Source of the DNA: Polyangiales bacterium
Lineage (GTDB): Bacteria; Myxococcota_A; Polyangia; Polyangiales; JADJQN01
Direction: 5' to 3'
Assembly (NCBI GenBank): GCA_964202905.1
Contig: CAXNJO010000003.1
Coordinates: forward strand, 288,001-352,000
DNA length: 64,000 bases
This document shows, piece after piece, positions 1 through 64,000 of this stretch. Under the pieces are notes generated by a model. That model was not told the DNA's origin and did not search any database. It saw nothing but the letters and a program-made list of their open reading frames with translations. The position numbers and the translations under genes are program-made. Within the stretch, counting starts at the first letter, position 1. Every line of letters starts with the position of its first letter.

Positions 1-188
1 GACGCGTCGACCTGCGCGATGTCCATGCGGCGCCGCTCGCGCCACGGCTCGCCGCCGACCTCGACGGGTCGCTCGTCGCCGAAGCCATGCTCTTCGAGCG
101 ACACGGGGACGGGCCCCTCCGCGCAGGCGGGCAGGACGAGCACGAAGAGCGCGGCGAGGCCGCAGCGCGCGATGGATCGTGTCGTCAT
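1..188 (-). CDS. Lipoprotein, N-terminal part (runs off the window edge); member of the DUF1549/DUF1501-type cluster
   Basis: Manual translation MTTRSIARCGLAALFVLVLPAC-AEGP...RERRRMDIAQVDAS; lipobox; the start overlaps the stop of the upstream gene (GTGATG). Confidence 0.7.
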   Translation of the reverse strand, partial: MTTRSIARCGLAALFVLVLPACAEGPVPVSLEEHGFGDERPVEVGGEPWRERRRMDIAQVDA

Positions 189-1852
189 CACAGCGCCCTC
201 CGATACGTCTCGCTGGTCACGATGGCGCGCACGAGCTCCCGATAGCGGAAATCGCTCGCGGAGAAGCGCAGCGCGAGGTCGCGCGTCCAGGCCTCCTCGT
301 CCTCGCGGAGCGGGCGGCCGACGAGCCACTCGGCCGTGCGGCGCGTCGCACACGCGGTGAAGCGCCCGTCGGCGAGACCGTCGCGCACGAGCCCGCGCGG
401 GCCCTCTCCGATGTACGCGCGATGCTCGGGGCGCAGGAACTCGTAGGCGCGCAGCCGACCGAGGTTGGGCTCGTCGGCGGGCGTGAGCGCGCGCGTCACG
501 TAATGCAGTCGGCAGCGCTCGGGGCACGTCGCGGTGTCGAGCCGACACGCCGCGCATTCCGCCTGGAACTCGGGGAAGTCGGCCGGGTCGAGGTAGGCCC
601 CGCCCTGCTGCGTCCAGCGGCCCCAGTGCGCCGCCGCGGGCTCGAGCTGCGCGTGGCAGTAGTTGCAACCGGGTCGCAACTGGACGTCGGGCTGCTGCGC
701 GGCGACGGGGTCGTCGGGTGCGATGCCAGTGTCCGGCGGCTGGAAGGGCTGGCAGAGAAACGCATCGTAGAAGCGCGCCGCGCGCGCGCGGTTCGTCTGG
801 AAACGCAGGAGGTAGGTGGGCGCGGTGAGCACCCCCGCGTGCTCGGCCGGGAGCTCGACCTCCTGCCACGCCGCATCCCCGAAGCCGACGTCCGGGAGGG
901 CCGCGACGTCGATGGACTCGGGGACGAGGGGCACGCTGTCGTAGCTGTTGCGCTGATGCGTCCAGTAGTGCGTGAGCGCGCCGTTGACGAAGGCGCGGCG
1001 CGAGGTGAGGAGCGCGTGGTAGGGCTCGTCCTCGAGGATGTTCGCCGCGATGCGCCGCTCGACGTCGCCCCGAAACGACGCGAGCACCGCCTTGCGCACG
1101 TCGGAGGTCGGGCACCAAGCGAGATCGGTTCCGCAGCCGCAGCCAGCGTCGCCGATCGCCGCGCGCGAAGCACAGTCGCGGCCCTGCGCCGAAACCGGCG
1201 CGCGCTGCGCGTCGAAGGCGCAGACCTTGATAGTGGTCGAGGGATCCCAGTAGGGCCGGACTTCGACCCAGCCCTCGCGCTGCGCGCCGTCGACCTCGCG
1301 CGTCTGCGGGCGGCCATCGGCCCCGAACGTCGCGGGCTCGTCGAGGCAGGTCACGCCCGCGCCGCGATAGGTGCGCCGCGTGTCGTTGGCAGACTGATCC
1401 CAGATGGCGGTCGTCGAGTCGCGCGAGAGGCCGCGCCGGAAGTGGAAGATCCGATCGACGTTGTCGATGTTTGGCCAGAGCAGCGCCCCGTGGCGGCTCA
1501 CGACGCGCTCGGCGAACTCGGTCGGCGGGGGCGCGCCCGGGGAGAGGCCGAGCCACGCGTCGACGAAGGTCTCCGGCGCTTTGCCGCCCGCGAGCGCGTC
1601 GTACTCCTCGACGGTCGGCACGACGCCGCGCAGATCGAGGCTGAGCGCGCGGAGGTACGCATGATCATCGAGGCGCGGCTCGAGGGCGCGGCAGCTCCCC
1701 GGCTCGTCGCACTCCGCCGGGCTCGGCGTGAGCAGCGACGCGCCGAGCGCCGCCGCCGCGATCACGCCCACACCGCCGAGGACCCCGAACGCGACGCGCG
1801 CGCGGCGCCCCAGTTTCGCGCGGCCCCGCTCCCGCTCTTCCGGTCTCGTCAT
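188..1852 (-). CDS. Secreted DUF1549/DUF1585-like protein with one CxxCH heme motif
   Basis: YLRALSLDLRGVVPT (DUF1549/PSD-like), CNYCH, C-terminal YRELVRAIVTSETY (DUF1585-like); GGAGG RBS before the ATG at 1852. Confidence 0.75.
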   Translation of the reverse strand: MTRPEERERGRAKLGRRARVAFGVLGGVGVIAAAALGASLLTPSPAECDEPGSCRALEPRLDDHAYLRALSLDLRGVVPTVEEYDALAGGKAPETFVDAWLGLSPGAPPPTEFAERVVSRHGALLWPNIDNVDRIFHFRRGLSRDSTTAIWDQSANDTRRTYRGAGVTCLDEPATFGADGRPQTREVDGAQREGWVEVRPYWDPSTTIKVCAFDAQRAPVSAQGRDCASRAAIGDAGCGCGTDLAWCPTSDVRKAVLASFRGDVERRIAANILEDEPYHALLTSRRAFVNGALTHYWTHQRNSYDSVPLVPESIDVAALPDVGFGDAAWQEVELPAEHAGVLTAPTYLLRFQTNRARAARFYDAFLCQPFQPPDTGIAPDDPVAAQQPDVQLRPGCNYCHAQLEPAAAHWGRWTQQGGAYLDPADFPEFQAECAACRLDTATCPERCRLHYVTRALTPADEPNLGRLRAYEFLRPEHRAYIGEGPRGLVRDGLADGRFTACATRRTAEWLVGRPLREDEEAWTRDLALRFSASDFRYRELVRAIVTSETYRRAL

Positions 1853-1863
1853 CGCGACCTCCC

Positions 1864-3306
1864 TCATTCCCGGAATCCGCCGTATTCCCACGCCTCGAAG
1901 AGCGCGAACTGCCGCTGGGACAGCGGCGCACGACCGAGCGGCATGCGCCCGGTCTCGACGTTCGCGCGGACGTCGGCGATGCGCGCCGCCCAGTCCGCGG
2001 GCGATGCGAGGCGCGTCACCGCGGGCCCCGCAGCGCCGTGGCACGGCGCGCAGTGTGTCGACTGGAGCGGCTCGATGTCGGCCGCCCACGACGCCGTCGA
2101 GATCAGCTCGAAGGTGCGGCGCGCGCGGAAGGGCAGCGTGCCGTCGTCGAAGGCGACCTCGACCGAGAGCGCGTACACGCCATCGTCGAACCCATCTTCT
2201 GAGATGGTGACGCGGAGCGGGTCCTGCGCGACGGGAAGCGACGCGTCGGCGACGCGCGCGACGACGCGTGGATTCGCCGCGCCGAGCACGTCGACCGCGT
2301 ACGTCGCGCCCATCACGACGACGGCGCCGTCGGCGGGCCCGTCGATCACGACGTCGTGGCGCGGCGCGTAGCGGACGAGCGCGCTCGACCCGCCGGACCC
2401 TTCCGCGACGATCGTGTAGAGCGCGCCATCGACGCCGACCCGCGCGCGCGCACCCACGGAGACGTCGCCGCGCACCTCGTGGAGCCGGCCGTCCGCGTGC
2501 AGCCACGCCCGCCCCGCGTCCCCCACGAACCACGCCACGTCACTCTCCGCCGACGTCAGCACGCGCGCCACGGAGACACCGTGCTCGACGAGGCGGCGAT
2601 CCGCGCCGAGCGAGACGAGCCCGCCATCGAGCACGAGCCAGAGCACGCCCGCGGCGTCCGCACCCAACGCGGAGGGCTGCGACGGCAGCACCAGCCGCGC
2701 CGTACGGAGCGCGCCCGCCGCATCCGTCCAGAGCTCGAGCACGCGATCCGGCAGCCGCACCCAGAGCGACGCGGTGTCCCCGCGCGCGCCCGCCGCGAGA
2801 CTCGCCCGCGCGAAGTCGCCCTCGAGCCCGAGCCGCCGCGCGACGCCGTCCCGCACGCGGTAGAGCGACGACGCGGTGCAGATCCACAGCTCGGGTTGCG
2901 CCGCGATCGTGCGCGCCGGGAGCACGGCCGCGTCGACGATCGGCCCGTCGAGCGCGTCGCCGAGGGGCGAGGGGAGCCACGCATCGCCGCGGAGCACGAA
3001 GGTGCCGGTCGTCGTGAGCGCGACGATCGCGCCGTCGAGCGTCGTCACCGCACGCAGCTCGCCGACGCCATCCGCTGCGCCGAGCGCGACGGCCGCGAGC
3101 GTGGGGCGGCGCGGATCGAGCGCGACGAGCACGCCCTCCCGCGCGCCGACGACCCGCCCGTCGGGGAGCGGAACGAGCGCGTCGCCCGCCGCGGCGAGCA
3201 GCGTCTGCGCGAGCGGCTGCACCGTCGCGACGTCGTCCGCACAGGCGGCGACGAGGACGACGATCCCCGCGATCGCGAACACGGTGGGCGAGACGCGTGA
3301 CCTCAC
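1864..3306 (-). CDS. Lipoprotein with beta-propeller-like region and C-terminal c-type cytochrome domain
   Basis: Lipobox VLVAAC; C-terminal CAPCH plus downstream GRMP (axial Met); start codon approximate. Confidence 0.7.
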   Translation of the reverse strand: MRSRVSPTVFAIAGIVVLVAACADDVATVQPLAQTLLAAAGDALVPLPDGRVVGAREGVLVALDPRRPTLAAVALGAADGVGELRAVTTLDGAIVALTTTGTFVLRGDAWLPSPLGDALDGPIVDAAVLPARTIAAQPELWICTASSLYRVRDGVARRLGLEGDFARASLAAGARGDTASLWVRLPDRVLELWTDAAGALRTARLVLPSQPSALGADAAGVLWLVLDGGLVSLGADRRLVEHGVSVARVLTSAESDVAWFVGDAGRAWLHADGRLHEVRGDVSVGARARVGVDGALYTIVAEGSGGSSALVRYAPRHDVVIDGPADGAVVVMGATYAVDVLGAANPRVVARVADASLPVAQDPLRVTISEDGFDDGVYALSVEVAFDDGTLPFRARRTFELISTASWAADIEPLQSTHCAPCHGAAGPAVTRLASPADWAARIADVRANVETGRMPLGRAPLSQRQFALFEAWEYGGFRE

Positions 3307-3384
3307 AGGCGGGGACGATACCGCACCGAGCGCGCCGCCGTCTCGCCGCGTCGTGTCACATCCGCTCCGTGTATCCTCGGACGC

Positions 3385-6300
3385 ATGAGTCGGTCCGTCG
3401 ATGGCGATACAGCCCGCCTGCGGCGCTCGGTGCAGCGCGCCGCGCTGCTCGCGTGGCTCCTCGGGCTCCTCGGTTGCGAGGGCGCATTCACGCAGCCGCG
3501 CCCGCCCACACCGACGGGAGGCGCGTCGACCCCGTGTGCGGCCCTCGGCGTGCCCGTGCGCCTCGAGCCCGCGCGCGCCGAGACGGTCGCGGCAGGCACG
3601 CTCGTGCTGCGACCGACGGGCGGGCTCGGCGGCTATCGCTTCACGCTCGCGACGAACCAGTCCGGCGCGTCGGTCGATCGCGCGTACGGCGTGTACGTCG
3701 CGGGCGCGCCGGGCGACACGTACGCGGAGCCCGTCGACGTCGTGATCGTCGAGGCGCGCGGCTGCACGGGCCAGGCGAGCGCCTCGATCCGCGTCCACGA
3801 CGCGCTCGCGATCGCGCCCGCCGGCGTCATTGCGGTCTCGCCGGGGCAGCGCGTGGATTTCGCGGCCACGGGCGGCACCGGGCGCTACGCGTGGTCGCTG
3901 CGCGACGCGCGGAGCGGCGGCACGCTGAGCGACGCCGGCGCCTACGTCGCCGGAAGCACCGAGGGACGCGACGTCGTGCGCCTCACGGACGCGACCCTCG
4001 GCGCGACGATCGAGGCGGAGGTCGAGGTGCGCGCGGGCGCAGGGCTCCGCCTCACACCGCAGCGCTTCGTCGTGCCGCTCGGGAGCGTCGTCCCGCTGCC
4101 CGTCGCCGGAGGCAGCGGGACGGTCCGCGCGACCTCGAGCGCAGCGGGCATCGTCACGACCGCCGACGTCGGCGCGACCCTCACCGCCGTCGCCGCGGGC
4201 GACGCGGACGTGACCGTCACCGACACGTACACCGGCGAGCGCGTCATGGCGCGCGTGACGGTCGTCGCGCCCGGCGAGGCCGCGCGTCGACAGCCGGGCG
4301 ATCGCTCGGAATCGCACGTCTTCGGGGGCACCGCCGACCTCGACGGAGACGGCCTCACCGACGTCGTGGTTGGCCTCCCCGACTGGAACGCCGACTGGCT
4401 GCAATCGGGCCTCGTGCTCGGCTTCCGCGGCACGCCGGACGGGCTCGATCCGACGCCCGCCTTCGCGCTGAGCGGCACGACGCGCAGCCAGGAGTTCGGC
4501 CGCTCCGTGGCGCTCGCCGACCTCACCGGCGACGGGCGCATCGACCTCGTCGTCGGCGCACGACGCGACGATCCGACGGGTACGGACGTGGGCACGGTGA
4601 GCGTCTACGCGGGCACCGGCGAGGCGACGTGGTTCGCACCGGCGCCGGCGCGCGAGTTCTTCGGGCGCAGCGGCTTCGACCTCTTCGGAAACGCCGTGGC
4701 GATCTGCGACTTCGACGCCGACGGGCTGCGGGATCTCGCCGTCGCCGCGCCCTTCGCCGAGCTGAGCAGCGCGGTCCGCGACCACGGGCTCGTCTCGATC
4801 TTCCTCGCAGCGTCGCCGCGCTACGAATTCCTCTCGACGCCGAACGTGGTGCTCTCCGGCGCGCTGCCGGGCCCCGATGGCGCGTGGGCGCCCGTGCCGT
4901 CGATGCGCTTCGGCGAAGCGCTCGCTGCGGGCGACTTCGACGGCGACGGGGCGTGCGACCTCGCGGTCTCCGCGCTCTCGCCGGGCACCGCGCGCGTCGA
5001 GGCGGGCGCCGTCTTCCTGTACCGCGGCCGCGCGAGCCGCCCCGGCGCGCCCGGCGGCCTCGACGCGCGGCCCGCGATCTACTGGGCCGAGCTCGCCGAC
5101 GTCGACGCACGCGGGCGCTTCGGACACGCGATCTCGCTCGGCGACACGGACGGCGACGGGCGCGCGGATCTCCTCGCGGGTCATTTTCTGCACGACGCGG
5201 CGAGCGGCAGCGACGCGGGCGCGCTGCACCTCTTCCTCGGGCGCGCGCTCGACGGCGAGGCCACCGTGCCGACGCCGCTCTCCGACGCCGCGTGGATGCT
5301 CGAAGGCGGCAGCGGCGATCGCCTCGGCCAATCGGCGCGCATCCACACCCGCGCCGACGGTCGCGTCGAGTTCGTGAGCGGCGCGCCGCGCGGCGGTGTG
5401 CCGATGGGCCTCTCGCGCCCCGGCGTGTTGCGCGTCCACGCGGCCGACGGCGCCGCGACGCCATCGACGCCCGCGCGCGAGATCGAGGGCGCCGCCGCGA
5501 ACGACTGGCTCGGCATCGGCGCCGGTCCGCTGGGCGATGTCGACGGCGATGGGATCACGGATCTCCTCGCATTTTCGCCCTATCGCGACGGTGCGGAGAT
5601 CGAACGACGACCGCGGCGGGCTCTTCGCGGCGCTCTCCGACGGCGGCCTCGTCGAGCTCACGCTGCCGTTCCGCGCGTCGGGGCAGCGCATCGCACAGGG
5701 GCTCGCGTTCGTCGGCGACCTCGACGGCGACGGCCCGCCGGAACTCGCCGTCGGCGCCCCCAACGCCGACATCGCCGGCCCCGGCGCGAGCGGCTCGAGC
5801 CTCGGCCGCAACGTCGGCGTCGTGCGCGTCTACCGCGGCACCGCGAGCACGCCCTTTCAGACGCTCAGCGGCTTCGTCGGACACGGCGACAGCGACGAGT
5901 TCGGCTGGGACGTGAGCGCCGCCGGCGATGTCGACGGCGACGGGCTTCCCGACCTCGCCGTGCTCGCGCGCTCCGAGGACATCCCGACGACGCTCGACCC
6001 GGCGCTCTACGAGGTCGGCCCGGGCTGCGAGCGCCGCGACAACACGGGCGCCATCTACGTCTTCCGCGGGCGCAGCGATGGCAACTTCGACACGGGGCCC
6101 GCCTTCGTCTACTTCGGCCCCGAGGCGAACCAGCGCATCGAGCGCATCCTCGGCGGCCTCGACCTCGACGGCGACGGCCTCTCCGACCTCGTCGCGGGTG
6201 CGCGCGAGTGGGACGCCGCGGGCACGAACGCGGGCGGCGTCGCGATCGTCCGCGGCCGCGCGCCCGTGGCCGATCGCATCGTCGCGATCTGCACGCCCGA

Positions 6301-7063
6301 CACGCTCGTCCCCGGCGTCGCAGGCGAGCGGCTCGGCGCAGCGCTCGCACGTGCGGGCGACCTCGACGGCGACGGCTGCGACGATCTCCTCGCGGGCGCC
6401 CCGGAGGCCGCACCGACGGGCGCGCCGCGCGTCGCCGGCGCCGTGCGCGTGTTCTTCGGTGCAGGGACCGCCTGCGCCTCGACCGCGGTCCGCAGCGTCA
6501 CGCTCGTCGGCACGAGCGCCGACGCGCAGGCCGGCAGCGCGCTCTCCGACGCGCTCGACGTGACGGGCGACGGCGTCCCGGATTTCGTCGTCGGCGCGCC
6601 GCGCTTTCGCGACGCACGCGGCGGTGTCGGCAGCGCGGTGCTCGTGAGCGGTGCCTACGTGCGCGCTGCGATCGGCGCCGCCGATCCGCGGCCCCTCGTC
6701 GAGCCCGGCGCCGCGCAGCGCGTCTGGACGGGCACGGGCGCCGGCGAGCGGCTCGGCACCTCGGTCGCGCTCGTCGCCGGCCCGGATGGCGCGCCGGTCG
6801 CGCTCCTCGGTGGCCCGTTCGGCAGCACGGCCGGCCGCGTCGACACGGGCTCGGTCGTCGTCGTAACCATCGCACGTGATGGCTTCGGCTCGAACATCGC
6901 GATGCAGATCGCCGGCGAATCCAACGGAATCGGCCAGCTCGGCGAGACGCTCGCTGCCGTCCGCGCCGGCACGCGCACCTTCGTCGCCGTCGGCGCGCCC
7001 TTCTCGAGCCTCGTCGCACGCGAGGACGGCGCCTCGTACGCCTTCACGCTGCCCGCGCCCTGA
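3385..7063 (+). CDS. Large FG-GAP/integrin-alpha repeat lipoprotein with N-terminal Ig-like repeats; one frameshift near 5600
   Basis: Lipobox LLGC; many D[LVF]DGDGxxDLxVGAP repeats continue across ORFs 3385..6879 and 5396..7063, switching frame at ~5599. Confidence 0.85.
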
Positions 7064-7177
7064 GCGCACACGCGCGCATCGCGCCCGGTTCGACGGGAGC
7101 GCGCCCCCCGCGCGCCTCGATTCGACCGCGACACGCCGACGACGGCGTCGCCGCGATCCCCCGCGCCGACTAGGGCC
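7064..7177 (+). repeat. Left copy of the ~113-bp direct repeat flanking the island
   Basis: 7077-7177 matches 23597-23697 with one mismatch; gcgcacacg is also shared at the left edge. Confidence 0.95.
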
Positions 7178-8517
7178 TCGTGCACTTGCGGTGTTGTGAT
7201 TGCGGGCAAGAGCTTGTCGTCGCGTTCTCGTGCAAGAAGCGCGGCTTTTGTCCGTCGTGCGTCGCGCGGCGCATGTCAGACGCGGCCGCGCACCTCGTCG
7301 ACGACATGCTCTTCGAGGTGCCGGCGCGACAGTGGGTGTGCTCGCTCCCGTGGCGACTGCGCATCTTGCTCGGCAACGACAGGAGGCGTTGCGCAGCGGT
7401 GATGTCGGCGTTCACGGGCGCAGTGTCGCGCTCTCTCCGACACCGGGCGAAGGCGCGGCTCGGCTTGCCGACTATGGAGGACGCACACGTCGGCGCAGTG
7501 ACCTTCATCCAGCGCTCGGACTCTGCATTGCGCCTCAACGTTCATGCGCACTCGCTGTTTCTCGATGGCGTGTATGTGCGTGACTCCATCGGCGCGCTCG
7601 AGTTTCACGCGCTCGGCGCGATCGGCAGCGACTCGAGCACGTGTTGCGCTACATGGCGCGGTCGCCTCTGGCGCTCGACCGGCTGTCGCTGCGCGAACAT
7701 GGCGCGCAGGAGCGTAGCGACGAGCACCTTGGGACAGGTCGTCGATCGCTTCAAGAAAGCGTGGCGCGACGGGACGCACGCCGTCGTGCTCTCGCCCGCG
7801 GACTTCATCGCGCCATCGCGCGGAGAGCGCGCGCAGAGAGAGCGAAGCGAGCCGAGCACGCCGAGCACGTGTGTGTGCGCTCGTGCCACCTCCTCGCTGT
7901 CACTGGATGCGCTACCTCGGCGTTCTCGCGGGTCACTCGTTGCTCCGTGCGGAGGTCGTGCCGAAGAGACTGGCCGCGCCGCCAAAGCAACTCTCGCTGT
8001 TCGATGAGATGGACGAGCCGACGACGTCAGCGAAGAGCACCACAAAGAAGACAGCCGAGCCGTCGCGACATCCATGGAGTTGGCTCCTGCAGCGGGTGTT
8101 CGCGGTCGATAACTTGAAGTGCGAGAAGTGCGGCGGCCGGCTGCGCATCGTCGAGATCGCGAAGAAGCCCGACGACATTGCGCGCGTGCTCAACGAGCGC
8201 GGCTATCCGAGAGCGCCGCCCGACGCCGAGCCGCGAGCGTCAGCGTATGGACAGCTGCGGCTCGTGCTCGGTTGAGCGGAGCGGCACGGTGAGCGGAGCG
8301 GCACGGTGAGCGGAGCGGCTGCGCACAGCGCGGTCAGGGAGACGTGCGTCCGCCGCACGAACATGCGCTGAAAGTGGGCGCTCGAGGCACGTCGACGAGC
8401 CTCCGGCAGAGCAGCATCGACGCCGAGATTGTGCTCCACGGCACGCCCGTATAGCGTTCCTCGAGGATGGAGCGTCATGGAGCACGACCGAAAGGGCGAC
8501 CGGATGGGCTATACGCG
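7178..8517 (+). mobile_element. IS91/ISCR-like rolling-circle element remnant, copy 1 (5'-truncated, internally deleted, divergent 3' end)
   Basis: Zn-finger CCDC...AFSCKKRGFCPSC, HUH motif LNVHAH, RYMAR, RYLGVLA, C-terminal CEKCGGRLR; terminus CCGGATGGGCTATACGCG. Confidence 0.9.
8273..8319 (+). repeat. 17-bp tandem repeat (TGAGCGGAGCGGCACGG x2.7)
   Basis: Directly visible at the transposase stop codon. Confidence 0.9.
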
Positions 8518-9000
8518 GCGCTATCGCTCCTGATCGCGGCGTGCGGTTCTTCCCAGGGCTCCGCTGATGGTTCGGTCGCTGACGCTCCGGCCCCTCCCGC
8601 CGCGACGCTTCGCCTCGGCGAGGGCGCGGCGGCGTTCCGCGCCATCGAGGACGGCGACACGCTGCTCGTCGCGATGGGATGTCAGGGAAGTCAGCACGTG
8701 TGGATGTCGCTTCAGAGCGAGGGGCTGGAGCCGCGGCGCATCACCGTCGAACTGTCGCTGTCGCGCGTGAGCGACGGGAGCCTCGTCACGCTCCCTTTCC
8801 GCATCGACCTCTCGTTCACGCCCGATGCATCCGGCGCGTTCGCGCAGATCACGGGTGTGACGCTGCAGGTCCCACTTCCCGACGAAGCGCTCGGGCAGGA
8901 TCTGCTGCTCGTCGGGCGCCTCGCGGATCGAGCGGGTGTGACGGCGACCTCGCAGCGTCGCGTGCGGATCGCGTGGGGGACCGAGATCTGCTCGGTCTGA
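8467..9000 (+). CDS. Hypothetical lipoprotein; its first ~17 codons derive from the IS end
   Basis: Lipobox LIAAC; GC-rich codon usage; the ATG lies inside the oriIS-like end. Confidence 0.6.
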   Translation: MERHGARPKGRPDGLYAALSLLIAACGSSQGSADGSVADAPAPPAATLRLGEGAAAFRAIEDGDTLLVAMGCQGSQHVWMSLQSEGLEPRRITVELSLSRVSDGSLVTLPFRIDLSFTPDASGAFAQITGVTLQVPLPDEALGQDLLLVGRLADRAGVTATSQRRVRIAWGTEICSV

Positions 9001-9012
9001 GCGTCGCGCGTC

Positions 9013-10911
9013 TCAGCGGAGCGGAAATGCACCCCGATAGTACGTGTCGACCGCCTCGACGATGCCACGCGTGCTGATCAAGTAGTTGGTCGGGTGCGAC
9101 GCGGCGCGCGGCAACGAGTCGATCTGGAATCGATCCTCGTACACGCGCTCGGAGCCGTTGAACGCGATGACCGCCGGTGGCGCGAGGTACCCGTGGTGGC
9201 CCACGTCGGCGGCGCTGAGCGCCCAGCGAGCGACGTAGCCATCTGCCGCTATGTCGGACTCGGTCAGGAGAAATGGTGTTGCGCCGTCGTCAAGCACACC
9301 AAGCGCCCCGAGGTACGTCGAGTCCTCGATCACAGGCCACATCGCAGCGCAGTCGCGCGCGAAGAAGATCGCGAGGGAACGCCGCCCCGTGACCGGAATG
9401 CTGACGACTCCGCGCGGCGCCACGACCTGTACCTCCGGGAACGGGTCGCCGGCGGCGGGCCGTTCGGTGGGTGGCGTGCTCGACATCGGCCGGAAGGCGA
9501 CGGGCAGGCTCACGCCCGCGCTACCTCCAGCGCTCGCGAACGTCACGTAGATGGACTCGCCGGGCGTGGCCGCGAGCGGCGCGAGCTCGGCAGGGGTCAG
9601 CGTCATCGTCACCGTCTCCATCGCTCCCACTCGCGCGCTGATGGGCGTCGAGCCGAGGTGCGCGGTCACGTCGAACGGCACATCACCTTCGTTGCGAAAC
9701 GGGATCGTCGCGCCCGCGCCCGCGGGCAGGTAGATGCCTCGCGGCATGTCGATCTCGAGTACATGACCCGTTCGGTCCGTGGCGAAGCGCTCGACGAAGA
9801 TCCAGTCGCTCGTGATGAAATCCGAGCCCGCGAAGCGCCCGGAGAGCATCACGCCGCCGTCGCGGTCGTCTCGATGTCCCGAGGCCGAATAGCCGACGAG
9901 TCTCGGCGGCGTCGCGGAGAGATCGTAGAGGTACGCGCCCGTGAGCGTCGTCAGCGCCAGCAGATCGCCGTTCAGGTCAGCTCCAGTCACGACGGCTTGG
10001 GGACTCACGCTCGCGATCACGGACGGCACGCCACTGAGGTCGACGACCACCGCGCCGGCCGAGCCGAGCGCCACCGCGGCGCGGTCTCCGCGAACGGATA
10101 GGTCCTGGGGCGTGCCGGCGAGCGCCAACTCGTGCGCGACGGTCACTGCCGCCCCCGCGCCGTCGAGCACGAGGAGTCCACGGTCGGCAGACAACGCCAC
10201 GAGGTGCTCGGCGTCCGCGGACACGAACCGCACGTTCCCCGTCACGGCGGTGGCCACCGCGGCACGCAGTCCGCCTCTGGGGTCGATCGCAGAAACCCGC
10301 AGCCCGGCATCGAACTGCGCGAGGTAGAGGTCGTCCCGCACCACCGCCAAGTCGCGCACGCCTGCCGTGGTCAGCGGGAGTGATGCGGCGGCGCGCCACA
10401 CGGGGTGCTCCGGGTCCCCGACGTCGTACGCGGTCACGCGGTCGGACTCGTCGGAGCTGCAGTACATCGTCGACGATGCGCCATGGATGGCGAGGGTCGT
10501 GCAGCGAGGTCGCGGGGTCTCGTCCGGGCGGACGAGCGTCGCGAAGATGGACCCGTCCGGCTCGAGCGCGAGCGTCGTGAAAGAGTCCCAGCTGTTGGCG
10601 ACGTACGCGACGCTCCCGTGGATCGTTACCTCGCCGAGGTGCCCACTCGGAATCGGGATCTCGTATTGCTTGCGCAGCGGGAGACCGGAGAGCACAGGCT
10701 CGATCATTGATCCATCCGAAGCCGTGCCGCCATCTCCCGCGTCCGTGGAGCCGTCCGCCGGCGAGCCGTCCCCCGTGTTCGCGTCGTCGTCTGCGTCGCT
10801 CGCGCCTGCGTCGCCAGAGGCGACCGCCTCGTTCCCATCACACGCCACGAACAGGACCGCGACCAGCGAGAGAACGCTCCAGGAGAGACGACATTCTTGG
10901 ACCGCGAGCAT
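9013..10911 (-). CDS. Lipoprotein with LVIVD-like beta-propeller repeats and a C-terminal thioredoxin/peroxiredoxin-like domain
   Basis: Lipobox FVAC; repeats such as VRGDRAAVALGSAGAVVVDL; C-terminal GDPFP...IFFARDC...HPTNYLISTRG. Confidence 0.65.
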   Translation of the reverse strand: MLAVQECRLSWSVLSLVAVLFVACDGNEAVASGDAGASDADDDANTGDGSPADGSTDAGDGGTASDGSMIEPVLSGLPLRKQYEIPIPSGHLGEVTIHGSVAYVANSWDSFTTLALEPDGSIFATLVRPDETPRPRCTTLAIHGASSTMYCSSDESDRVTAYDVGDPEHPVWRAAASLPLTTAGVRDLAVVRDDLYLAQFDAGLRVSAIDPRGGLRAAVATAVTGNVRFVSADAEHLVALSADRGLLVLDGAGAAVTVAHELALAGTPQDLSVRGDRAAVALGSAGAVVVDLSGVPSVIASVSPQAVVTGADLNGDLLALTTLTGAYLYDLSATPPRLVGYSASGHRDDRDGGVMLSGRFAGSDFITSDWIFVERFATDRTGHVLEIDMPRGIYLPAGAGATIPFRNEGDVPFDVTAHLGSTPISARVGAMETVTMTLTPAELAPLAATPGESIYVTFASAGGSAGVSLPVAFRPMSSTPPTERPAAGDPFPEVQVVAPRGVVSIPVTGRRSLAIFFARDCAAMWPVIEDSTYLGALGVLDDGATPFLLTESDIAADGYVARWALSAADVGHHGYLAPPAVIAFNGSERVYEDRFQIDSLPRAASHPTNYLISTRGIVEAVDTYYRGAFPLR

Positions 10912-10989
10912 GGCTGCATACGCTACCACGCAGCCGCTCTCGAGCGGGTGTACTGTCGCCCCGTCTCGAACCCGACTCCCACCGCCGCC

Positions 10990-12114
10990 GCCGGGCAAAG
11001 GCACGTCTCGGCCTGCCGAGCGTCGACGATGCGCATGTTGGCGCAGTGACGTTCATTCAGCGCAGCGACTCCGCATTACGCCTCAACGTGCATGCGCACT
11101 CGCTGTTTCTCGATGGCGTCTATGTGCGTGATTCCATCGGCGCGCTCGAGTTTCACGCGCTCGGCGTGCCCACGTTCGAAGAGGTAGAGCAGGTCGCCGA
11201 GTGGACGCACGCGCGCATCGTGAAGGTCCTGCTGGCGCACGGCCGTACGCTCGACGGACTCGGCGATGAGCCGGCGGAGCTCACGCACGATCAGCCGGTC
11301 CTCGCCTCGTGTTTCGCGGCGTCCGCGGCGGACATACAGCTGCTCGGCGACAACGCCGGTCAAATGACGCTCAAGCTCGTGCAGCCTGTGCGCGCCGTGC
11401 GTTCAGAGGCGCGCGCGCTCGCGGACTTCGGCGGCGTGAACGTGCACGCGGAGGTGGCGATAGACGGCCGCGATCGGCAGCGACTCGAGCACGTCCTTCG
11501 CTACATGGCGCGCCCTCCGCTGGCGCTCGACCGGCTCTCGCTTCGCGAACATGGCGCGCAGGAGCGTAGCGACGAGCACCTTGGGGCAGGTCTTGTACCG
11601 GTTCAAGAAGGCGTGGCGCGACGGGACGCACGCCGTGGTGCTCTCGCCCGAGGACCTCATCGCCAGGTTGTGCGCGCTGGTACCCCCACCGAGGTTCCAT
11701 TTGATTCGCTACCTCGGTGTGCTGGCGGGGCACTCGTCGCTCCGTGCCGACGTGGTCCGGCTGCGGATCGTCGAGATCGCCAAGAAGCCCGATGATGTGT
11801 CACGCGTGCTCGCCGAGCGCGGCTGGTCCCGAGCGCCGCCTCGTGGACCGCCTCGCGCCGAGGTGCCGCTGCTCGCGCACGGGCAGCTGCGCCTCGCCTT
11901 CCAGTGAGCTCGACGATTCGAGCGGTTGCGCAGAGCGCGGCCAAGGAGACGTGCGGCCGCCGGGCGAAAATCACCTGAAAGTGAGGGTTCCCGTGTCGCC
12001 GAAGACCACACGGCAGAGGCCCATCAGCGCCGAGATTGTGCTTCGGAGCACCCTCGCGGAGGGTTCACCGGTGCATGGAGCGGGGACGAATCACCGATCG
12101 GATGTCCTACGCGC
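10990..12114 (+). mobile_element. IS91/ISCR-like remnant, copy 2 (5'-truncated, internal deletion at ~11757) with oriIS-like end
   Basis: Near-identical to copy 3; HUH motif; terminus GATCGGATGTCCTACGCGC. Confidence 0.9.
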
Positions 12115-12335
12115 CCTGCTCGGCTTCCAGTTCTGAGTCCGTCGGGGGGCCGCTCGGCTGCGTGCCGCCGCGTCCGACGCAAGGCGAGGCGGGAGAGCGG
12201 GAGTTGCGGTCCTCACCGCGCATTGGGTGCGTCGCCCGTCACCACGCATACCGGGATAGAAAGCGCGTGGTGCCCGTACGCGGACGACAATCCACCACGC
12301 GCTGCGATTCACGACACGAACGTCAGCGAAACCGG

Positions 12336-12797
12336 TCAGTATCGCAGACTCACTCGCATGGTCACCGTTTCATTCGCGGTGACGGTGAATTTCGACTCAT
12401 CCCAGGTCGGCGCGGACAGTGCGTACGTGTGATTGTTCGACACGCCATATCCCTCGCTCGGAACGCCGAAGAGGTTCTTGTCGAGGCGCCGATTCGCATT
12501 CTCGTCATGCACGACCGCGATGGCGTAGGTGCCGGGCGGAACGCCCTCCCACGCGCAATCGGCCACCGTGCCGCGGATGGTGGCCCGTACCGTCCGCACG
12601 CCGTTGCCGTCCGGGAAGGTCTCTGGCTTCGAGAACAGCCTGCATTGCAGCGCTCCGCGGGTGTTGCGAAAAGTCGCGACACGGACCCGAACGCTTCCGC
12701 CGTTCTCCTGCGCGGCGACCTGGGGCCACGAGGCGACCAACGGCAGGATCGCCGCGAGGGTGCCGACGAACATGGACAAGGGTTTCCGGTTGATCAT
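12336..12797 (-). CDS. DUF2141 family secreted protein
   Basis: GTYAIAVVHDENANRRLDKNLFGVPSEGYGVSNN signature; AGGAG RBS. Confidence 0.85.
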   Translation of the reverse strand: MINRKPLSMFVGTLAAILPLVASWPQVAAQENGGSVRVRVATFRNTRGALQCRLFSKPETFPDGNGVRTVRATIRGTVADCAWEGVPPGTYAIAVVHDENANRRLDKNLFGVPSEGYGVSNNHTYALSAPTWDESKFTVTANETVTMRVSLRY

Positions 12798-12829
12798 GGT
12801 GGTGTCTCCTGATGTTCCAAACATTCGGT

Positions 12830-13636
12830 TCATGGTGTAGGTGGTGGCAGCGCCGGCAGCGTCGCGTCCCCGCGCACGAGCCATGCGGAGAGGCGCGCGG
12901 TGAGCGCGCGCGGCGAGAAGCGCGCTCCTTGCGCCATGACCCAGTTCCTCCAACCGACGACGTAGGTCGGTGCGGTGCCGTCGAGTGCGGCGAGCGCTGC
13001 CGATACGACCTCTGCGACCGAAGCGGGGCGCTGGAAGATGCGACTCGACCGGAGCTCGGTGCCCGCTGCGTCGATGAACGGTGTTTCGACCGGACCGGGG
13101 CACAGCGCGAGCACACGCAGGCCGCGCCCGCGATATTCGGCCCAGAGCGCTTCGGACAACGAGAGCACGAACGCCTTCGTCGCCCCATACGCGCTCATGA
13201 ACGGCGCGGGCTGAAAGGCGATGGTGGAAGCGACGTTGAGGACGGTGCCGCCGCGCACGAGGAGAGCGGGGGCGAACAAGCGCGTCAGCTCAGTGAGCGC
13301 CACGACGTTCACGTAGAGCTGTTCCGACAGATGGGACGTCGGCTCGTCGTGGAAGGCGCCGAAATAGCCGAGGCCGGCGTTGTTCACGAGCACGTCGATC
13401 GCGAGTCCCTGGCGCGTCACCTCGTCGAAGACCGTCCGCGCCGCCCCCGGCTTCGAGAGGTCCGACGCGAGCACCGTCGCCTTTCCCCCTGCCGCGCGCA
13501 CGCGCGCGGCGAGCGCGTCGAGCCGCTCTTGCGTGCGCGCCACGAGTACGACGTGGTCGCCCCGCGCGCCCAACGCGAGCGCGAGCGCCTCTCCGATTCC
13601 CGACGATGCACCGGTGATCAAAACGATCTTCCCCAT
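12830..13636 (-). CDS. SDR family oxidoreductase
   Basis: TGASSGIG, NNAG, catalytic YGATK. Confidence 0.95.
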   Translation of the reverse strand: MGKIVLITGASSGIGEALALALGARGDHVVLVARTQERLDALAARVRAAGGKATVLASDLSKPGAARTVFDEVTRQGLAIDVLVNNAGLGYFGAFHDEPTSHLSEQLYVNVVALTELTRLFAPALLVRGGTVLNVASTIAFQPAPFMSAYGATKAFVLSLSEALWAEYRGRGLRVLALCPGPVETPFIDAAGTELRSSRIFQRPASVAEVVSAALAALDGTAPTYVVGWRNWVMAQGARFSPRALTARLSAWLVRGDATLPALPPPTP

Positions 13637-13724
13637 ACTGACGACTCCTAGGCACTTCGAGACCGCCGCGGGGACACCCAGCGGCGCGCGTGGTGCGCGA
13701 TGACGCGAGCGGCCCGCGCGTTGC

Positions 13725-13766
13725 GACTTGACAGTGTCTACCAGCCGAAGATGACGGTGTCAAGTC
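13725..13766. promoter_or_regulatory. Tandem TetR-type operators overlapping divergent -35 boxes
   Basis: Imperfect palindromes CTTGACAGTGTCTAC and GATGACGGTGTCAAG; outer inverted repeat GACTTGACA/TGTCAAGTC between the divergent SDR and TetR genes. Confidence 0.75.
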
Positions 13767-13785
13767 CGTGTGGTAGAAGCAGCCG

Positions 13786-14358
13786 ATGGCCGCGGAAACG
13801 CTGAAGCAACAGGTGCTCGACGCGAGCATCGCGCTCGTCGCCGAGAGTGGACTGGCGGGGCTCTCCATGCGCGAGGTCGCGCGTCGCGCCGGCGTCAGCC
13901 ACCAGGCGCCCTATCATCACTTCGCCGACAAGGCGGCGATCGTGGCAGCGCTCGTCGAGCGCGGGTTCGCGATGCTCACGCTCCGACTCGAGGCGGCCCG
14001 TGACGCGGGCCCGGCCGAGCGTGCGCTCGAGCGAGCGGGGCGCGCCTACGTCCACTTCGCGCTCGCCGAGCCTGTCTACTTCCGGCTGATGTTCCGACCC
14101 GAGCTCTCGGGTACGCACCCCGTTCCCCCAACGGAATCAGCCGGTGCGAAGGCATTTTCGGTCTTGCAGTCCCTCGTCGACGTGCGTCTCGGGCCCCGCG
14201 CGCGTCCATCGCGCCGTGAAGCGCTCACGTCCTTGAACTGGGCGGTCGTGCACGGCCTCGCGACGCTGTTGCTCGACGGGCCCCTCGCGCACGTCGAGGA
14301 CCGGGAGCAGCACGTCGATCAGGTGCTGCGCCTCTTTTCCGAGGCGACCTCGGACTGA
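13786..14358 (+). CDS. TetR/AcrR family regulator (WHG-type C-terminus)
   Basis: LSMREVARRAGVSHQAPYHHFADK HTH; WAVVHGLATL. Confidence 0.95.
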   Translation: MAAETLKQQVLDASIALVAESGLAGLSMREVARRAGVSHQAPYHHFADKAAIVAALVERGFAMLTLRLEAARDAGPAERALERAGRAYVHFALAEPVYFRLMFRPELSGTHPVPPTESAGAKAFSVLQSLVDVRLGPRARPSRREALTSLNWAVVHGLATLLLDGPLAHVEDREQHVDQVLRLFSEATSD

Positions 14359-14389
14359 TCGCCCTGCCCGACCTCGGAGTTCGCCGACT

Positions 14390-15902
14390 CCGGCTTTTGT
14401 CCGTCGTGCGTCGCGCGCCGCATGTCAGACGCGGCCGCGCACCCCGTCGACGACGTGCTCCCCGAGGTGCCGACGCGACAGTGGGTGTGCTCGCTGCCTT
14501 GGCGACTGCGCATCTTGCTCGGCTACGACAGGAGGCTTTGCGCAGAGGTGATGTCGGCGTTCACGGGCGCAGTGTCGCGCTCGCTCCGACACAGGGCGAA
14601 GGCGCAGCTCGGCCTGCCGAGTGTCGACGATGCGCATGTTGGCGCAGTGACGTTCATTCAGCGCAGCGACTCCGCATTACGCCTCAACGTCCATGCGCAC
14701 TCGTTGTTTCTCGATGGCGTCTACGTGCGTGATTCCATCGGCGCGCTCGCGTTTCACGCGCTCGGCGTGCCCACGTTCGAAGAGGTAGAGCAGGTCGCGC
14801 AGTGGACGCACACGCACATCATAAAAATCCTGCTGGCGCACGGCCGCAAGCTCGACGGACCCGGCGATGAGCCGGCGGAGCTCACGCACGATCAGCCGGT
14901 CCTCGCCTCGTGTTTCGCGGCGTCCGCGAGCGGACGTACAGCTGCTCGGCGACAACGCCGGTCAACAGACGCTCAAGCTCGTGCAGCCTGTGCGCGCCGT
15001 GCGTTCAGAGGCGCGCGCGCTCGCGGAGTTCGGCGGCGTGAACGTGCACGCGGAGGTCGCGATAGATGGTCGCGATCGGCAGCGACTCGAGCACGTTCTG
15101 CGCTACATGGCGCGCCCTCCGCTGGCGCTCGACCGGCTCTCGCTTCGCGAACATGGCGCGCAGGAGCGTAGCGACGAGCACCTTGGGGCAGGTCTTGTAC
15201 CGGTTCAAGAAGGCGTGGCGCGACGGGACGCACGCCGTCGTGCTCTCGCCCGAGGACTTCATCGCCAGGTTGTGCGCGCTGGTACCCCCACCGAGGTTCC
15301 ATTGGATGCGCTACCTCGGTGTGCTGGCGGGGCACTCGTCGCTCCGTGCCGACGTGGTCCCGAAGAAGGCTGCCGCACCGCCTGAGTCGCCGAAGCAGCT
15401 CCCGCTGTTCGACGAGTCGGCCGAGCCGACGACGTCCGCGAAGGCAGCCGCGACGAAGACGGCCGAGCCGTCGCGGCATCCGTGGTCCTGGGTGCTGCAG
15501 CGGGTCTTCGCCGTCGACGTCTTGAAGCGCGAGAAGTGCGGCGGCCGGCTGCGGATCGTGGAGATCGCGAAGAAGCCCGATGATGTGTCACGCGTGCTCG
15601 CCGAGCGCGGCTGGTCCCGAGCGCCGCCTCGTGGACCGCCTCGCGCCGAGGTGCCGCTGCTCGCGCACGGGCAGCTGCGCCTCGCCTTCCAGTGAGCTCG
15701 ACGATTCGAGCGGTTGCGCAGAGCGCGGCCAAGGAGACGTGCGGCCGCCGGGCGAAAATCACCTGAAAGTGAGGGTTCCCGTGTCGCCGAAGACCACACG
15801 GCAGAGGCCCATCAGCGCCGAGATTGGGCTTCGGAGCACTCTCGCGGAGGGTTCACCGGTGCATGGAGCGGGGACGAATCACCGATCGGATGTCCTACGC
15901 GC
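14390..15902 (+). mobile_element. IS91/ISCR-like remnant, copy 3 (most complete, still 5'-truncated and frameshifted) with oriIS-like end
   Basis: GFCPSCVARRM, PTRQWVCSLP, HUH motif, RYMARPP, RYLGVLA; terminus as in copy 2. Confidence 0.92.
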
Positions 15903-16333
15903 GCGCGCTACGAGCGTGTGACGTGCCCTTCGTCGCCCTCGAAATGAACGTCGACAACGTCCGCAAGGGGCGCGCCGAGGGGCATCCCGCGTATTACGGG
16001 GACGCGACGAGCGAGGAGGCGCTGCGCCACGCACACGTCGAGCACGCGCGGCGGGTCGTGCTGCTGATGAACGACCCGCAGGCGGCGCTGCGCGTGGTGG
16101 ATACGCTGCGACGGGTCGCGCCGAACGTGCCGGTGCTGATGCGGACACGCTATCTCGCCGATCGCGCGACGCTGCTGGCGCTCGGCGCGAGGGATGTGGT
16201 CGTCGAGGAGGTCGAGGGAGCCGCCGAGGTCGTGTCGACGCTGCTGCGGAGCGTGGACGTGCCGGAGCCGACGATCGACGAGCGCTTGCGCGCGCTGCGG
16301 AGCGCGACGGGGGCGAGCGCGTTTGCAACCTGA
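15903..16333 (+). pseudogene. 3' fragment of a CPA2/Kef-type cation:proton antiporter (TrkA_N/RCK domain)
   Basis: VPFVALEMNVDNV...YYGDATSEEALRHAHVEHAR; begins abruptly at the IS terminus. Confidence 0.8.
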
Positions 16334-16416
16334 CGCGACGCCGGCCACTGCGGCGCTTGTCTGGATGCGCGGGCTTCGGCATCCTTCACGCCATGCGCTC
16401 GGATCGCGGAACGCTC

Positions 16417-17601
16417 ATGCATCGGTCGCCGTGCATCCCCCGCGGGGTTGGGTTCGCCATCGTGCTGCTCGTCGCGGGCTGCGGGCTCACGAAGCGTGAG
16501 GCCGTGACGAAACTCGATGCGGCGCTCGGGGCCATCGCACCGGGCGAGGTGCACGGCGCCGCGATGTGGGTAGACGCGCCGCGACACGGCATCCGGCAGG
16601 GTTTTGCGCATGGCGTCGCGGATGCGGCACGCGGGACGGCGATGACGGTGGACACACCATTTCTCTCGGCGAGCGTCGGCAAGCTCTTCGTGGCGACGGC
16701 CGTGCTCAAGCTCGTGGCGGATGGCCGTCTGTCGCTGACGGATCCGGTCACGCGGCACGTGCCGCGCAGCGAGCTCGCCGGGATCCCGATCGCGGGTGGC
16801 GACGCGGCCTTCGACCGCTTGACGGTGGGGATGCTCCTCGCGCACCGGAGCGGGCTGCCGGACTATTTCTCGGATCCGTCGCGCGATGGGGCGCCGCGGC
16901 TCTTCGATCGGATCGTGCGGGAGCGTGACCGGGTGTGGACGCGCCGCGCAATGCTCGATTACGCGCGGGCGCACTACGCACCGGTCGGTGCGCCGGGGGC
17001 GACATTCCACTATTCCGACACCAACTACGATCTGCTCGGGATGGTGCTCGAGGGCGTCGCGCAGAAACCCTTTCATGCGGCGGTGCGCGAACTGGTGATC
17101 GCGCCCGTCGGATTGCGGGCCACCTGGTATCACGCCTTCGAGCAAGCGCCTGCGGAGGCCGCGCCCGTGGCGGATGTGTGGGTGAAGAATGCGAATCTGC
17201 GCGGGGCGCCTGCGCTCTCCGTCGATCAGGCGGGAGGCGGGCTCGTGACGACGCTCGCGGACCTGCGCACGTTCATGCGGTCGCTCGTCGCGGGGCGGCC
17301 CATCCCGCTCTCGTCTCTCGACACGGATTACACCCTCGATGCGATGCACGACGGCATCGATGTGGGCCGTTGTGCGTGGCGCATTCGCCCGAGCGGCGTG
17401 TTTTTCGCGCTCGCGGGGATGCCCGATCTCGTGGGGCACTCTGGCGCGACGGGCGTCTGGGCCTATTACGCGAAGGATTGGGATGCCGTGTTCGTCGGCG
17501 CAGTGAGCGATTCGCGTTGGCAGGAGAAGCACATCGAGTTCCTGCTGCGCGAGGTGCTTCCGGTGCTGGCGCGGACACCGATGCAGGACACGGTGCGCTG
17601 A
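16417..17601 (+). CDS. Serine hydrolase of the beta-lactamase/D-Ala-D-Ala carboxypeptidase family, lipoprotein
   Basis: SVGK (SxxK), LLAHRSGL, YSDTNY, GHSG; lipobox VAGC. Confidence 0.9.
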   Translation: MHRSPCIPRGVGFAIVLLVAGCGLTKREAVTKLDAALGAIAPGEVHGAAMWVDAPRHGIRQGFAHGVADAARGTAMTVDTPFLSASVGKLFVATAVLKLVADGRLSLTDPVTRHVPRSELAGIPIAGGDAAFDRLTVGMLLAHRSGLPDYFSDPSRDGAPRLFDRIVRERDRVWTRRAMLDYARAHYAPVGAPGATFHYSDTNYDLLGMVLEGVAQKPFHAAVRELVIAPVGLRATWYHAFEQAPAEAAPVADVWVKNANLRGAPALSVDQAGGGLVTTLADLRTFMRSLVAGRPIPLSSLDTDYTLDAMHDGIDVGRCAWRIRPSGVFFALAGMPDLVGHSGATGVWAYYAKDWDAVFVGAVSDSRWQEKHIEFLLREVLPVLARTPMQDTVR

Positions 17602-17650
17602 GCGGCGACGCCGCCATGGACATGTCGTCGGGCGACTCACGCCCTGCGTC

Positions 17651-18062
17651 ATGCAGACGAGGAGACCCGTGGCCGAGAGACGCCAGATTCCCCCGAGTGC
17701 GCGTCTGATGATTCTGTTTCGGGAGACGGGAGTCCCGGCGCTGTGGATCGCCCTGTGGCTGCCCTTTCTGGTGCACTCGTTTGCCGACAGCGCCTACGTG
17801 CTCTGGTTTCGCGACACCGTCGATCTCCCTGCGCGTATCGTGTCGGCGGGCTTCACCTCCGAGAGTCGCGGTCGGACCGTGCCGCGGTGGGAGGGATATC
17901 GCGTCGAGGCGGAGTTCACGTATCAAGGGCGGTCTTGGCGCACCACCGGGGATCTCACCGGTCTCCCGAGCGACGGCAGGGTGCGCGTACGTGTTCCGCG
18001 CACACGACCTGATCTCGCGGTCGCCTTCGACGGAGGGGGGCCGTGGTATCGACAGACGCCTG
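17651..18062 (+). pseudogene. Hypothetical membrane protein, 3'-truncated by IS remnant 4
   Basis: TM segment plus beta-rich domain; the frame runs into IS-derived sequence at ~18063. Confidence 0.5.
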
Positions 18063-18485
18063 TGTGGCTCCTGGCTGCTGCAGCGGGTCTTCGCCGTCGA
18101 CGTCTTGAAGTGCGAGAAGTGCGGCGGCCGGCTGCGGGTCGTCGAGATCGCCAAGAAGCCCGACGACGTGTCGCGCGTGCTCGCCGAGCGCGGCTGGTCC
18201 CGAGCGCCGCCTCGTGGACCGCCTCGCGCCGAGGTGCCGCTGCTCGCGCACGGGCAGCTGCGCCTCGCCTTCGAGTGAACTCGACGATTCGAGCGGTTGC
18301 GCAGAGCGCGGCCAAGGAGACGTGCGGCCGCCGGGCGAAAATCAACTGAAAGTGAGGGTTCCCGTGTCGCCGAAGACCACACGGCAGAGGCCCATCAGCG
18401 CCGAGATTGTGCTTCGGAGCACCCTCGCGGAAGGTTCACCGGTGCATGGAGCGGGGACGAATCACCGATCGGATGTCCTACGCGC
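18063..18485 (+). mobile_element. IS91/ISCR-like remnant, copy 4 (last ~70 codons plus oriIS-like end)
   Basis: WLLQRVFAVDVLKCEKCGGRLR; ~205-bp 3' end near-identical to copies 2 and 3. Confidence 0.92.
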
Positions 18486-18777
18486 CGAGCACGTAGCCAG
18501 TGATCACCACCAGCGCCATCTGCAGCGTAAACGGCAGCAGCACCCAGAAGCCCTTGCCCCACAGCTCCACCACCTCGACCGGAGGCGTCGGTGTCGCGAA
18601 CATCGCCGCGAGAACGACGACGATGGTGCCTATGAGCGCGAACACGAACGCATCCGGCACGAAGCGCTCCGCCGCGTCCGTCAGCCGCGCAGCGACGCGC
18701 TCGAACAACGGCGCGCGCGTTCCAACGAGCTTAGCGGTAGACGGAGACGGCGTACGCGGAGGAGCGTCGGCGGACAC
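18478..18777 (-). pseudogene. atoE: 5' fragment of a short-chain fatty acid transporter (AtoE/TIGR00366 family)
   Basis: ERFVPDAFVFA...WGKGFWVLLPFTLQMALVVITGYVL; the TAG stop is supplied by the IS terminus. Confidence 0.8.
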
Positions 18778-18819
18778 GCCGGCGACGGAAACACTCGGGC
18801 GGCGATGGGGGCGCGCTCG

Positions 18820-19266
18820 CTACGAACCGGCGAGGGGGTCCTCCACCCACCACGAGCCGGCGTCGAAGACCGGATTCAGCAAGTGCTCGCGACCGTCGGC
18901 AAACATGACTCTGATGAACGGCGACTCGTCCCACCCCCACGAACGCTTGAGCGTTGCGATGACGGCGGCCGCCTCCCAGCGCTCGCGTTTGGATTTCGCG
19001 CGGCAGGAGATTGTCGCGGCGCCCCGGGTTTCAGAGCGCACCGCGGACACGACGTCGTGCGGGAAGAGCGACTCCAGCGCGGCGTCGTCGCTCTCGAGTA
19101 CGAACGGCTCGCTCGCCGGAGCGATCACCACGTGCGACCGCGACTCTCCGCGATACGACACGACGGCGCGCACTGCTTGGACCGCTCCGGACAGGCCGGT
19201 GGTCTCAGCCGGCCAGTGGCCCAAGTCCTGAGTCGTGATCTCGATTGTGTAGGCTCGCGAAGTCAT
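18820..19266 (-). CDS. Hypothetical protein
   Basis: 148-aa ORF with protein-like composition, lower GC. Confidence 0.5.
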   Translation of the reverse strand: MTSRAYTIEITTQDLGHWPAETTGLSGAVQAVRAVVSYRGESRSHVVIAPASEPFVLESDDAALESLFPHDVVSAVRSETRGAATISCRAKSKRERWEAAAVIATLKRSWGWDESPFIRVMFADGREHLLNPVFDAGSWWVEDPLAGS

Positions 19267-19374
19267 CGGAACGGCGGTCGGTCTCACGTGCGAGATTCTC
19301 ACACACCGCGTCGCAATGCCCCGCGCGTGGAGCTGGGCGGGGGAGGTATCTTGAAAACGTGGGTACAGCGCGTC

Positions 19375-19640
19375 GGACCCGTCCCCTCGCGCAGCTGGCC
19401 GACCTCCTGATCGAGTGGCGGCTGCAGCTTGAGCACCACGTCGGCGCCCCACGCGGTGGCGCGATCGACGAGCGCGGCGCCGGCGGCCTCGTACTGGGTG
19501 TCGGGGTAGCTGGCGATCTCGCCGGCCCCGCGCTCGAGCTGGACGTCCCAGCCGGCCTTCACCCACCGCGCCACGACCTGTGGCGACGCTGCGACCCGCC
19601 GCTCCTCGGGACGTATCTCCTTGACGATACCTAGCTTCAT
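19375..19640 (-). pseudogene. pntA: 5' fragment of NAD(P) transhydrogenase alpha subunit (AlaDh/PNT N-terminal domain)
   Basis: MKLGIVKEIRPEERRVAASP...ERGAG...ADVVLKLQPP; similarity is lost after ~87 aa. Confidence 0.8.
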
Positions 19641-19725
19641 GCGGGGGGCGGAGGTTGCCACCCGCCGCCCCCGCACGGAAGCCTTGACCCTCAACTTGTG
19701 CCCCCCCACGTGCGACACTGGCGGC

Positions 19726-20125
19726 ATGTCCGACTCTGCCGACCCAGGGGCGCTCGCGGCGCTGCAGGCCGAGGTCCTGGAGCTGCGCGAGGCCGTCAGC
19801 GCGCTGCAGGGAGAGCTGCGGCGGGCTCAGCACCGCGTGGACCTCACCATGCGGGGCCAGCTCCGGTGCAGAGCGTGCGGCTGCCGCCAGATCGCCCACG
19901 CCCTGCGCGTGCTCGACCGCGCCGACGGCAACACCCGGGACGCGATGGCCCTGTACCAGCCCAGCTGGTGGAGCACCCGCACCGTCGGCGAGCTCGAGGC
20001 CTACATCTGCACCCGCTGCGGCTCGGTGGAGTGGTGGATCACAGGACCCGGGCTCGCTGGTCGAGCACGCCGAGCACCTCGAGATCCTCGATGGCGATCG
20101 CGTCGGCGAGGGCCCGTACCGGTGA
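19726..20125 (+). CDS. Hypothetical Zn-ribbon protein (frameshift near 20045)
   Basis: Coiled-coil N-terminus, CRACGC and CTRCG; the C-terminus EGPYR* lies in another frame. Confidence 0.55.
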
Positions 20126-20325
20126 CCGGCGCGGGGACCCGGTACGACGCCGACGCGGCGGGCCGGCTGACCCGGATCACCGACCGCGCTGGCGCGGTCC
20201 ATGCCGAGCTATCCTGGAACGGCGACGCGCTGATCGCGCTGGTGGTGCCGGGCGCGAGCGTCCACGGCGAGGTCCATGACGATCCCCTGCTCGGGGCGTC
20301 CCACGCGATCCAGCACGCGGTCGAG
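20122..20325 (+). pseudogene. 5' fragment of a hypothetical protein truncated by an IS3 end
   Basis: GTGA-coupled start; sequence switches to an IS3-like tail at ~20325. Confidence 0.4.
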
Positions 20326-20419
20326 GCGGGGAATCTGCCCATCTCTCGCTTCGCGCGCATGTCCGCGAAGCAGGCAGCAGCGAGCTAGGCAACCTGTCTA
20401 CTGAACCGGGGCAAGCTCA
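20325..20419 (+). mobile_element. IS3-family right-end remnant
   Basis: Transposase-like tail ...KQAAAS* followed by CTGTCTACTGAACCGGGGCAAGCTCA, an IS3-type terminal IR ending in CA. Confidence 0.6.
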
Positions 20420-20559
20420 GTGTCGCGACGAGCACCCCGGAGCCCCTCGAGCGCCCCGGCGTGCTGGTGCGCGCTGCCGACGCGGCCCTGTACCAAGCCA
20501 AGGAACGGGGCCGCAATCGCGTGGTCTTGTCCGTAGCCGTCCGGCGACCCCCGTCGTGA
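20420..20559 (+). pseudogene. 3' fragment of a GGDEF domain protein
   Basis: Manual translation VAT...LVRAADAALYQAKERGRNRVV. Confidence 0.8.
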
Positions 20560-20578
20560 CAAGCGCGCGGATCGACGT

Positions 20579-21237
20579 TCAGTTCGCGGCGGCCCAGGCG
20601 GCGGGGAGCAAGTCGTCGATGGCGTTCGCGGGGTGATCCTGCACGCGGGCGAGGACGTCGGAGAGGTAGTCGAAGGGGTTGATGCCGCGCGATTCGCAGG
20701 TGGCGACGAGCGAGTAGAGGCCGGCGAGGCTTTGGCCGGCGGCGACGTCGCCGACGAAGAGGTAGTTCTTGCGGCCGAGCGCGATCCTACGCAGCGCGCG
20801 CTCGGAGGCGTTGTTGTCGAGCGGGACGCGGGCGTCGTCGAGGAAGACGCCGAGCTCGTCCCACTGGCCGAGCGTGTAGCGGATGGCGGCGCCGATCGGG
20901 CTCTTCGGCGGTTGCTTTGCGTGCTGCGCGTCGAGCCAGTGCTTGAAGCGTTCGCGGATCGGGCCTGCGCGCTGTTTCCGAAACTCCAATTTGGCGGCGT
21001 CAGAAAGTTTGCGTTCCGCGGCCTCGTGTTCGACGCGATAGAGCGCGGTGATCAGGTCGAGCGCCTCCTGCGCGACGGGCGCGGTCTTGATCGACTCGAA
21101 GAAGTAGCGGCGCACGTGCGCATGGCAGGCCGCGCGGCGACGACTCGAGACCTTCTCGATGTCGTTGTAGCCGCTGTAGCCATCGACGAGCAGCACGCCT
21201 TTCGTGTCTTCGAGAAGCGCCTTCGGCGTCGCGCCGC
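20579..21237 (-). mobile_element. IS66-family transposase (TnpC), C-terminal fragment
   Basis: LLVDGYSGY, ACHAHVRRYF, PLDNNASERALRRIALGRKNYLF, GINPFDYLSDVL. Confidence 0.92.
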
Positions 21238-22074
21238 TCAGGGGACCGGCTCGGCGGTGGCCGCGGCGCGCGCGGAGGCCCTCGCCGTGCCGCCCCCCTC
21301 GGAGACTGGCACCGCGATCTCGAAGTCCATGTCGAACCGCATGTCGACGAGCCAACCGTCCGAGAGGCGGACGAAGAAGTCCCCCTCGACGCTCCCCCTC
21401 CCTCCACCGCGCTCCGTCTCCGCGACCGGTCGCTCGTCCACCACCGCGAGCGTGCCGGCCAAGCGGATGTGCGCGTGCAGCTCGTCGCCGCGCGGCTCGA
21501 CCGACACGAGCGTGTAGGCCGCATCGACCGTGTAGCGGTCGGTGCCTCCGTTCGGGTTCCAGCGGAGCGTGCCCTGCCACGCGTCGCCGATCGCGACCGG
21601 CGCCTCGGGATACAGCTCGAACACAGGCTGGGTGTTCGTCGCCGTGCCCTCCGCGGTGGAGGCGGGCCGCCCGCGCTCGTCGAGCAGGCGGATCGAGGGC
21701 GGTGAACACGGTCCGTCGCTCGGCTCGGGGGCCAGCCTCCGCATCAGCTCGCAGCGCGACTGCACCTCGAGGAGACCCGCATTGCTGACGCCGACGATTC
21801 GCTGGACGAAGCTGAACTCCGCCGCGGGGCCCCCTATCCCGTTGATGTTGTAGGCGGTGCGAAGCCGCATTCGCATCGCGGTGCCGAGGCTCGGCTGCAG
21901 GCGCAGCCGGTACGTCGCGGACGGGTCACCCGCGAGCCCGTTCGATGCGCTTCGGGCGGTGGCCTCGCCGCCCGCAGCCCCGGCGGCGCCGCAGCCGAGG
22001 AGGAGCGCCGCAACGGCCGCGAGCCGGGGTTCGACGCGCGGACGAAGGGATGTTTCGCTGCACCGTGTGTTCAT
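21238..22074 (-). CDS. Hypothetical lipoprotein (beta-rich)
   Basis: Lipobox LLGC; 278-aa ORF. Confidence 0.6.
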   Translation of the reverse strand: MNTRCSETSLRPRVEPRLAAVAALLLGCGAAGAAGGEATARSASNGLAGDPSATYRLRLQPSLGTAMRMRLRTAYNINGIGGPAAEFSFVQRIVGVSNAGLLEVQSRCELMRRLAPEPSDGPCSPPSIRLLDERGRPASTAEGTATNTQPVFELYPEAPVAIGDAWQGTLRWNPNGGTDRYTVDAAYTLVSVEPRGDELHAHIRLAGTLAVVDERPVAETERGGGRGSVEGDFFVRLSDGWLVDMRFDMDFEIAVPVSEGGGTARASARAAATAEPVP

Positions 22075-22152
22075 CGGCGGACCGTACTTGCCGCGAAGCT
22101 GCCTCGTCCAAGACCCTCGGGTGGGATTCCCGATCTCGGATTCGATGGTGAG

Positions 22153-22659
22153 ATGGCGGACCTCGGATACGCGCGACCGCTGCGCGCGCTGACTCCGGTG
22201 ACGTATCGACTGCTGCGGAGGCGCGGCTCGACTCTCGCCGGCCTCGGCGCGGTGTTCCGGGTGACGTGGCGGGACGGGGTCGCGGTGCTGCGGGAGCCCA
22301 TCTCGGGGCCTCCGGAGGCCGCCGAACTCGTGTTCGGAAGCTCGTTTTTTCCCGGCTGCCCGCGGCCGCACGGGCCCGTGCAGGTGAACGATGCGTGGAC
22401 CGAGGCCGACCCGCTCGAGCCCTCGATGGTGCTGCAGGCGCGCCTCGTCTCGATCGACGCCGAAGTCGGCACGGCGAGCGTGGAGTGCACCTCGCAGGGC
22501 GTGCTGCCGCAGGCGGACGGGACAACGATGCACCTCCGCGCACGCGATGAGATCGCGATCGGCACGGGACTCTCGGTGCGCGTCACCTGCGACGTGACGG
22601 TCAGCGCCGAGCGCTTTCGGACGACGACCCGAGCGGTCACCGAGCGCGCCCCGCTCTGA
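22153..22659 (+). CDS. Hypothetical protein
   Basis: 168-aa ORF, protein-like composition. Confidence 0.5.
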   Translation: MADLGYARPLRALTPVTYRLLRRRGSTLAGLGAVFRVTWRDGVAVLREPISGPPEAAELVFGSSFFPGCPRPHGPVQVNDAWTEADPLEPSMVLQARLVSIDAEVGTASVECTSQGVLPQADGTTMHLRARDEIAIGTGLSVRVTCDVTVSAERFRTTTRAVTERAPL

Positions 22660-22680
22660 GCTGCGCGGAGCCGCCCGCGC

Positions 22681-22749
22681 CGAACATCGCGACGCAGATC
22701 GCCGGCGAATTCAACGGAATCGGCCAGCTCGGCGAGACGCTCGGCGCCG
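22681..22749 (+). repeat. Duplicated piece of the FG-GAP gene 3' region (copy of 6891-6959)
   Basis: 63 bp with 2 mismatches, extendable to 69 bp. Confidence 0.92.
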
Positions 22750-22946
22750 GCCAACCGGCGCAGCGCGGCGCCTCGGCGCGCGCGTCGCTCTTCGTCGGAG
22801 TCCATGCGCAGCTGCGTATCGGACGCGTGGTGCGATGGCCAAGGCGCTCCGACCGACCCTGACCAACCTCCGCCACTCTCAGAAGAATACGTGAACACCT
22901 CGTCGGCGCTCAGCTCAGCGACACCGTTGACACACAGCGCCACCCC

Positions 22947-23450
22947 ATGAGCAGGATCGCGCTCATGAAGTTGTCCCACTCGCACCGTTTCATCGCATTG
23001 GTCTTGCTCGTTACGTTCTCCGCGATCTCGTCGGGCTGCTACAAGAACGTCGCGATTCGCCCAGACCAGATCCCGCAGCTCAGCGGCATGCCGAGCCCCA
23101 CAGTCGTCGGCCAGTCCGGCAACACCACGATCTACGCAATCCCCGTCGCGACCGTCCTCGCGCCCGACGGGACCAACGTGCAGATTCGCGGCGAGTACAA
23201 CCTCGTGCTTCGCATGAACGGCGGCCAGGAGTTCACTTTCGACCATCCGGTGCGCGGCACGATCGACCCCGGCGGAGTGCTCGACGTCAACGGCGCCAAC
23301 CGGCCGGCGACGCGGTTCAACCTTGGCGATATTCGCGAATCGTTCGTCACGCAGTACGACGCCGTCGCGAGCGTCTTCGCCATCATGGGAGCGAGCCTCT
23401 TGGCCTTCGCGGTCTCCCTGGGCATCACATTTGCCGCCATCGGGCGCTGA
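22947..23450 (+). CDS. Hypothetical lipoprotein with C-terminal TM helix
   Basis: Signal ending SSGC; hydrophobic C-terminus. Confidence 0.7.
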   Translation: MSRIALMKLSHSHRFIALVLLVTFSAISSGCYKNVAIRPDQIPQLSGMPSPTVVGQSGNTTIYAIPVATVLAPDGTNVQIRGEYNLVLRMNGGQEFTFDHPVRGTIDPGGVLDVNGANRPATRFNLGDIRESFVTQYDAVASVFAIMGASLLAFAVSLGITFAAIGR

Positions 23451-23584
23451 CGGGCCTCCCGCATCCGACGCCGCAGCATGTCGAGATTCCCCGGCAACCA
23501 AACCTGCGTTGCGGCGCGCGACAGCCCACCGAAACTGTCCGACTCACACGAATGGCGGATATCCACGGGGCGATTCGAGTCTTT

Positions 23585-23697
23585 GCGCACACGGCACATC
23601 GCGCCCGGTTCGACGGGAGCGCGCCCCCCGCGTGCCTCGATTCGACCGCGACACGCCGACGACGGCGTCGCCGCGATCCCCCGCGCCGACTAGGGCC
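23585..23697 (+). repeat. Right copy of the ~113-bp direct repeat flanking the island
   Basis: Matches 7064-7177; includes the TAG stop of the 23690..24664 gene. Confidence 0.95.
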
Positions 23698-24664
23698 CGA
23701 CGGCCCCGCGGGGCGCGCCCGCCGCGATCCACGCGCGGAGGTTCGCGAGGACGTCGTCGGTCACGCGGAGCGCGTTGAGCGGCATCGGACGCCCGCACAC
23801 CGCGGCGTCGTCCGTCGCGGCGAGCTTCCGCAACAACAGCGAGGCGTCGGGGTTCGCCGTGTCGAGCAGCGCGCCTTCCCCACGGCAGTCGTCGCCCGCG
23901 CGCACCCCGCGGGGCGGCGCGACGAGCTCCGCGTAGCTCGCCTCGGCGTCGTCGACGAACACCTGAAAGCCCGCGCCCGGGTTCCCGCCGTGGCACAGCC
24001 CCGAGGCGCAGCGCGGCACGAGCAGCGCGCCGAACACGCTGTCCCAGCTCGCTTCGACGGGCGCGATGGGCTGCCCCGGCACCACCACGCTCGGCACGCC
24101 GTCCGCCCGCGTGACCGTGCGCTCGACGACGGGCCCGTCGCACGCGAGCCAGTTGCGCAGCACCTCCCGCCCCTCGGACGTCTCGAGCCCCGGCAGCGGC
24201 TCGCTCTCCCCCGACGCGCGCAAGCGTGCGTAGCGCGGCCCCGCCGCGACGACCCGCTGCGCCTCGGGCGACGCCGGAGGCATCGTCCCGGCCACGACCT
24301 CCTCCCAGATCGACGCACGCGCCTGGCGCACGCGAAAGCGCGCGTGCCGCAGCCGCGCGACCTCGTCCGGGACGACACGCGCATCGCTCGACGCGAGCCG
24401 CACGTCGAAATCGAAGCCCGCCGGCACGCCGTGCAGCGCCGCCGCGTCGACGCCCGATGCGTGACAGAACTGCCCGCCGCCGCATGAGCCGAGCAGCAGC
24501 GCCTGCCCTTCGTACGCCGGCATGCCCGTGCTCGTGTCGTAGACGACGCGCTCGGCGGCGACCGGGTCGCACACACCCAGATCCGCGCTGCATCCCGTGC
24601 CCGCGACGAGCGCGGCGACCGCGAGATGCCCCTGCCACGCCACCCGCCGAAGACGCTCGATCAC
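23690..24664 (-). CDS. Lipoprotein, putative di-heme cytochrome c with extended CXnCH motifs
   Basis: Lipobox GTGC; CGGGQFCH...GTMPP and CASGLCH...RPMP...WIAAGA; start approximate. Confidence 0.65.
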   Translation of the reverse strand: MIERLRRVAWQGHLAVAALVAGTGCSADLGVCDPVAAERVVYDTSTGMPAYEGQALLLGSCGGGQFCHASGVDAAALHGVPAGFDFDVRLASSDARVVPDEVARLRHARFRVRQARASIWEEVVAGTMPPASPEAQRVVAAGPRYARLRASGESEPLPGLETSEGREVLRNWLACDGPVVERTVTRADGVPSVVVPGQPIAPVEASWDSVFGALLVPRCASGLCHGGNPGAGFQVFVDDAEASYAELVAPPRGVRAGDDCRGEGALLDTANPDASLLLRKLAATDDAAVCGRPMPLNALRVTDDVLANLRAWIAAGAPRGAVGP

Positions 24665-24850
24665 GCGCCGAGCAAACCATGCTTCCCACCACGCGGGAAG
24701 CCCCGCGCGCCTTGCCTCGCGGAAACGCCGATGGACTGGGCGTGTCTCGACAGCCAGCCGGCTGGCTGTCCGCGGGCGCCGGCGCGACCCCTCGGCCCAG
24801 CGGCGCGCAAGCCGCGCGCCCCACCGCGCGACTCCTGTACCCTTCGCGCC

Positions 24851-26074
24851 GTGCAGACCCCCGACGACGGCCGCGCGTACCGCCGCAAACTCCTCTTCTT
24901 CCTCGGCGTCGCGACCTTCTTCGAGGGCTTCGACGGGATGGCGCTCGCGCAGCTCCTGCCCTCGGTGCAGCGTGATTTCCGCCTGACGGACTGGGCGCTC
25001 GGCGGCCTCGTCGCGCTCGTCAACTTCGGCACGGTGATCGCCTATCTGCTCGTGCGGCAGTCCGATCGCGTCGGCCGCAAACCGGTGCTCGACATCACGA
25101 TCGTGGGATATGCGATCACCTCGTTTCTCTCGGCGTTTGCGCCCGAGGGGATCTCGTTTGCGCTCCTGCAGATGAGCGCGCGCGTCTTCCTGATCGGCGA
25201 GTGGGTCGTCTCCACCGTCTACGCCGCCGAGGAGTTCCCCGCCAACGAGCGTGGGTTTGCGATCGGTCTGATCAATGCCTTTGCGAGCCTCGGCGCGGTG
25301 GTGTGCGCGGGTGTCGTCCCGCTGCTGCTGCGCCTGCCGTGGGGCTGGCGGAGCGTCTACGTCGTCGGGACGATTCCGCTCCTCGCGCTCGCCTTCGCGC
25401 GGCGCGGGATCCGCGAAACCCATCGCTTCTCGCAACTCCCCCTCTCCGAGCGCAAACCCACGGCGCTCTTCCGCGTCTTCGGCACGCCCTATCGCCGCCG
25501 CGTCCTGCAACTCGCCCTCATCTGGGGCCTCACCTATCTCTGCACGCAGACGGCCATCACCTTCTTCAAATCCCGTGCAGTCGATGAATTGCACCGCAGC
25601 GAGGGGGAGGTCGGCACGATCATCAGCGTCGCCGCCGTGCTCTCGATGCCCGCGGTCTTCCTGATCGGGCGCCTCTTCGACCGCTTCGGCCGCAAGCCCA
25701 TCGCGAGTTTCGTCTTCCTCGCGACCGCCCTCGGCTGCGTCGGGGCCTACACGGCGACGAGCACGCCGCTGCTCGTCGTCTCGGCCATTCTCGCCGTCTT
25801 CGGCTGCGCGGCGGTGCTCCCCGTCCTCAACGCCTTCAACACCGAGCTCTTCCCCACGGATCTGCGCGGCGACGCCTTCGCGTGGTCCAACAACCTCCTC
25901 GGTCGCGTCGGCTACGTGCTCTCGCCGCTCGTCGTCGGCGCCGCCGCCGAGCGCTTCGGCTGGGGACCCTCCGTCGCTCTCACCGCGCTCGGCCCGCTCG
26001 TCGCCCTCGTCCTCATCCTCCGCTGGCTCCCCGAGACGAGCGGCAAAGAGCTCGAGGAGACGTCACGGCTCTGA
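24851..26074 (+). CDS. MFS transporter (aromatic acid/sugar porter-like)
   Basis: FEGFD, SDRVGRK and FDRFGRK motifs, ELFPTDLRG, LPET. Confidence 0.93.
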   Translation: MQTPDDGRAYRRKLLFFLGVATFFEGFDGMALAQLLPSVQRDFRLTDWALGGLVALVNFGTVIAYLLVRQSDRVGRKPVLDITIVGYAITSFLSAFAPEGISFALLQMSARVFLIGEWVVSTVYAAEEFPANERGFAIGLINAFASLGAVVCAGVVPLLLRLPWGWRSVYVVGTIPLLALAFARRGIRETHRFSQLPLSERKPTALFRVFGTPYRRRVLQLALIWGLTYLCTQTAITFFKSRAVDELHRSEGEVGTIISVAAVLSMPAVFLIGRLFDRFGRKPIASFVFLATALGCVGAYTATSTPLLVVSAILAVFGCAAVLPVLNAFNTELFPTDLRGDAFAWSNNLLGRVGYVLSPLVVGAAAERFGWGPSVALTALGPLVALVLILRWLPETSGKELEETSRL

Positions 26075-26113
26075 CGAAAGTGAGATTCTCGCGCCCCCGT
26101 ATCCGCCGCCGTT

Positions 26114-26671
26114 TCAGAAGCACAGACGGAATGCAGCGAGGCAAGACGCACTGTCGATTGCGGACAGCCCGCAGGTGACGAGCGCACCGTTTTCGGCAGC
26201 ACAAGCTGCTACGAAACATTCTGAGCCGAGGTCGCCCTCGCAGTTCTCAGCAGCGCAGCAGGATGCGCTCTGCCACTGTCCGAGACATTCGCCAGAGAAC
26301 GCGCACACCTCCGAATTCAGCTTGATGCAGTCGTTGCATGCGCTCCCGAACATGAGCGCACACACGGAGAGGCATTGTGAGTCGCGGCAGGTGACGAAAC
26401 AGTCGGAGGCCGCCGTGGGGCATCTACCCGTTTGATATTCGGGTAGAGCGACGTCACAGGCTGGACCCATGTCGACGTCGCCGAGGTCCATCTCACCGAG
26501 ATCGACGTCGCCGAGGTCCATCTCACCGAGATCGACCCCGCCGTCCGGCATGATGCCCCCGCCCTCATCGACCGTGAAGCTGTCGAAATCGGAGACGACG
26601 GTGCAACCCGCGACCACGAGAAGTGCGGTCAGCCCGCAGCTCCTGATGGAATTTGCACAGAATCGTCGCAT
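26114..26671 (-). CDS. Cys-rich lipoprotein with DLGEMDLGDV linker repeats
   Basis: Lipobox VAGC; many Cys in the C-terminal half; start overlaps the upstream stop. Confidence 0.75.
   Translation of the reverse strand: MRRFCANSIRSCGLTALLVVAGCTVVSDFDSFTVDEGGGIMPDGGVDLGEMDLGDVDLGEMDLGDVDMGPACDVALPEYQTGRCPTAASDCFVTCRDSQCLSVCALMFGSACNDCIKLNSEVCAFSGECLGQWQSASCCAAENCEGDLGSECFVAACAAENGALVTCGLSAIDSASCLAAFRLCF
26471..26536. repeat. 30-bp coding tandem repeat (x2.2)
   Basis: TCGACGTCGCCGAGGTCCATCTCACCGAGA repeated. Confidence 0.9.
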
Positions 26672-27834
26672 CAGAACCTCCCCCCGACGCCGACCGCGCA
26701 GCCGCGGCCATCGCAGGCCGCCGTCGCTGTGACGGGCGTTTCGTCGTCACCATCGACGAGCCACCATGCAAGGCCGAAGCCGATGGCGAGCGCGCCACCG
26801 ACGCCGAAGAGCACGTCGGCCGCGAGCGCCTCGCTGCTCCCGCGATCGACCAACGACTGTGCCTCGCCCGGGCAGAACCGCTCCGCATCGCAGAGCGCAT
26901 CGAGCTCCCCGCGCGTGCCGCGCGCGAGGACCGCGGGCACGATGCCTGCGGCCGCGACGCCAACACCTACGAAGGTGCCCACGATGGCCCACGTCGGTGC
27001 GCCGCCGCCCGAGTCCGTCGCAACCTCGCCCGGCGCGGAACCCGTCTCATTTGCACGCGCGGACGGCGCATCGGCAGAGTTCTCCTGCGCGGGGCCGGAA
27101 GTCGGCGCGGCGGGCGCCACGCGGTCGACGGCGGGCATCTCGCGGGGCGGCGGGGTCACGGTCACCGGTGGCGCGACATGTGCCGTCGTCGTCACGCTCG
27201 TCGCCGCGGGGGTCATCGACGCAGGGGGCGTCGCGGAAATCGGCGCGGGCGGTGTCGCGGACGTCGACGCGCGGGACGCCGCGGTCGTCGGCGCCGGAGG
27301 CGTCGCGGTCGTCGGCGCGGAGGGCGTTGCCACCGCCGCCGGATTCGATGCTGCACTACTCGCCGGAGCGATGGCCGGCGCTGCTGCACCCACACGCGCC
27401 GCGGCGATGGCCTCCGCCTGACGGGCCTGCGCAGCGCGGAGTGCACCGATGCGCGTGCGCACCTCCGCAGCATTGGGCGCGTCGGGCATGGCCGCGAGGT
27501 AGCGGTCGAAGGCCTCGAGTGCCTCGTCGTCACGACGCAGGCGATCCGCGCACTGACCGATGTTGTAGAGCAACGCAGGCCGCGCACTCAGCGTGTAGGC
27601 CTCGCGAAAGCGGGCGAGGGCCGTGTCGTAACGGGCGTCCGCGAAGGCGCGCTTCGCCGCCTCGAAGAGCAGCCGCGCCTCGCCGTCCTGCGCCTCTGAC
27701 GCCGACCCCTGCGAGCGTGGCTGCGCGAGCACGCGAGTCGGCGCCAACCACGCTGCGCTGGCGAGCGCCAGCACCCCGACGAACGCTGCGCCATGCACGC
27801 AGCGCGAATCCCATGCAGCCTGAATGCGTCCCAT
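26671..27834 (-). CDS. Secreted TPR-domain protein with Pro/Ala/Thr linker and C-terminal membrane hairpin
   Basis: ARLLFEAAKRAF...LLYNIGQCADRL...FDRYL; C-terminal VGVGGRF. Confidence 0.85.
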   Translation of the reverse strand: MGRIQAAWDSRCVHGAAFVGVLALASAAWLAPTRVLAQPRSQGSASEAQDGEARLLFEAAKRAFADARYDTALARFREAYTLSARPALLYNIGQCADRLRRDDEALEAFDRYLAAMPDAPNAAEVRTRIGALRAAQARQAEAIAAARVGAAAPAIAPASSAASNPAAVATPSAPTTATPPAPTTAASRASTSATPPAPISATPPASMTPAATSVTTTAHVAPPVTVTPPPREMPAVDRVAPAAPTSGPAQENSADAPSARANETGSAPGEVATDSGGGAPTWAIVGTFVGVGVAAAGIVPAVLARGTRGELDALCDAERFCPGEAQSLVDRGSSEALAADVLFGVGGALAIGFGLAWWLVDGDDETPVTATAACDGRGCAVGVGGRF

Positions 27835-28003
27835 CCTCGTGCCTTCCCGTCGCGGTGGACCCGACGACCGAATGGTCGTGCGGGCGGAGGATGGCGGGGT
27901 TCCCCCACCGTTTCAAGCATGGTGCGCGCGGCGACGCGCCGTGAAGATCGCCTGTTCATCCGCGCGAGCCATGAGAATCGCCGACGTCGTGTCCCGACCC
28001 GAC

Positions 28004-29107
28004 TCACCCCATCGGCCGCGGCTCCGCGCCGTCATCGGTCGCGGTGAAGCGATCGAAGGAGCCGAGCACGCGCACCTCGACGGCCGCCTCCGCGAGCCGG
28101 GCGAGGGCCCGCGCACAGGGCGCATCCGCGCGATGCCCCGCGAGTTCGGCCACGAAGACCCAGGCCCACGGGCGCTCGGGGCTTGGGTGCGACTCGATGT
28201 GCCGCAGGCTCACGCCCTCGTCGTCGAAGGCGCCGAGCGCACGCCGCAGCGCGCCCGGCCCCTCCTCGAGCTCGAAGGCCACGAGGGTGCGGTCGCTCCC
28301 CGTCGGCGCCGCGTCCTGCTGCGCGAGCACCACGAAGCGCGTCGCGTTGCGCTCGTCGTCCTGCACATCGCCCACGAGCACGGGCACCCCCTCGAGCTCG
28401 CCCGCGAGGCGGCTGCCGATCGCGGCGACGCTCGCATCTTCCGCGGCGAGCCGCACCGCCGCGGCCGTCGAGTCCGTCTGCACGAGTTCGGCACCCGGCA
28501 CGTTGCGGTGCAGCCACTCGCCGCACTGCCCGAGCGCCTGCGGATGCGAGGCCACGCGGCGGATCTCCGTGAGCGCGCCCGCGCGCGACAGCAGACACTG
28601 ACGAATCTCGAGCACCAGCTCGCGCTGCACCCGCAGCTCCGAGCGCAGCAGCGCGCGCAGCGTCGTCTGCACCGAGCCCTGCGTCGCGTTCTGCAGCGGC
28701 ACGACGCCATGCGAGGCCTCGCCGCGCGCGACCGCGTCGAACACGCCCTCGATGGTGACCGCGGGCCGCAGCACCGCGCCGCGCCCGAAGAGCCGGATCG
28801 CCGCCGCCTGACTGAACGTGCCCTCGGGGCCGAGATACGCGACCGTGAGCGGCCGCTGCACCGCGAGACACGCGCTCATGATCTCGCGAAACACCGTCTT
28901 CACGGCGAGCGGCGGCAGCTTCCCCGCCGCGAGCGCCGCGACGCGCTCGAGCACGCGCTGCTCGCGCACCGGATCGTACGCGAGCGTGCGCCCCTCCTTC
29001 GCCTTCTCGCGCGCCGTCTCGACCGCGACGCCCGCCCGCTCGACAAGCAGCGCGACGATCGCCTCGTCGATGGCATCGATGCGCGCGCGCAGGTCGTCGA
29101 GGCTCAT
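28004..29107 (-). CDS. pheA: Bifunctional chorismate mutase/prephenate dehydratase
   Basis: LDDLRARIDAID; VAYLGPEGTFS; SHPQALGQC; NATRFVVL; ACT domain with IESHP. Confidence 0.96.
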   Translation of the reverse strand: MSLDDLRARIDAIDEAIVALLVERAGVAVETAREKAKEGRTLAYDPVREQRVLERVAALAAGKLPPLAVKTVFREIMSACLAVQRPLTVAYLGPEGTFSQAAAIRLFGRGAVLRPAVTIEGVFDAVARGEASHGVVPLQNATQGSVQTTLRALLRSELRVQRELVLEIRQCLLSRAGALTEIRRVASHPQALGQCGEWLHRNVPGAELVQTDSTAAAVRLAAEDASVAAIGSRLAGELEGVPVLVGDVQDDERNATRFVVLAQQDAAPTGSDRTLVAFELEEGPGALRRALGAFDDEGVSLRHIESHPSPERPWAWVFVAELAGHRADAPCARALARLAEAAVEVRVLGSFDRFTATDDGAEPRPMG

Positions 29108-29498
29108 GAGGGCTCCGTGGTGCGCGGGGCGTACGCCGACGAATCGAAGAAGGGGAGGTTCACCGGGTGCGCCGACGGTATGGCACGGAGGGACGTGCTC
29201 GCCGTGCGGGACGGGTAGCACGCGAGAAGGTGACGGCGAGCCAGAAGCACGGTCGGCAGAGAGATCCCGATCGGCGTCTCCCGGGCCGCGACATCCGATC
29301 GTTCCCGAGACGAGGCCGCACCGACAACCGCTCTCCGGCGCGTCCAACAACGTCTCAGAATCCCATTCTCGAACTCGACGCAGCGAGTTCGCTGCGCGCG
29401 ACGTGCCGTCTTGGAGGCCTGCTGAAAGACCGATGTAGGGGTGATCGCGTACTGCACGCCTCGCCTCGATGGCGGATTGGCGATCCCTGCGCTCCGCC

Positions 29499-32427
29499 TC
29501 ACGCCACCGTCGGCGCGACGACCACGCGCGTCATGCGCAGCGTCACGCGGCCGCTCCCTTCGCTGCCGAACTCGACCTTCGCGCCGAGCTGGCGGGCGAG
29601 GGCGCGAATCAGCTGCATGCCGAGCGAGCCGGAGCGCGCTTTTTCCGGCGGAAATCCCGGGCCGCGGTCGGAGACGGTGAGCACGACGGCCTCGCCGTCG
29701 CGGTGCAGCGCGATGCGAATCGCGCAGGTGCCGTCGGGCGAGCGGCCGTGTTTGATGGCGTTCGTGACGAGCTCGTTGAGCACGAGGCCGCAGGGCACCG
29801 CGAGGTCGAGTTGCACCTCGATCGGCTCGACGTCGAACGCGATGGTGGCGCGGGGGTCGAGCGAGCCGATCAACGACGTCGAGAGCGCCTGCGCGTAGGC
29901 GCCGAAGTCGATGCTGTCGAAGCGGTCGCTCCCGTAGAGCTGCTGGTGCACGAACGACATCGAGCGCACGCGGTGCACCGTCTCGAGGAGCGCGTCGCGC
30001 GGGGCGCCCGGGTCCATCCCATCGGCCTGCATCGAGAGCAGACTCGAGACGATCTGGAGGTTGTTCTTCACGCGGTGATGCACCTCCTGAAGGAGCATCT
30101 CCTTCTCGCGGAGCGAGCGCGTGAGCGCCGTCTCCACGCGGTCGCGCTCGGTCAGATCGCGCACCGCGATGATCGCGCCGCGCCGGTTCGCGGTGACCAC
30201 GCGCGAGGCGCTCACCTCGGCCGCGAAGGGCCCCGCCGCGCCCTGCGCGCTGCGGCGGAGCAGCTGGCCCTGCGGGCTCGCGGGGGCGGCGTGGTCGAGC
30301 ACCTCGGTGACGAGCGCCGCGCCCTCGGCGAGGAGCGCCTCGACGGGCTGCCGCAGCGCCGGGCCGAAGAGCGCCGCGGCGCGCGCGTTCGCGTCGGTGA
30401 CGACGCCGTCCTCGCCGACGACGAGCAGGCCGTCGGGGCTGCGATCGAAGAGGTCCTGGAAGGCGCGGCGGCTCGCGTCGTGGAGCAGGAAGGCCGCGAC
30501 CTGCTCGGCCACGCGCTCGAGCAGGTTCGGGAGCAATTCGTGGCCGGGGAAATACGCCGTGCCACCGACCTCGAGCACGGCGAGGATTCCGTCCGGGCCG
30601 CGCACCGGCACACCGCAGAACGAGATCACGCCCGCGGCCTTCGCCTCCGCGAGGCGCCGCGAGCCGACGGACTCCATCACCGGCAGCACTGCCGTCGCGC
30701 GCGTGCCCCACGCGGTGCCCGGCACGCCCACACCGAGCACGAAGTCGCGCCCCGGCCCGAAGGGCAGCTGCCGCGAGATCTCGAGGAAGGCGTGACCCGG
30801 CTCGCCCGCCGACTCTGCGCTCGCGCCCGCGACGTAGCGCAGGTGCGGGCTGCCCGACTCGACGAGCCAGAACTGCGCGGTGCGCACGTCGAGCTCGGCG
30901 ACCAGCTCGCGCACGAGCCGCGCGCCGGACTCGGCCACCGTGTCGCTGCCGAGCAGCAGCGCCGCGACCCGCTCGGCGAGGCTGTCGCGACGCGCCGCGA
31001 GCCGACGCTCGGTGACGTCCGTCTGGACCGCGACGAAGCCCGAGGGCTGCCCCGCCTCGTCGTGCACGACGCGCGCCTCGATGTGCACCCAGTACTGCCG
31101 CCCGTTCCGCGCGACGTTGAGCACCTCGCACTCGAAGGGCTCGCGCGCGGCGATCGCCCGCGCCATGCGACGCGCGCGTCTCCGGATGCCGTCTGCGGCG
31201 CCTGGAGGAAACTCCCCCGGTCGACGTGCCCTCGACCTCGTCGAGCGCCCAGCCCGGTCAGGCGCGTGAAGGTGTCGTTGACCCACTCGATGCGGCCCTC
31301 GAGATCGGTGATGACGACGGGATTGCCGGTGCGGCTCGCGACCTCGGCCAGCCGTTTGCGCTGCAGTTCGTTGGCGCGCTCGGCCGTGATGTCGACGCAC
31401 CAGCCCGCGCACCCGCCGCGCGACGCCCGCCTCGTCGCGGACACTCGACACGGTCGCGCGCAGCCAGCGCTGGCGGCCATCGGGGAGCTGCACGCGAAAC
31501 TCGAGCGTCCCCTGTTCGCTGAACAGCACCGCGTCGAGGCGGGCCCGATCGTCGGGGTGGGTGCGCGCCCGCAAGGCCGCGAGCGAGGGCTCGTCGACCC
31601 CCGGCCGACATCCGAGCAGGCGCCGCATCTCGCCCGCGCAGGACATCGCATCGGTGGCGAGATCGACCTCGAAGAGCCCGGTGTTCACCGCCGCGAGCGT
31701 GTGCTCGAGCGTCCCGGCGAGCGTCTCGCGCTCCCCGCGCGCGCTCGTGAGCTCCGCGAGCGCCGCCTCGCGCAGCGCGACCGTGCGCCGCAGCGCCGCG
31801 ACGAGCCCGCCGAACTGCTCGTACATCAGCCAGCTGCCCACGACCGCGAGCGACGCAATCTCGACGACCGTGAGGCACAGCCCCGCCCAACCGATCACCG
31901 ACGTCAACTCGAGGTGCGCGACCGGCCCGAGCGGAAACACTCCCTCCGCGTACCCCCACGCCGCGCCCACGAAGATCGCGATCACCGCGCCGGCGGCGAG
32001 CATCGCCGGCCGCCACCCGAGCAGGATGGCCGCCGCCACCACCGAGCCGATGAAGTTCGCGGCGTAGACGCCCGCGGTCGCCCCCGGTGAAGACCCCCGG
32101 CACCGCCGCGAGCCACAGATTCACGACGATCCAGCCGACGCGGACGGTGAGCGGCCAGCCCGAACGCCACGCCACGAGCACGCTCGTGCCCACCAGCCCA
32201 AGCGCGAGGCCCACGACCCCGTACGCCTCGGCCGCGAGCATCGCGGGGAGGTACAGCGTGACCAGCACGATCCCGCCGACCGCGAGGATCGCGAGCAGCG
32301 CCGTCGCCGCGCGCTGCCGAAACGCCTCGACCATCGGGCCGATGGATGCGGCCTCGGCGCCTGCCCCGGATTCCTCGGCAGCCTCGCCCTTCGACGGATC
32401 TCGGGTGGCACGAACAGGCGTCGTCAC
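29499..32427 (-). CDS. Membrane sensor histidine kinase (TM-PAS-PAS-GAF-PAS-HisKA_2/HATPase); apparent frameshifts at ~32070 and 31200-31400
   Basis: EVHHRVKNNLQ, LNELVTNAIKH, SDRGPG, SLGMQL; PAS motifs HPDDR and IEWVNDTFTRLTG split across frames. Confidence 0.88.
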
Positions 32428-32719
32428 GGCGGCGTCGAGGGTAGTCGCGAGAGCGCACGCGTGTCCAAGCACAACGGCGCCGCCCCGCATCCGGCGCAGG
32501 CTCCCGGCACGCGTCGTGCCGGCCCGCGGAATCCGGCGCCGGTGCTTGACCCGCGCAGCCCGTGCACCCAAAGCAGCGCGCGCCCGCAGACGTGAATGTC
32601 TGGAGGGACACAGCCTCGCTGACGGACTCGACATGACCGGCGGCGCAGCGCTTCAGACCGTGCGGTGCAGGCTGGTAAAGCGCAGCGCACGGGGGACTCG
32701 CCGCCCGCGGGGGCGGTCG

Positions 32720-33178
32720 ATGCGGAAGTCGCACGACGAGGAGGATGAGAGCGTGTACGTCCGGCATCGAAGCCGCGTCGAGTGGGGCATCGGGCATGCC
32801 TCGGTCTCGGGGGACTACCTCGAGGTCCGATTTTCCCTGTGCGACGCGAGCCACAAGCGTTTCCTCAAGGACAACCGCCTCCTCAGCAGGGTCATGCTCG
32901 AGGACGAGGCGCGGGCGGCGCGCGCCAATCCGGCCCGCCGAGAGTCGCTCATCGCCGCGCTCCGCAAGGGATTCGTGGGCGAGTGGGAGACCGTCCGCGC
33001 GCTCCTCCAGATCCTCGACCCCTCGGGCCGCGAGGAGCGCAAGCTCGTGATTGCCGGCTACGTCCCGCTCAAGAAGGAATTCTCCATCCCCGTCGTGCCG
33101 CGCGAGGTCGGCAGTCACGACATCTGGGGCAGGCCGCGGACCCCCGGCAGCGCCTTCTCCGGCCGCCGCACCCGCTGA
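32720..33178 (+). CDS. Hypothetical protein
   Basis: 152-aa ORF with GC3 bias; VRH...EWGIG motif. Confidence 0.6.
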   Translation: MRKSHDEEDESVYVRHRSRVEWGIGHASVSGDYLEVRFSLCDASHKRFLKDNRLLSRVMLEDEARAARANPARRESLIAALRKGFVGEWETVRALLQILDPSGREERKLVIAGYVPLKKEFSIPVVPREVGSHDIWGRPRTPGSAFSGRRTR

Positions 33179-33411
33179 CGCCTCGACCCGCACCGAGCGC
33201 GCCAACACCGTCGATCGAGGCGCAGATGCCCTGTCTCGTCAGGGCTCGTTGGGGCCAACGGCCGCCGCGGGGCCCCATCCCGCAGCGGCTCTCGTCGAGG
33301 GCGAAACCCAGCGAGTCGTGATGGCGCCGCGGCCGGCCCCCTGACCTCTTCGCATCGGCGGCAACGCGCTGCGCCGCGGCAAACCGAGCGCCGCCACCGA
33401 CGGACACCCCG

Positions 33412-34563
33412 TCAACGCCGGCAGCCGATGCGCTCTTCTGCGACGACGACATCATCGTAGAGGATGGTCTGCTCGTCCGAGACCGTCAGCCCGCGCATCT
33501 CCATGGCTGCGCGGCGGCGCGCGGTGGTGTCGCGCTCGTAATAGGCGTCCATCACGAAGGACTTGAATCCCACGCGCGCGTCGGTGCGGAAATCGAACCC
33601 TTCGAAGGACACAGGCGGCGTGCACGCGCTGAACCCACAGCCACCTTCGTGAAAGGTCGCGCGCAGCCACGTGCCCTCGGGCTCGCCGGGCGCGTAGCGA
33701 CCCACCTCGACGTCGTCGATCCAGTAGGCGAGCCAACCATCGCTCTCCCCCACGGTGTTCGCGTGCGCGCCCATCTCGATGCAGAACCACTCGTCCCGCG
33801 GATAGGGAGACTGCCCCGCGGGGCTGAAGACGTTGCCGTAGTAGTACGTGGTCCCCTGATCGCCGGGGCAGCCCGTCACCGCGCTGCCGTCGTTGCAGCG
33901 GCCGGAGCGCATGCCGTACCAATACACGTAGAAGTTGAAGAGATCGGTGTCGTCGATGTCGAAGTCGAACCAGAACCCCCGGTCCCCCGGCGGGACCATG
34001 TTCGCGCGGCCCGAGCCATCCCAGGTGTCGTCCCCGGCGCTCATGCGCACCCAGTGATGCGGATTGGGCGCGACGTTCGGGAAGCGCGCATAGAAGCGCC
34101 AATAGACGGTGTCGACGCGCCGATCGAACGCAAAGCTCGACTGCGACGAGATGTACATGTCACCCGCGAGGTCGGCCTCGGTGACGGTGGAGCGCAGGTA
34201 GCGCGTCCCCGCGTGCGCGCGCGCCGCGTCCGACTCCATCGTGAGATAGACCGTGTCGGCGCGGGGCGCGTCCCACCGCCCCCAGCCCCCCTCGAAGTCA
34301 TCGTGAAACAGCACCGAAGGTGCGCCCGCGATCCCCTCATCACCGGGATAGCGATCGCGCAACAGCGCCCCGGGCGGCCCCCCGGCATCCGCGCCCGGCC
34401 CGGCGTCCGCGCTTGGTCCGGCATCCGCGCGCGGCCCGCCCCCATCCCCGCGCGCAGCATCCATCGCGACCGCGCCATCCGCCCCACCCGTGACCGCGCC
34501 CTCACAGCCGAGAGCGAGCCCTGCGAGCGAGACGAGCCACGTGATGCGTGCGCCGAGTTGCAT
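33412..34563 (-). CDS. Secreted lipoprotein, possible ConA/polysaccharide-lyase-like beta-sandwich
   Basis: Lipobox ALGC; LFHDDFEG, EWFCIEM, YDDVVVA; rich in aromatic residues. Confidence 0.7.
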   Translation of the reverse strand: MQLGARITWLVSLAGLALGCEGAVTGGADGAVAMDAARGDGGGPRADAGPSADAGPGADAGGPPGALLRDRYPGDEGIAGAPSVLFHDDFEGGWGRWDAPRADTVYLTMESDAARAHAGTRYLRSTVTEADLAGDMYISSQSSFAFDRRVDTVYWRFYARFPNVAPNPHHWVRMSAGDDTWDGSGRANMVPPGDRGFWFDFDIDDTDLFNFYVYWYGMRSGRCNDGSAVTGCPGDQGTTYYYGNVFSPAGQSPYPRDEWFCIEMGAHANTVGESDGWLAYWIDDVEVGRYAPGEPEGTWLRATFHEGGCGFSACTPPVSFEGFDFRTDARVGFKSFVMDAYYERDTTARRRAAMEMRGLTVSDEQTILYDDVVVAEERIGCRR

Positions 34564-34696
34564 GCCCGCACGATAGCGCCGCGCCGCACGCCGGCCGTCA
34601 TCGTCGGTGACGTCTGCGCCGCTCGAGCGGCCGTGGACATGTGTCGGGGCGAGGTGGGCGAGACTGGCTTCGCGCGTTCGTGGCCGAGCGGTGCGC

Positions 34697-37600
34697 TCAT
34701 CCGTTTAATGTCTCGTAGAGCTGCGAGTTGTTGAGCAGGATCTCCATGATCCCGCGCTGCACGACCTCTGAACCCAGCGCCTGCGTGCTCATGGCGGTGT
34801 GGGCGTCGAACGCCCCCATGATCGCGTTCATCAACTCCCTGCGGAGATCCGGCGAGCTGGCGAACTGCTCTTTGGTGTTGTTCGCGGCCTGCTCTCGCAG
34901 GGTCGCGGACTCCAACAGCTTGCCTTTGATGACGTTGTTCACGTAGACGAGCTTGTCTTGATCGGTCAGCTCGCCCTCGAAGAGGTCATTCACCTTCTCG
35001 ATGATCTCGATGAGCAGCGCCTTCTCCTTCTCCTGCACGGAGCCGCTGCCTGCTTCGGTCAAGGGGTCGAGCTTCGGTGTCTCGCCCGTGGTCGAGGGAG
35101 AGGGTACGCTTGCCGAGATCCTTGAGGTGGTGGTGGGTCAGCACGACCTTCGAGAGGTCGATCTCCTCGCGCTCACGGCCAAACTCCAGCAAAGGCATCC
35201 AGCTTCTTGAAGAAGATGGCCCGCTTCTCGATGGCGGTGTTGCCGTAGTCGAAGATCTGCGAGAGGAAGGTGTAGAGGCGCAGGAACGCCCCCATGTCGC
35301 CCTTGAAGAGCATGAGCGCGTTGAGCTCGGCATTGGCTGCCGTGATGGCCTCTGGGTCGTTGCTCGCCTTCGCGGCCTTCAAGGCCTCTTGGGCCGCCTT
35401 GTACTTCCGCATGATGCGGTCGACGCACGGCTCGAGGCGCAGCGACCAGTTCGCCCTGCTTCGACTTCGGGTTGAGCTCGACGCTCGACGACGCGCTCGA
35501 CCTCGAAGTCGTCGTAGTGCGCCGGCGGCATCGAGCTTGGCGCGCAGGTTGAAGACGAGGTTCGGGGTCGGTCGTCGCCGGAGAGCTCGGCGGTGGTGTG
35601 ATAGGTCTTGAAGGCCGCGAGCACCTCCTCGGCGTCGTTGACGAAGTCGAGGACGTAGGTGGTGTCCTTGCCCGGGTGCGCGCGGTTCAGTCGCGAGAGG
35701 GTCTGCACCGCCTGGATGCCCGGCGAGGCGCTTGTCGACGTACATGCCGCAGAGCAGGGGTTGGTCGAAGCCGGTCTGGAACTTGTTGGCCACGAGCAGC
35801 ACCTGGTACTCGTCGCCCTTGAAGGCCTCGCGGATGTCGCGCCCTTGAGGCCGGGGTTCAGCGCCGGGCTGCTGCTCGGTGAACGGGATCGGGGCCGGAT
35901 TCCTCGTCGAGGATCTCGCCGGAGAAGGCCACCAGCGGTGCCGATCTTGTAGCCGCAGTTCTTGGATGTACTTCTCGATCGCGAGCTGCCAGCGCACCGC
36001 CTCGAGGCGGCTCGCGACGACCACCATCGCCTTGGCGCGGCCCATCGAGCAGCGGGGCGACGTACGTCGCGGAAGTGCTCGACGACGATCTGCGACCTTC
36101 TGCGCGATGTTGTAGGGGTGCAGCTTCACCCAGCCCATGACCTTCTTGAGCGCCGCGCTGCGCTCGACCTCGCGCTCGTCGAGCTCCTTGCCCTCGTGCG
36201 CGAGCTTGAAGCGCCAGGCTGTAGGGCGTGTAGTTCTTGAGCACGTCGAGGATGAAGCTTCTCCTCGATCGCCTGCCGCATCGAGTAGACGTGAAACGGC
36301 GTCGGGAGGTTGTCGTCGGCGCGGCTTGCGGGTCGGGTCCGGCCGCGTGCCGAAGAGCTCCATCGTCTTGTTCTTCGGCGTCGCCGTGAAGGCCACGAAG
36401 GTGATGCCCGCGTCGTCGGCGCGCGCCGCCATCTGCGCCGCCAGGATGTCCTCGGTGCTGACCTCGCCGCCGTCGCTCGAGCTCTGCGACTCCTCGGCGG
36501 TGAGCACGGCCTTGAGCTTCGTCGCGGCCTCCCCGGTCTGGGAGCTGTGGGCCTCGTCGGCGATCACCGCGAAGCGCTTGCCCTCGCGTGGCCGCCAGCT
36601 TGCGCACCGCCTCGAGGGCAAGTGGGAAGCGTCTGGATGGTGCAGACGACGATCTTCTTGTCCCCGGAGAGCGCCTCCGCGAGCTGCCGCTCTTGCTGCC
36701 GTCGTTGTCCGTGATCGTCGCGACCACGCCGGCGGTGCGCTCGAAGTCGAAGAGCGCCTCCTGCAGCTGCGAGTCGATGACGTTGCGGTCCGAGACCACC
36801 AGCACGGTGTCGAAGACCTTCTTGTCGCGCGCGTCGTGCAGCTCCGCGAGGAAGTGCGCCGTCCACGCGATGGAGTTCGTCTTGCCGGAGCCGGCCGAGT
36901 GCTGAATCGAGGTACTTGCCGCCCGGGCCCTCCGTCGAGCACGGCGGCCTGGAGCTTGCGCGTGACGTCGAGCTGGTGATAGCGGGGGAAGATCACCCGC
37001 GCGATCTGCTTCTTCTTGTCGCGCTGCGCGATGAGGTAGCGCCCGAGGATCTCGAGCCAGCTCTCGCGCTCCCAGACCTGCTCCCACAGGTACGCGGTGC
37101 GGTGCCCGCCCACCGGGTTCACCGGGTTGCCCGCGGCCCCGTCGTTGCCCTGATTGAAGGGCAGGAACAGGGTGGCCGGGCCGTCCAGCCGTGGTCACCA
37201 TGCACACCTCGCTGTTGCTCACGGCGAAGTGGACCAACGCGCCCATCGGGAACGAGAGCAGCAACTCAGGGGCCTGCCCCTTGGGCCGCGGGTTCCGGTC
37301 GAAGCGGTATTGATCGACGGCGTCCCCGATGGACTGCGTGAAGTCCGTCTTCAGCTCGACGGTCGCCACGGGCAAGCCGTTGAGGAAGAGCACGAGGTCG
37401 ATGCTGTTCTCGTTGTGCAGCGAGTACCGCACCTGCCGGACGACGCGGAGGCGGTTCGCCGCGTAGCGGGCGAGGATGTCCGCGTTGATCGCCAGCGCAG
37501 GCTTGAACTCGGCCAGCTTGAGCGGCTGCTTCAGCCCGAGCAGCTCGATGCCGTGGCGGAGCACGTCGAGCGTGCCCCGCTGGTCGAGCTGGTCCCGCAG

Positions 37601-37822
37601 CCGGTCGAGCAGGGTCTCCGCGGCCTGCGCCGCCGTGGTTCTTCGTGCAGCGCTCTCCCACGCCTTCGGCTGCGTCGCCTGCACCCACGCGAGCACGTCC
37701 GCCGGGAACAGCGCCCGGGCGCGGTCGTAGCCCGCCGCGTCGCCCTCGGCGTAGAGCCAGCCATGCGCCGCGAGGTGCTCGCAGACCTCGTCCTCGAAGC
37801 TGACCTCCTTGTGCAGGCTCAC
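34697..37822 (-). pseudogene. hsdR: Type I restriction enzyme R subunit, multiply frameshifted as given
   Basis: DLVLFLNGLPVATVELK nuclease motif, QHSAGSGKT, IADEAHSSQ, FTATPK, KFQTGFDQP, QTLSRLNR spread over several frames. Confidence 0.93.
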
Positions 37823-37824
37823 GC

Positions 37825-38692
37825 TCAGCCTCCGGGCCGATCGCTTGGTCGGTCGAGCGTCGTGCCGTCCTGGCTCTTCCACTCTTCCAGCCGTTGGACG
37901 GTGCGGCCGAGCAGCGCGATCGCCGCCATGCTCGGCGAGTTGAACAGGTGGTCCTTTGCGAAGACGACCTTGTCCCCCTTCTCGTGCATCACGCCGGCAG
38001 CGACGAGCTTGTCCCGGAAGTGCTCGTTTCGAGTGCCCACGATGGACGGCACGTTGGCTTCGCCGGCCGATCGAGCCCTTCAGGACCACGAAGCCCTCCG
38101 GCGTATAGAGGCCGCGCCCGTCGATGCCCGGACGCTTTGCAGTGAAGACGCTCCTCGGCGTTCGAGGCGAGCTGCCGATGCCGACGGGCTCGAACACCGG
38201 GTAACCGAGCGTCGCCAGCAGCGTGCGGCCGGTCTCGAAGATCTCGAGGCAATCCGCCTCGAAGCGGGGCCGGGGTGTGCGGCTTGGTGCCGCTGTTGCC
38301 GTTCTCGTCGGCGTAGCGCCCTGCCTTCTTCGCAGCCTGGAGGCAGTGCCACTCCAGGAAGAGCGCCGTGGGTCTGCGTGAGGCTGTTGGTGCGCGAGAT
38401 CAGCACCAGCGCCCGCTGCCAGAAGTCCTTCTTCTGGTTGTGGCTGATGAGCCGGGCGCTGAGATCTCCGGTCTGGCCGACGTACACGCGATGGCTCGCT
38501 GCCATCCTCCGCGTCCCCGAACAGGAAGTAGAGCGCGACCTGGTCGCTCTCGTCCATCTTGAGGAAGTCCTGCAGCAAGCTCCGCAGGCCTCGATCACCT
38601 GCACGATGCGGGTCGTGATCTCCGCGATGCGGATGCCGCGCGGGTCGCCGCCCGGCAGGAAGATCTGGATGGTCTTCGGCGTCGGCGTTCAT
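37825..38692 (-). pseudogene. GIY-YIG nuclease family / DUF4357 protein, frameshifted as given
   Basis: KTIQIFL.GGDPRGIRIAEIT, VYVGQT, SHNQKKDFW, GFVVLKGS, DHLFNSPSMAA. Confidence 0.8.
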
Positions 38693-40033
38693 GCGGCGGC
38701 CCGTTCGGCGACGGGGCGGACGTCGATCTGTCCGGTGACAGCGGCGGAGATCAGCGCGGTGCGGCGCTCTTGCAGGAGGTCGATGGCGCGTTGGGCTTCG
38801 GCGGTGAGGGTGTTGAGCGATCGCGTTGCTCGATCCAACTGCGATAAGACTCACGCTGCTCAACGACAGGAGGCGGCAGGCATGACAGCGTCTTCGATCG
38901 TGCACTCGTCTGACGTTGAGTTTGAATCATGCGTGTCAAGACGCAGCGTCAAGGTCACTGCGTGCGATTGGCACAAGTAGCTGACCAGTTCAGACCGATA
39001 GCACTGCGGACGTCTACAGCCGGCGAAGTCAGGTAGCCAGCCATGAGCCGACTCAGCCCACGGGTTGAGTAGTGCAACACTCGCCCGACGGTGCGCCCCA
39101 ATTCGCGCGAGAAGAACATCGCCCTCGCTTAGAAGATATCGGCTCCGCAACGTGGACAGGCAGCGACTGAAGGTCTCGTCGGACGAGTCCAGCCACTGTC
39201 ATCGGTATCGGTCATGCGAACGAATCCGCGCAGATTGCCGCCGTCAGTCCGCGGCTGCCGTTTGCGCCATGACTCTGACCAGGCTCCGTCGACGAGATCT
39301 GCTTCAGCTCGCGTCACCTCCCAATGCGTCCGGCACCTGCCCCAAGCCACTCCACGCCGGAGTCCTTCATCGGGGCGTCGGGGTTCAGGCCCTTGGTGAC
39401 GGCAGTGGGAGATGACGGCCTGGCGCTTCTCCTTCAGCAGTTCCATCAACCGCTGCTGCTCGCGCCACGAGCGCGTCGATCTTGGCGGTCTCGCGGTCGA
39501 GGAAGGCGGCGATGGCGTGAGCTTGCTCGATCTCCACTGGCAGGCAATGGCGACGAAAATTGTCTCACACTTGCCTGGCACGACGATGTGTTCGACGGTC
39601 GACTGGCGTGCCTTGCAATCCGCTTGATCTGCCTTCAGCGGAATCGGAAGACATGATCCAGACGATCCAGTGAAGTGCGGACCGCCCCGCTGCAGCACAG
39701 CACTGCGGTTGATGTCAACAAGCGCCTCCATCAGGCCGTACCACCGACCGACGTTGAAGTCACCGTCCATGCTGTGAGTACGTCGGCCGCCGTGACGGCA
39801 ACTCGATCGAACGCACCATGTCGTAGTACGATCGCGGCTGTCTTGCTTGTTGAGACCTGCCAATTCTTATGAACGGATAACCTGTCCGCCGGATCGAACA
39901 GTTCCGAGTCAGAATGCGTAGCCTTGACGTGTCGCGCCAGCTTTCTAACAGGAAGCGCACACGTCCCAATGTTCTGGCACCTCCCCAAGCCACTCCACTC
40001 CGCTGTCCTTGTACTTCGCATACCGCGGGAAGC

Positions 40034-40037
<4 letters not shown>
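38689..40037 (-). pseudogene. hsdS: Type I R-M specificity subunit, frameshifted as given
   Basis: [16 protein letters not shown]; central [11 protein letters not shown]...[13 protein letters not shown]-terminal [18 protein letters not shown]; two low-GC TRDs. Confidence 0.9.
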
Positions 40038-41765
<1,728 letters not shown>

Positions 41766-42250
41766 GCCTCGCCGGATGAAAGGTGAGCCGCCCTGCGAGC
41801 GCTCGCGGCGTTGAACAGCGCGTAGACGTCGGACGCGCGGAAGCGACGACGCGCTCGACGCGCGCGGGCTTTCTACGGGCAAGCGCCGAGCGCGCAGCGA
41901 GCCGCGCCCGCGGTGATGCTCTGCGAGGCGCCGCGGGGGTCAAGGCGGGAGTGCGCTGCGCGGAGGCGGAGAGGACGTCGGGCGGAGCGATCCTCGCATG
42001 TTGGTCACCGGCCCGAGTGACGACCCGCGCGAGATCGACCTACCGATGGGCAACTCAAGCCGCGCTCCCCGCGTGATCGGCGACCGATCGGAGTTCGGCG
42101 AGCCGATGCGGCTCGATGGGCCGCACGGCCGGCTCTCCACGGTCACACTTCACCTGCGACATCGTCACGGTCGCATCGCCTGACCGACAGGAACACAGGG
42201 GGGCGACTTCTTCGACACCGCCACGGACGCGCGCGACGAGCTTGCTGACC

Positions 42251-42499
42251 TCAGCGGCCACGCGGCCACCCCGCCTCGCGCCGGAGCCGCGCCAACGCGC
42301 GCACCGTCGACTCCGGCAGCGGGTCCTCGTACGACAGGATCTGCTCCGCCCGCCCGCTTGCGTGGATCGCCCACATCGCATCGCGCGAGCAGCGTTTGGC
42401 GAGGTCCCAGAGCGCGGCCTGCGATAGCCCGCGCCACTCCGCGACCTCCTGCTTCACGGACGTCACGTCGTCGACCACCCATCCCGGCAGGCGCGTCAT
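42251..42499 (-). CDS. Small hypothetical protein (antitoxin-like size)
   Basis: 82-aa ORF MTRLPGWVVDD...EDPLPEST. Confidence 0.55.
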   Translation of the reverse strand: MTRLPGWVVDDVTSVKQEVAEWRGLSQAALWDLAKRCSRDAMWAIHASGRAEQILSYEDPLPESTVRALARLRREAGWPRGR

Positions 42500-42623
42500 G
42501 GCAACGAGCCTGTCTGACGCTTCATCGAGCTGCACGTTCGCGCAGCGTCCTGGTTTGCCTCAGCGAACAACGCGTAATCGCGGCGCGTCGTCTTGGTGCT
42601 TCAAGCACACACTCCGAGTGCGT

Positions 42624-43376
42624 TCACGCCAGCGCCACCCGTTGACCATGCGAGAGTCGCTCAAAGTTCGACATCCATGAGCGCAAGCCTCGGAACCAAA
42701 CGAAGCTATGCGCAAGAACACCATCGACAAAGTAAGTGTTGTTTCCTCTCGTGATGATACTGCCGACCCCAATTGGGTGTGTTTGTCGAAATAGACCTGT
42801 TACCGCTTTCCAAGCGATCTGCCCATCCTCACTCCGGATGAGCAGCCTCATACCAGGACGAACATCGCGGATGCGCGTCCAGCCGTCATGCGCGCGCACA
42901 GGATGGAGCCGCGTTCCCGACAATGCATGGCCCCCGTCGATCTCGACACGAAACACGTCGACCATTTCGTGCCCCGAGACTTTCGCTACATTCGTAGAGA
43001 CGATGGACTTCTCGGCGTCGCTCCAGCTCAACACGGAGTCTCCTTCACGTATCGACGACAGCAGACGCGGACCAGAAGGTGTTGCGATACGTGAATCAAG
43101 GGCGAAACAGCTGGACGCTTCGCGATCATGGAACCGGACCGTGATGCTTGACACGGCTCTGGCGGCATAGTGCAGAGCCTTCTGTGCATCGGCGAGCACG
43201 TCCGCTTCCGGTGCTTCGGCTTGCTCCGCGATATGGCGAGCCTCAATGAGCAAGCGCGCTGCGTGCGCGATATGGGTATCGGCTTCGGACACAAGTAGTC
43301 GAAACCGCTCCCGCGGTGACTGAGGATTGCTGTCGTAATCGACACGCCGCCGAGCGTCTTCAGGGTGATCGCGCAT
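42624..43376 (-). CDS. Hint (Hedgehog/intein) domain protein
   Basis: Block A CFALDSRIATPSG, block B GTRLHP, block F/G NTYFVDGVLAHS; low GC. Confidence 0.82.
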   Translation of the reverse strand: MRDHPEDARRRVDYDSNPQSPRERFRLLVSEADTHIAHAARLLIEARHIAEQAEAPEADVLADAQKALHYAARAVSSITVRFHDREASSCFALDSRIATPSGPRLLSSIREGDSVLSWSDAEKSIVSTNVAKVSGHEMVDVFRVEIDGGHALSGTRLHPVRAHDGWTRIRDVRPGMRLLIRSEDGQIAWKAVTGLFRQTHPIGVGSIITRGNNTYFVDGVLAHSFVWFRGLRSWMSNFERLSHGQRVALA

Positions 43377-43682
43377 GACTGCAGATTCTAATGGAAGCGT
43401 ATTGATACACGAACAAAGATCAACATCGTTGAGCCTCGTCGCATTCGGCGTATCGATCACGACATGGCCTAGGGCTCCGATACGACCGCGTACCCTTCCC
43501 TGCGCTATTCGTTGAAGACGTCGTTTGTATCGACATCTTCACCGAGTACGTATCATTTTGCCACTCCCACTCTCGCCACTGCGGCCGCGAAGCCGGCCGC
43601 CTCGCGTATTCCCTCTCCCCTGTTCGACTCCCCTCTCCCACTCGCCCCGAATCCCGCGCATCGCCTCCATTCCCCAAAGCCC

Positions 43683-43720
43683 CAAAAAAGAAAAAGGCGC
43701 CGCACGGGCGCCCTTCTCAC
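43683..43720 (-). terminator. Intrinsic terminator for the minus-strand operon
   Basis: GGCGCC-CGTGC-GGCGCC stem-loop followed by TTTTTCTTTTTT on the minus strand. Confidence 0.8.
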
Positions 43721-43759
43721 CATCCTAGGCCGCGCTTCCATGCGCGGATACTCCGGAAG

Positions 43760-43792
43760 AACCCCTCCCTCCAGGGAGGGGCAGGGGAGGGC
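43760..43792. repeat. REP-like palindrome
   Basis: CCCCTCCC-TCCA-GGGAGGGG followed by CAGGGGAGGG, right after the stop codon. Confidence 0.55.
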
Positions 43793-45715
43793 TCAAAACA
43801 CCATTGCAATCCGCGTCTGCAGCGTCCAGAGCATGTCGTTCTGGAGCTCGGGGGCGAGCGCGCCGCCGGCGTTCATGAGGCCGAACTCGGTGCTCCAGCG
43901 GAGGATGTCGTTCTCGCCCCAGGTGACCTTGAGGGCGAGGTCGAGCTCCCAGCCGAGGAAGCAGTCCGGGTCGAAGGCCGAGCACTGGGTGGCGTTCGCG
44001 TCGCCGGGGCGGGCGGTCTCGCGCTTGCCGGCCGCGGCCGGGAAGGCCTCGTTGAGCGTGTCCGCCCAGGCGAGCAGGAACGCACCGACGGCCTCGACGC
44101 CGTTGATCAGCTGGTAGCGGAACTGCGGGAACCAGTACATCGAGTTCCACACGCCGCCGCGCGACCAGAGCGCGCGCGAGGGGAGCGTGTCGGCCGTCTG
44201 GACCGCGAGCGCCACCTGATAGAGCAGGAGGCCGACGTGGTAGTCGGGGTGCAGCGGGCGCTGGTCGAAGCGGCGATCGCTGCGGAAGAAGAGGTTGGCG
44301 TCGCCGGTGGAGTAGCCCCACTCGAGCATCGCCTGCCACTTCTTGTCCATCGCGAGGCCGCCCTGCACGACGGCGCCCCACACGTTGGCGTCGACGGGGA
44401 GCGCGGTGCGGCCGGTGCTGACGCCGCCCTCCTCGACGAAGTCCTGGCCGATCGCGAGGCCGCTCGAGGTGCCCTGGATGGTCTCGACCTCGCCGTTGAA
44501 GACGAGCTGCGGGGCGCGGTTGCCGAAGGGCGAGAGGCGCGCCTTCCAGAAGAGGTCGGGGATGAAGATGTTCGAGTCGGTTTGGTTCTGATAGCGGTAG
44601 ACGCCGATCGCGCCGATCTGGAGCTCGTCCGTCGTGCGGAGCGGGTTGATCTTCGGGTCGTTCCACGCGAGCACGACGATCGACTGGCCGACGTCGTCCT
44701 GGCCGTTGAGCACGTTCTGGAAGGGGAGCGTGCTGCGCGCGAGGGTCCCGGGCGCGGGGGATGCCGTCGTGCCGCCCGTCGGGTCGACGGGCACGTAGGG
44801 CGCGCCGGTCTCGAAGCCGATCGGGTCCTCGACGAGCCAGTCGTGGCCGATCGCGAGGATGAGCGGCGTCGGCCGCGAATCACCCTTCGTGAGGGCGTTG
44901 AAGATCGTGAGGGGACGGGTCGCGAAGAGGACGCGATCGAACGTCGTGCCGTACTGCGCGTCGCCCCAGTCGTTCTTGAAGCCGTTGCCGTCGTTGAAGA
45001 GGATGCCCATGCCGCCCTGCGAGCCCTGGCGGCCGATGCGGAGCTGGCCGATCGGGAGGAGGAACTCGAGCCACGCGCGGCGCAGGCGGAAGGGCTGGAC
45101 GTCGAAGCCGTCGATGTCCGTCATGCTCGGCGTCTCGCCGAAGAGCGGCGTCGACTGGATGCGGGCGTTGTCGCCGAACATCACGTTGTCGAGCGCGTCG
45201 ATCTGGAAGCGCGCGGCCGCGATCGGGTTGAGCGGATCGGTGCCGTAGGTGATCGCCGGGTCGAGGCGCAGGCGCATGAAGGCGTACGCGGCCATCTCAC
45301 CCGGCGCAGGCGTGGTCTCGCCATCGGCGACGGGGACGTCGTGCGTCCACACGAGGCGCGCACGGTAGTAGCCGTGCAGCTCGAAGCGCAGCGGGATGCC
45401 CGCGCTCGCGGGCGCTGCGGCCGTCGCCATGGCCGCCGCGGGCGCAGGCATCGGCGCCGTGGTGGACACCGGCGCGACGGTGGTCACCGGTGTGGCCTCG
45501 ACCGGCTCGGCCTCGGCCGGCTCGGCCTCGGCCGGCGCGGCCTCGACCACCTGGTCTGCCCATGTTGCGCTCGGCGCGACCGCCTCGACGGACGTCGCTG
45601 CGGCTCCCGTCGCTGCCACCCCGGCGTCCTGCGCTTCTGCGCTCGACGCGAGGCCCGCGATCCCGAGGACACACGCCCACATTCCCCAACTACCTGCTCG
45701 CACGAAGCGCCTCAT
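43793..45715 (-). CDS. Outer-membrane beta-barrel protein (alginate-export/porin-like)
   Basis: Signal peptide, FELHGYYRAR, LRRAWLEF...LRIGRQ...GILFNDG, C-terminal Phe; GGAGG RBS. Confidence 0.8.
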   Translation of the reverse strand: MRRFVRAGSWGMWACVLGIAGLASSAEAQDAGVAATGAAATSVEAVAPSATWADQVVEAAPAEAEPAEAEPVEATPVTTVAPVSTTAPMPAPAAAMATAAAPASAGIPLRFELHGYYRARLVWTHDVPVADGETTPAPGEMAAYAFMRLRLDPAITYGTDPLNPIAAARFQIDALDNVMFGDNARIQSTPLFGETPSMTDIDGFDVQPFRLRRAWLEFLLPIGQLRIGRQGSQGGMGILFNDGNGFKNDWGDAQYGTTFDRVLFATRPLTIFNALTKGDSRPTPLILAIGHDWLVEDPIGFETGAPYVPVDPTGGTTASPAPGTLARSTLPFQNVLNGQDDVGQSIVVLAWNDPKINPLRTTDELQIGAIGVYRYQNQTDSNIFIPDLFWKARLSPFGNRAPQLVFNGEVETIQGTSSGLAIGQDFVEEGGVSTGRTALPVDANVWGAVVQGGLAMDKKWQAMLEWGYSTGDANLFFRSDRRFDQRPLHPDYHVGLLLYQVALAVQTADTLPSRALWSRGGVWNSMYWFPQFRYQLINGVEAVGAFLLAWADTLNEAFPAAAGKRETARPGDANATQCSAFDPDCFLGWELDLALKVTWGENDILRWSTEFGLMNAGGALAPELQNDMLWTLQTRIAMVF

Positions 45716-45824
45716 TGAACCCTCCACCTGTCCACCACGGATGCGATCGATTCCCCCGGATGCGCAAAGAGGAGGCACGTCGTCCGTGCCTCCTCTTCAC
45801 ACCGTCAGCCCGCGAACGGGCGCG

Positions 45825-46877
45825 TCACTCGGTGCAACCCGTGATGTCCGCGCGCGTGGGCCGGATGTTCACGATGGTCACGCCGTTCGGGAAGACGCGG
45901 ATGCGCTCGCAGCCCCAGAGCTGCGGGTCCGGCGCGCTCGCGGTGCCGGCGTTGTACCAGGCCTCGACGCGCACGGGCGCATCGACCGGGAGGTTCGCGG
46001 CGGCGAAGAGGCCGTCGACGTTCGAGTAGGGCTGGTCGCCCGCGGGGAAGCCGTCGCCGTCGAAGTAGCGGAAGCCGGGGCCCGTGCGCGTGCCCGAGTC
46101 GGGGATGAACGTGTCACCCGTCGCGGTGGCGTTGTCGCCGTCTTCCTTGAACATGCGGACGACGAGGCCGCGAACGGGCTCGTCCGCGCAGTCGTAGACG
46201 GTGCCGGCGACGATCGCCGTGCCCGACTGGCGCGTGAGGCCGAGGACGGTGGGGATGATGTTGAGCGTCGACTGCGCGACGCTGTTGCCCGTGACCGAGG
46301 CGCCGGCGGCCTCGTTGTACTGGGCGGTGTCGACCGGCGTCGAGGCCGGCGTCGGGCCGGTGCGGCCCTTGATGAAGTAGGCGTACCAGGAGCCCCCGGC
46401 GTCCATCACCGCCGGCACGACGCCCGTGGCGTCGGACGTGCCCATCTGGCAGGGGAAGGCCGCGTCCGAGCAGGAGAAGGTGCCGCCCATCGGAGGGGGG
46501 AGCTGGTTGTCGCGGTAGAACTGCACGACGACGTTGTCGACGGCGGCGTCGGACTCGAAGTCCTTGACCGTCATGGTGACGGCGACTTCCGGGGTCGTCT
46601 CGACGGGACGGACGTTGGTCGCCGCACCGGCGCACGCGCTGTTCGCTGCGGTGCCCGAGCCGGGGGCGGAGGCCACGGCCGCGTTGATGTCCGGGGCCGC
46701 GAGCTCGGTGCGCGCGCCGGTGTCGGGGTCGAGGTAGAAGATGGTGGCGCGGACGCCGGTGCCCATCATGCCGCCGTCGGGGGACGGGGGCGGCGGGGCG
46801 TCGTCGTCGTCACCGCAGCCGACCAGCGCCGCCCCGGAGAGCGCGCCCACGATCATCAGTTTCATCCAGGTCTTCAT
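45825..46877 (-). CDS. Lipoprotein with Ig/carboxypeptidase-regulatory-like domains
   Basis: Lipobox LVGC-GDDDD; strong GC3 bias; GAGG RBS. Confidence 0.8.
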   Translation of the reverse strand: MKTWMKLMIVGALSGAALVGCGDDDDAPPPPSPDGGMMGTGVRATIFYLDPDTGARTELAAPDINAAVASAPGSGTAANSACAGAATNVRPVETTPEVAVTMTVKDFESDAAVDNVVVQFYRDNQLPPPMGGTFSCSDAAFPCQMGTSDATGVVPAVMDAGGSWYAYFIKGRTGPTPASTPVDTAQYNEAAGASVTGNSVAQSTLNIIPTVLGLTRQSGTAIVAGTVYDCADEPVRGLVVRMFKEDGDNATATGDTFIPDSGTRTGPGFRYFDGDGFPAGDQPYSNVDGLFAAANLPVDAPVRVEAWYNAGTASAPDPQLWGCERIRVFPNGVTIVNIRPTRADITGCTE

Positions 46878-46905
46878 GTCCGTCCTCTTCTCCGCGCTGC
46901 GGCCA

Positions 46906-48681
46906 TCAGGGGGCGAGCAGCGACTTGATGTTCTCTTCGATGGCGGGCCAGCCGCTTGGACCGATCGAGTTGGTCTCTTCGTAGTGGTCGCCCTCGGCCT
47001 CGGCGAAATAGGGCGATGCGGGATCGAGCTTGTAGTCGAATGCGGGAATCAGATAGCCGAGGAAGTCGTTGGCGAGACCGAGCGCGAACACGTACTCGAC
47101 CCCCGGGCGGCTCCCGCGGGCGAGCTCCCGCAGGTAGGGCGCCTCCGGCGCGGCCGTCAGAGCGGGCGGATTAGAATTGGTCGGATCGATGATGTCAACA
47201 CCGTCGGGCGTGAACGCGCCGTCGTAGCCGCCCACGAAGAGACAGGGGTCGAGCTCGCCGGGGAAGGTCAGCAGCCGCGCGCGCCCGATGTCGAGCACGG
47301 CGACCTCGGTGAGCACCTGCGGGCGGTTGCTGCGCGAGACGACGCGGTCGGGGTTCCAGTTGAAGAGCTGGCGATCGAAGATGCCCTGGTTGAAGGCGAT
47401 GACGAACGCGGCGTTCTCGACGGTCAGGTAGAAATAGCGGTTGGCGAAGGCGATGTCGGCCGTCTCGTCGATGACGCTGGCGCCGCCGGGCGCGAGGGCG
47501 TCGAGCACGCCCCACGCGATCTGCGCGCCGACGGTCTGTCCAATCTCGATCGTCTCGTCGTCGATCGGGGTGCGCGCCGTGGGATCCGCGGGGACGCCCG
47601 CATCCGCGTCGGCGGGCGTGCCCCAGCGCCGCGCGTCGAGGCCGTTCGGGCCGATCTGCGAGCCGAGCGGGCCCTGGAAGAAGGTCGTGATCCCGCCGAC
47701 GCCGGGGAGGTCGCGGGAGTCGTCCGCGAAGTCGACGCCGTTGGAGACGCCTTCGCGGAGCGCGTGCGCGAAGTCGCTCGAGAGGAGCGTGTTCGCGTCG
47801 CCCGCGTACTCGGGGTGAGAGGCCCAGTTCACGAGGGTCGCGATGGTGTCCGTCGTCGAGCCGGCGCGGAGAAAGCGCAGGACGCGGACCTCGTCGTCGA
47901 TGATGATCGGGTCGCGGAGATCGCCGTGGTAGGCGCGCATGCCGCCTTCGAGGTCGCGGGTGCGGAAGTTCGCGTATTGCACGTTCGCGGGGGCGAGGGC
48001 GGCGACCGCCGCGCGGATCGCGGCCGCGGAGCGCTCACGGAGCGTCGCCATGAACGCGGGGTCGAGGCCGGTCGTGCCCGTCTCGATGCCCCAGAGGCCC
48101 GCGGTGTCGCGCGATTCGTGGGAGTGCGTCGCGCTGAAGACGACGTAGTCGACGCCCGCGTCCGCGACGAGCGCGCGGGTGAGGTCCATCTCGCCCTTGA
48201 AGTAACCGATGCAGTCGATCGACACGAGCGCGAGGGTCGTGTCGTTCTGGCGGAGGACGATGGCGCTCGTGTACTGCGGGTCGTGCACGCCCGTCGCGCC
48301 GCGGCCGTTGCCGAAGCCGGCCATCCACACGCCGTCGAAGCGGCCGTTGCCGTTCGTGTCGCGGAACTCGTCGCCGACGTTGTATTCGCCGTTGCCGTTG
48401 CGGTCGTTGGTGAGGATCTCGGTGGTCGCGTCGATCGTCGGCGTGATGTCCTCGCGCGCCGTGCCGACGTAGAGGACGTCGTCGCCGACGCCGGTGCAGC
48501 CCGGATCGCCGGGGCAGCGCTGCGCGGGCGGGAGCGGCGTGATCGTCACGCCCCCATCGGCGCCCGCGTCGGCGCCCGCGTCGGGCACGGGCGGTGGGGG
48601 CGCGTCGTCGTCGCCACACGCGGGGACGACGAGGAGGCAGGCGAGCGCGGCCACGAGGCGGGCGGACATCGTTCGGTTCAT
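46906..48681 (-). CDS. Neutral/alkaline ceramidase-like lipoprotein hydrolase
   Basis: MAGFG, GVHDP, ALVSID, SATHSH, NWASHPE, FPGE, GLANDFLGY, HYEET. Confidence 0.78.
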   Translation of the reverse strand: MNRTMSARLVAALACLLVVPACGDDDAPPPPVPDAGADAGADGGVTITPLPPAQRCPGDPGCTGVGDDVLYVGTAREDITPTIDATTEILTNDRNGNGEYNVGDEFRDTNGNGRFDGVWMAGFGNGRGATGVHDPQYTSAIVLRQNDTTLALVSIDCIGYFKGEMDLTRALVADAGVDYVVFSATHSHESRDTAGLWGIETGTTGLDPAFMATLRERSAAAIRAAVAALAPANVQYANFRTRDLEGGMRAYHGDLRDPIIIDDEVRVLRFLRAGSTTDTIATLVNWASHPEYAGDANTLLSSDFAHALREGVSNGVDFADDSRDLPGVGGITTFFQGPLGSQIGPNGLDARRWGTPADADAGVPADPTARTPIDDETIEIGQTVGAQIAWGVLDALAPGGASVIDETADIAFANRYFYLTVENAAFVIAFNQGIFDRQLFNWNPDRVVSRSNRPQVLTEVAVLDIGRARLLTFPGELDPCLFVGGYDGAFTPDGVDIIDPTNSNPPALTAAPEAPYLRELARGSRPGVEYVFALGLANDFLGYLIPAFDYKLDPASPYFAEAEGDHYEETNSIGPSGWPAIEENIKSLLAP

Positions 48682-48789
48682 CGGGGCTCTCCGGGCGTCG
48701 ACGCGGGAGGCGCCGTCGCGGGGGCCGAGGGTAGCAGCGCGCACGGACGCGCCGACACGGACCTTGCTCACAAGGTCGGCGGTGAGCGT

Positions 48790-50677
48790 CTACCAGCGGA
48801 GGCCGACCCGCGCGCGGACGAGCCCGACGTCGGCCATCGGCGCACCGCGGGCGTCGTCGAAGGCGCGCCCCGGGAACAGCACGCCGCCCTCGACGCCGCC
48901 CGTGAGCGTCACGCGGTCGCGCAGCTCGGTCGCGACGAGCAGCGCCGCGTCGAGCTCGAGCCCGAGGTCGCGCGGCTCCGCGTCGCCGCCGCGCACGTTG
49001 CGGCGCCCGAGCCCGCGCCGCTCGGCGATGGGGTCGACGTTCGCCGCGCTCGTCCGCGCGACGACGGCGCCGAGGCGCAGCTCGAGCCACGCCTTCGGCC
49101 GCCACAGGAGCGTCGGGGCGAGGTACATCGCGCCCGCGACGCCGCCGCTCGTCGGCAGCTGCGCGAGGGCGCGCGCGTCGTCCCCCGCGAAGGGCAGCGC
49201 CGCAGCGACGGAGCGCGCGCTCAGCCAGTTGAGCACCTCGGGGAAGAGCACCAGCCCGACGCGGTGATCGCCGTCGAGCGCGCCGCGGCGCTGCACGCCA
49301 TCGGTCGCGCGCGCGTCGCCGCCCGCGTAACCGGCCTCTACGAAGGCGTCGAGGTGATCGGCGCTGCGGCCGACCTGCGCGGCCCAGACGAGCTGCGCGA
49401 CGCGCTCGGACGCGCGGTCGGGGGCGAGCGAGAGCTCCGTCGTGCCGAGCGTGTACGCGCCCTCGAACGCGGCGAACACGCGGCCGCCGCCCGGCTCGCG
49501 CACGTCCCAGCGCGCGTAGAGGTCGAGCGTCGCGAGGTCGAGCCGGGCGCCGCTGCGATCGCGGCCGCTGCGCACCGCGACGAAACGCGCCGAGCGCGCG
49601 CTCGCGGCCGAAGACCGTCGCGTGTGTGCCGCCCGCTGCGGCCGTGACGGGCGGGCCCTCGCCCTGCTGCCAGAGCACGCTGAGCACGCCCTGCGCGAGC
49701 GTGTCGCCGCGGCGAAGGTCGAACGGCCCCTCGTCGTAGACGAGGTCCGCGGCGACGCCGACCGCGAGCGGGTGCCGCGGGCCGAAGGGGCGCGCGACGA
49801 ACGAGGCGCGCTCGACGAGATCACCGGACTGCGCGTCGCCGAAATACGGGCGTCGATCGCCGTCGTTCGCGACGACGCCGAGCCCCCAGTGGAAGCCCTG
49901 CTGACCCACGCGCAGCACGCCCGCGCGCGTCGTCCACTCCAGGTAGAGCTGCCGCAGCGCGAAGCCCGCGGACTGCCGCTCGCAGCGCGCCTCGCGGGCG
50001 CAGCCGTCGTCGCCGTCGAAGCCGATGCGCCGATCGCGCCGCCACGCGCTCGGCGCGATGCCCTGCGCGGTGTCGCCGAAGAGCACGCCGCGGAGGAGAT
50101 CGGCGTGCAGGACGAGGCGCAGATGGGGTCGCAGACCGAGCTCTCCGCGGAGGCGGAACCAGTGCGTCGTGAAGGCGCGCTGGCCGAGCGAGGTCGTCTC
50201 CGGCTGGCCCGGGAGCGGCGGCAGCGGCACGACGGAGAGGGCGTCGAAGCGGAGCTCCCACTCGCCGTGCACGAGGCCGTAGACGACGAGCGCGGGACCG
50301 GCCGCGGACGGGCGGGCGGGCACGGCGGGACGCGCGGGCGCGTCGTCGTCCTCGGCGAGCGCGGCCTCTTCGGCGGTCTCCTCCGCGGAGGCCGTGCCCA
50401 CGACGCCGGACGCCTCCTCGTCGGAGGTTTCGTCGCCGCGCACCGCGTCCGCGGACATCGCGTCGTCGGAGGTGTCGTCGTCGGGTGCCACGGCGACCGG
50501 GAGCCCGGCAGGCTCCTGCGCGGCGGCCGGGCGCGGCGGGAGGGCGAGCGCGACGCAGGCACAGGCGCAGGCGAACACCGCGCAGGCGAGCGCGACGCAG
50601 GCGGGCCGCCGAGCGGGGCGCGCGGGGGGCGGGGTGGGCGCAGGCGCGGGCGACCGGTCGCGCGGGGAAGAGGGCAT
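48790..50677 (-). CDS. Second outer-membrane beta-barrel, related to 43793..45715; frameshift near 49585
   Basis: LRQLYLEW...LRVGQQGFHWGLGVVANDG; DHRVGLVLF; DLGLELD; C-terminal Trp. Confidence 0.75.
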
Positions 50678-50787
50678 CGTGGGTCGGGGCTCCGGTCGGG
50701 GGCGCAGCGTAGCCCGGGCGTCGCAGCACCGGGGTGCGCGGGGCGCGTGGGCTCTGCGGGGTGGACGGGGCCTGCTATACGGACGAC

Positions 50788-52723
50788 GTGCGGACCCCGG
50801 GCCGGCCCTTTCACCGCGTTTTCTTTGCGCTTTCGGGCGCGCTCCTCGCGGCGCTGCCTTCGTGCGGCGAGTGCGGCGGCTCGCACGCGGTGCCGTTCCG
50901 CGCCGACGCGGGCCGCGCCGCGCTCCCGAGCCCGCCCTCCCCGCCCCCGGCGGCCGCGCCGTTCGCGCCGTTCGACGGCCTCGCGCTCCCGCCCGGCACG
51001 CGCGCCTTCCCGCTCGACGGACTGCCGCTCGCGGTGGCCGGGCGCCTGCTCGCGGCGGCCGCTGCGCTCGACCTCGACGCGGACGGCGACCGCGACGCGC
51101 TCGTGGTCGCCACCGACGACGCTGGCCGGGCGACGCTCGAGGTGGTGCCGCGCGAGACACGCACCTTCGGGGCCGCGCGGTCGCTCGGCCCGCTCGTCCT
51201 CGGCGACGGCTGCGCGCTCGAGTCGGCTGCGCTCCGCGTGCTGGCGCCATCGTACGCGCTCGTGACCGTCACGCCGCGCTGCGCGCCCGCCGTCGCGCTC
51301 GCGGCGCCGCCGCAGCTCCCCAGCGCGCCGACTCCACCCGCGGCAGCGCCCGCCACGGACGCTGCGCCGCGCCTGTTTCTCGTCGGGCTCGGGCCGACGC
51401 CGCGGCTGCGCGAGCGCTTCCGCGTGCTGCCCGAGGCCGGCCGCGAGCCCGGCGTGGTCGCGCTCACGGTGCGCATCGAGGACCGCGACGCGGACGGCAG
51501 CGACGACGTCGTGCTCGAGGTCGCGGTGACGCCGCCCGGCGCGGCGGCCCCGGCGCGGCTGACGCTCCCGTGGCTCGAGCGCCCGAGCGGCCTCGCGCGG
51601 GACACGCAGGAGCCGGAGACGCAGCTCGCGGAGCGGGCGGCGCGGGCGAAGCGGGCGCTGCGACGCGACGCCGACGGCGCGCTCGCGCTCGCGCGGGAGG
51701 TGCTGGCGCTGCACGGCGTGCTGTGCCGCGAGGCGGGGCTGGCGCGCGTCGTGTTCGGGTCGAGCGAGGGGGTGCCTTGCCGCGCGTCGCAGGCCGCCGG
51801 CACCGCGGCCGCGCTCGCGGCGCAGGCGCTCGCGCGGAAGGGCGAGGTGCTCGCCGCGCTCGAGGCCTGGGCGTCGCTCGAGCGGCCCGGCGCGACGGTC
51901 GCGCGGGCCGAGCGCGCGGCGGCGAAGCGCGCGCTCGAGGCGATGCCCGCGGAGCCCGGCGTCACGTGGCGCGTCGGCCCCGCGCACGTCGCGCGGGGGG
52001 CCGGCCGCGCGGCTGTCGAGCCTCGCGTTCACGCCGGGCGGCGAGGCGCTCGTGCTGCGCGGCGGCGCGACGGCGCGCACCTGGAGCCTCGTCGACGGCG
52101 CGACGGGCGCGGCGCCCCCCGAGTGGGGTGACGTCCTCGTCCGCGAGCCGGGCGGGACGCTCGCGATCGTCGACGTGCACCGGACCTGCCGCGGACACGT
52201 GCTCGGCGTCGTCCCCGCGTCGAGCGTCGTCGAGGGCGTCGTGGTGGGCGGCTACGCGGCCGAGCCGCTCATCGCCCCCGCGGCGCCGCCGCAGGGCGCG
52301 CGCTGCGAGGCGGGGAAGGACGCCCTGCCCGAGGCGTCACGGCGGGACGAAGGCGGGTGGCGCCTGCTCGGCTGGGCGCCGCAAGGCGCAGTGGTCGCGC
52401 GCGGTGCGGCGTTGCGCGTGGTGTCGCTCGGCGCGGGCGGGACCGCGACCGGAGACGCCACCCTCTTGCAGGATGGTGTCCCCTCCCCCGCGCCGCTGGC
52501 GTCCGGCGCGATGAACCCGGACGGCACCGCGCACGCGTGGGCCACGCCGTTCGGCGTCGTCGTGCACGAGCGCGCGCCGCGCGGCCGCGTCGTGCTGTTG
52601 CGGCCCGAAGGCTGGGCGACGAGCGGGGCACGCGCCGGCGACGTGGCGGTCTCCTCCGACGCGCGGCACCTCGCCGTCGCGATCGACGGGACCGTGCACC
52701 TCCTCGAGCGAGCGGCCCCATGA
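50788..52723 (+). CDS. Hypothetical secreted lipoprotein; frameshift at the G-run 51995-52000
   Basis: Signal with SCGEC; DxDGDxD motifs; reading continues in the frame of ORF 52052..52723. Confidence 0.6.
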
Positions 52724-52783
52724 GCGCAGCCCCGTGAGCCCAGCGGGCGGAGGCGTGCGCGGCCTGCTACGGTCCCGCCGCTG

Positions 52784-54106
52784 ATGAGGATCCCGCGCGC
52801 CCCGGGCGGCGCACCTGCACTCGCGCTCGCTGCGCTGAACTGGCTCGCCGCGTGCGGCGGCGCACCGCCCCATGCGACGGCGCCGTGCATGTCCGACACC
52901 GAGTGCCGCCTCGACCGCATCTGCCACGAGGGGCGCTGCCGCTTCGTGGACGAAGTCCGCGCGAGCCTCGCGCGCGAGGCCGCCACCATCCCCGCCGCGG
53001 ACACGCCGCCCGACATCGACGGCGGCGCCGCGAACGCCGCCCGGGACACGACCGACGCGGGCGCGGCCGAGGCGCCCCGACCCGAGCAGGCGCAGCACAT
53101 GGGCGGCCCGCTCCGCAACGGACGCACGCACCTCGAAGGGCCCGCGGCAGCGCCGACCGAGCGCTGGGCCTACCGAACGAGCGGCCGCATCTCCGCCTCA
53201 CCGGTGGTCGGGCCGGACGGCACCGTGTACGTCGGCTCGCTCGACCGCTCCTTCTCCGCGATCGCGCCCGACGGCACCCTGCGCTGGCGCTACGTCGCCG
53301 CGGATCGCTTCCACGGCAGCGCCGCGATCACCCCCGACGGCACGGTCGTCGTCGGCTGCGACGACGGCGTCGTCCTCGCGCTCGGCCCCGGCGGCCAGCC
53401 CGTTTGGCGCAGGCCGCTCGGCGCGCGCGTCGAGGCGGGGCTCGCGCTCGACGCGGACGGCACGATCTACGCCGCGGCCGCCGACGGCCTGCACGCGCTC
53501 GACCCGCGCGGGAACGTGCGCTGGCACCTGCCGCTCCCGGGCCCGATCACCGGCGCGCCCGCCGTGCACCCCGCCGGGCTCGTGCTCGTCGGCACGCCCG
53601 ACGGCCGCCTCGTCGCGGTGCGTCGCGACGGCGCGATCGCGTGGGAACACCCGACCGGCGGCGCGGTCGAGGGCGGCGCATCCGTCACCGACGATGGCGT
53701 CATCGTCGTCGGCAACGCACGCGGCGCCGTCGTCGCCGTGAACGCGGACGGCACCGAGCGCTGGCGCTTCGCGACGGGCGCGACGGTGCTCGCGACGCCT
53801 GCCATCCGCCGTGATGGTGTGGTCGTCGTGGGCAGCTACGACCAGCGGCTCTACGCGATCGACGCCGCAGGGCGGGAGCTCTGGCACGTCGAGACGCACG
53901 GGCGTGTCCGCTCCTCGGCGCGCATCGACGCGGCCGGCCGCATCTACGTCGGCTCGCAGGACGACGGCGTCTACGCCGTCTCCCCCACGGGCCAGCTGCT
54001 CTGGCGCCACACGATCGGCCAGGACGTCGACTCCACGGCCGCACTCGGCCCGGGCGGCGTCCTCTACGTCGGCGCGGACGACTACGCGCTCCACGCTCTT
54101 CGATGA
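52784..54106 (+). CDS. PQQ-binding-like beta-propeller repeat lipoprotein
   Basis: Repeated DGTVYVGS...G.LRW units; lipobox LAAC; small Cys-rich module. Confidence 0.88.
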   Translation: MRIPRAPGGAPALALAALNWLAACGGAPPHATAPCMSDTECRLDRICHEGRCRFVDEVRASLAREAATIPAADTPPDIDGGAANAARDTTDAGAAEAPRPEQAQHMGGPLRNGRTHLEGPAAAPTERWAYRTSGRISASPVVGPDGTVYVGSLDRSFSAIAPDGTLRWRYVAADRFHGSAAITPDGTVVVGCDDGVVLALGPGGQPVWRRPLGARVEAGLALDADGTIYAAAADGLHALDPRGNVRWHLPLPGPITGAPAVHPAGLVLVGTPDGRLVAVRRDGAIAWEHPTGGAVEGGASVTDDGVIVVGNARGAVVAVNADGTERWRFATGATVLATPAIRRDGVVVVGSYDQRLYAIDAAGRELWHVETHGRVRSSARIDAAGRIYVGSQDDGVYAVSPTGQLLWRHTIGQDVDSTAALGPGGVLYVGADDYALHALR

Positions 54107-54196
54107 CCCCCACCCGGCGCGCCGCCCCGCCGCGCGCCCCCCGCCGGCACGACCCACGGCACACGCCGCATGGGCCCGGCAAACCGAAGGATTCCC

Positions 54197-56766
54197 ATGG
54201 ATAGAGAGATCTCGAGAGAACTCGTGCTCGCCGCGCTGCACGAGCGCGGCATCCGCGCCGTGCACGTCGGCGAGCTCGCGCAGAACCTCGACGCGAAGGA
54301 TCGCCGCGCGGAGATCGAAGCCGTCCTCGCCCTGCTCGCCGAGGATGGACTCGTGAAGGAGCTCCCCGGGCGCCGCTTCCGGCTCGCCGACAAGAAGGCC
54401 GCCCGCGCCGCGCGGACCGCGCCCGCGCCGACTGCGCCCCGCCCCGCCGCGCGTCCGACGCGCACCACGCTGCGCCCCGGCGGCGCGGCCTTCGACGCCG
54501 AGGAGACGGTCGGCGTGCTCTCGATGACGTCGCGCGGCTTCGGCTTCGTGTCCGTCCCGGGCGGGGCCGGCGACGTCTTCGTCCCGCACACCTCGCTCGG
54601 CGGCGCGCTGCACGGCGACCGCGTCCGCGTGCGCACGCGTCCGAGCGCGAAGGGGCGCGAGGGCGAGATCGTCGGGATCGAGGCGCACGGCCTGCAGCGC
54701 GTGGTCGGCGTGCTCGAGCGGCGCGGTCGCGCGCTGGTCATCGAGCCCACGGACGCCCGGCTGCGTGGGCCCTTCGTCGTCGAGGGCGCGCTCCCGCCGA
54801 ACGCCGACGAGGGCCTCGTGGTCGTCGCCGACATCCTGCGCTTCGCCGAGGGTCACGAGCCCACGACGGTGCGCGTGGTGCAGGGGCTCGGTCGCCCCGG
54901 CGTCGCGAGCGTGGAGATCGCGGCGATCAAGGCGCGCGACGGCATCGTCGAGGCCTTCCCCGAGGACGTCACACGCGAGGCCGACGCCCTGCCCGCCGAG
55001 GTGCCCGAGGCCGACAAGATCGGCCGCGAGGATCTCCGCGGCTTCGACCTCGTCACCATCGACCCCGAGGACGCGCGCGACCACGACGACGCGGTGTGCG
55101 CGGAGCGGCTCCCGGATGGCGGCTTCCGCATCCTCGTCGCGATCGCCGACGTCTCCCACTACGTCCGCGAGGGCACCGCGATCGACCGCGAGGCCGCGGC
55201 GCGCGGCTGCTCGATCTACCTGCCCGATCGCGCGATCCCGATGCTGCCGCACCAACTCAGCTCGACGCTCGCGTCGCTGCTGCCGAACGTCGATCGGCTC
55301 ACGCTCGCCGTCGAGGTCGAGATCACGAAGGAAGGCGTCGTCCGCGACTTCCGCTACGTCGAGGGCGTGATGCGCTCGGGCGCGAAGCTGCATTACGGCG
55401 CGGTCGCGCGCGCGCTCGGCCTCACCGATCAGGTCGAGAAGCTGCAGGCCGCCGAGGATCGCCGCGACGCGCTGCGCGTGCTCTTCGACGCGTCGAAGGT
55501 GCTGCGCGCGCGGCGCCGCCGGCGCGGCTCGCTCGACTTCGATCTCCCCGAGGCGCGCGTGACGCTCGACCCGGCGACGGGCGAGCCGGTGGACGTGTAC
55601 CGCTCGCGCACCGACCCGGGCGTGCGCGCGGCCTACGCGCTCATCGAGGACATGATGCTCCTCGCGAACGAGGTCGTCGCCGCCGACATGGCCAAGCGCG
55701 GGATCGCCACGATCTACCGCATCCACGGGGCGCCCGACGCGAAGAAGATCGGCATCTTCAGCGCGGTCGCCGCGTCGCTCGGCCACGTGCTCGACCCGGA
55801 CGCCGGCGAGCACCCGCGCAAGCTCCAGCGCTTTCTCGCCGCGATCGAGGGCACCCCGCAGGCGCAGGCGCTCTCGTACCTGCTGCTGCGCGCGATGCAG
55901 CAGGCCGTCTACGACACCACGAACATCGGGCACTTCGGGCTCGCCGCGCCGGACTACCTCCACTTCACCTCGCCGATCCGTCGCTATCCGGACCTCGCCG
56001 TGCACCGCGTGATCCGCGAGGTCATCCGCGGGCGGCGCGTGGATCCGAAGACGTGGCAGCCGAAGCTCGCGACCTGGGCCTCCGACTCGAGCCGCCTCGA
56101 GCGCCGCGCGATGGAAGCGGAGCGCGAGGCGGTCAACGTGTACCGCGCCATCCTCGTGCGCGATCGCCTCGGCGAGGTCTTCGACGCGACGATCACGAGC
56201 GTCGGCAACCAGGGCTTCTACGTCGCCTTCGACGCGCCGTTCGTCGAGTCGCTCGTGCCGCTCGAGGCGCTCTCCGGGCCCGTCGGCGGACGCGGGCGCG
56301 GCGACGCGTACGAGGTCGACGAGCTCGGCATCGCGCTCGTCGGCGTCGTGAGCGGCAAGCGGTACGCGATGGGCGATCGCCTCCGCGTGCGCCTGACGAG
56401 CGTGAACGTGCAGCGGCGCGAGATCCTCTCCGAGCCCGCGGGCGTCGAGGACGGGGACGCGCGCGATGGCGACACGGACGACGGAGCCGACGAAGGCGCC
56501 GACGACGCGGCGCCTCGGGCGGATCGCCCCATGATCCGGCCGACCTCGCGGCGCGAGCGCCCGCTGCTCGGCAAGAGCCTGAAGCGCGCCGGCACCAGCA
56601 CGAGCACGCGCGCGGCCGCGGGCAGTGCGCCCGGCCGCGACGGCAAGCCCGCCCGGAAGGGCGCCGCGGGCGGCAAGGGCACCGGCGGCAAGGGCACGGG
56701 CGGCAAGGGCACGGGCGGGAAGGCCGCAGGCGGCCCGAAGAGCACGAAAGGCAAGGGGAAGCGCTG

Positions 56767-56767
<1 letters not shown>
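54197..56767 (+). CDS. rnr: Ribonuclease R (VacB/RNase II family)
   Basis: GFGFV cold-shock domain, TIDPEDARDHDDAV, HFTSPIRRYPDL, S1 domain, basic tail. Confidence 0.95.
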
Positions 56768-58197
<1,430 letters not shown>

Positions 58198-58247
58198 AGG
58201 CGCCTCCGCGCATCGGCCCCGCGGGGTCGACGTCGAATCTCGCGAGG

Positions 58248-58307
58248 GAGAATCGGATTCATGCAGCGTGATGAATGGGATTCATCCGCCGCGAGAATCC
58301 GATTCTC
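58248..58307. repeat. Triple palindrome/REP-like element between convergent genes
   Basis: GAATnnGATTC x3; outer 13-bp perfect inverted repeat. Confidence 0.75.
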
Positions 58308-59457
58308 AATACCCCTCTACCTTCGAGATGATCTCGTTCATGATCTCGCGCGTGCCGCCGCCGATCGGGTAGAGGCGCGCGTCGCGGTAGAGGCGCTCGA
58401 CGAGCACGCCGCGCGTGTAGCCCGCGCCGCCGTGCAGCTGCACCGCCTGATCGACGACGAACGAGCACATATCCGTCGCGGTGTTCTTCGCCATCGCGGC
58501 CTGCGCCGGGTCCTGCTCGCCCCGCACGTAGCGGGCGGCGCATTCGCCGGTGAGCGCGCGCGCCGCGGCGAGGCGGGTCGCCATCTCGGCGAGCTTGTGG
58601 CGCGTCACCTGAAAGCCCGTGAGCGGCTTGCCGAAGGCGCTCCGCAGGCGCGCGTACGCCACGGACTCGCGGTAGGCGAGCTCGGCGATCGCGACGCACT
58701 GCCCTGCGAGGTAGAGCCGCTCGGCGACGAAGTTCGCCATGATCGCGACGAAGCCCGCGTTCTCGAGGCCGACGAGGTTCTCGACGGGGACGCGGCAGCC
58801 CTCGAACGTGAGCTCGGCGGTGTCGCTCGCGCACCAGCCCGTCTTCTCGAGCTTCTTCGAGACGACGTAGCCGGGCGTGTCGCGCGCGATCACGAGCAGC
58901 GAGACGCCCCCGTGCCCCGGCCCGCCCGTGCGCACCGCGCAGGTGATCCAGTCGGCGCGCGTGCCCGAGGTGATGAACGTCTTCTGGCCGGTGACGACGT
59001 AGTGATCGCCGTCGCGCTCGGCGCGCGTGCGGAGCGACGCGACGTCGGAGCCGCCCCCCGGCTCGGTGATCGCGAGCGCGCTCACCTGCTCGCCGCGCAG
59101 CACGGGCGCGACGAAGCGCTGCTGCTGTTCGGGCGTGCCGAACTTCACGATCGGCGGCGCGGCGATGCCGTGCGAGCCGAGCCCGACGACGGCCCCGACG
59201 CTGCGGCCCGCGAGGACGAGCTCCTCGCTCGCGACGAGCGTGTGCGTGAGGTCGCCACCCGTGCCGCCGAGGGACTCGGGGTAGCCGATGCCGAGCACGC
59301 CCGCGTCGGCCGCGGCGCGGTAGAGGTCGCGGGGGAACTCGCCCTCCTCTTCCCAGCGCGTCGCGTGGGGCGCGATCGCGCGCTCGGCGAAGCGGCGCAC
59401 CTGCTGGCGGAGCGCGGCGTGCTCGCTCGTCTCGAAGAAGTAGGTCGAAGAGGCCAT
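58306..59457 (-). CDS. Acyl-CoA dehydrogenase
   Basis: ALAITEPGGGSDV, GQKTFITSG, QLHGGAGY, YRDARLYPIGGGTREIM. Confidence 0.96.
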   Translation of the reverse strand: MASSTYFFETSEHAALRQQVRRFAERAIAPHATRWEEEGEFPRDLYRAAADAGVLGIGYPESLGGTGGDLTHTLVASEELVLAGRSVGAVVGLGSHGIAAPPIVKFGTPEQQQRFVAPVLRGEQVSALAITEPGGGSDVASLRTRAERDGDHYVVTGQKTFITSGTRADWITCAVRTGGPGHGGVSLLVIARDTPGYVVSKKLEKTGWCASDTAELTFEGCRVPVENLVGLENAGFVAIMANFVAERLYLAGQCVAIAELAYRESVAYARLRSAFGKPLTGFQVTRHKLAEMATRLAAARALTGECAARYVRGEQDPAQAAMAKNTATDMCSFVVDQAVQLHGGAGYTRGVLVERLYRDARLYPIGGGTREIMNEIISKVEGY

Positions 59458-59528
59458 CGGCGGTTCGTGTACCGCGCCCGCGCTGCGGCGGGAAGCGGCG
59501 CGCGCGGACACGGTATGCTCCGCCGCGC

Positions 59529-60797
59529 ATGTCGCCCCCCGCTGCCAGCCTCGTCGTCGTGATCGGGAGGGCGGAGGACTGCGATCTCCGCCTCGACGAG
59601 CCGACCATCTCCGGTCACCACGCGCGGCTTTCGTGGTCGGCGCGGCGCATCGTCGTCGAGGATCTCGGCAGCGCGAACGGTGTCTTCGTCGCGGGCCAGC
59701 GCGTGCCCCGCGGGCTCGTGCGGCCCGGCGACGACGTGCGCCTCGGCGACGCGCCGCTGCCGTGGAGCGACCCGCGGCTCCGCGCCTTCCTCCGCGGCGG
59801 CGCGCGCGGCGACACGATGGTGGGCGTGCGCCGACCGGGTCGCGCGTTCACGTGTGGCGCGTGCGGCGCGGGCGGGATCTTGCCGCCCGGCGCGAGCGGC
59901 GCGCTGATCCGCTGCGGCGCGTGCGGCGAGCAGCTCTCGCTCGAGCGCGGCGCGTCGGGCGGGGGGCTCGCGTGGGCGGGCGTCGGCGCGCTGCTCGTCG
60001 TGGCGCTGCTCGTGGTCGGCGCAGCCTGGTGGGCCTGGTCGAACCCCGACGCCGCGCGGGAGACGCTCGCCGTCGCCGCCCCCACGGTGCTGCCCATGCG
60101 CGAGGCGACGCCCGACGCCGGCCCGCCCGCCGCGAGCCCGCAGGAGGCCGCGATCCGCGCGCAGGTGGCGCAGGACATCGCCCGCGCGATCGACGCCGAC
60201 TCACCGATCACGCGCAGCCTCGCCGTGCGCATCGCGGCCACGTCGGAGGGGGCGTTCCACGTCGAGCAGGTCGCGCAGCTGTGGACGTACGTGCGCGGCC
60301 GCTGGAAGTACGTGAACGACCCGCGCGGCAAGGAGTACTTCGCGCGGGCGAGCGAGACGGTCACCAACGAATTCGCCGGTGATTGCGACGATTTCGCGAT
60401 CGTACTCGTCGCGCTCGTGAGCGCGATCGGGGGCGAGGCGCGGCTCGTCATGATGGACGGGCCGGAGGGCGGCCACGCGTACGCGGAGGCGTGCGTGCAG
60501 CAGTCGCCGGAGACCGTCGCCGCGAAGCTGAAGCGGCACTACGAGCGGAGCTGGGACCGCTACCTCGGGCGGCAGCGCGTGCGCAACATCAGCTTCCGCG
60601 CGTCCTCCGGTTGTCCGGTGTGGCTCAACCTCGACTGGAGCGCCGGCGTGCCCGGCGGCCCGTACACGCAGGAGCGCTGGGCCGTCGCCGTGCGGCCCGA
60701 CGCCTCGACGGAGACGCTCGGCGCCGCGGGCTCACCGAGCGCGAGCGCGCAAGCGGGCGGCTCGCACGTGCAGACCGCCGCGCTGCCGCCACGATGA
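59529..60797 (+). CDS. FHA + Zn-ribbon + TM + transglutaminase-like protein
   Basis: IGR...SGHHA...DLGSANG (FHA); CGAC...CGAC; TM helix; YVNDP, GDCDDFA, GHAYAE, WLNLD. Confidence 0.85.
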   Translation: MSPPAASLVVVIGRAEDCDLRLDEPTISGHHARLSWSARRIVVEDLGSANGVFVAGQRVPRGLVRPGDDVRLGDAPLPWSDPRLRAFLRGGARGDTMVGVRRPGRAFTCGACGAGGILPPGASGALIRCGACGEQLSLERGASGGGLAWAGVGALLVVALLVVGAAWWAWSNPDAARETLAVAAPTVLPMREATPDAGPPAASPQEAAIRAQVAQDIARAIDADSPITRSLAVRIAATSEGAFHVEQVAQLWTYVRGRWKYVNDPRGKEYFARASETVTNEFAGDCDDFAIVLVALVSAIGGEARLVMMDGPEGGHAYAEACVQQSPETVAAKLKRHYERSWDRYLGRQRVRNISFRASSGCPVWLNLDWSAGVPGGPYTQERWAVAVRPDASTETLGAAGSPSASAQAGGSHVQTAALPPR

Positions 60798-61630
60798 CCC
60801 GCGCACGCGACGCGCGGCCGGCGGATGACGCGTTGCGTCAAGCCGACGACGCGCCGCCTGTCATGGGCGATGTGCGCCCCGCCGCGGGCGACGCCGCGAC
60901 CGCCGCGCCGCTGCTCGTCGTCGGGCTGCGCGGCGAGGTGCGCGTGGTCGCGCTCGCCGACGCCGACCGCGCGACCGCCCTGCGGCGCGGCGTGACCGAG
61001 GCCCAGCACGACGCGGCCCCGCACGCGGCACGCGGCACGCTCACGACGCTGCGCGCGGCGGGCGCGGCGTTCGCCACGCTGCGCGCGCCCGACCGTCGGC
61101 CGCATCCGGCGTGCGCTCGCGCGCTGCTCGCTCGGATCGATGCGCGCGCACGGGCCACCGGGCTCCGCGTGCTCGTCGGGGCGCCGGAGGGCGGACCGCT
61201 GCACGCGCCGCAGGCCTGGTGCGACGCGCGCGCCGCGTCGACGGAGACGGAGTTCGCGCTGCGCCTCGCGCTCTGCGACGACGTGGACGAGCCCGCCGGC
61301 GCCGTCGCAGCCACCGGGCCGGTGCGGGACCGGTTCGCCCGCGCCGTGCGCGCTGCGCTGCCCGCGCTCGAGGCCGCGAGCGGCGCCACGCTCGCGCTCG
61401 CGCCGTCCGCAGAGGGGGCCCTCGTCGTGCGCGCCGAGAGCCCGGCGCTCGGCCCGCACGCGCTGCTCGCCGCGTTGATCGCCGCGGGCGTCGATCTGCT
61501 TTCCGCGCACGGGCTCCGCGATGGGCCGCACGCGCCGACGCTCGCGGCGCTGCTCGGCGACGCCGTCGCGGCGCGGCTCGCGCTCCCGGACGGTGCGCCC
61601 TCCACGCCCACGGAGCGCCCGAATCGTTGA
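60794..61630 (+). CDS. Hypothetical protein
   Basis: ATGA-coupled to the upstream gene; Ala-rich 278 aa. Confidence 0.5.
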   Translation: MTRARDARPADDALRQADDAPPVMGDVRPAAGDAATAAPLLVVGLRGEVRVVALADADRATALRRGVTEAQHDAAPHAARGTLTTLRAAGAAFATLRAPDRRPHPACARALLARIDARARATGLRVLVGAPEGGPLHAPQAWCDARAASTETEFALRLALCDDVDEPAGAVAATGPVRDRFARAVRAALPALEAASGATLALAPSAEGALVVRAESPALGPHALLAALIAAGVDLLSAHGLRDGPHAPTLAALLGDAVAARLALPDGAPSTPTERPNR

Positions 61631-61654
61631 CACGCCGACCGTCGCCGCTCTAGC

Positions 61655-63583
61655 GTGCCAACCGTTCTCGTGAAGCCCCTCCCCGGCCCGGACACGTCGC
61701 GCGGCACGGATCCGCCGCTCCATCTCGAGCCGACGGAGGCCCTGGCGTTCCAGTGGCGGATGACGCGCGGCATGCTCATCGCGATCAGCGCGCTCGGCGT
61801 CGTCGTCACGGGCCTGACGACGAGCGACGCCCTCGGCTGGACGCAGCTCGGGACCGCCGACTCGTTCGCCTACCCTTCGCTCGGCCCGGCGATCGTCGGG
61901 GCGACCACGCTCGCGTTCACCGTCCTGGTCGAGTTCCACCGGCGCGGCGCGGAGTGGCCCCTCCGCGCCATCACGCTGGTGCTCGTCCCCATGCTGGTCG
62001 CCGGCGCGCGGGGCGCGTCCTTCCATGCTTCGGTGCCACAGGTCGTGTGGATTCCGACGCTGCTCGCGTACGCGCTGACCACGCAGCGCTGGTCGCTGTT
62101 CATCGCCGCGGTCAGCGTCGGCACCGCGGTGCTCACGCAGCCCGAGGTGCGCAGGTTGGAGTCCCCGGTGCCGTTGATCGTCTCGGTGCTCATCGTCGCG
62201 ATCCTCGCGACCTCGCGCGCCATCCACGACAAGCTCCACGGCGACGCACGCGCGCACGTCGCGCACGTCGCGCGGCTCGCGGCGACCGACGACCTCACGG
62301 ACCTCCCGAACCGCCGCGCCCTCGGCGCCCGCCTCGAGACGCTGCTCGAGCAGGCGCGCCGCCGCGGCGAGGGCGTGGCCGTGCTCTTCGTCGGTCTCGA
62401 CGGCTTCACGGCCGTCAACGAGACGCTCGGACACGCGAAGGGCGACCGCGTCCTCATCGAGGCGGGCGCGCGGCTCCGCGCCTGCGCGGACGACGGCGAC
62501 TTCGTCGCGCGCTTCGGCGGCGACGAGTTCGTGGTGCTGCTCACCGGGCTCCGCGACCGCGCGCGCATCGACGAGATGGCGGCGCGGATCCTCGCGTCCC
62601 TCGCGCGTCCCTACCTCTTCGGCGAGGAGCAGGCCTTCCTCTCCGGCAGCATCGGCGCCGCACAATCGCCGACCGATGGCGCGCTCGCGACGGACCTCCT
62701 CCGCGCGGCGGACCAGGCGCTCGCGGCGGCGAAGGAGTCGGGGCGCAACCGCTTCACGCACTTCAACGCGCGCCTGCAAGAGGACGCGGAGCAGCGCACG
62801 CGCCTCGCGCACGACCTCCGCGCCGCCCTCGCGAACGGCGAGATCACCGTGCACTACCAGCCCATCGTCGAGCTCGCGACGGGCGCGATCCACAAGGCCG
62901 AGGCGCTCGCGCGCTGGAAGCACCCCACGCGCGGCTGGATCAGCCCGGCGATCTTCATCCCGATCGCCGAGTCCACCGGGCTCATCCACGACCTCGGCGA
63001 CCAGATCTTCCGGGAGGCGGTCGAGCAGGTCGCGCGTTGGCGCGCCGCGCACTCGCCGCGTTTTCAGATCAGCGTCAACCGCTCGCCCGCGCAGTTCCGC
63101 GTCGGCGGCGGCGACCGCATCTTCTGGCCGCGGCACCTCGAGGAGCGCGGGCTCGCGGGCGACAGCATCGTGCTCGAGATCACCGAGGGTCTCCTGCTCG
63201 ACGACACGCGCGGCGTCCTCGAGCACCTCGAGGCCCTGCGCGACGCGGGCATCGGCGTGTCGCTCGACGACTTCGGCACGGGCTATTCGGCGCTCGCCTA
63301 CCTGCACAAGTACCCGATCGACTACGTGAAGATCGACCAGTCCTTCGTGCGCGCGCTCGCGCCGGCGTCGAAGCACCTCGCGCTCTGCAAGGCCATCGTC
63401 CACATGGCGCACGAGCTCGGCATGAAGGTCGTCGCCGAGGGCGTCGAGACGCCCGAGCAGCGCGCGCTGCTCCACGCGGCGGGCTGCGACTACGCGCAGG
63501 GCTACCTCTACGCGCGCCCCCTCCCAGCGGCCGACCTCGAGCCGCTGCTCGCGTCGCCGCCGTCCCACGCCGTCGCCAGCTGA
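61655..63583 (+). CDS. Membrane GGDEF-EAL c-di-GMP signalling protein
   Basis: N-terminal TMs; [43 protein letters not shown]. Confidence 0.95.
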
Positions 63584-63625
63584 CGGGTCCGCGACGCCGG
63601 GCCGGGCGTTGTAAGCTCGCGGGCG

Positions 63626-64000
63626 ATGAAGCTCCTGCCGACGAGGTTCCTCCCGGAGCGCCCGCTGCGGCTCCCGCGCCTGCGCCCGTACGTCCCGCAG
63701 CCCACGGACCCGCCCATCTTCTGGTTCAACCCGGAGCGCGACGACATCGTGCGCGAGGCCGTGCGCCGCATCGTCGAGCAGAAGGCCGAGAGCGGTCGCG
63801 TGGAGCTCGTGCTCAACGACGTCGCCTACCACGAGGCCGAGCGCCTCGAGCGCCAGCGGGACGCCGAGTCGCGTGAATCGCTCGGGTTCTGGCGCGGCGT
63901 CTTGCGGCGCGTCGGGCGCATGTCCGACGCCGAGAAGCGCGAGACGCTGCGCTCGATCACCGAGCACATGGTCCGCGACATCGCGGGCAACTTCGATCCG
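63626..64000 (+). CDS. Probable glycerol-3-phosphate acyltransferase (PlsB-like), N-terminal part (runs off the window edge)
   Basis: Open frame to the edge; LNDVAYHE...RDIAGNFDP resembles the N-terminus of myxobacterial PlsB-like proteins; catalytic motif not in the window. Confidence 0.55.
   Translation, partial: MKLLPTRFLPERPLRLPRLRPYVPQPTDPPIFWFNPERDDIVREAVRRIVEQKAESGRVELVLNDVAYHEAERLERQRDAESRESLGFWRGVLRRVGRMSDAEKRETLRSITEHMVRDIAGNFDP

Follow-up and report, generated by a model that had tools for sequence, protein, structure and literature searches.

Four dead, same-facing ISCR-type transposon ends stacked with unrelated DNA in the chromosome of a Polyangiales bacterium

Integrons and integrase-less attC clusters (CALIN) show co-oriented repeats that alternate with variable cargo. 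Elements of the ISCR type have been blamed for moving many resistance genes, and the placement of cargo behind their origin (oriIS) and the stacking of units are a model rather than a demonstrated pathway; in this model, capture is followed by homologous recombination (PMC7707992). According to the portions of the published accounts drawn on here, ISCR1 in complex class 1 integrons has cargo downstream of its origin, repeated units and duplicated terminator-side DNA (PMC7707992, PMC3575428), and the ISCR28 ‘sandwich’ (remnant with oriIS, gene, ISCR), as well as ISCR2/ISVsa3, places a gene between two successive origins, one of them on a remnant (the sandwich as cited in PMC12772301). In the environmental host Sphingobium herbicidovorans MH, IS91-type ends have been proposed both as substrates for recombination and as agents of capture for non-resistance cargo, the sdpA cluster; it is located on a megaplasmid, consists of duplicates of one cluster, and an 11-kb circle was observed (PMC5737581). 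Lastly, the miniature right-end fragments of IS801 in Pseudomonas syringae are 5'-truncated and keep the origin end, are dispersed and start at a set tetranucleotide; the IS801 transposase acts in trans, and the fragments serve as recombination regions (PMC3189936).

Here, we analyzed a window of 64,000 nucleotides (contig C3, positions 288001-352000 of assembly G000, which is 94% complete; positions below are within the window). In the region 6891..23697, four dead ISCR-type transposon ends that all face the same way are stacked with unrelated DNA in the chromosome, and a duplicated flank surrounds them. The original prediction had described four co-oriented, 5'-truncated transposase remnants that keep their 3' non-coding ends, and comparison of the window with itself indeed gave four copies, all on the + strand, with four different starts and alternating with unrelated blocks. 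The features are listed below, with the start codons of the remnants numbered on an intact 514-codon relative from metagenome locus L075.

6891..7177, + strand: X, the left flank-repeat copy, comprising the 3' end of an FG-GAP repeat gene, intergenic DNA and the last codons of the converging gene Y
7174..8516, + strand: remnant 1, starting at codon ~71, with an internal deletion, 31-nt and 55-nt inserts, and a 241-bp 3' end of subtype A
8517..10984: block 1, a lipoprotein-like gene and the gene of a ~630-aa secreted-type protein (- strand), GC 0.694
10985/91..12114, + strand: remnant 2, starting at codon ~160, with a 31-nt insert, an internal deletion, and a 207-bp 3' end of subtype B'
12115..14390: block 2, DUF2141 (-), SDR (-) and TetR (+) genes, GC 0.681
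14391..15902, + strand: remnant 3, starting at codon ~93, with 1-nt and 31-nt frameshifts and a subtype B' end
15903..18063, + strand: block 3, a C-terminal TrkA_N fragment of a KefB/KefC-like antiporter, a beta-lactamase-fold serine hydrolase gene and a truncated membrane-protein gene, GC 0.692
18064/71..18485, + strand: remnant 4, starting at codon ~446, with a subtype B' end
18486..22680: block 4, a 5' fragment of atoE (-), a pntA-like fragment, an IS3-type end, an IS66 remnant and orphan genes, GC 0.707
22681..23697, + strand: X', the right flank-repeat copy, in two pieces, continuing into gene Y (- strand, stop at 23690-23692)

The GC content of the blocks was thus 0.68-0.71 versus 0.75 and 0.72 in the flanks. 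The array had been predicted to span 7178..18777; the four remnants and their blocks were borne out, but its true end is at ~23697 and the flanking repeat lies outside the predicted interval.

The analogy to ISCR elements drawn in the original prediction is supported. In common with ISCR1 in complex class 1 integrons, the array has a related transposase (38% identity), an origin end that lies equally far from the stop codon and carries a similar terminal motif, cargo on the downstream side of the origin, repeated units and a terminator-side duplication. By contrast, there is no integron, integrase or sul1/qacE here; the array is chromosomal, all of its copies are truncated and dead, the repeated homology is the remnant itself, the cargo is of an ordinary accessory kind, and two element subtypes occur within this one array. 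It also differs from the ISCR28 sandwich in having four successive origins, no intact member and no called resistance gene, and from the sdpA cluster in being chromosomal, with unrelated blocks and no circle in public contigs. Whereas the IS801 pieces are dispersed, the remnants here form chains, and no tetranucleotide follows their origins. Lastly, unlike in integrons and CALIN, no tyrosine integrase was found, the repeats are unequal transposase remnants, and cargo is cut mid-gene and lies on both strands. Since the architecture is that of the known ISCR layout, as far as the sources describe it (PMC7707992, PMC12772301, PMC5737581), we consider the locus a variant and not a new system. Our best reading is the known ISCR-style rolling-circle capture together with recombination into resident remnants, in this case chromosomal, integron-free and loaded with ordinary cargo. 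A literature search, with most subscription journals outside its reach, found no published account of chromosomal arrays in which several units with dead ISCR ends follow one another, nor of origin-targeted integration.

Next, we asked to which family the elements belong. The remnants matched PF14319 and PF04986, that is, a HUH transposase with an N-terminal zinc domain. The best NCBIfam profile was ISCR clade Ia, below its cut-off (307 bits versus 925), and the IS91 equivalog was not reached either (84.5 versus a cut-off of 125). An uninterrupted 520-codon transposase frame was found on contig C6 and, identical, on C15, confirming that a related intact gene exists elsewhere in the genome. Its protein is 88% identical to that of L075 and 38% identical to ISCR1 and to ISCR2, and it keeps the zinc cysteines (CxxC), NVHAH, the HUH pair H196/H198 and the RYxxRP tyrosine Y333 (invariant versus ISCR1/ISCR2). 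The ISCR subgroup has one catalytic tyrosine. Judged by these motifs and identities, the element is assigned to the ISCR subgroup of the IS91/ISCR family, an assignment that draws on alignment to ISCR1 and ISCR2. Homologous transposases were present in 112 of 201 genomes of the class. Within the window, no intact transposase or integrase had been noted at first, and 54 scanned ORFs (27 of 188-26074, and 27 of the 46 candidates of 26117-63967) contained none, nor any sul1/qacE family member; the sole find was the IS66 remnant.

Past the stop codon, similarity among the copies broke off abruptly, after 207 bp in copies 2-4 and after 241 bp in copy 1. Remnant 1 ends in GGCTATACGC and the subtype B' copies in GTCCTACGCGC, while ISCR1 ends in CCTATACCC at 232 bp. 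Because of this resemblance in position and last bases, we infer that the CTATAC-like end 207-241 bp after the stop codon acts as oriIS. The end had been described as ~205 bp long, near-identical in copies 2-4 and divergent in copy 1; accordingly, the 207-bp ends agreed pairwise at 205, 204 and 202 of 207 positions, and the 241-bp end of remnant 1 was 67-69% identical to them.

Upon inspection of the junctions, we noted that at least three of the four origins (1, 3 and 4) interrupt a gene, the remainder of which is missing. Origin 1 adjoins the lipoprotein-like gene, with an ORF (8467-9000) beginning inside the end of the element; origin 3 adjoins the tail of a KefB/KefC-like gene; and origin 4 adjoins the first fifth of atoE (residues 2-74 of 453 of SCFA_trans (AtoE)). 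Next to origin 2, a stretch read by eye as ALLGFQF-stop may represent the final codons of a gene that was lost. On the left side of each remnant, the DNA was unrelated, and remnant 4 truncates a membrane-protein gene at its 3' end, a gene whose paralogue on contig C2 continues. Given the genes cut at origins and the unrelated DNA left of remnants, none of the four is a simple insertion. The non-contiguity of the cargo is likewise supported. None of the cargo genes has a close copy in the rest of the assembly (best ~60% amino-acid identity).

IS91 proper has a fixed target tetranucleotide next to oriIS, according to the part of the source used (PMC13181058). By contrast, none was evident among 32 distinct ends, which gave 32 different junctions, with C as the first base in 17 of 32 as the sole trend. 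None of the four copies in the window has a terminator (terIS); in C5, C17, C2, L064, L075 and L076, a common 5' boundary was recognized by eye. No common first tetranucleotide was found at the 5' ends of truncated copies, and a CCGG start motif there was considered and dropped. Hairpins in the origin end did not appear distinctive, sigma-70-like promoters numbered 0 against 1.0 expected, and no Rfam match was obtained.

The 5' ends were lost in all four copies, each at a different point, while the origin ends were whole to the last base in all four. Copies 1 and 2 carry internal deletions with 2-3-nt overlaps at their edges, showing ordinary decay, which could also account for the lost 5' ends. 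A common 31-nt frameshifting insert is present in copies 1-3 and in one copy on C17, and also in the relative records L021 and L024, indicating that dead copies were multiplied. We considered whether the insert is a dispersed repeat and rejected this, as its five true matches all lie in these transposase copies (two loose matches lie elsewhere). The 5' part of copies 2/3 is 90-96% identical to the C17 subtype A copy, but their 3' end is only 66-74% identical to it and 95-100% identical to each other and to copy 4; in remnant 3, for example, identity is 90-94% to subtype A in the 5' part and 95-98% to remnant 4 at the 3' end. This switch from subtype A-like to B' points to recombination inside the transposase gene, and the chimeric copies support the original suggestion that incoming DNA rejoins within resident transposases.

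Chromosomal DNA left of copy 1 recurs, diverged, at the far end of the array, a feature that the first reading had missed. X' consists of two pieces, 22681-22752 (93% identical to 6891-6962) and 23585-23697 (97% identical to 7064-7177), separated by 832 bp of other DNA, and X is joined to remnant 1 via a 4-nt overlap, GGCC. A terminator-side flank duplication beyond the cargo is present here and in two further clusters of the genome, on C13 and C17, and can be likened to the duplicated 3'-CS of complex class 1 integrons in the accounts drawn on (PMC3575428, PMC7707992); it strengthens the analogy to ISCR elements. The layout X...X' is what would be expected if a circle comprising flank, remnant, origin and cargo had recombined into the flank. 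As for an empty site, an exact 24-nt flank pattern had 0 matches in metagenome contigs, and there was no close match to the flank in 30 relative genomes. In genome G024, the counterparts of the two flanking genes by homology converge at a distance of 7.2 kb, and the DNA between them gave no IS91-type match; this lends modest support only, since gene Y has six homologues there, and the translated-DNA comparison was mostly noise.

Collectively, we favor a history, with a probability of about 0.58, in which rolling-circle capture followed by homologous recombination into resident copies built the array, the same model as set out for ISCR in the source cited above (PMC7707992). A copy or a 5'-truncated piece would first land beside genes in another chromosome, and loss of the terminator, by deletion or early termination, would make read-through the rule. 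Transposase supplied in trans by intact relatives (C6/C15) would then start at oriIS and copy the remnant together with neighboring DNA, and closing of the circle would create an origin-cargo joint cut mid-gene. The circle of the first unit might have entered by homologous recombination through flank X, giving X...X', and later units via shared transposase and origin DNA, giving the same orientation and chimeric copies. Mid-gene junctions, flank duplication in three of four clusters, co-orientation, chimerism, and the C2 round-trip unit and the L064/L076 pair described below all argue for this history. Against it count the lack of a circle, a back-joint or an empty site in the contigs searched; the mixed orientation in G001 and one opposed copy each in G088 and L081; an X' that is interrupted and just 93-97% like X; stubs of 16-42 nt and duplications of 20-60 nt, too short for the recombination step unless later trimmed; and the C6/C15 gene, only 79-91% identical to copies 2-4.

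An assembly or strain-mixing artefact, in which repeats joined unrelated contigs, could in principle mimic such a chain. Public short-read contigs (four runs from two studies; the best runs may be the source sample, and runs with a share <0.2 were left out) bridged origin 1 (8391-9220), origin 4 (18400-18693) and, in the second study, origin 3 (15626-16320); at origin 2, the bridging contig has only 29 nt on the element side. Among the 32 pieces shown of 852, none covered a 5' (cargo-remnant) junction or spanned two units, and no joint leading from an origin back to its own block, a sign of a circle, was seen in the public assembled contigs. On the other hand, unique indels and substitutions distinguish the four copies, contigs of run X1 lie on both flanks and the blocks at like depth (4.3-6.4; depth here gives no copy number), and the same layout recurs in other assemblies. 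Moreover, subtype B' ends are confined to this array within the assembly, hence an ordering error could exchange blocks 2 and 3 but would not produce the chain itself. An artefact is therefore unlikely, and we give it a very small chance indeed; unit order and phasing are given as assembled.

The suggested search with the origin end against the whole genome (end profile plus a second-lineage search, one duplicate on overlapping contigs C17/C18 being removed) gave 22 distinct ends, 18 of which fall into four clusters: four in the window, four on C17, four on C2 and six on C13. Each cluster is wholly co-oriented (odds of 2^-14 under independence). The sense strand of the element is the G-rich strand at six of nine sites, a weak and noisy skew, and a replication-strand bias may add to the co-orientation. 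The C13 and C17 clusters are enclosed by flank duplications (91% and 98%). On C2, copies of a 1601-nt unit (1594 positions identical) lie on either side of an 11-kb block with 80-86% identity to a native C5 locus. The unit includes 450 bp of the sequence found downstream of the first origin; in the third unit of the cluster, this sequence lies beside a 5.2-kb block 86% identical to the C5 locus. The C2 unit apparently stems from a copy that departed, captured chromosomal DNA of a relative and came back, and it is the best sign of such a round trip within the genome. A 1.3-kb inverted copy at a C13 origin was considered as cargo and rejected, being another IS inserted in the origin.

These clusters also bear on an alternative that we deem quite improbable, namely that independent, strand-oriented insertions into a dispensable island were later fused by deletions, so that the elements would be seams rather than carriers of cargo. 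IS3 and IS66 debris in block 4 (20347-20420 and 20533-21232), the numerous further IS of the C13 and C17 clusters, the deletions with short overlaps, the weak strand bias and the mixed orientation in G001 are consistent with such a hotspot, as is the report, in the part of the IS801 account drawn on, that most IS801 fragments are rearrangement products (PMC3189936), which also counts against capture. It explains poorly why four origins are whole to the last base yet four 5' ends are lost, why frameshifted copies multiplied, and why flank duplications occur in three of four clusters and a round-trip unit on C2. Opposite orientations are also found within a single contig (C2, C3), where the skew, itself noisy, shows no clear switch.

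To place the locus in a wider setting, seven regions of six other genomes were picked from the match list, three of them without an array. G088 has five co-oriented ends plus an inverted one; G182 has a transposase followed by four more bare ends of 106 bp, identical and with one 5' boundary; G071 and G096 have two co-oriented copies each; and the clusters of G001 are of mixed orientation. A metagenome search with the origin pattern gave 80 matches, of which 58 were due to chance and dropped; the remaining 22 true ends represent 15 distinct loci. Where a second, separate remnant was present, it was co-oriented at five of six loci. Viral contigs had 0 matches to the pattern. Loci L064 and L076 share 94.6% identity across 2523 nt and diverge precisely at the origin end; either the first cargo has changed at one of the loci, or a unit of flank plus element has moved. 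The window locus is part of a genome-wide, cross-species pattern.

Some of these loci raise the possibility, in our view unlikely, that integration is targeted to the origin: the HUH transposase would nick a resident oriIS and join a single-stranded cargo-plus-origin unit there, without RecA or long homology. Origin-terminal duplications that end exactly at the element end (20 and 60 nt in L105, 60 nt in G088), origin stubs within arrays (one of 16-20 nt, one of 42 nt), the four bare ends of G182 and the parting of L064 and L076 at the nick position all fit such a route. So does the flank left of truncated copies, which ends in TC/GC, like the origin, at 13 of 34 junctions (7.4 expected, P 0.022). 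This set was obtained from 44 rows by leaving out 14 (seven full 5' ends, two cut by other IS, one after another origin, four doubtful) and adding six, after which two of the 36 failed filters. With a 1-nt slide, the count was 20 of 34 (13.1 expected, P 0.013), but the bias, a weak hint from a motif picked after inspection of the data, was gone with a 2-3-nt slide (P 0.12). Of the window copies, 3 and 4 agree strictly with the motif, 2 does so with a slide of one base, and 1 only inside its 4-nt overlap. Against origin targeting, rolling-circle replication can itself produce short duplications in cis, homologous recombination is needed anyway for the chimeric transposase genes and for X...X', and every remnant in the window is at least 420 nt long. 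It is doubtful, if conceivable, that resident oriIS serve as attachment sites at which ISCR-type HUH transposases build integron-like environmental arrays without a tyrosine integrase or RecA. If true, this would be a widespread single-strand accretion system, with arrays that range from long remnants (the window) to bare 106-bp ends (G182) and differ between strains from the nick onward.

Under the favored capture-and-recombination history, the window by itself is a decayed example of a known capture style. The same layout occurs four times in one genome, in at least two element lineages and with ordinary cargo, suggesting that ISCR arrays in the clinic are one particular instance of a way of hoarding genes that is common in the environment. 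The coexistence of an intact transposase with matching dead ends allows recombination-driven and origin-targeted growth to be separated experimentally.

With regard to the cargo, family profiles confirmed the labels given at first to the DUF2141, SDR, TetR, serine hydrolase and atoE genes and to the antiporter fragment (TrkA_N, with a KefB/KefC-like tail). The label ‘LVIVD’ for the ~630-aa protein of block 1 (- strand) did not stand, as no Pfam family matched at E<=0.01; homologues of this protein occur in 13 of 300 other genomes of the order, and in seven homologue loci the two genes of block 1 were not found together. The beta-lactamase-fold hydrolase of block 3 was under all NCBIfam beta-lactamase cut-offs shown and had a homologue in 0 of 300 other genomes at E<=1e-60. 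Calling the locus ‘cassette-like’ went too far for cargo that lies on both strands, is cut mid-gene, and has no fixed unit boundary and no promoter-like site. Lastly, L075 carries homologues of the DUF2141, SDR and TetR proteins of block 2 (51, 68 and 64% identity) 3.6 kb behind its origin, in the same order as in the window, plus one extra gene.

Further origin ends and inserts were noted in the Polyangiales assembly (G000) and in another genome, G182:

G182:C11:94110-117427 (L034/L035), five identical 106-bp bare origin ends behind a transposase
G000:C13:102752-124271 (L012/L013), six ends, all co-oriented, from a distant IS91-type lineage, the second one seen
G000:C2:666848-683425 (L016/L017), a composite element, non-autonomous, whose origin is of a third type
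window ~7700-7730, 7815-7870, 11552-11583 and 15153-15184, 31-nt and 55-nt inserts in transposase copies

The G182 locus is the most cassette-like among the arrays observed: its bare ends all have a single 5' boundary and are spaced 3-11 kb apart. The ends on C13 terminate in GGTTACCCTC, and two of the copies have one 5' boundary in common; no intact copy of this lineage was found in the G000 assembly. Among the cargo of the C2 composite are genes for AcrB-type efflux, a kinase, an FHA-ABC transporter and YceI, which duplicate a locus on contig C5 at 80-86% identity.

The two intact copies in G000, on contigs C6 (L011) and C15 (L019), match upstream over 830 bp or more, and their sequences part directly after the origin. 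In metagenome locus L075, an intact element that belongs to the same lineage is followed by homologues of DUF2141-SDR-TetR (7066-9448), and in L105 duplications of 60 nt and 20 nt make the origin end threefold (3435-3533). We also noted that the ends of two G000 contigs overlap at 99.98% identity (C17:1-5936 and C18:2-5937), which suggests that these contigs are probably adjacent or duplicated in the assembly.

Within the window array, the element's end contains ATG codons, at 8467-8516 in frame with the cut lipoprotein and at 15890-15902 in frame with the cut TrkA_N fragment; both truncated genes could be restarted from these codons. The 31-nt and 55-nt inserts resemble each other (GCGCAG..AGCG.AGCGA type) and are not dispersed across the genome. 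At 20347-20560, an IS3-type end is followed by what, read by eye, appears to be the C-terminal tip of a GGDEF domain.

To the left of the array, the FG-GAP gene (3385-7063) is divided between two frames near 5400-5640. Its homologue in genome G024 is a single 1217-aa ORF, and the split reflects either a frameshift or a sequence error. Further downstream, a lower-GC stretch (35176-41644) holds fragments from a type I restriction-modification system, with its N6 methylase broken into two ORFs.
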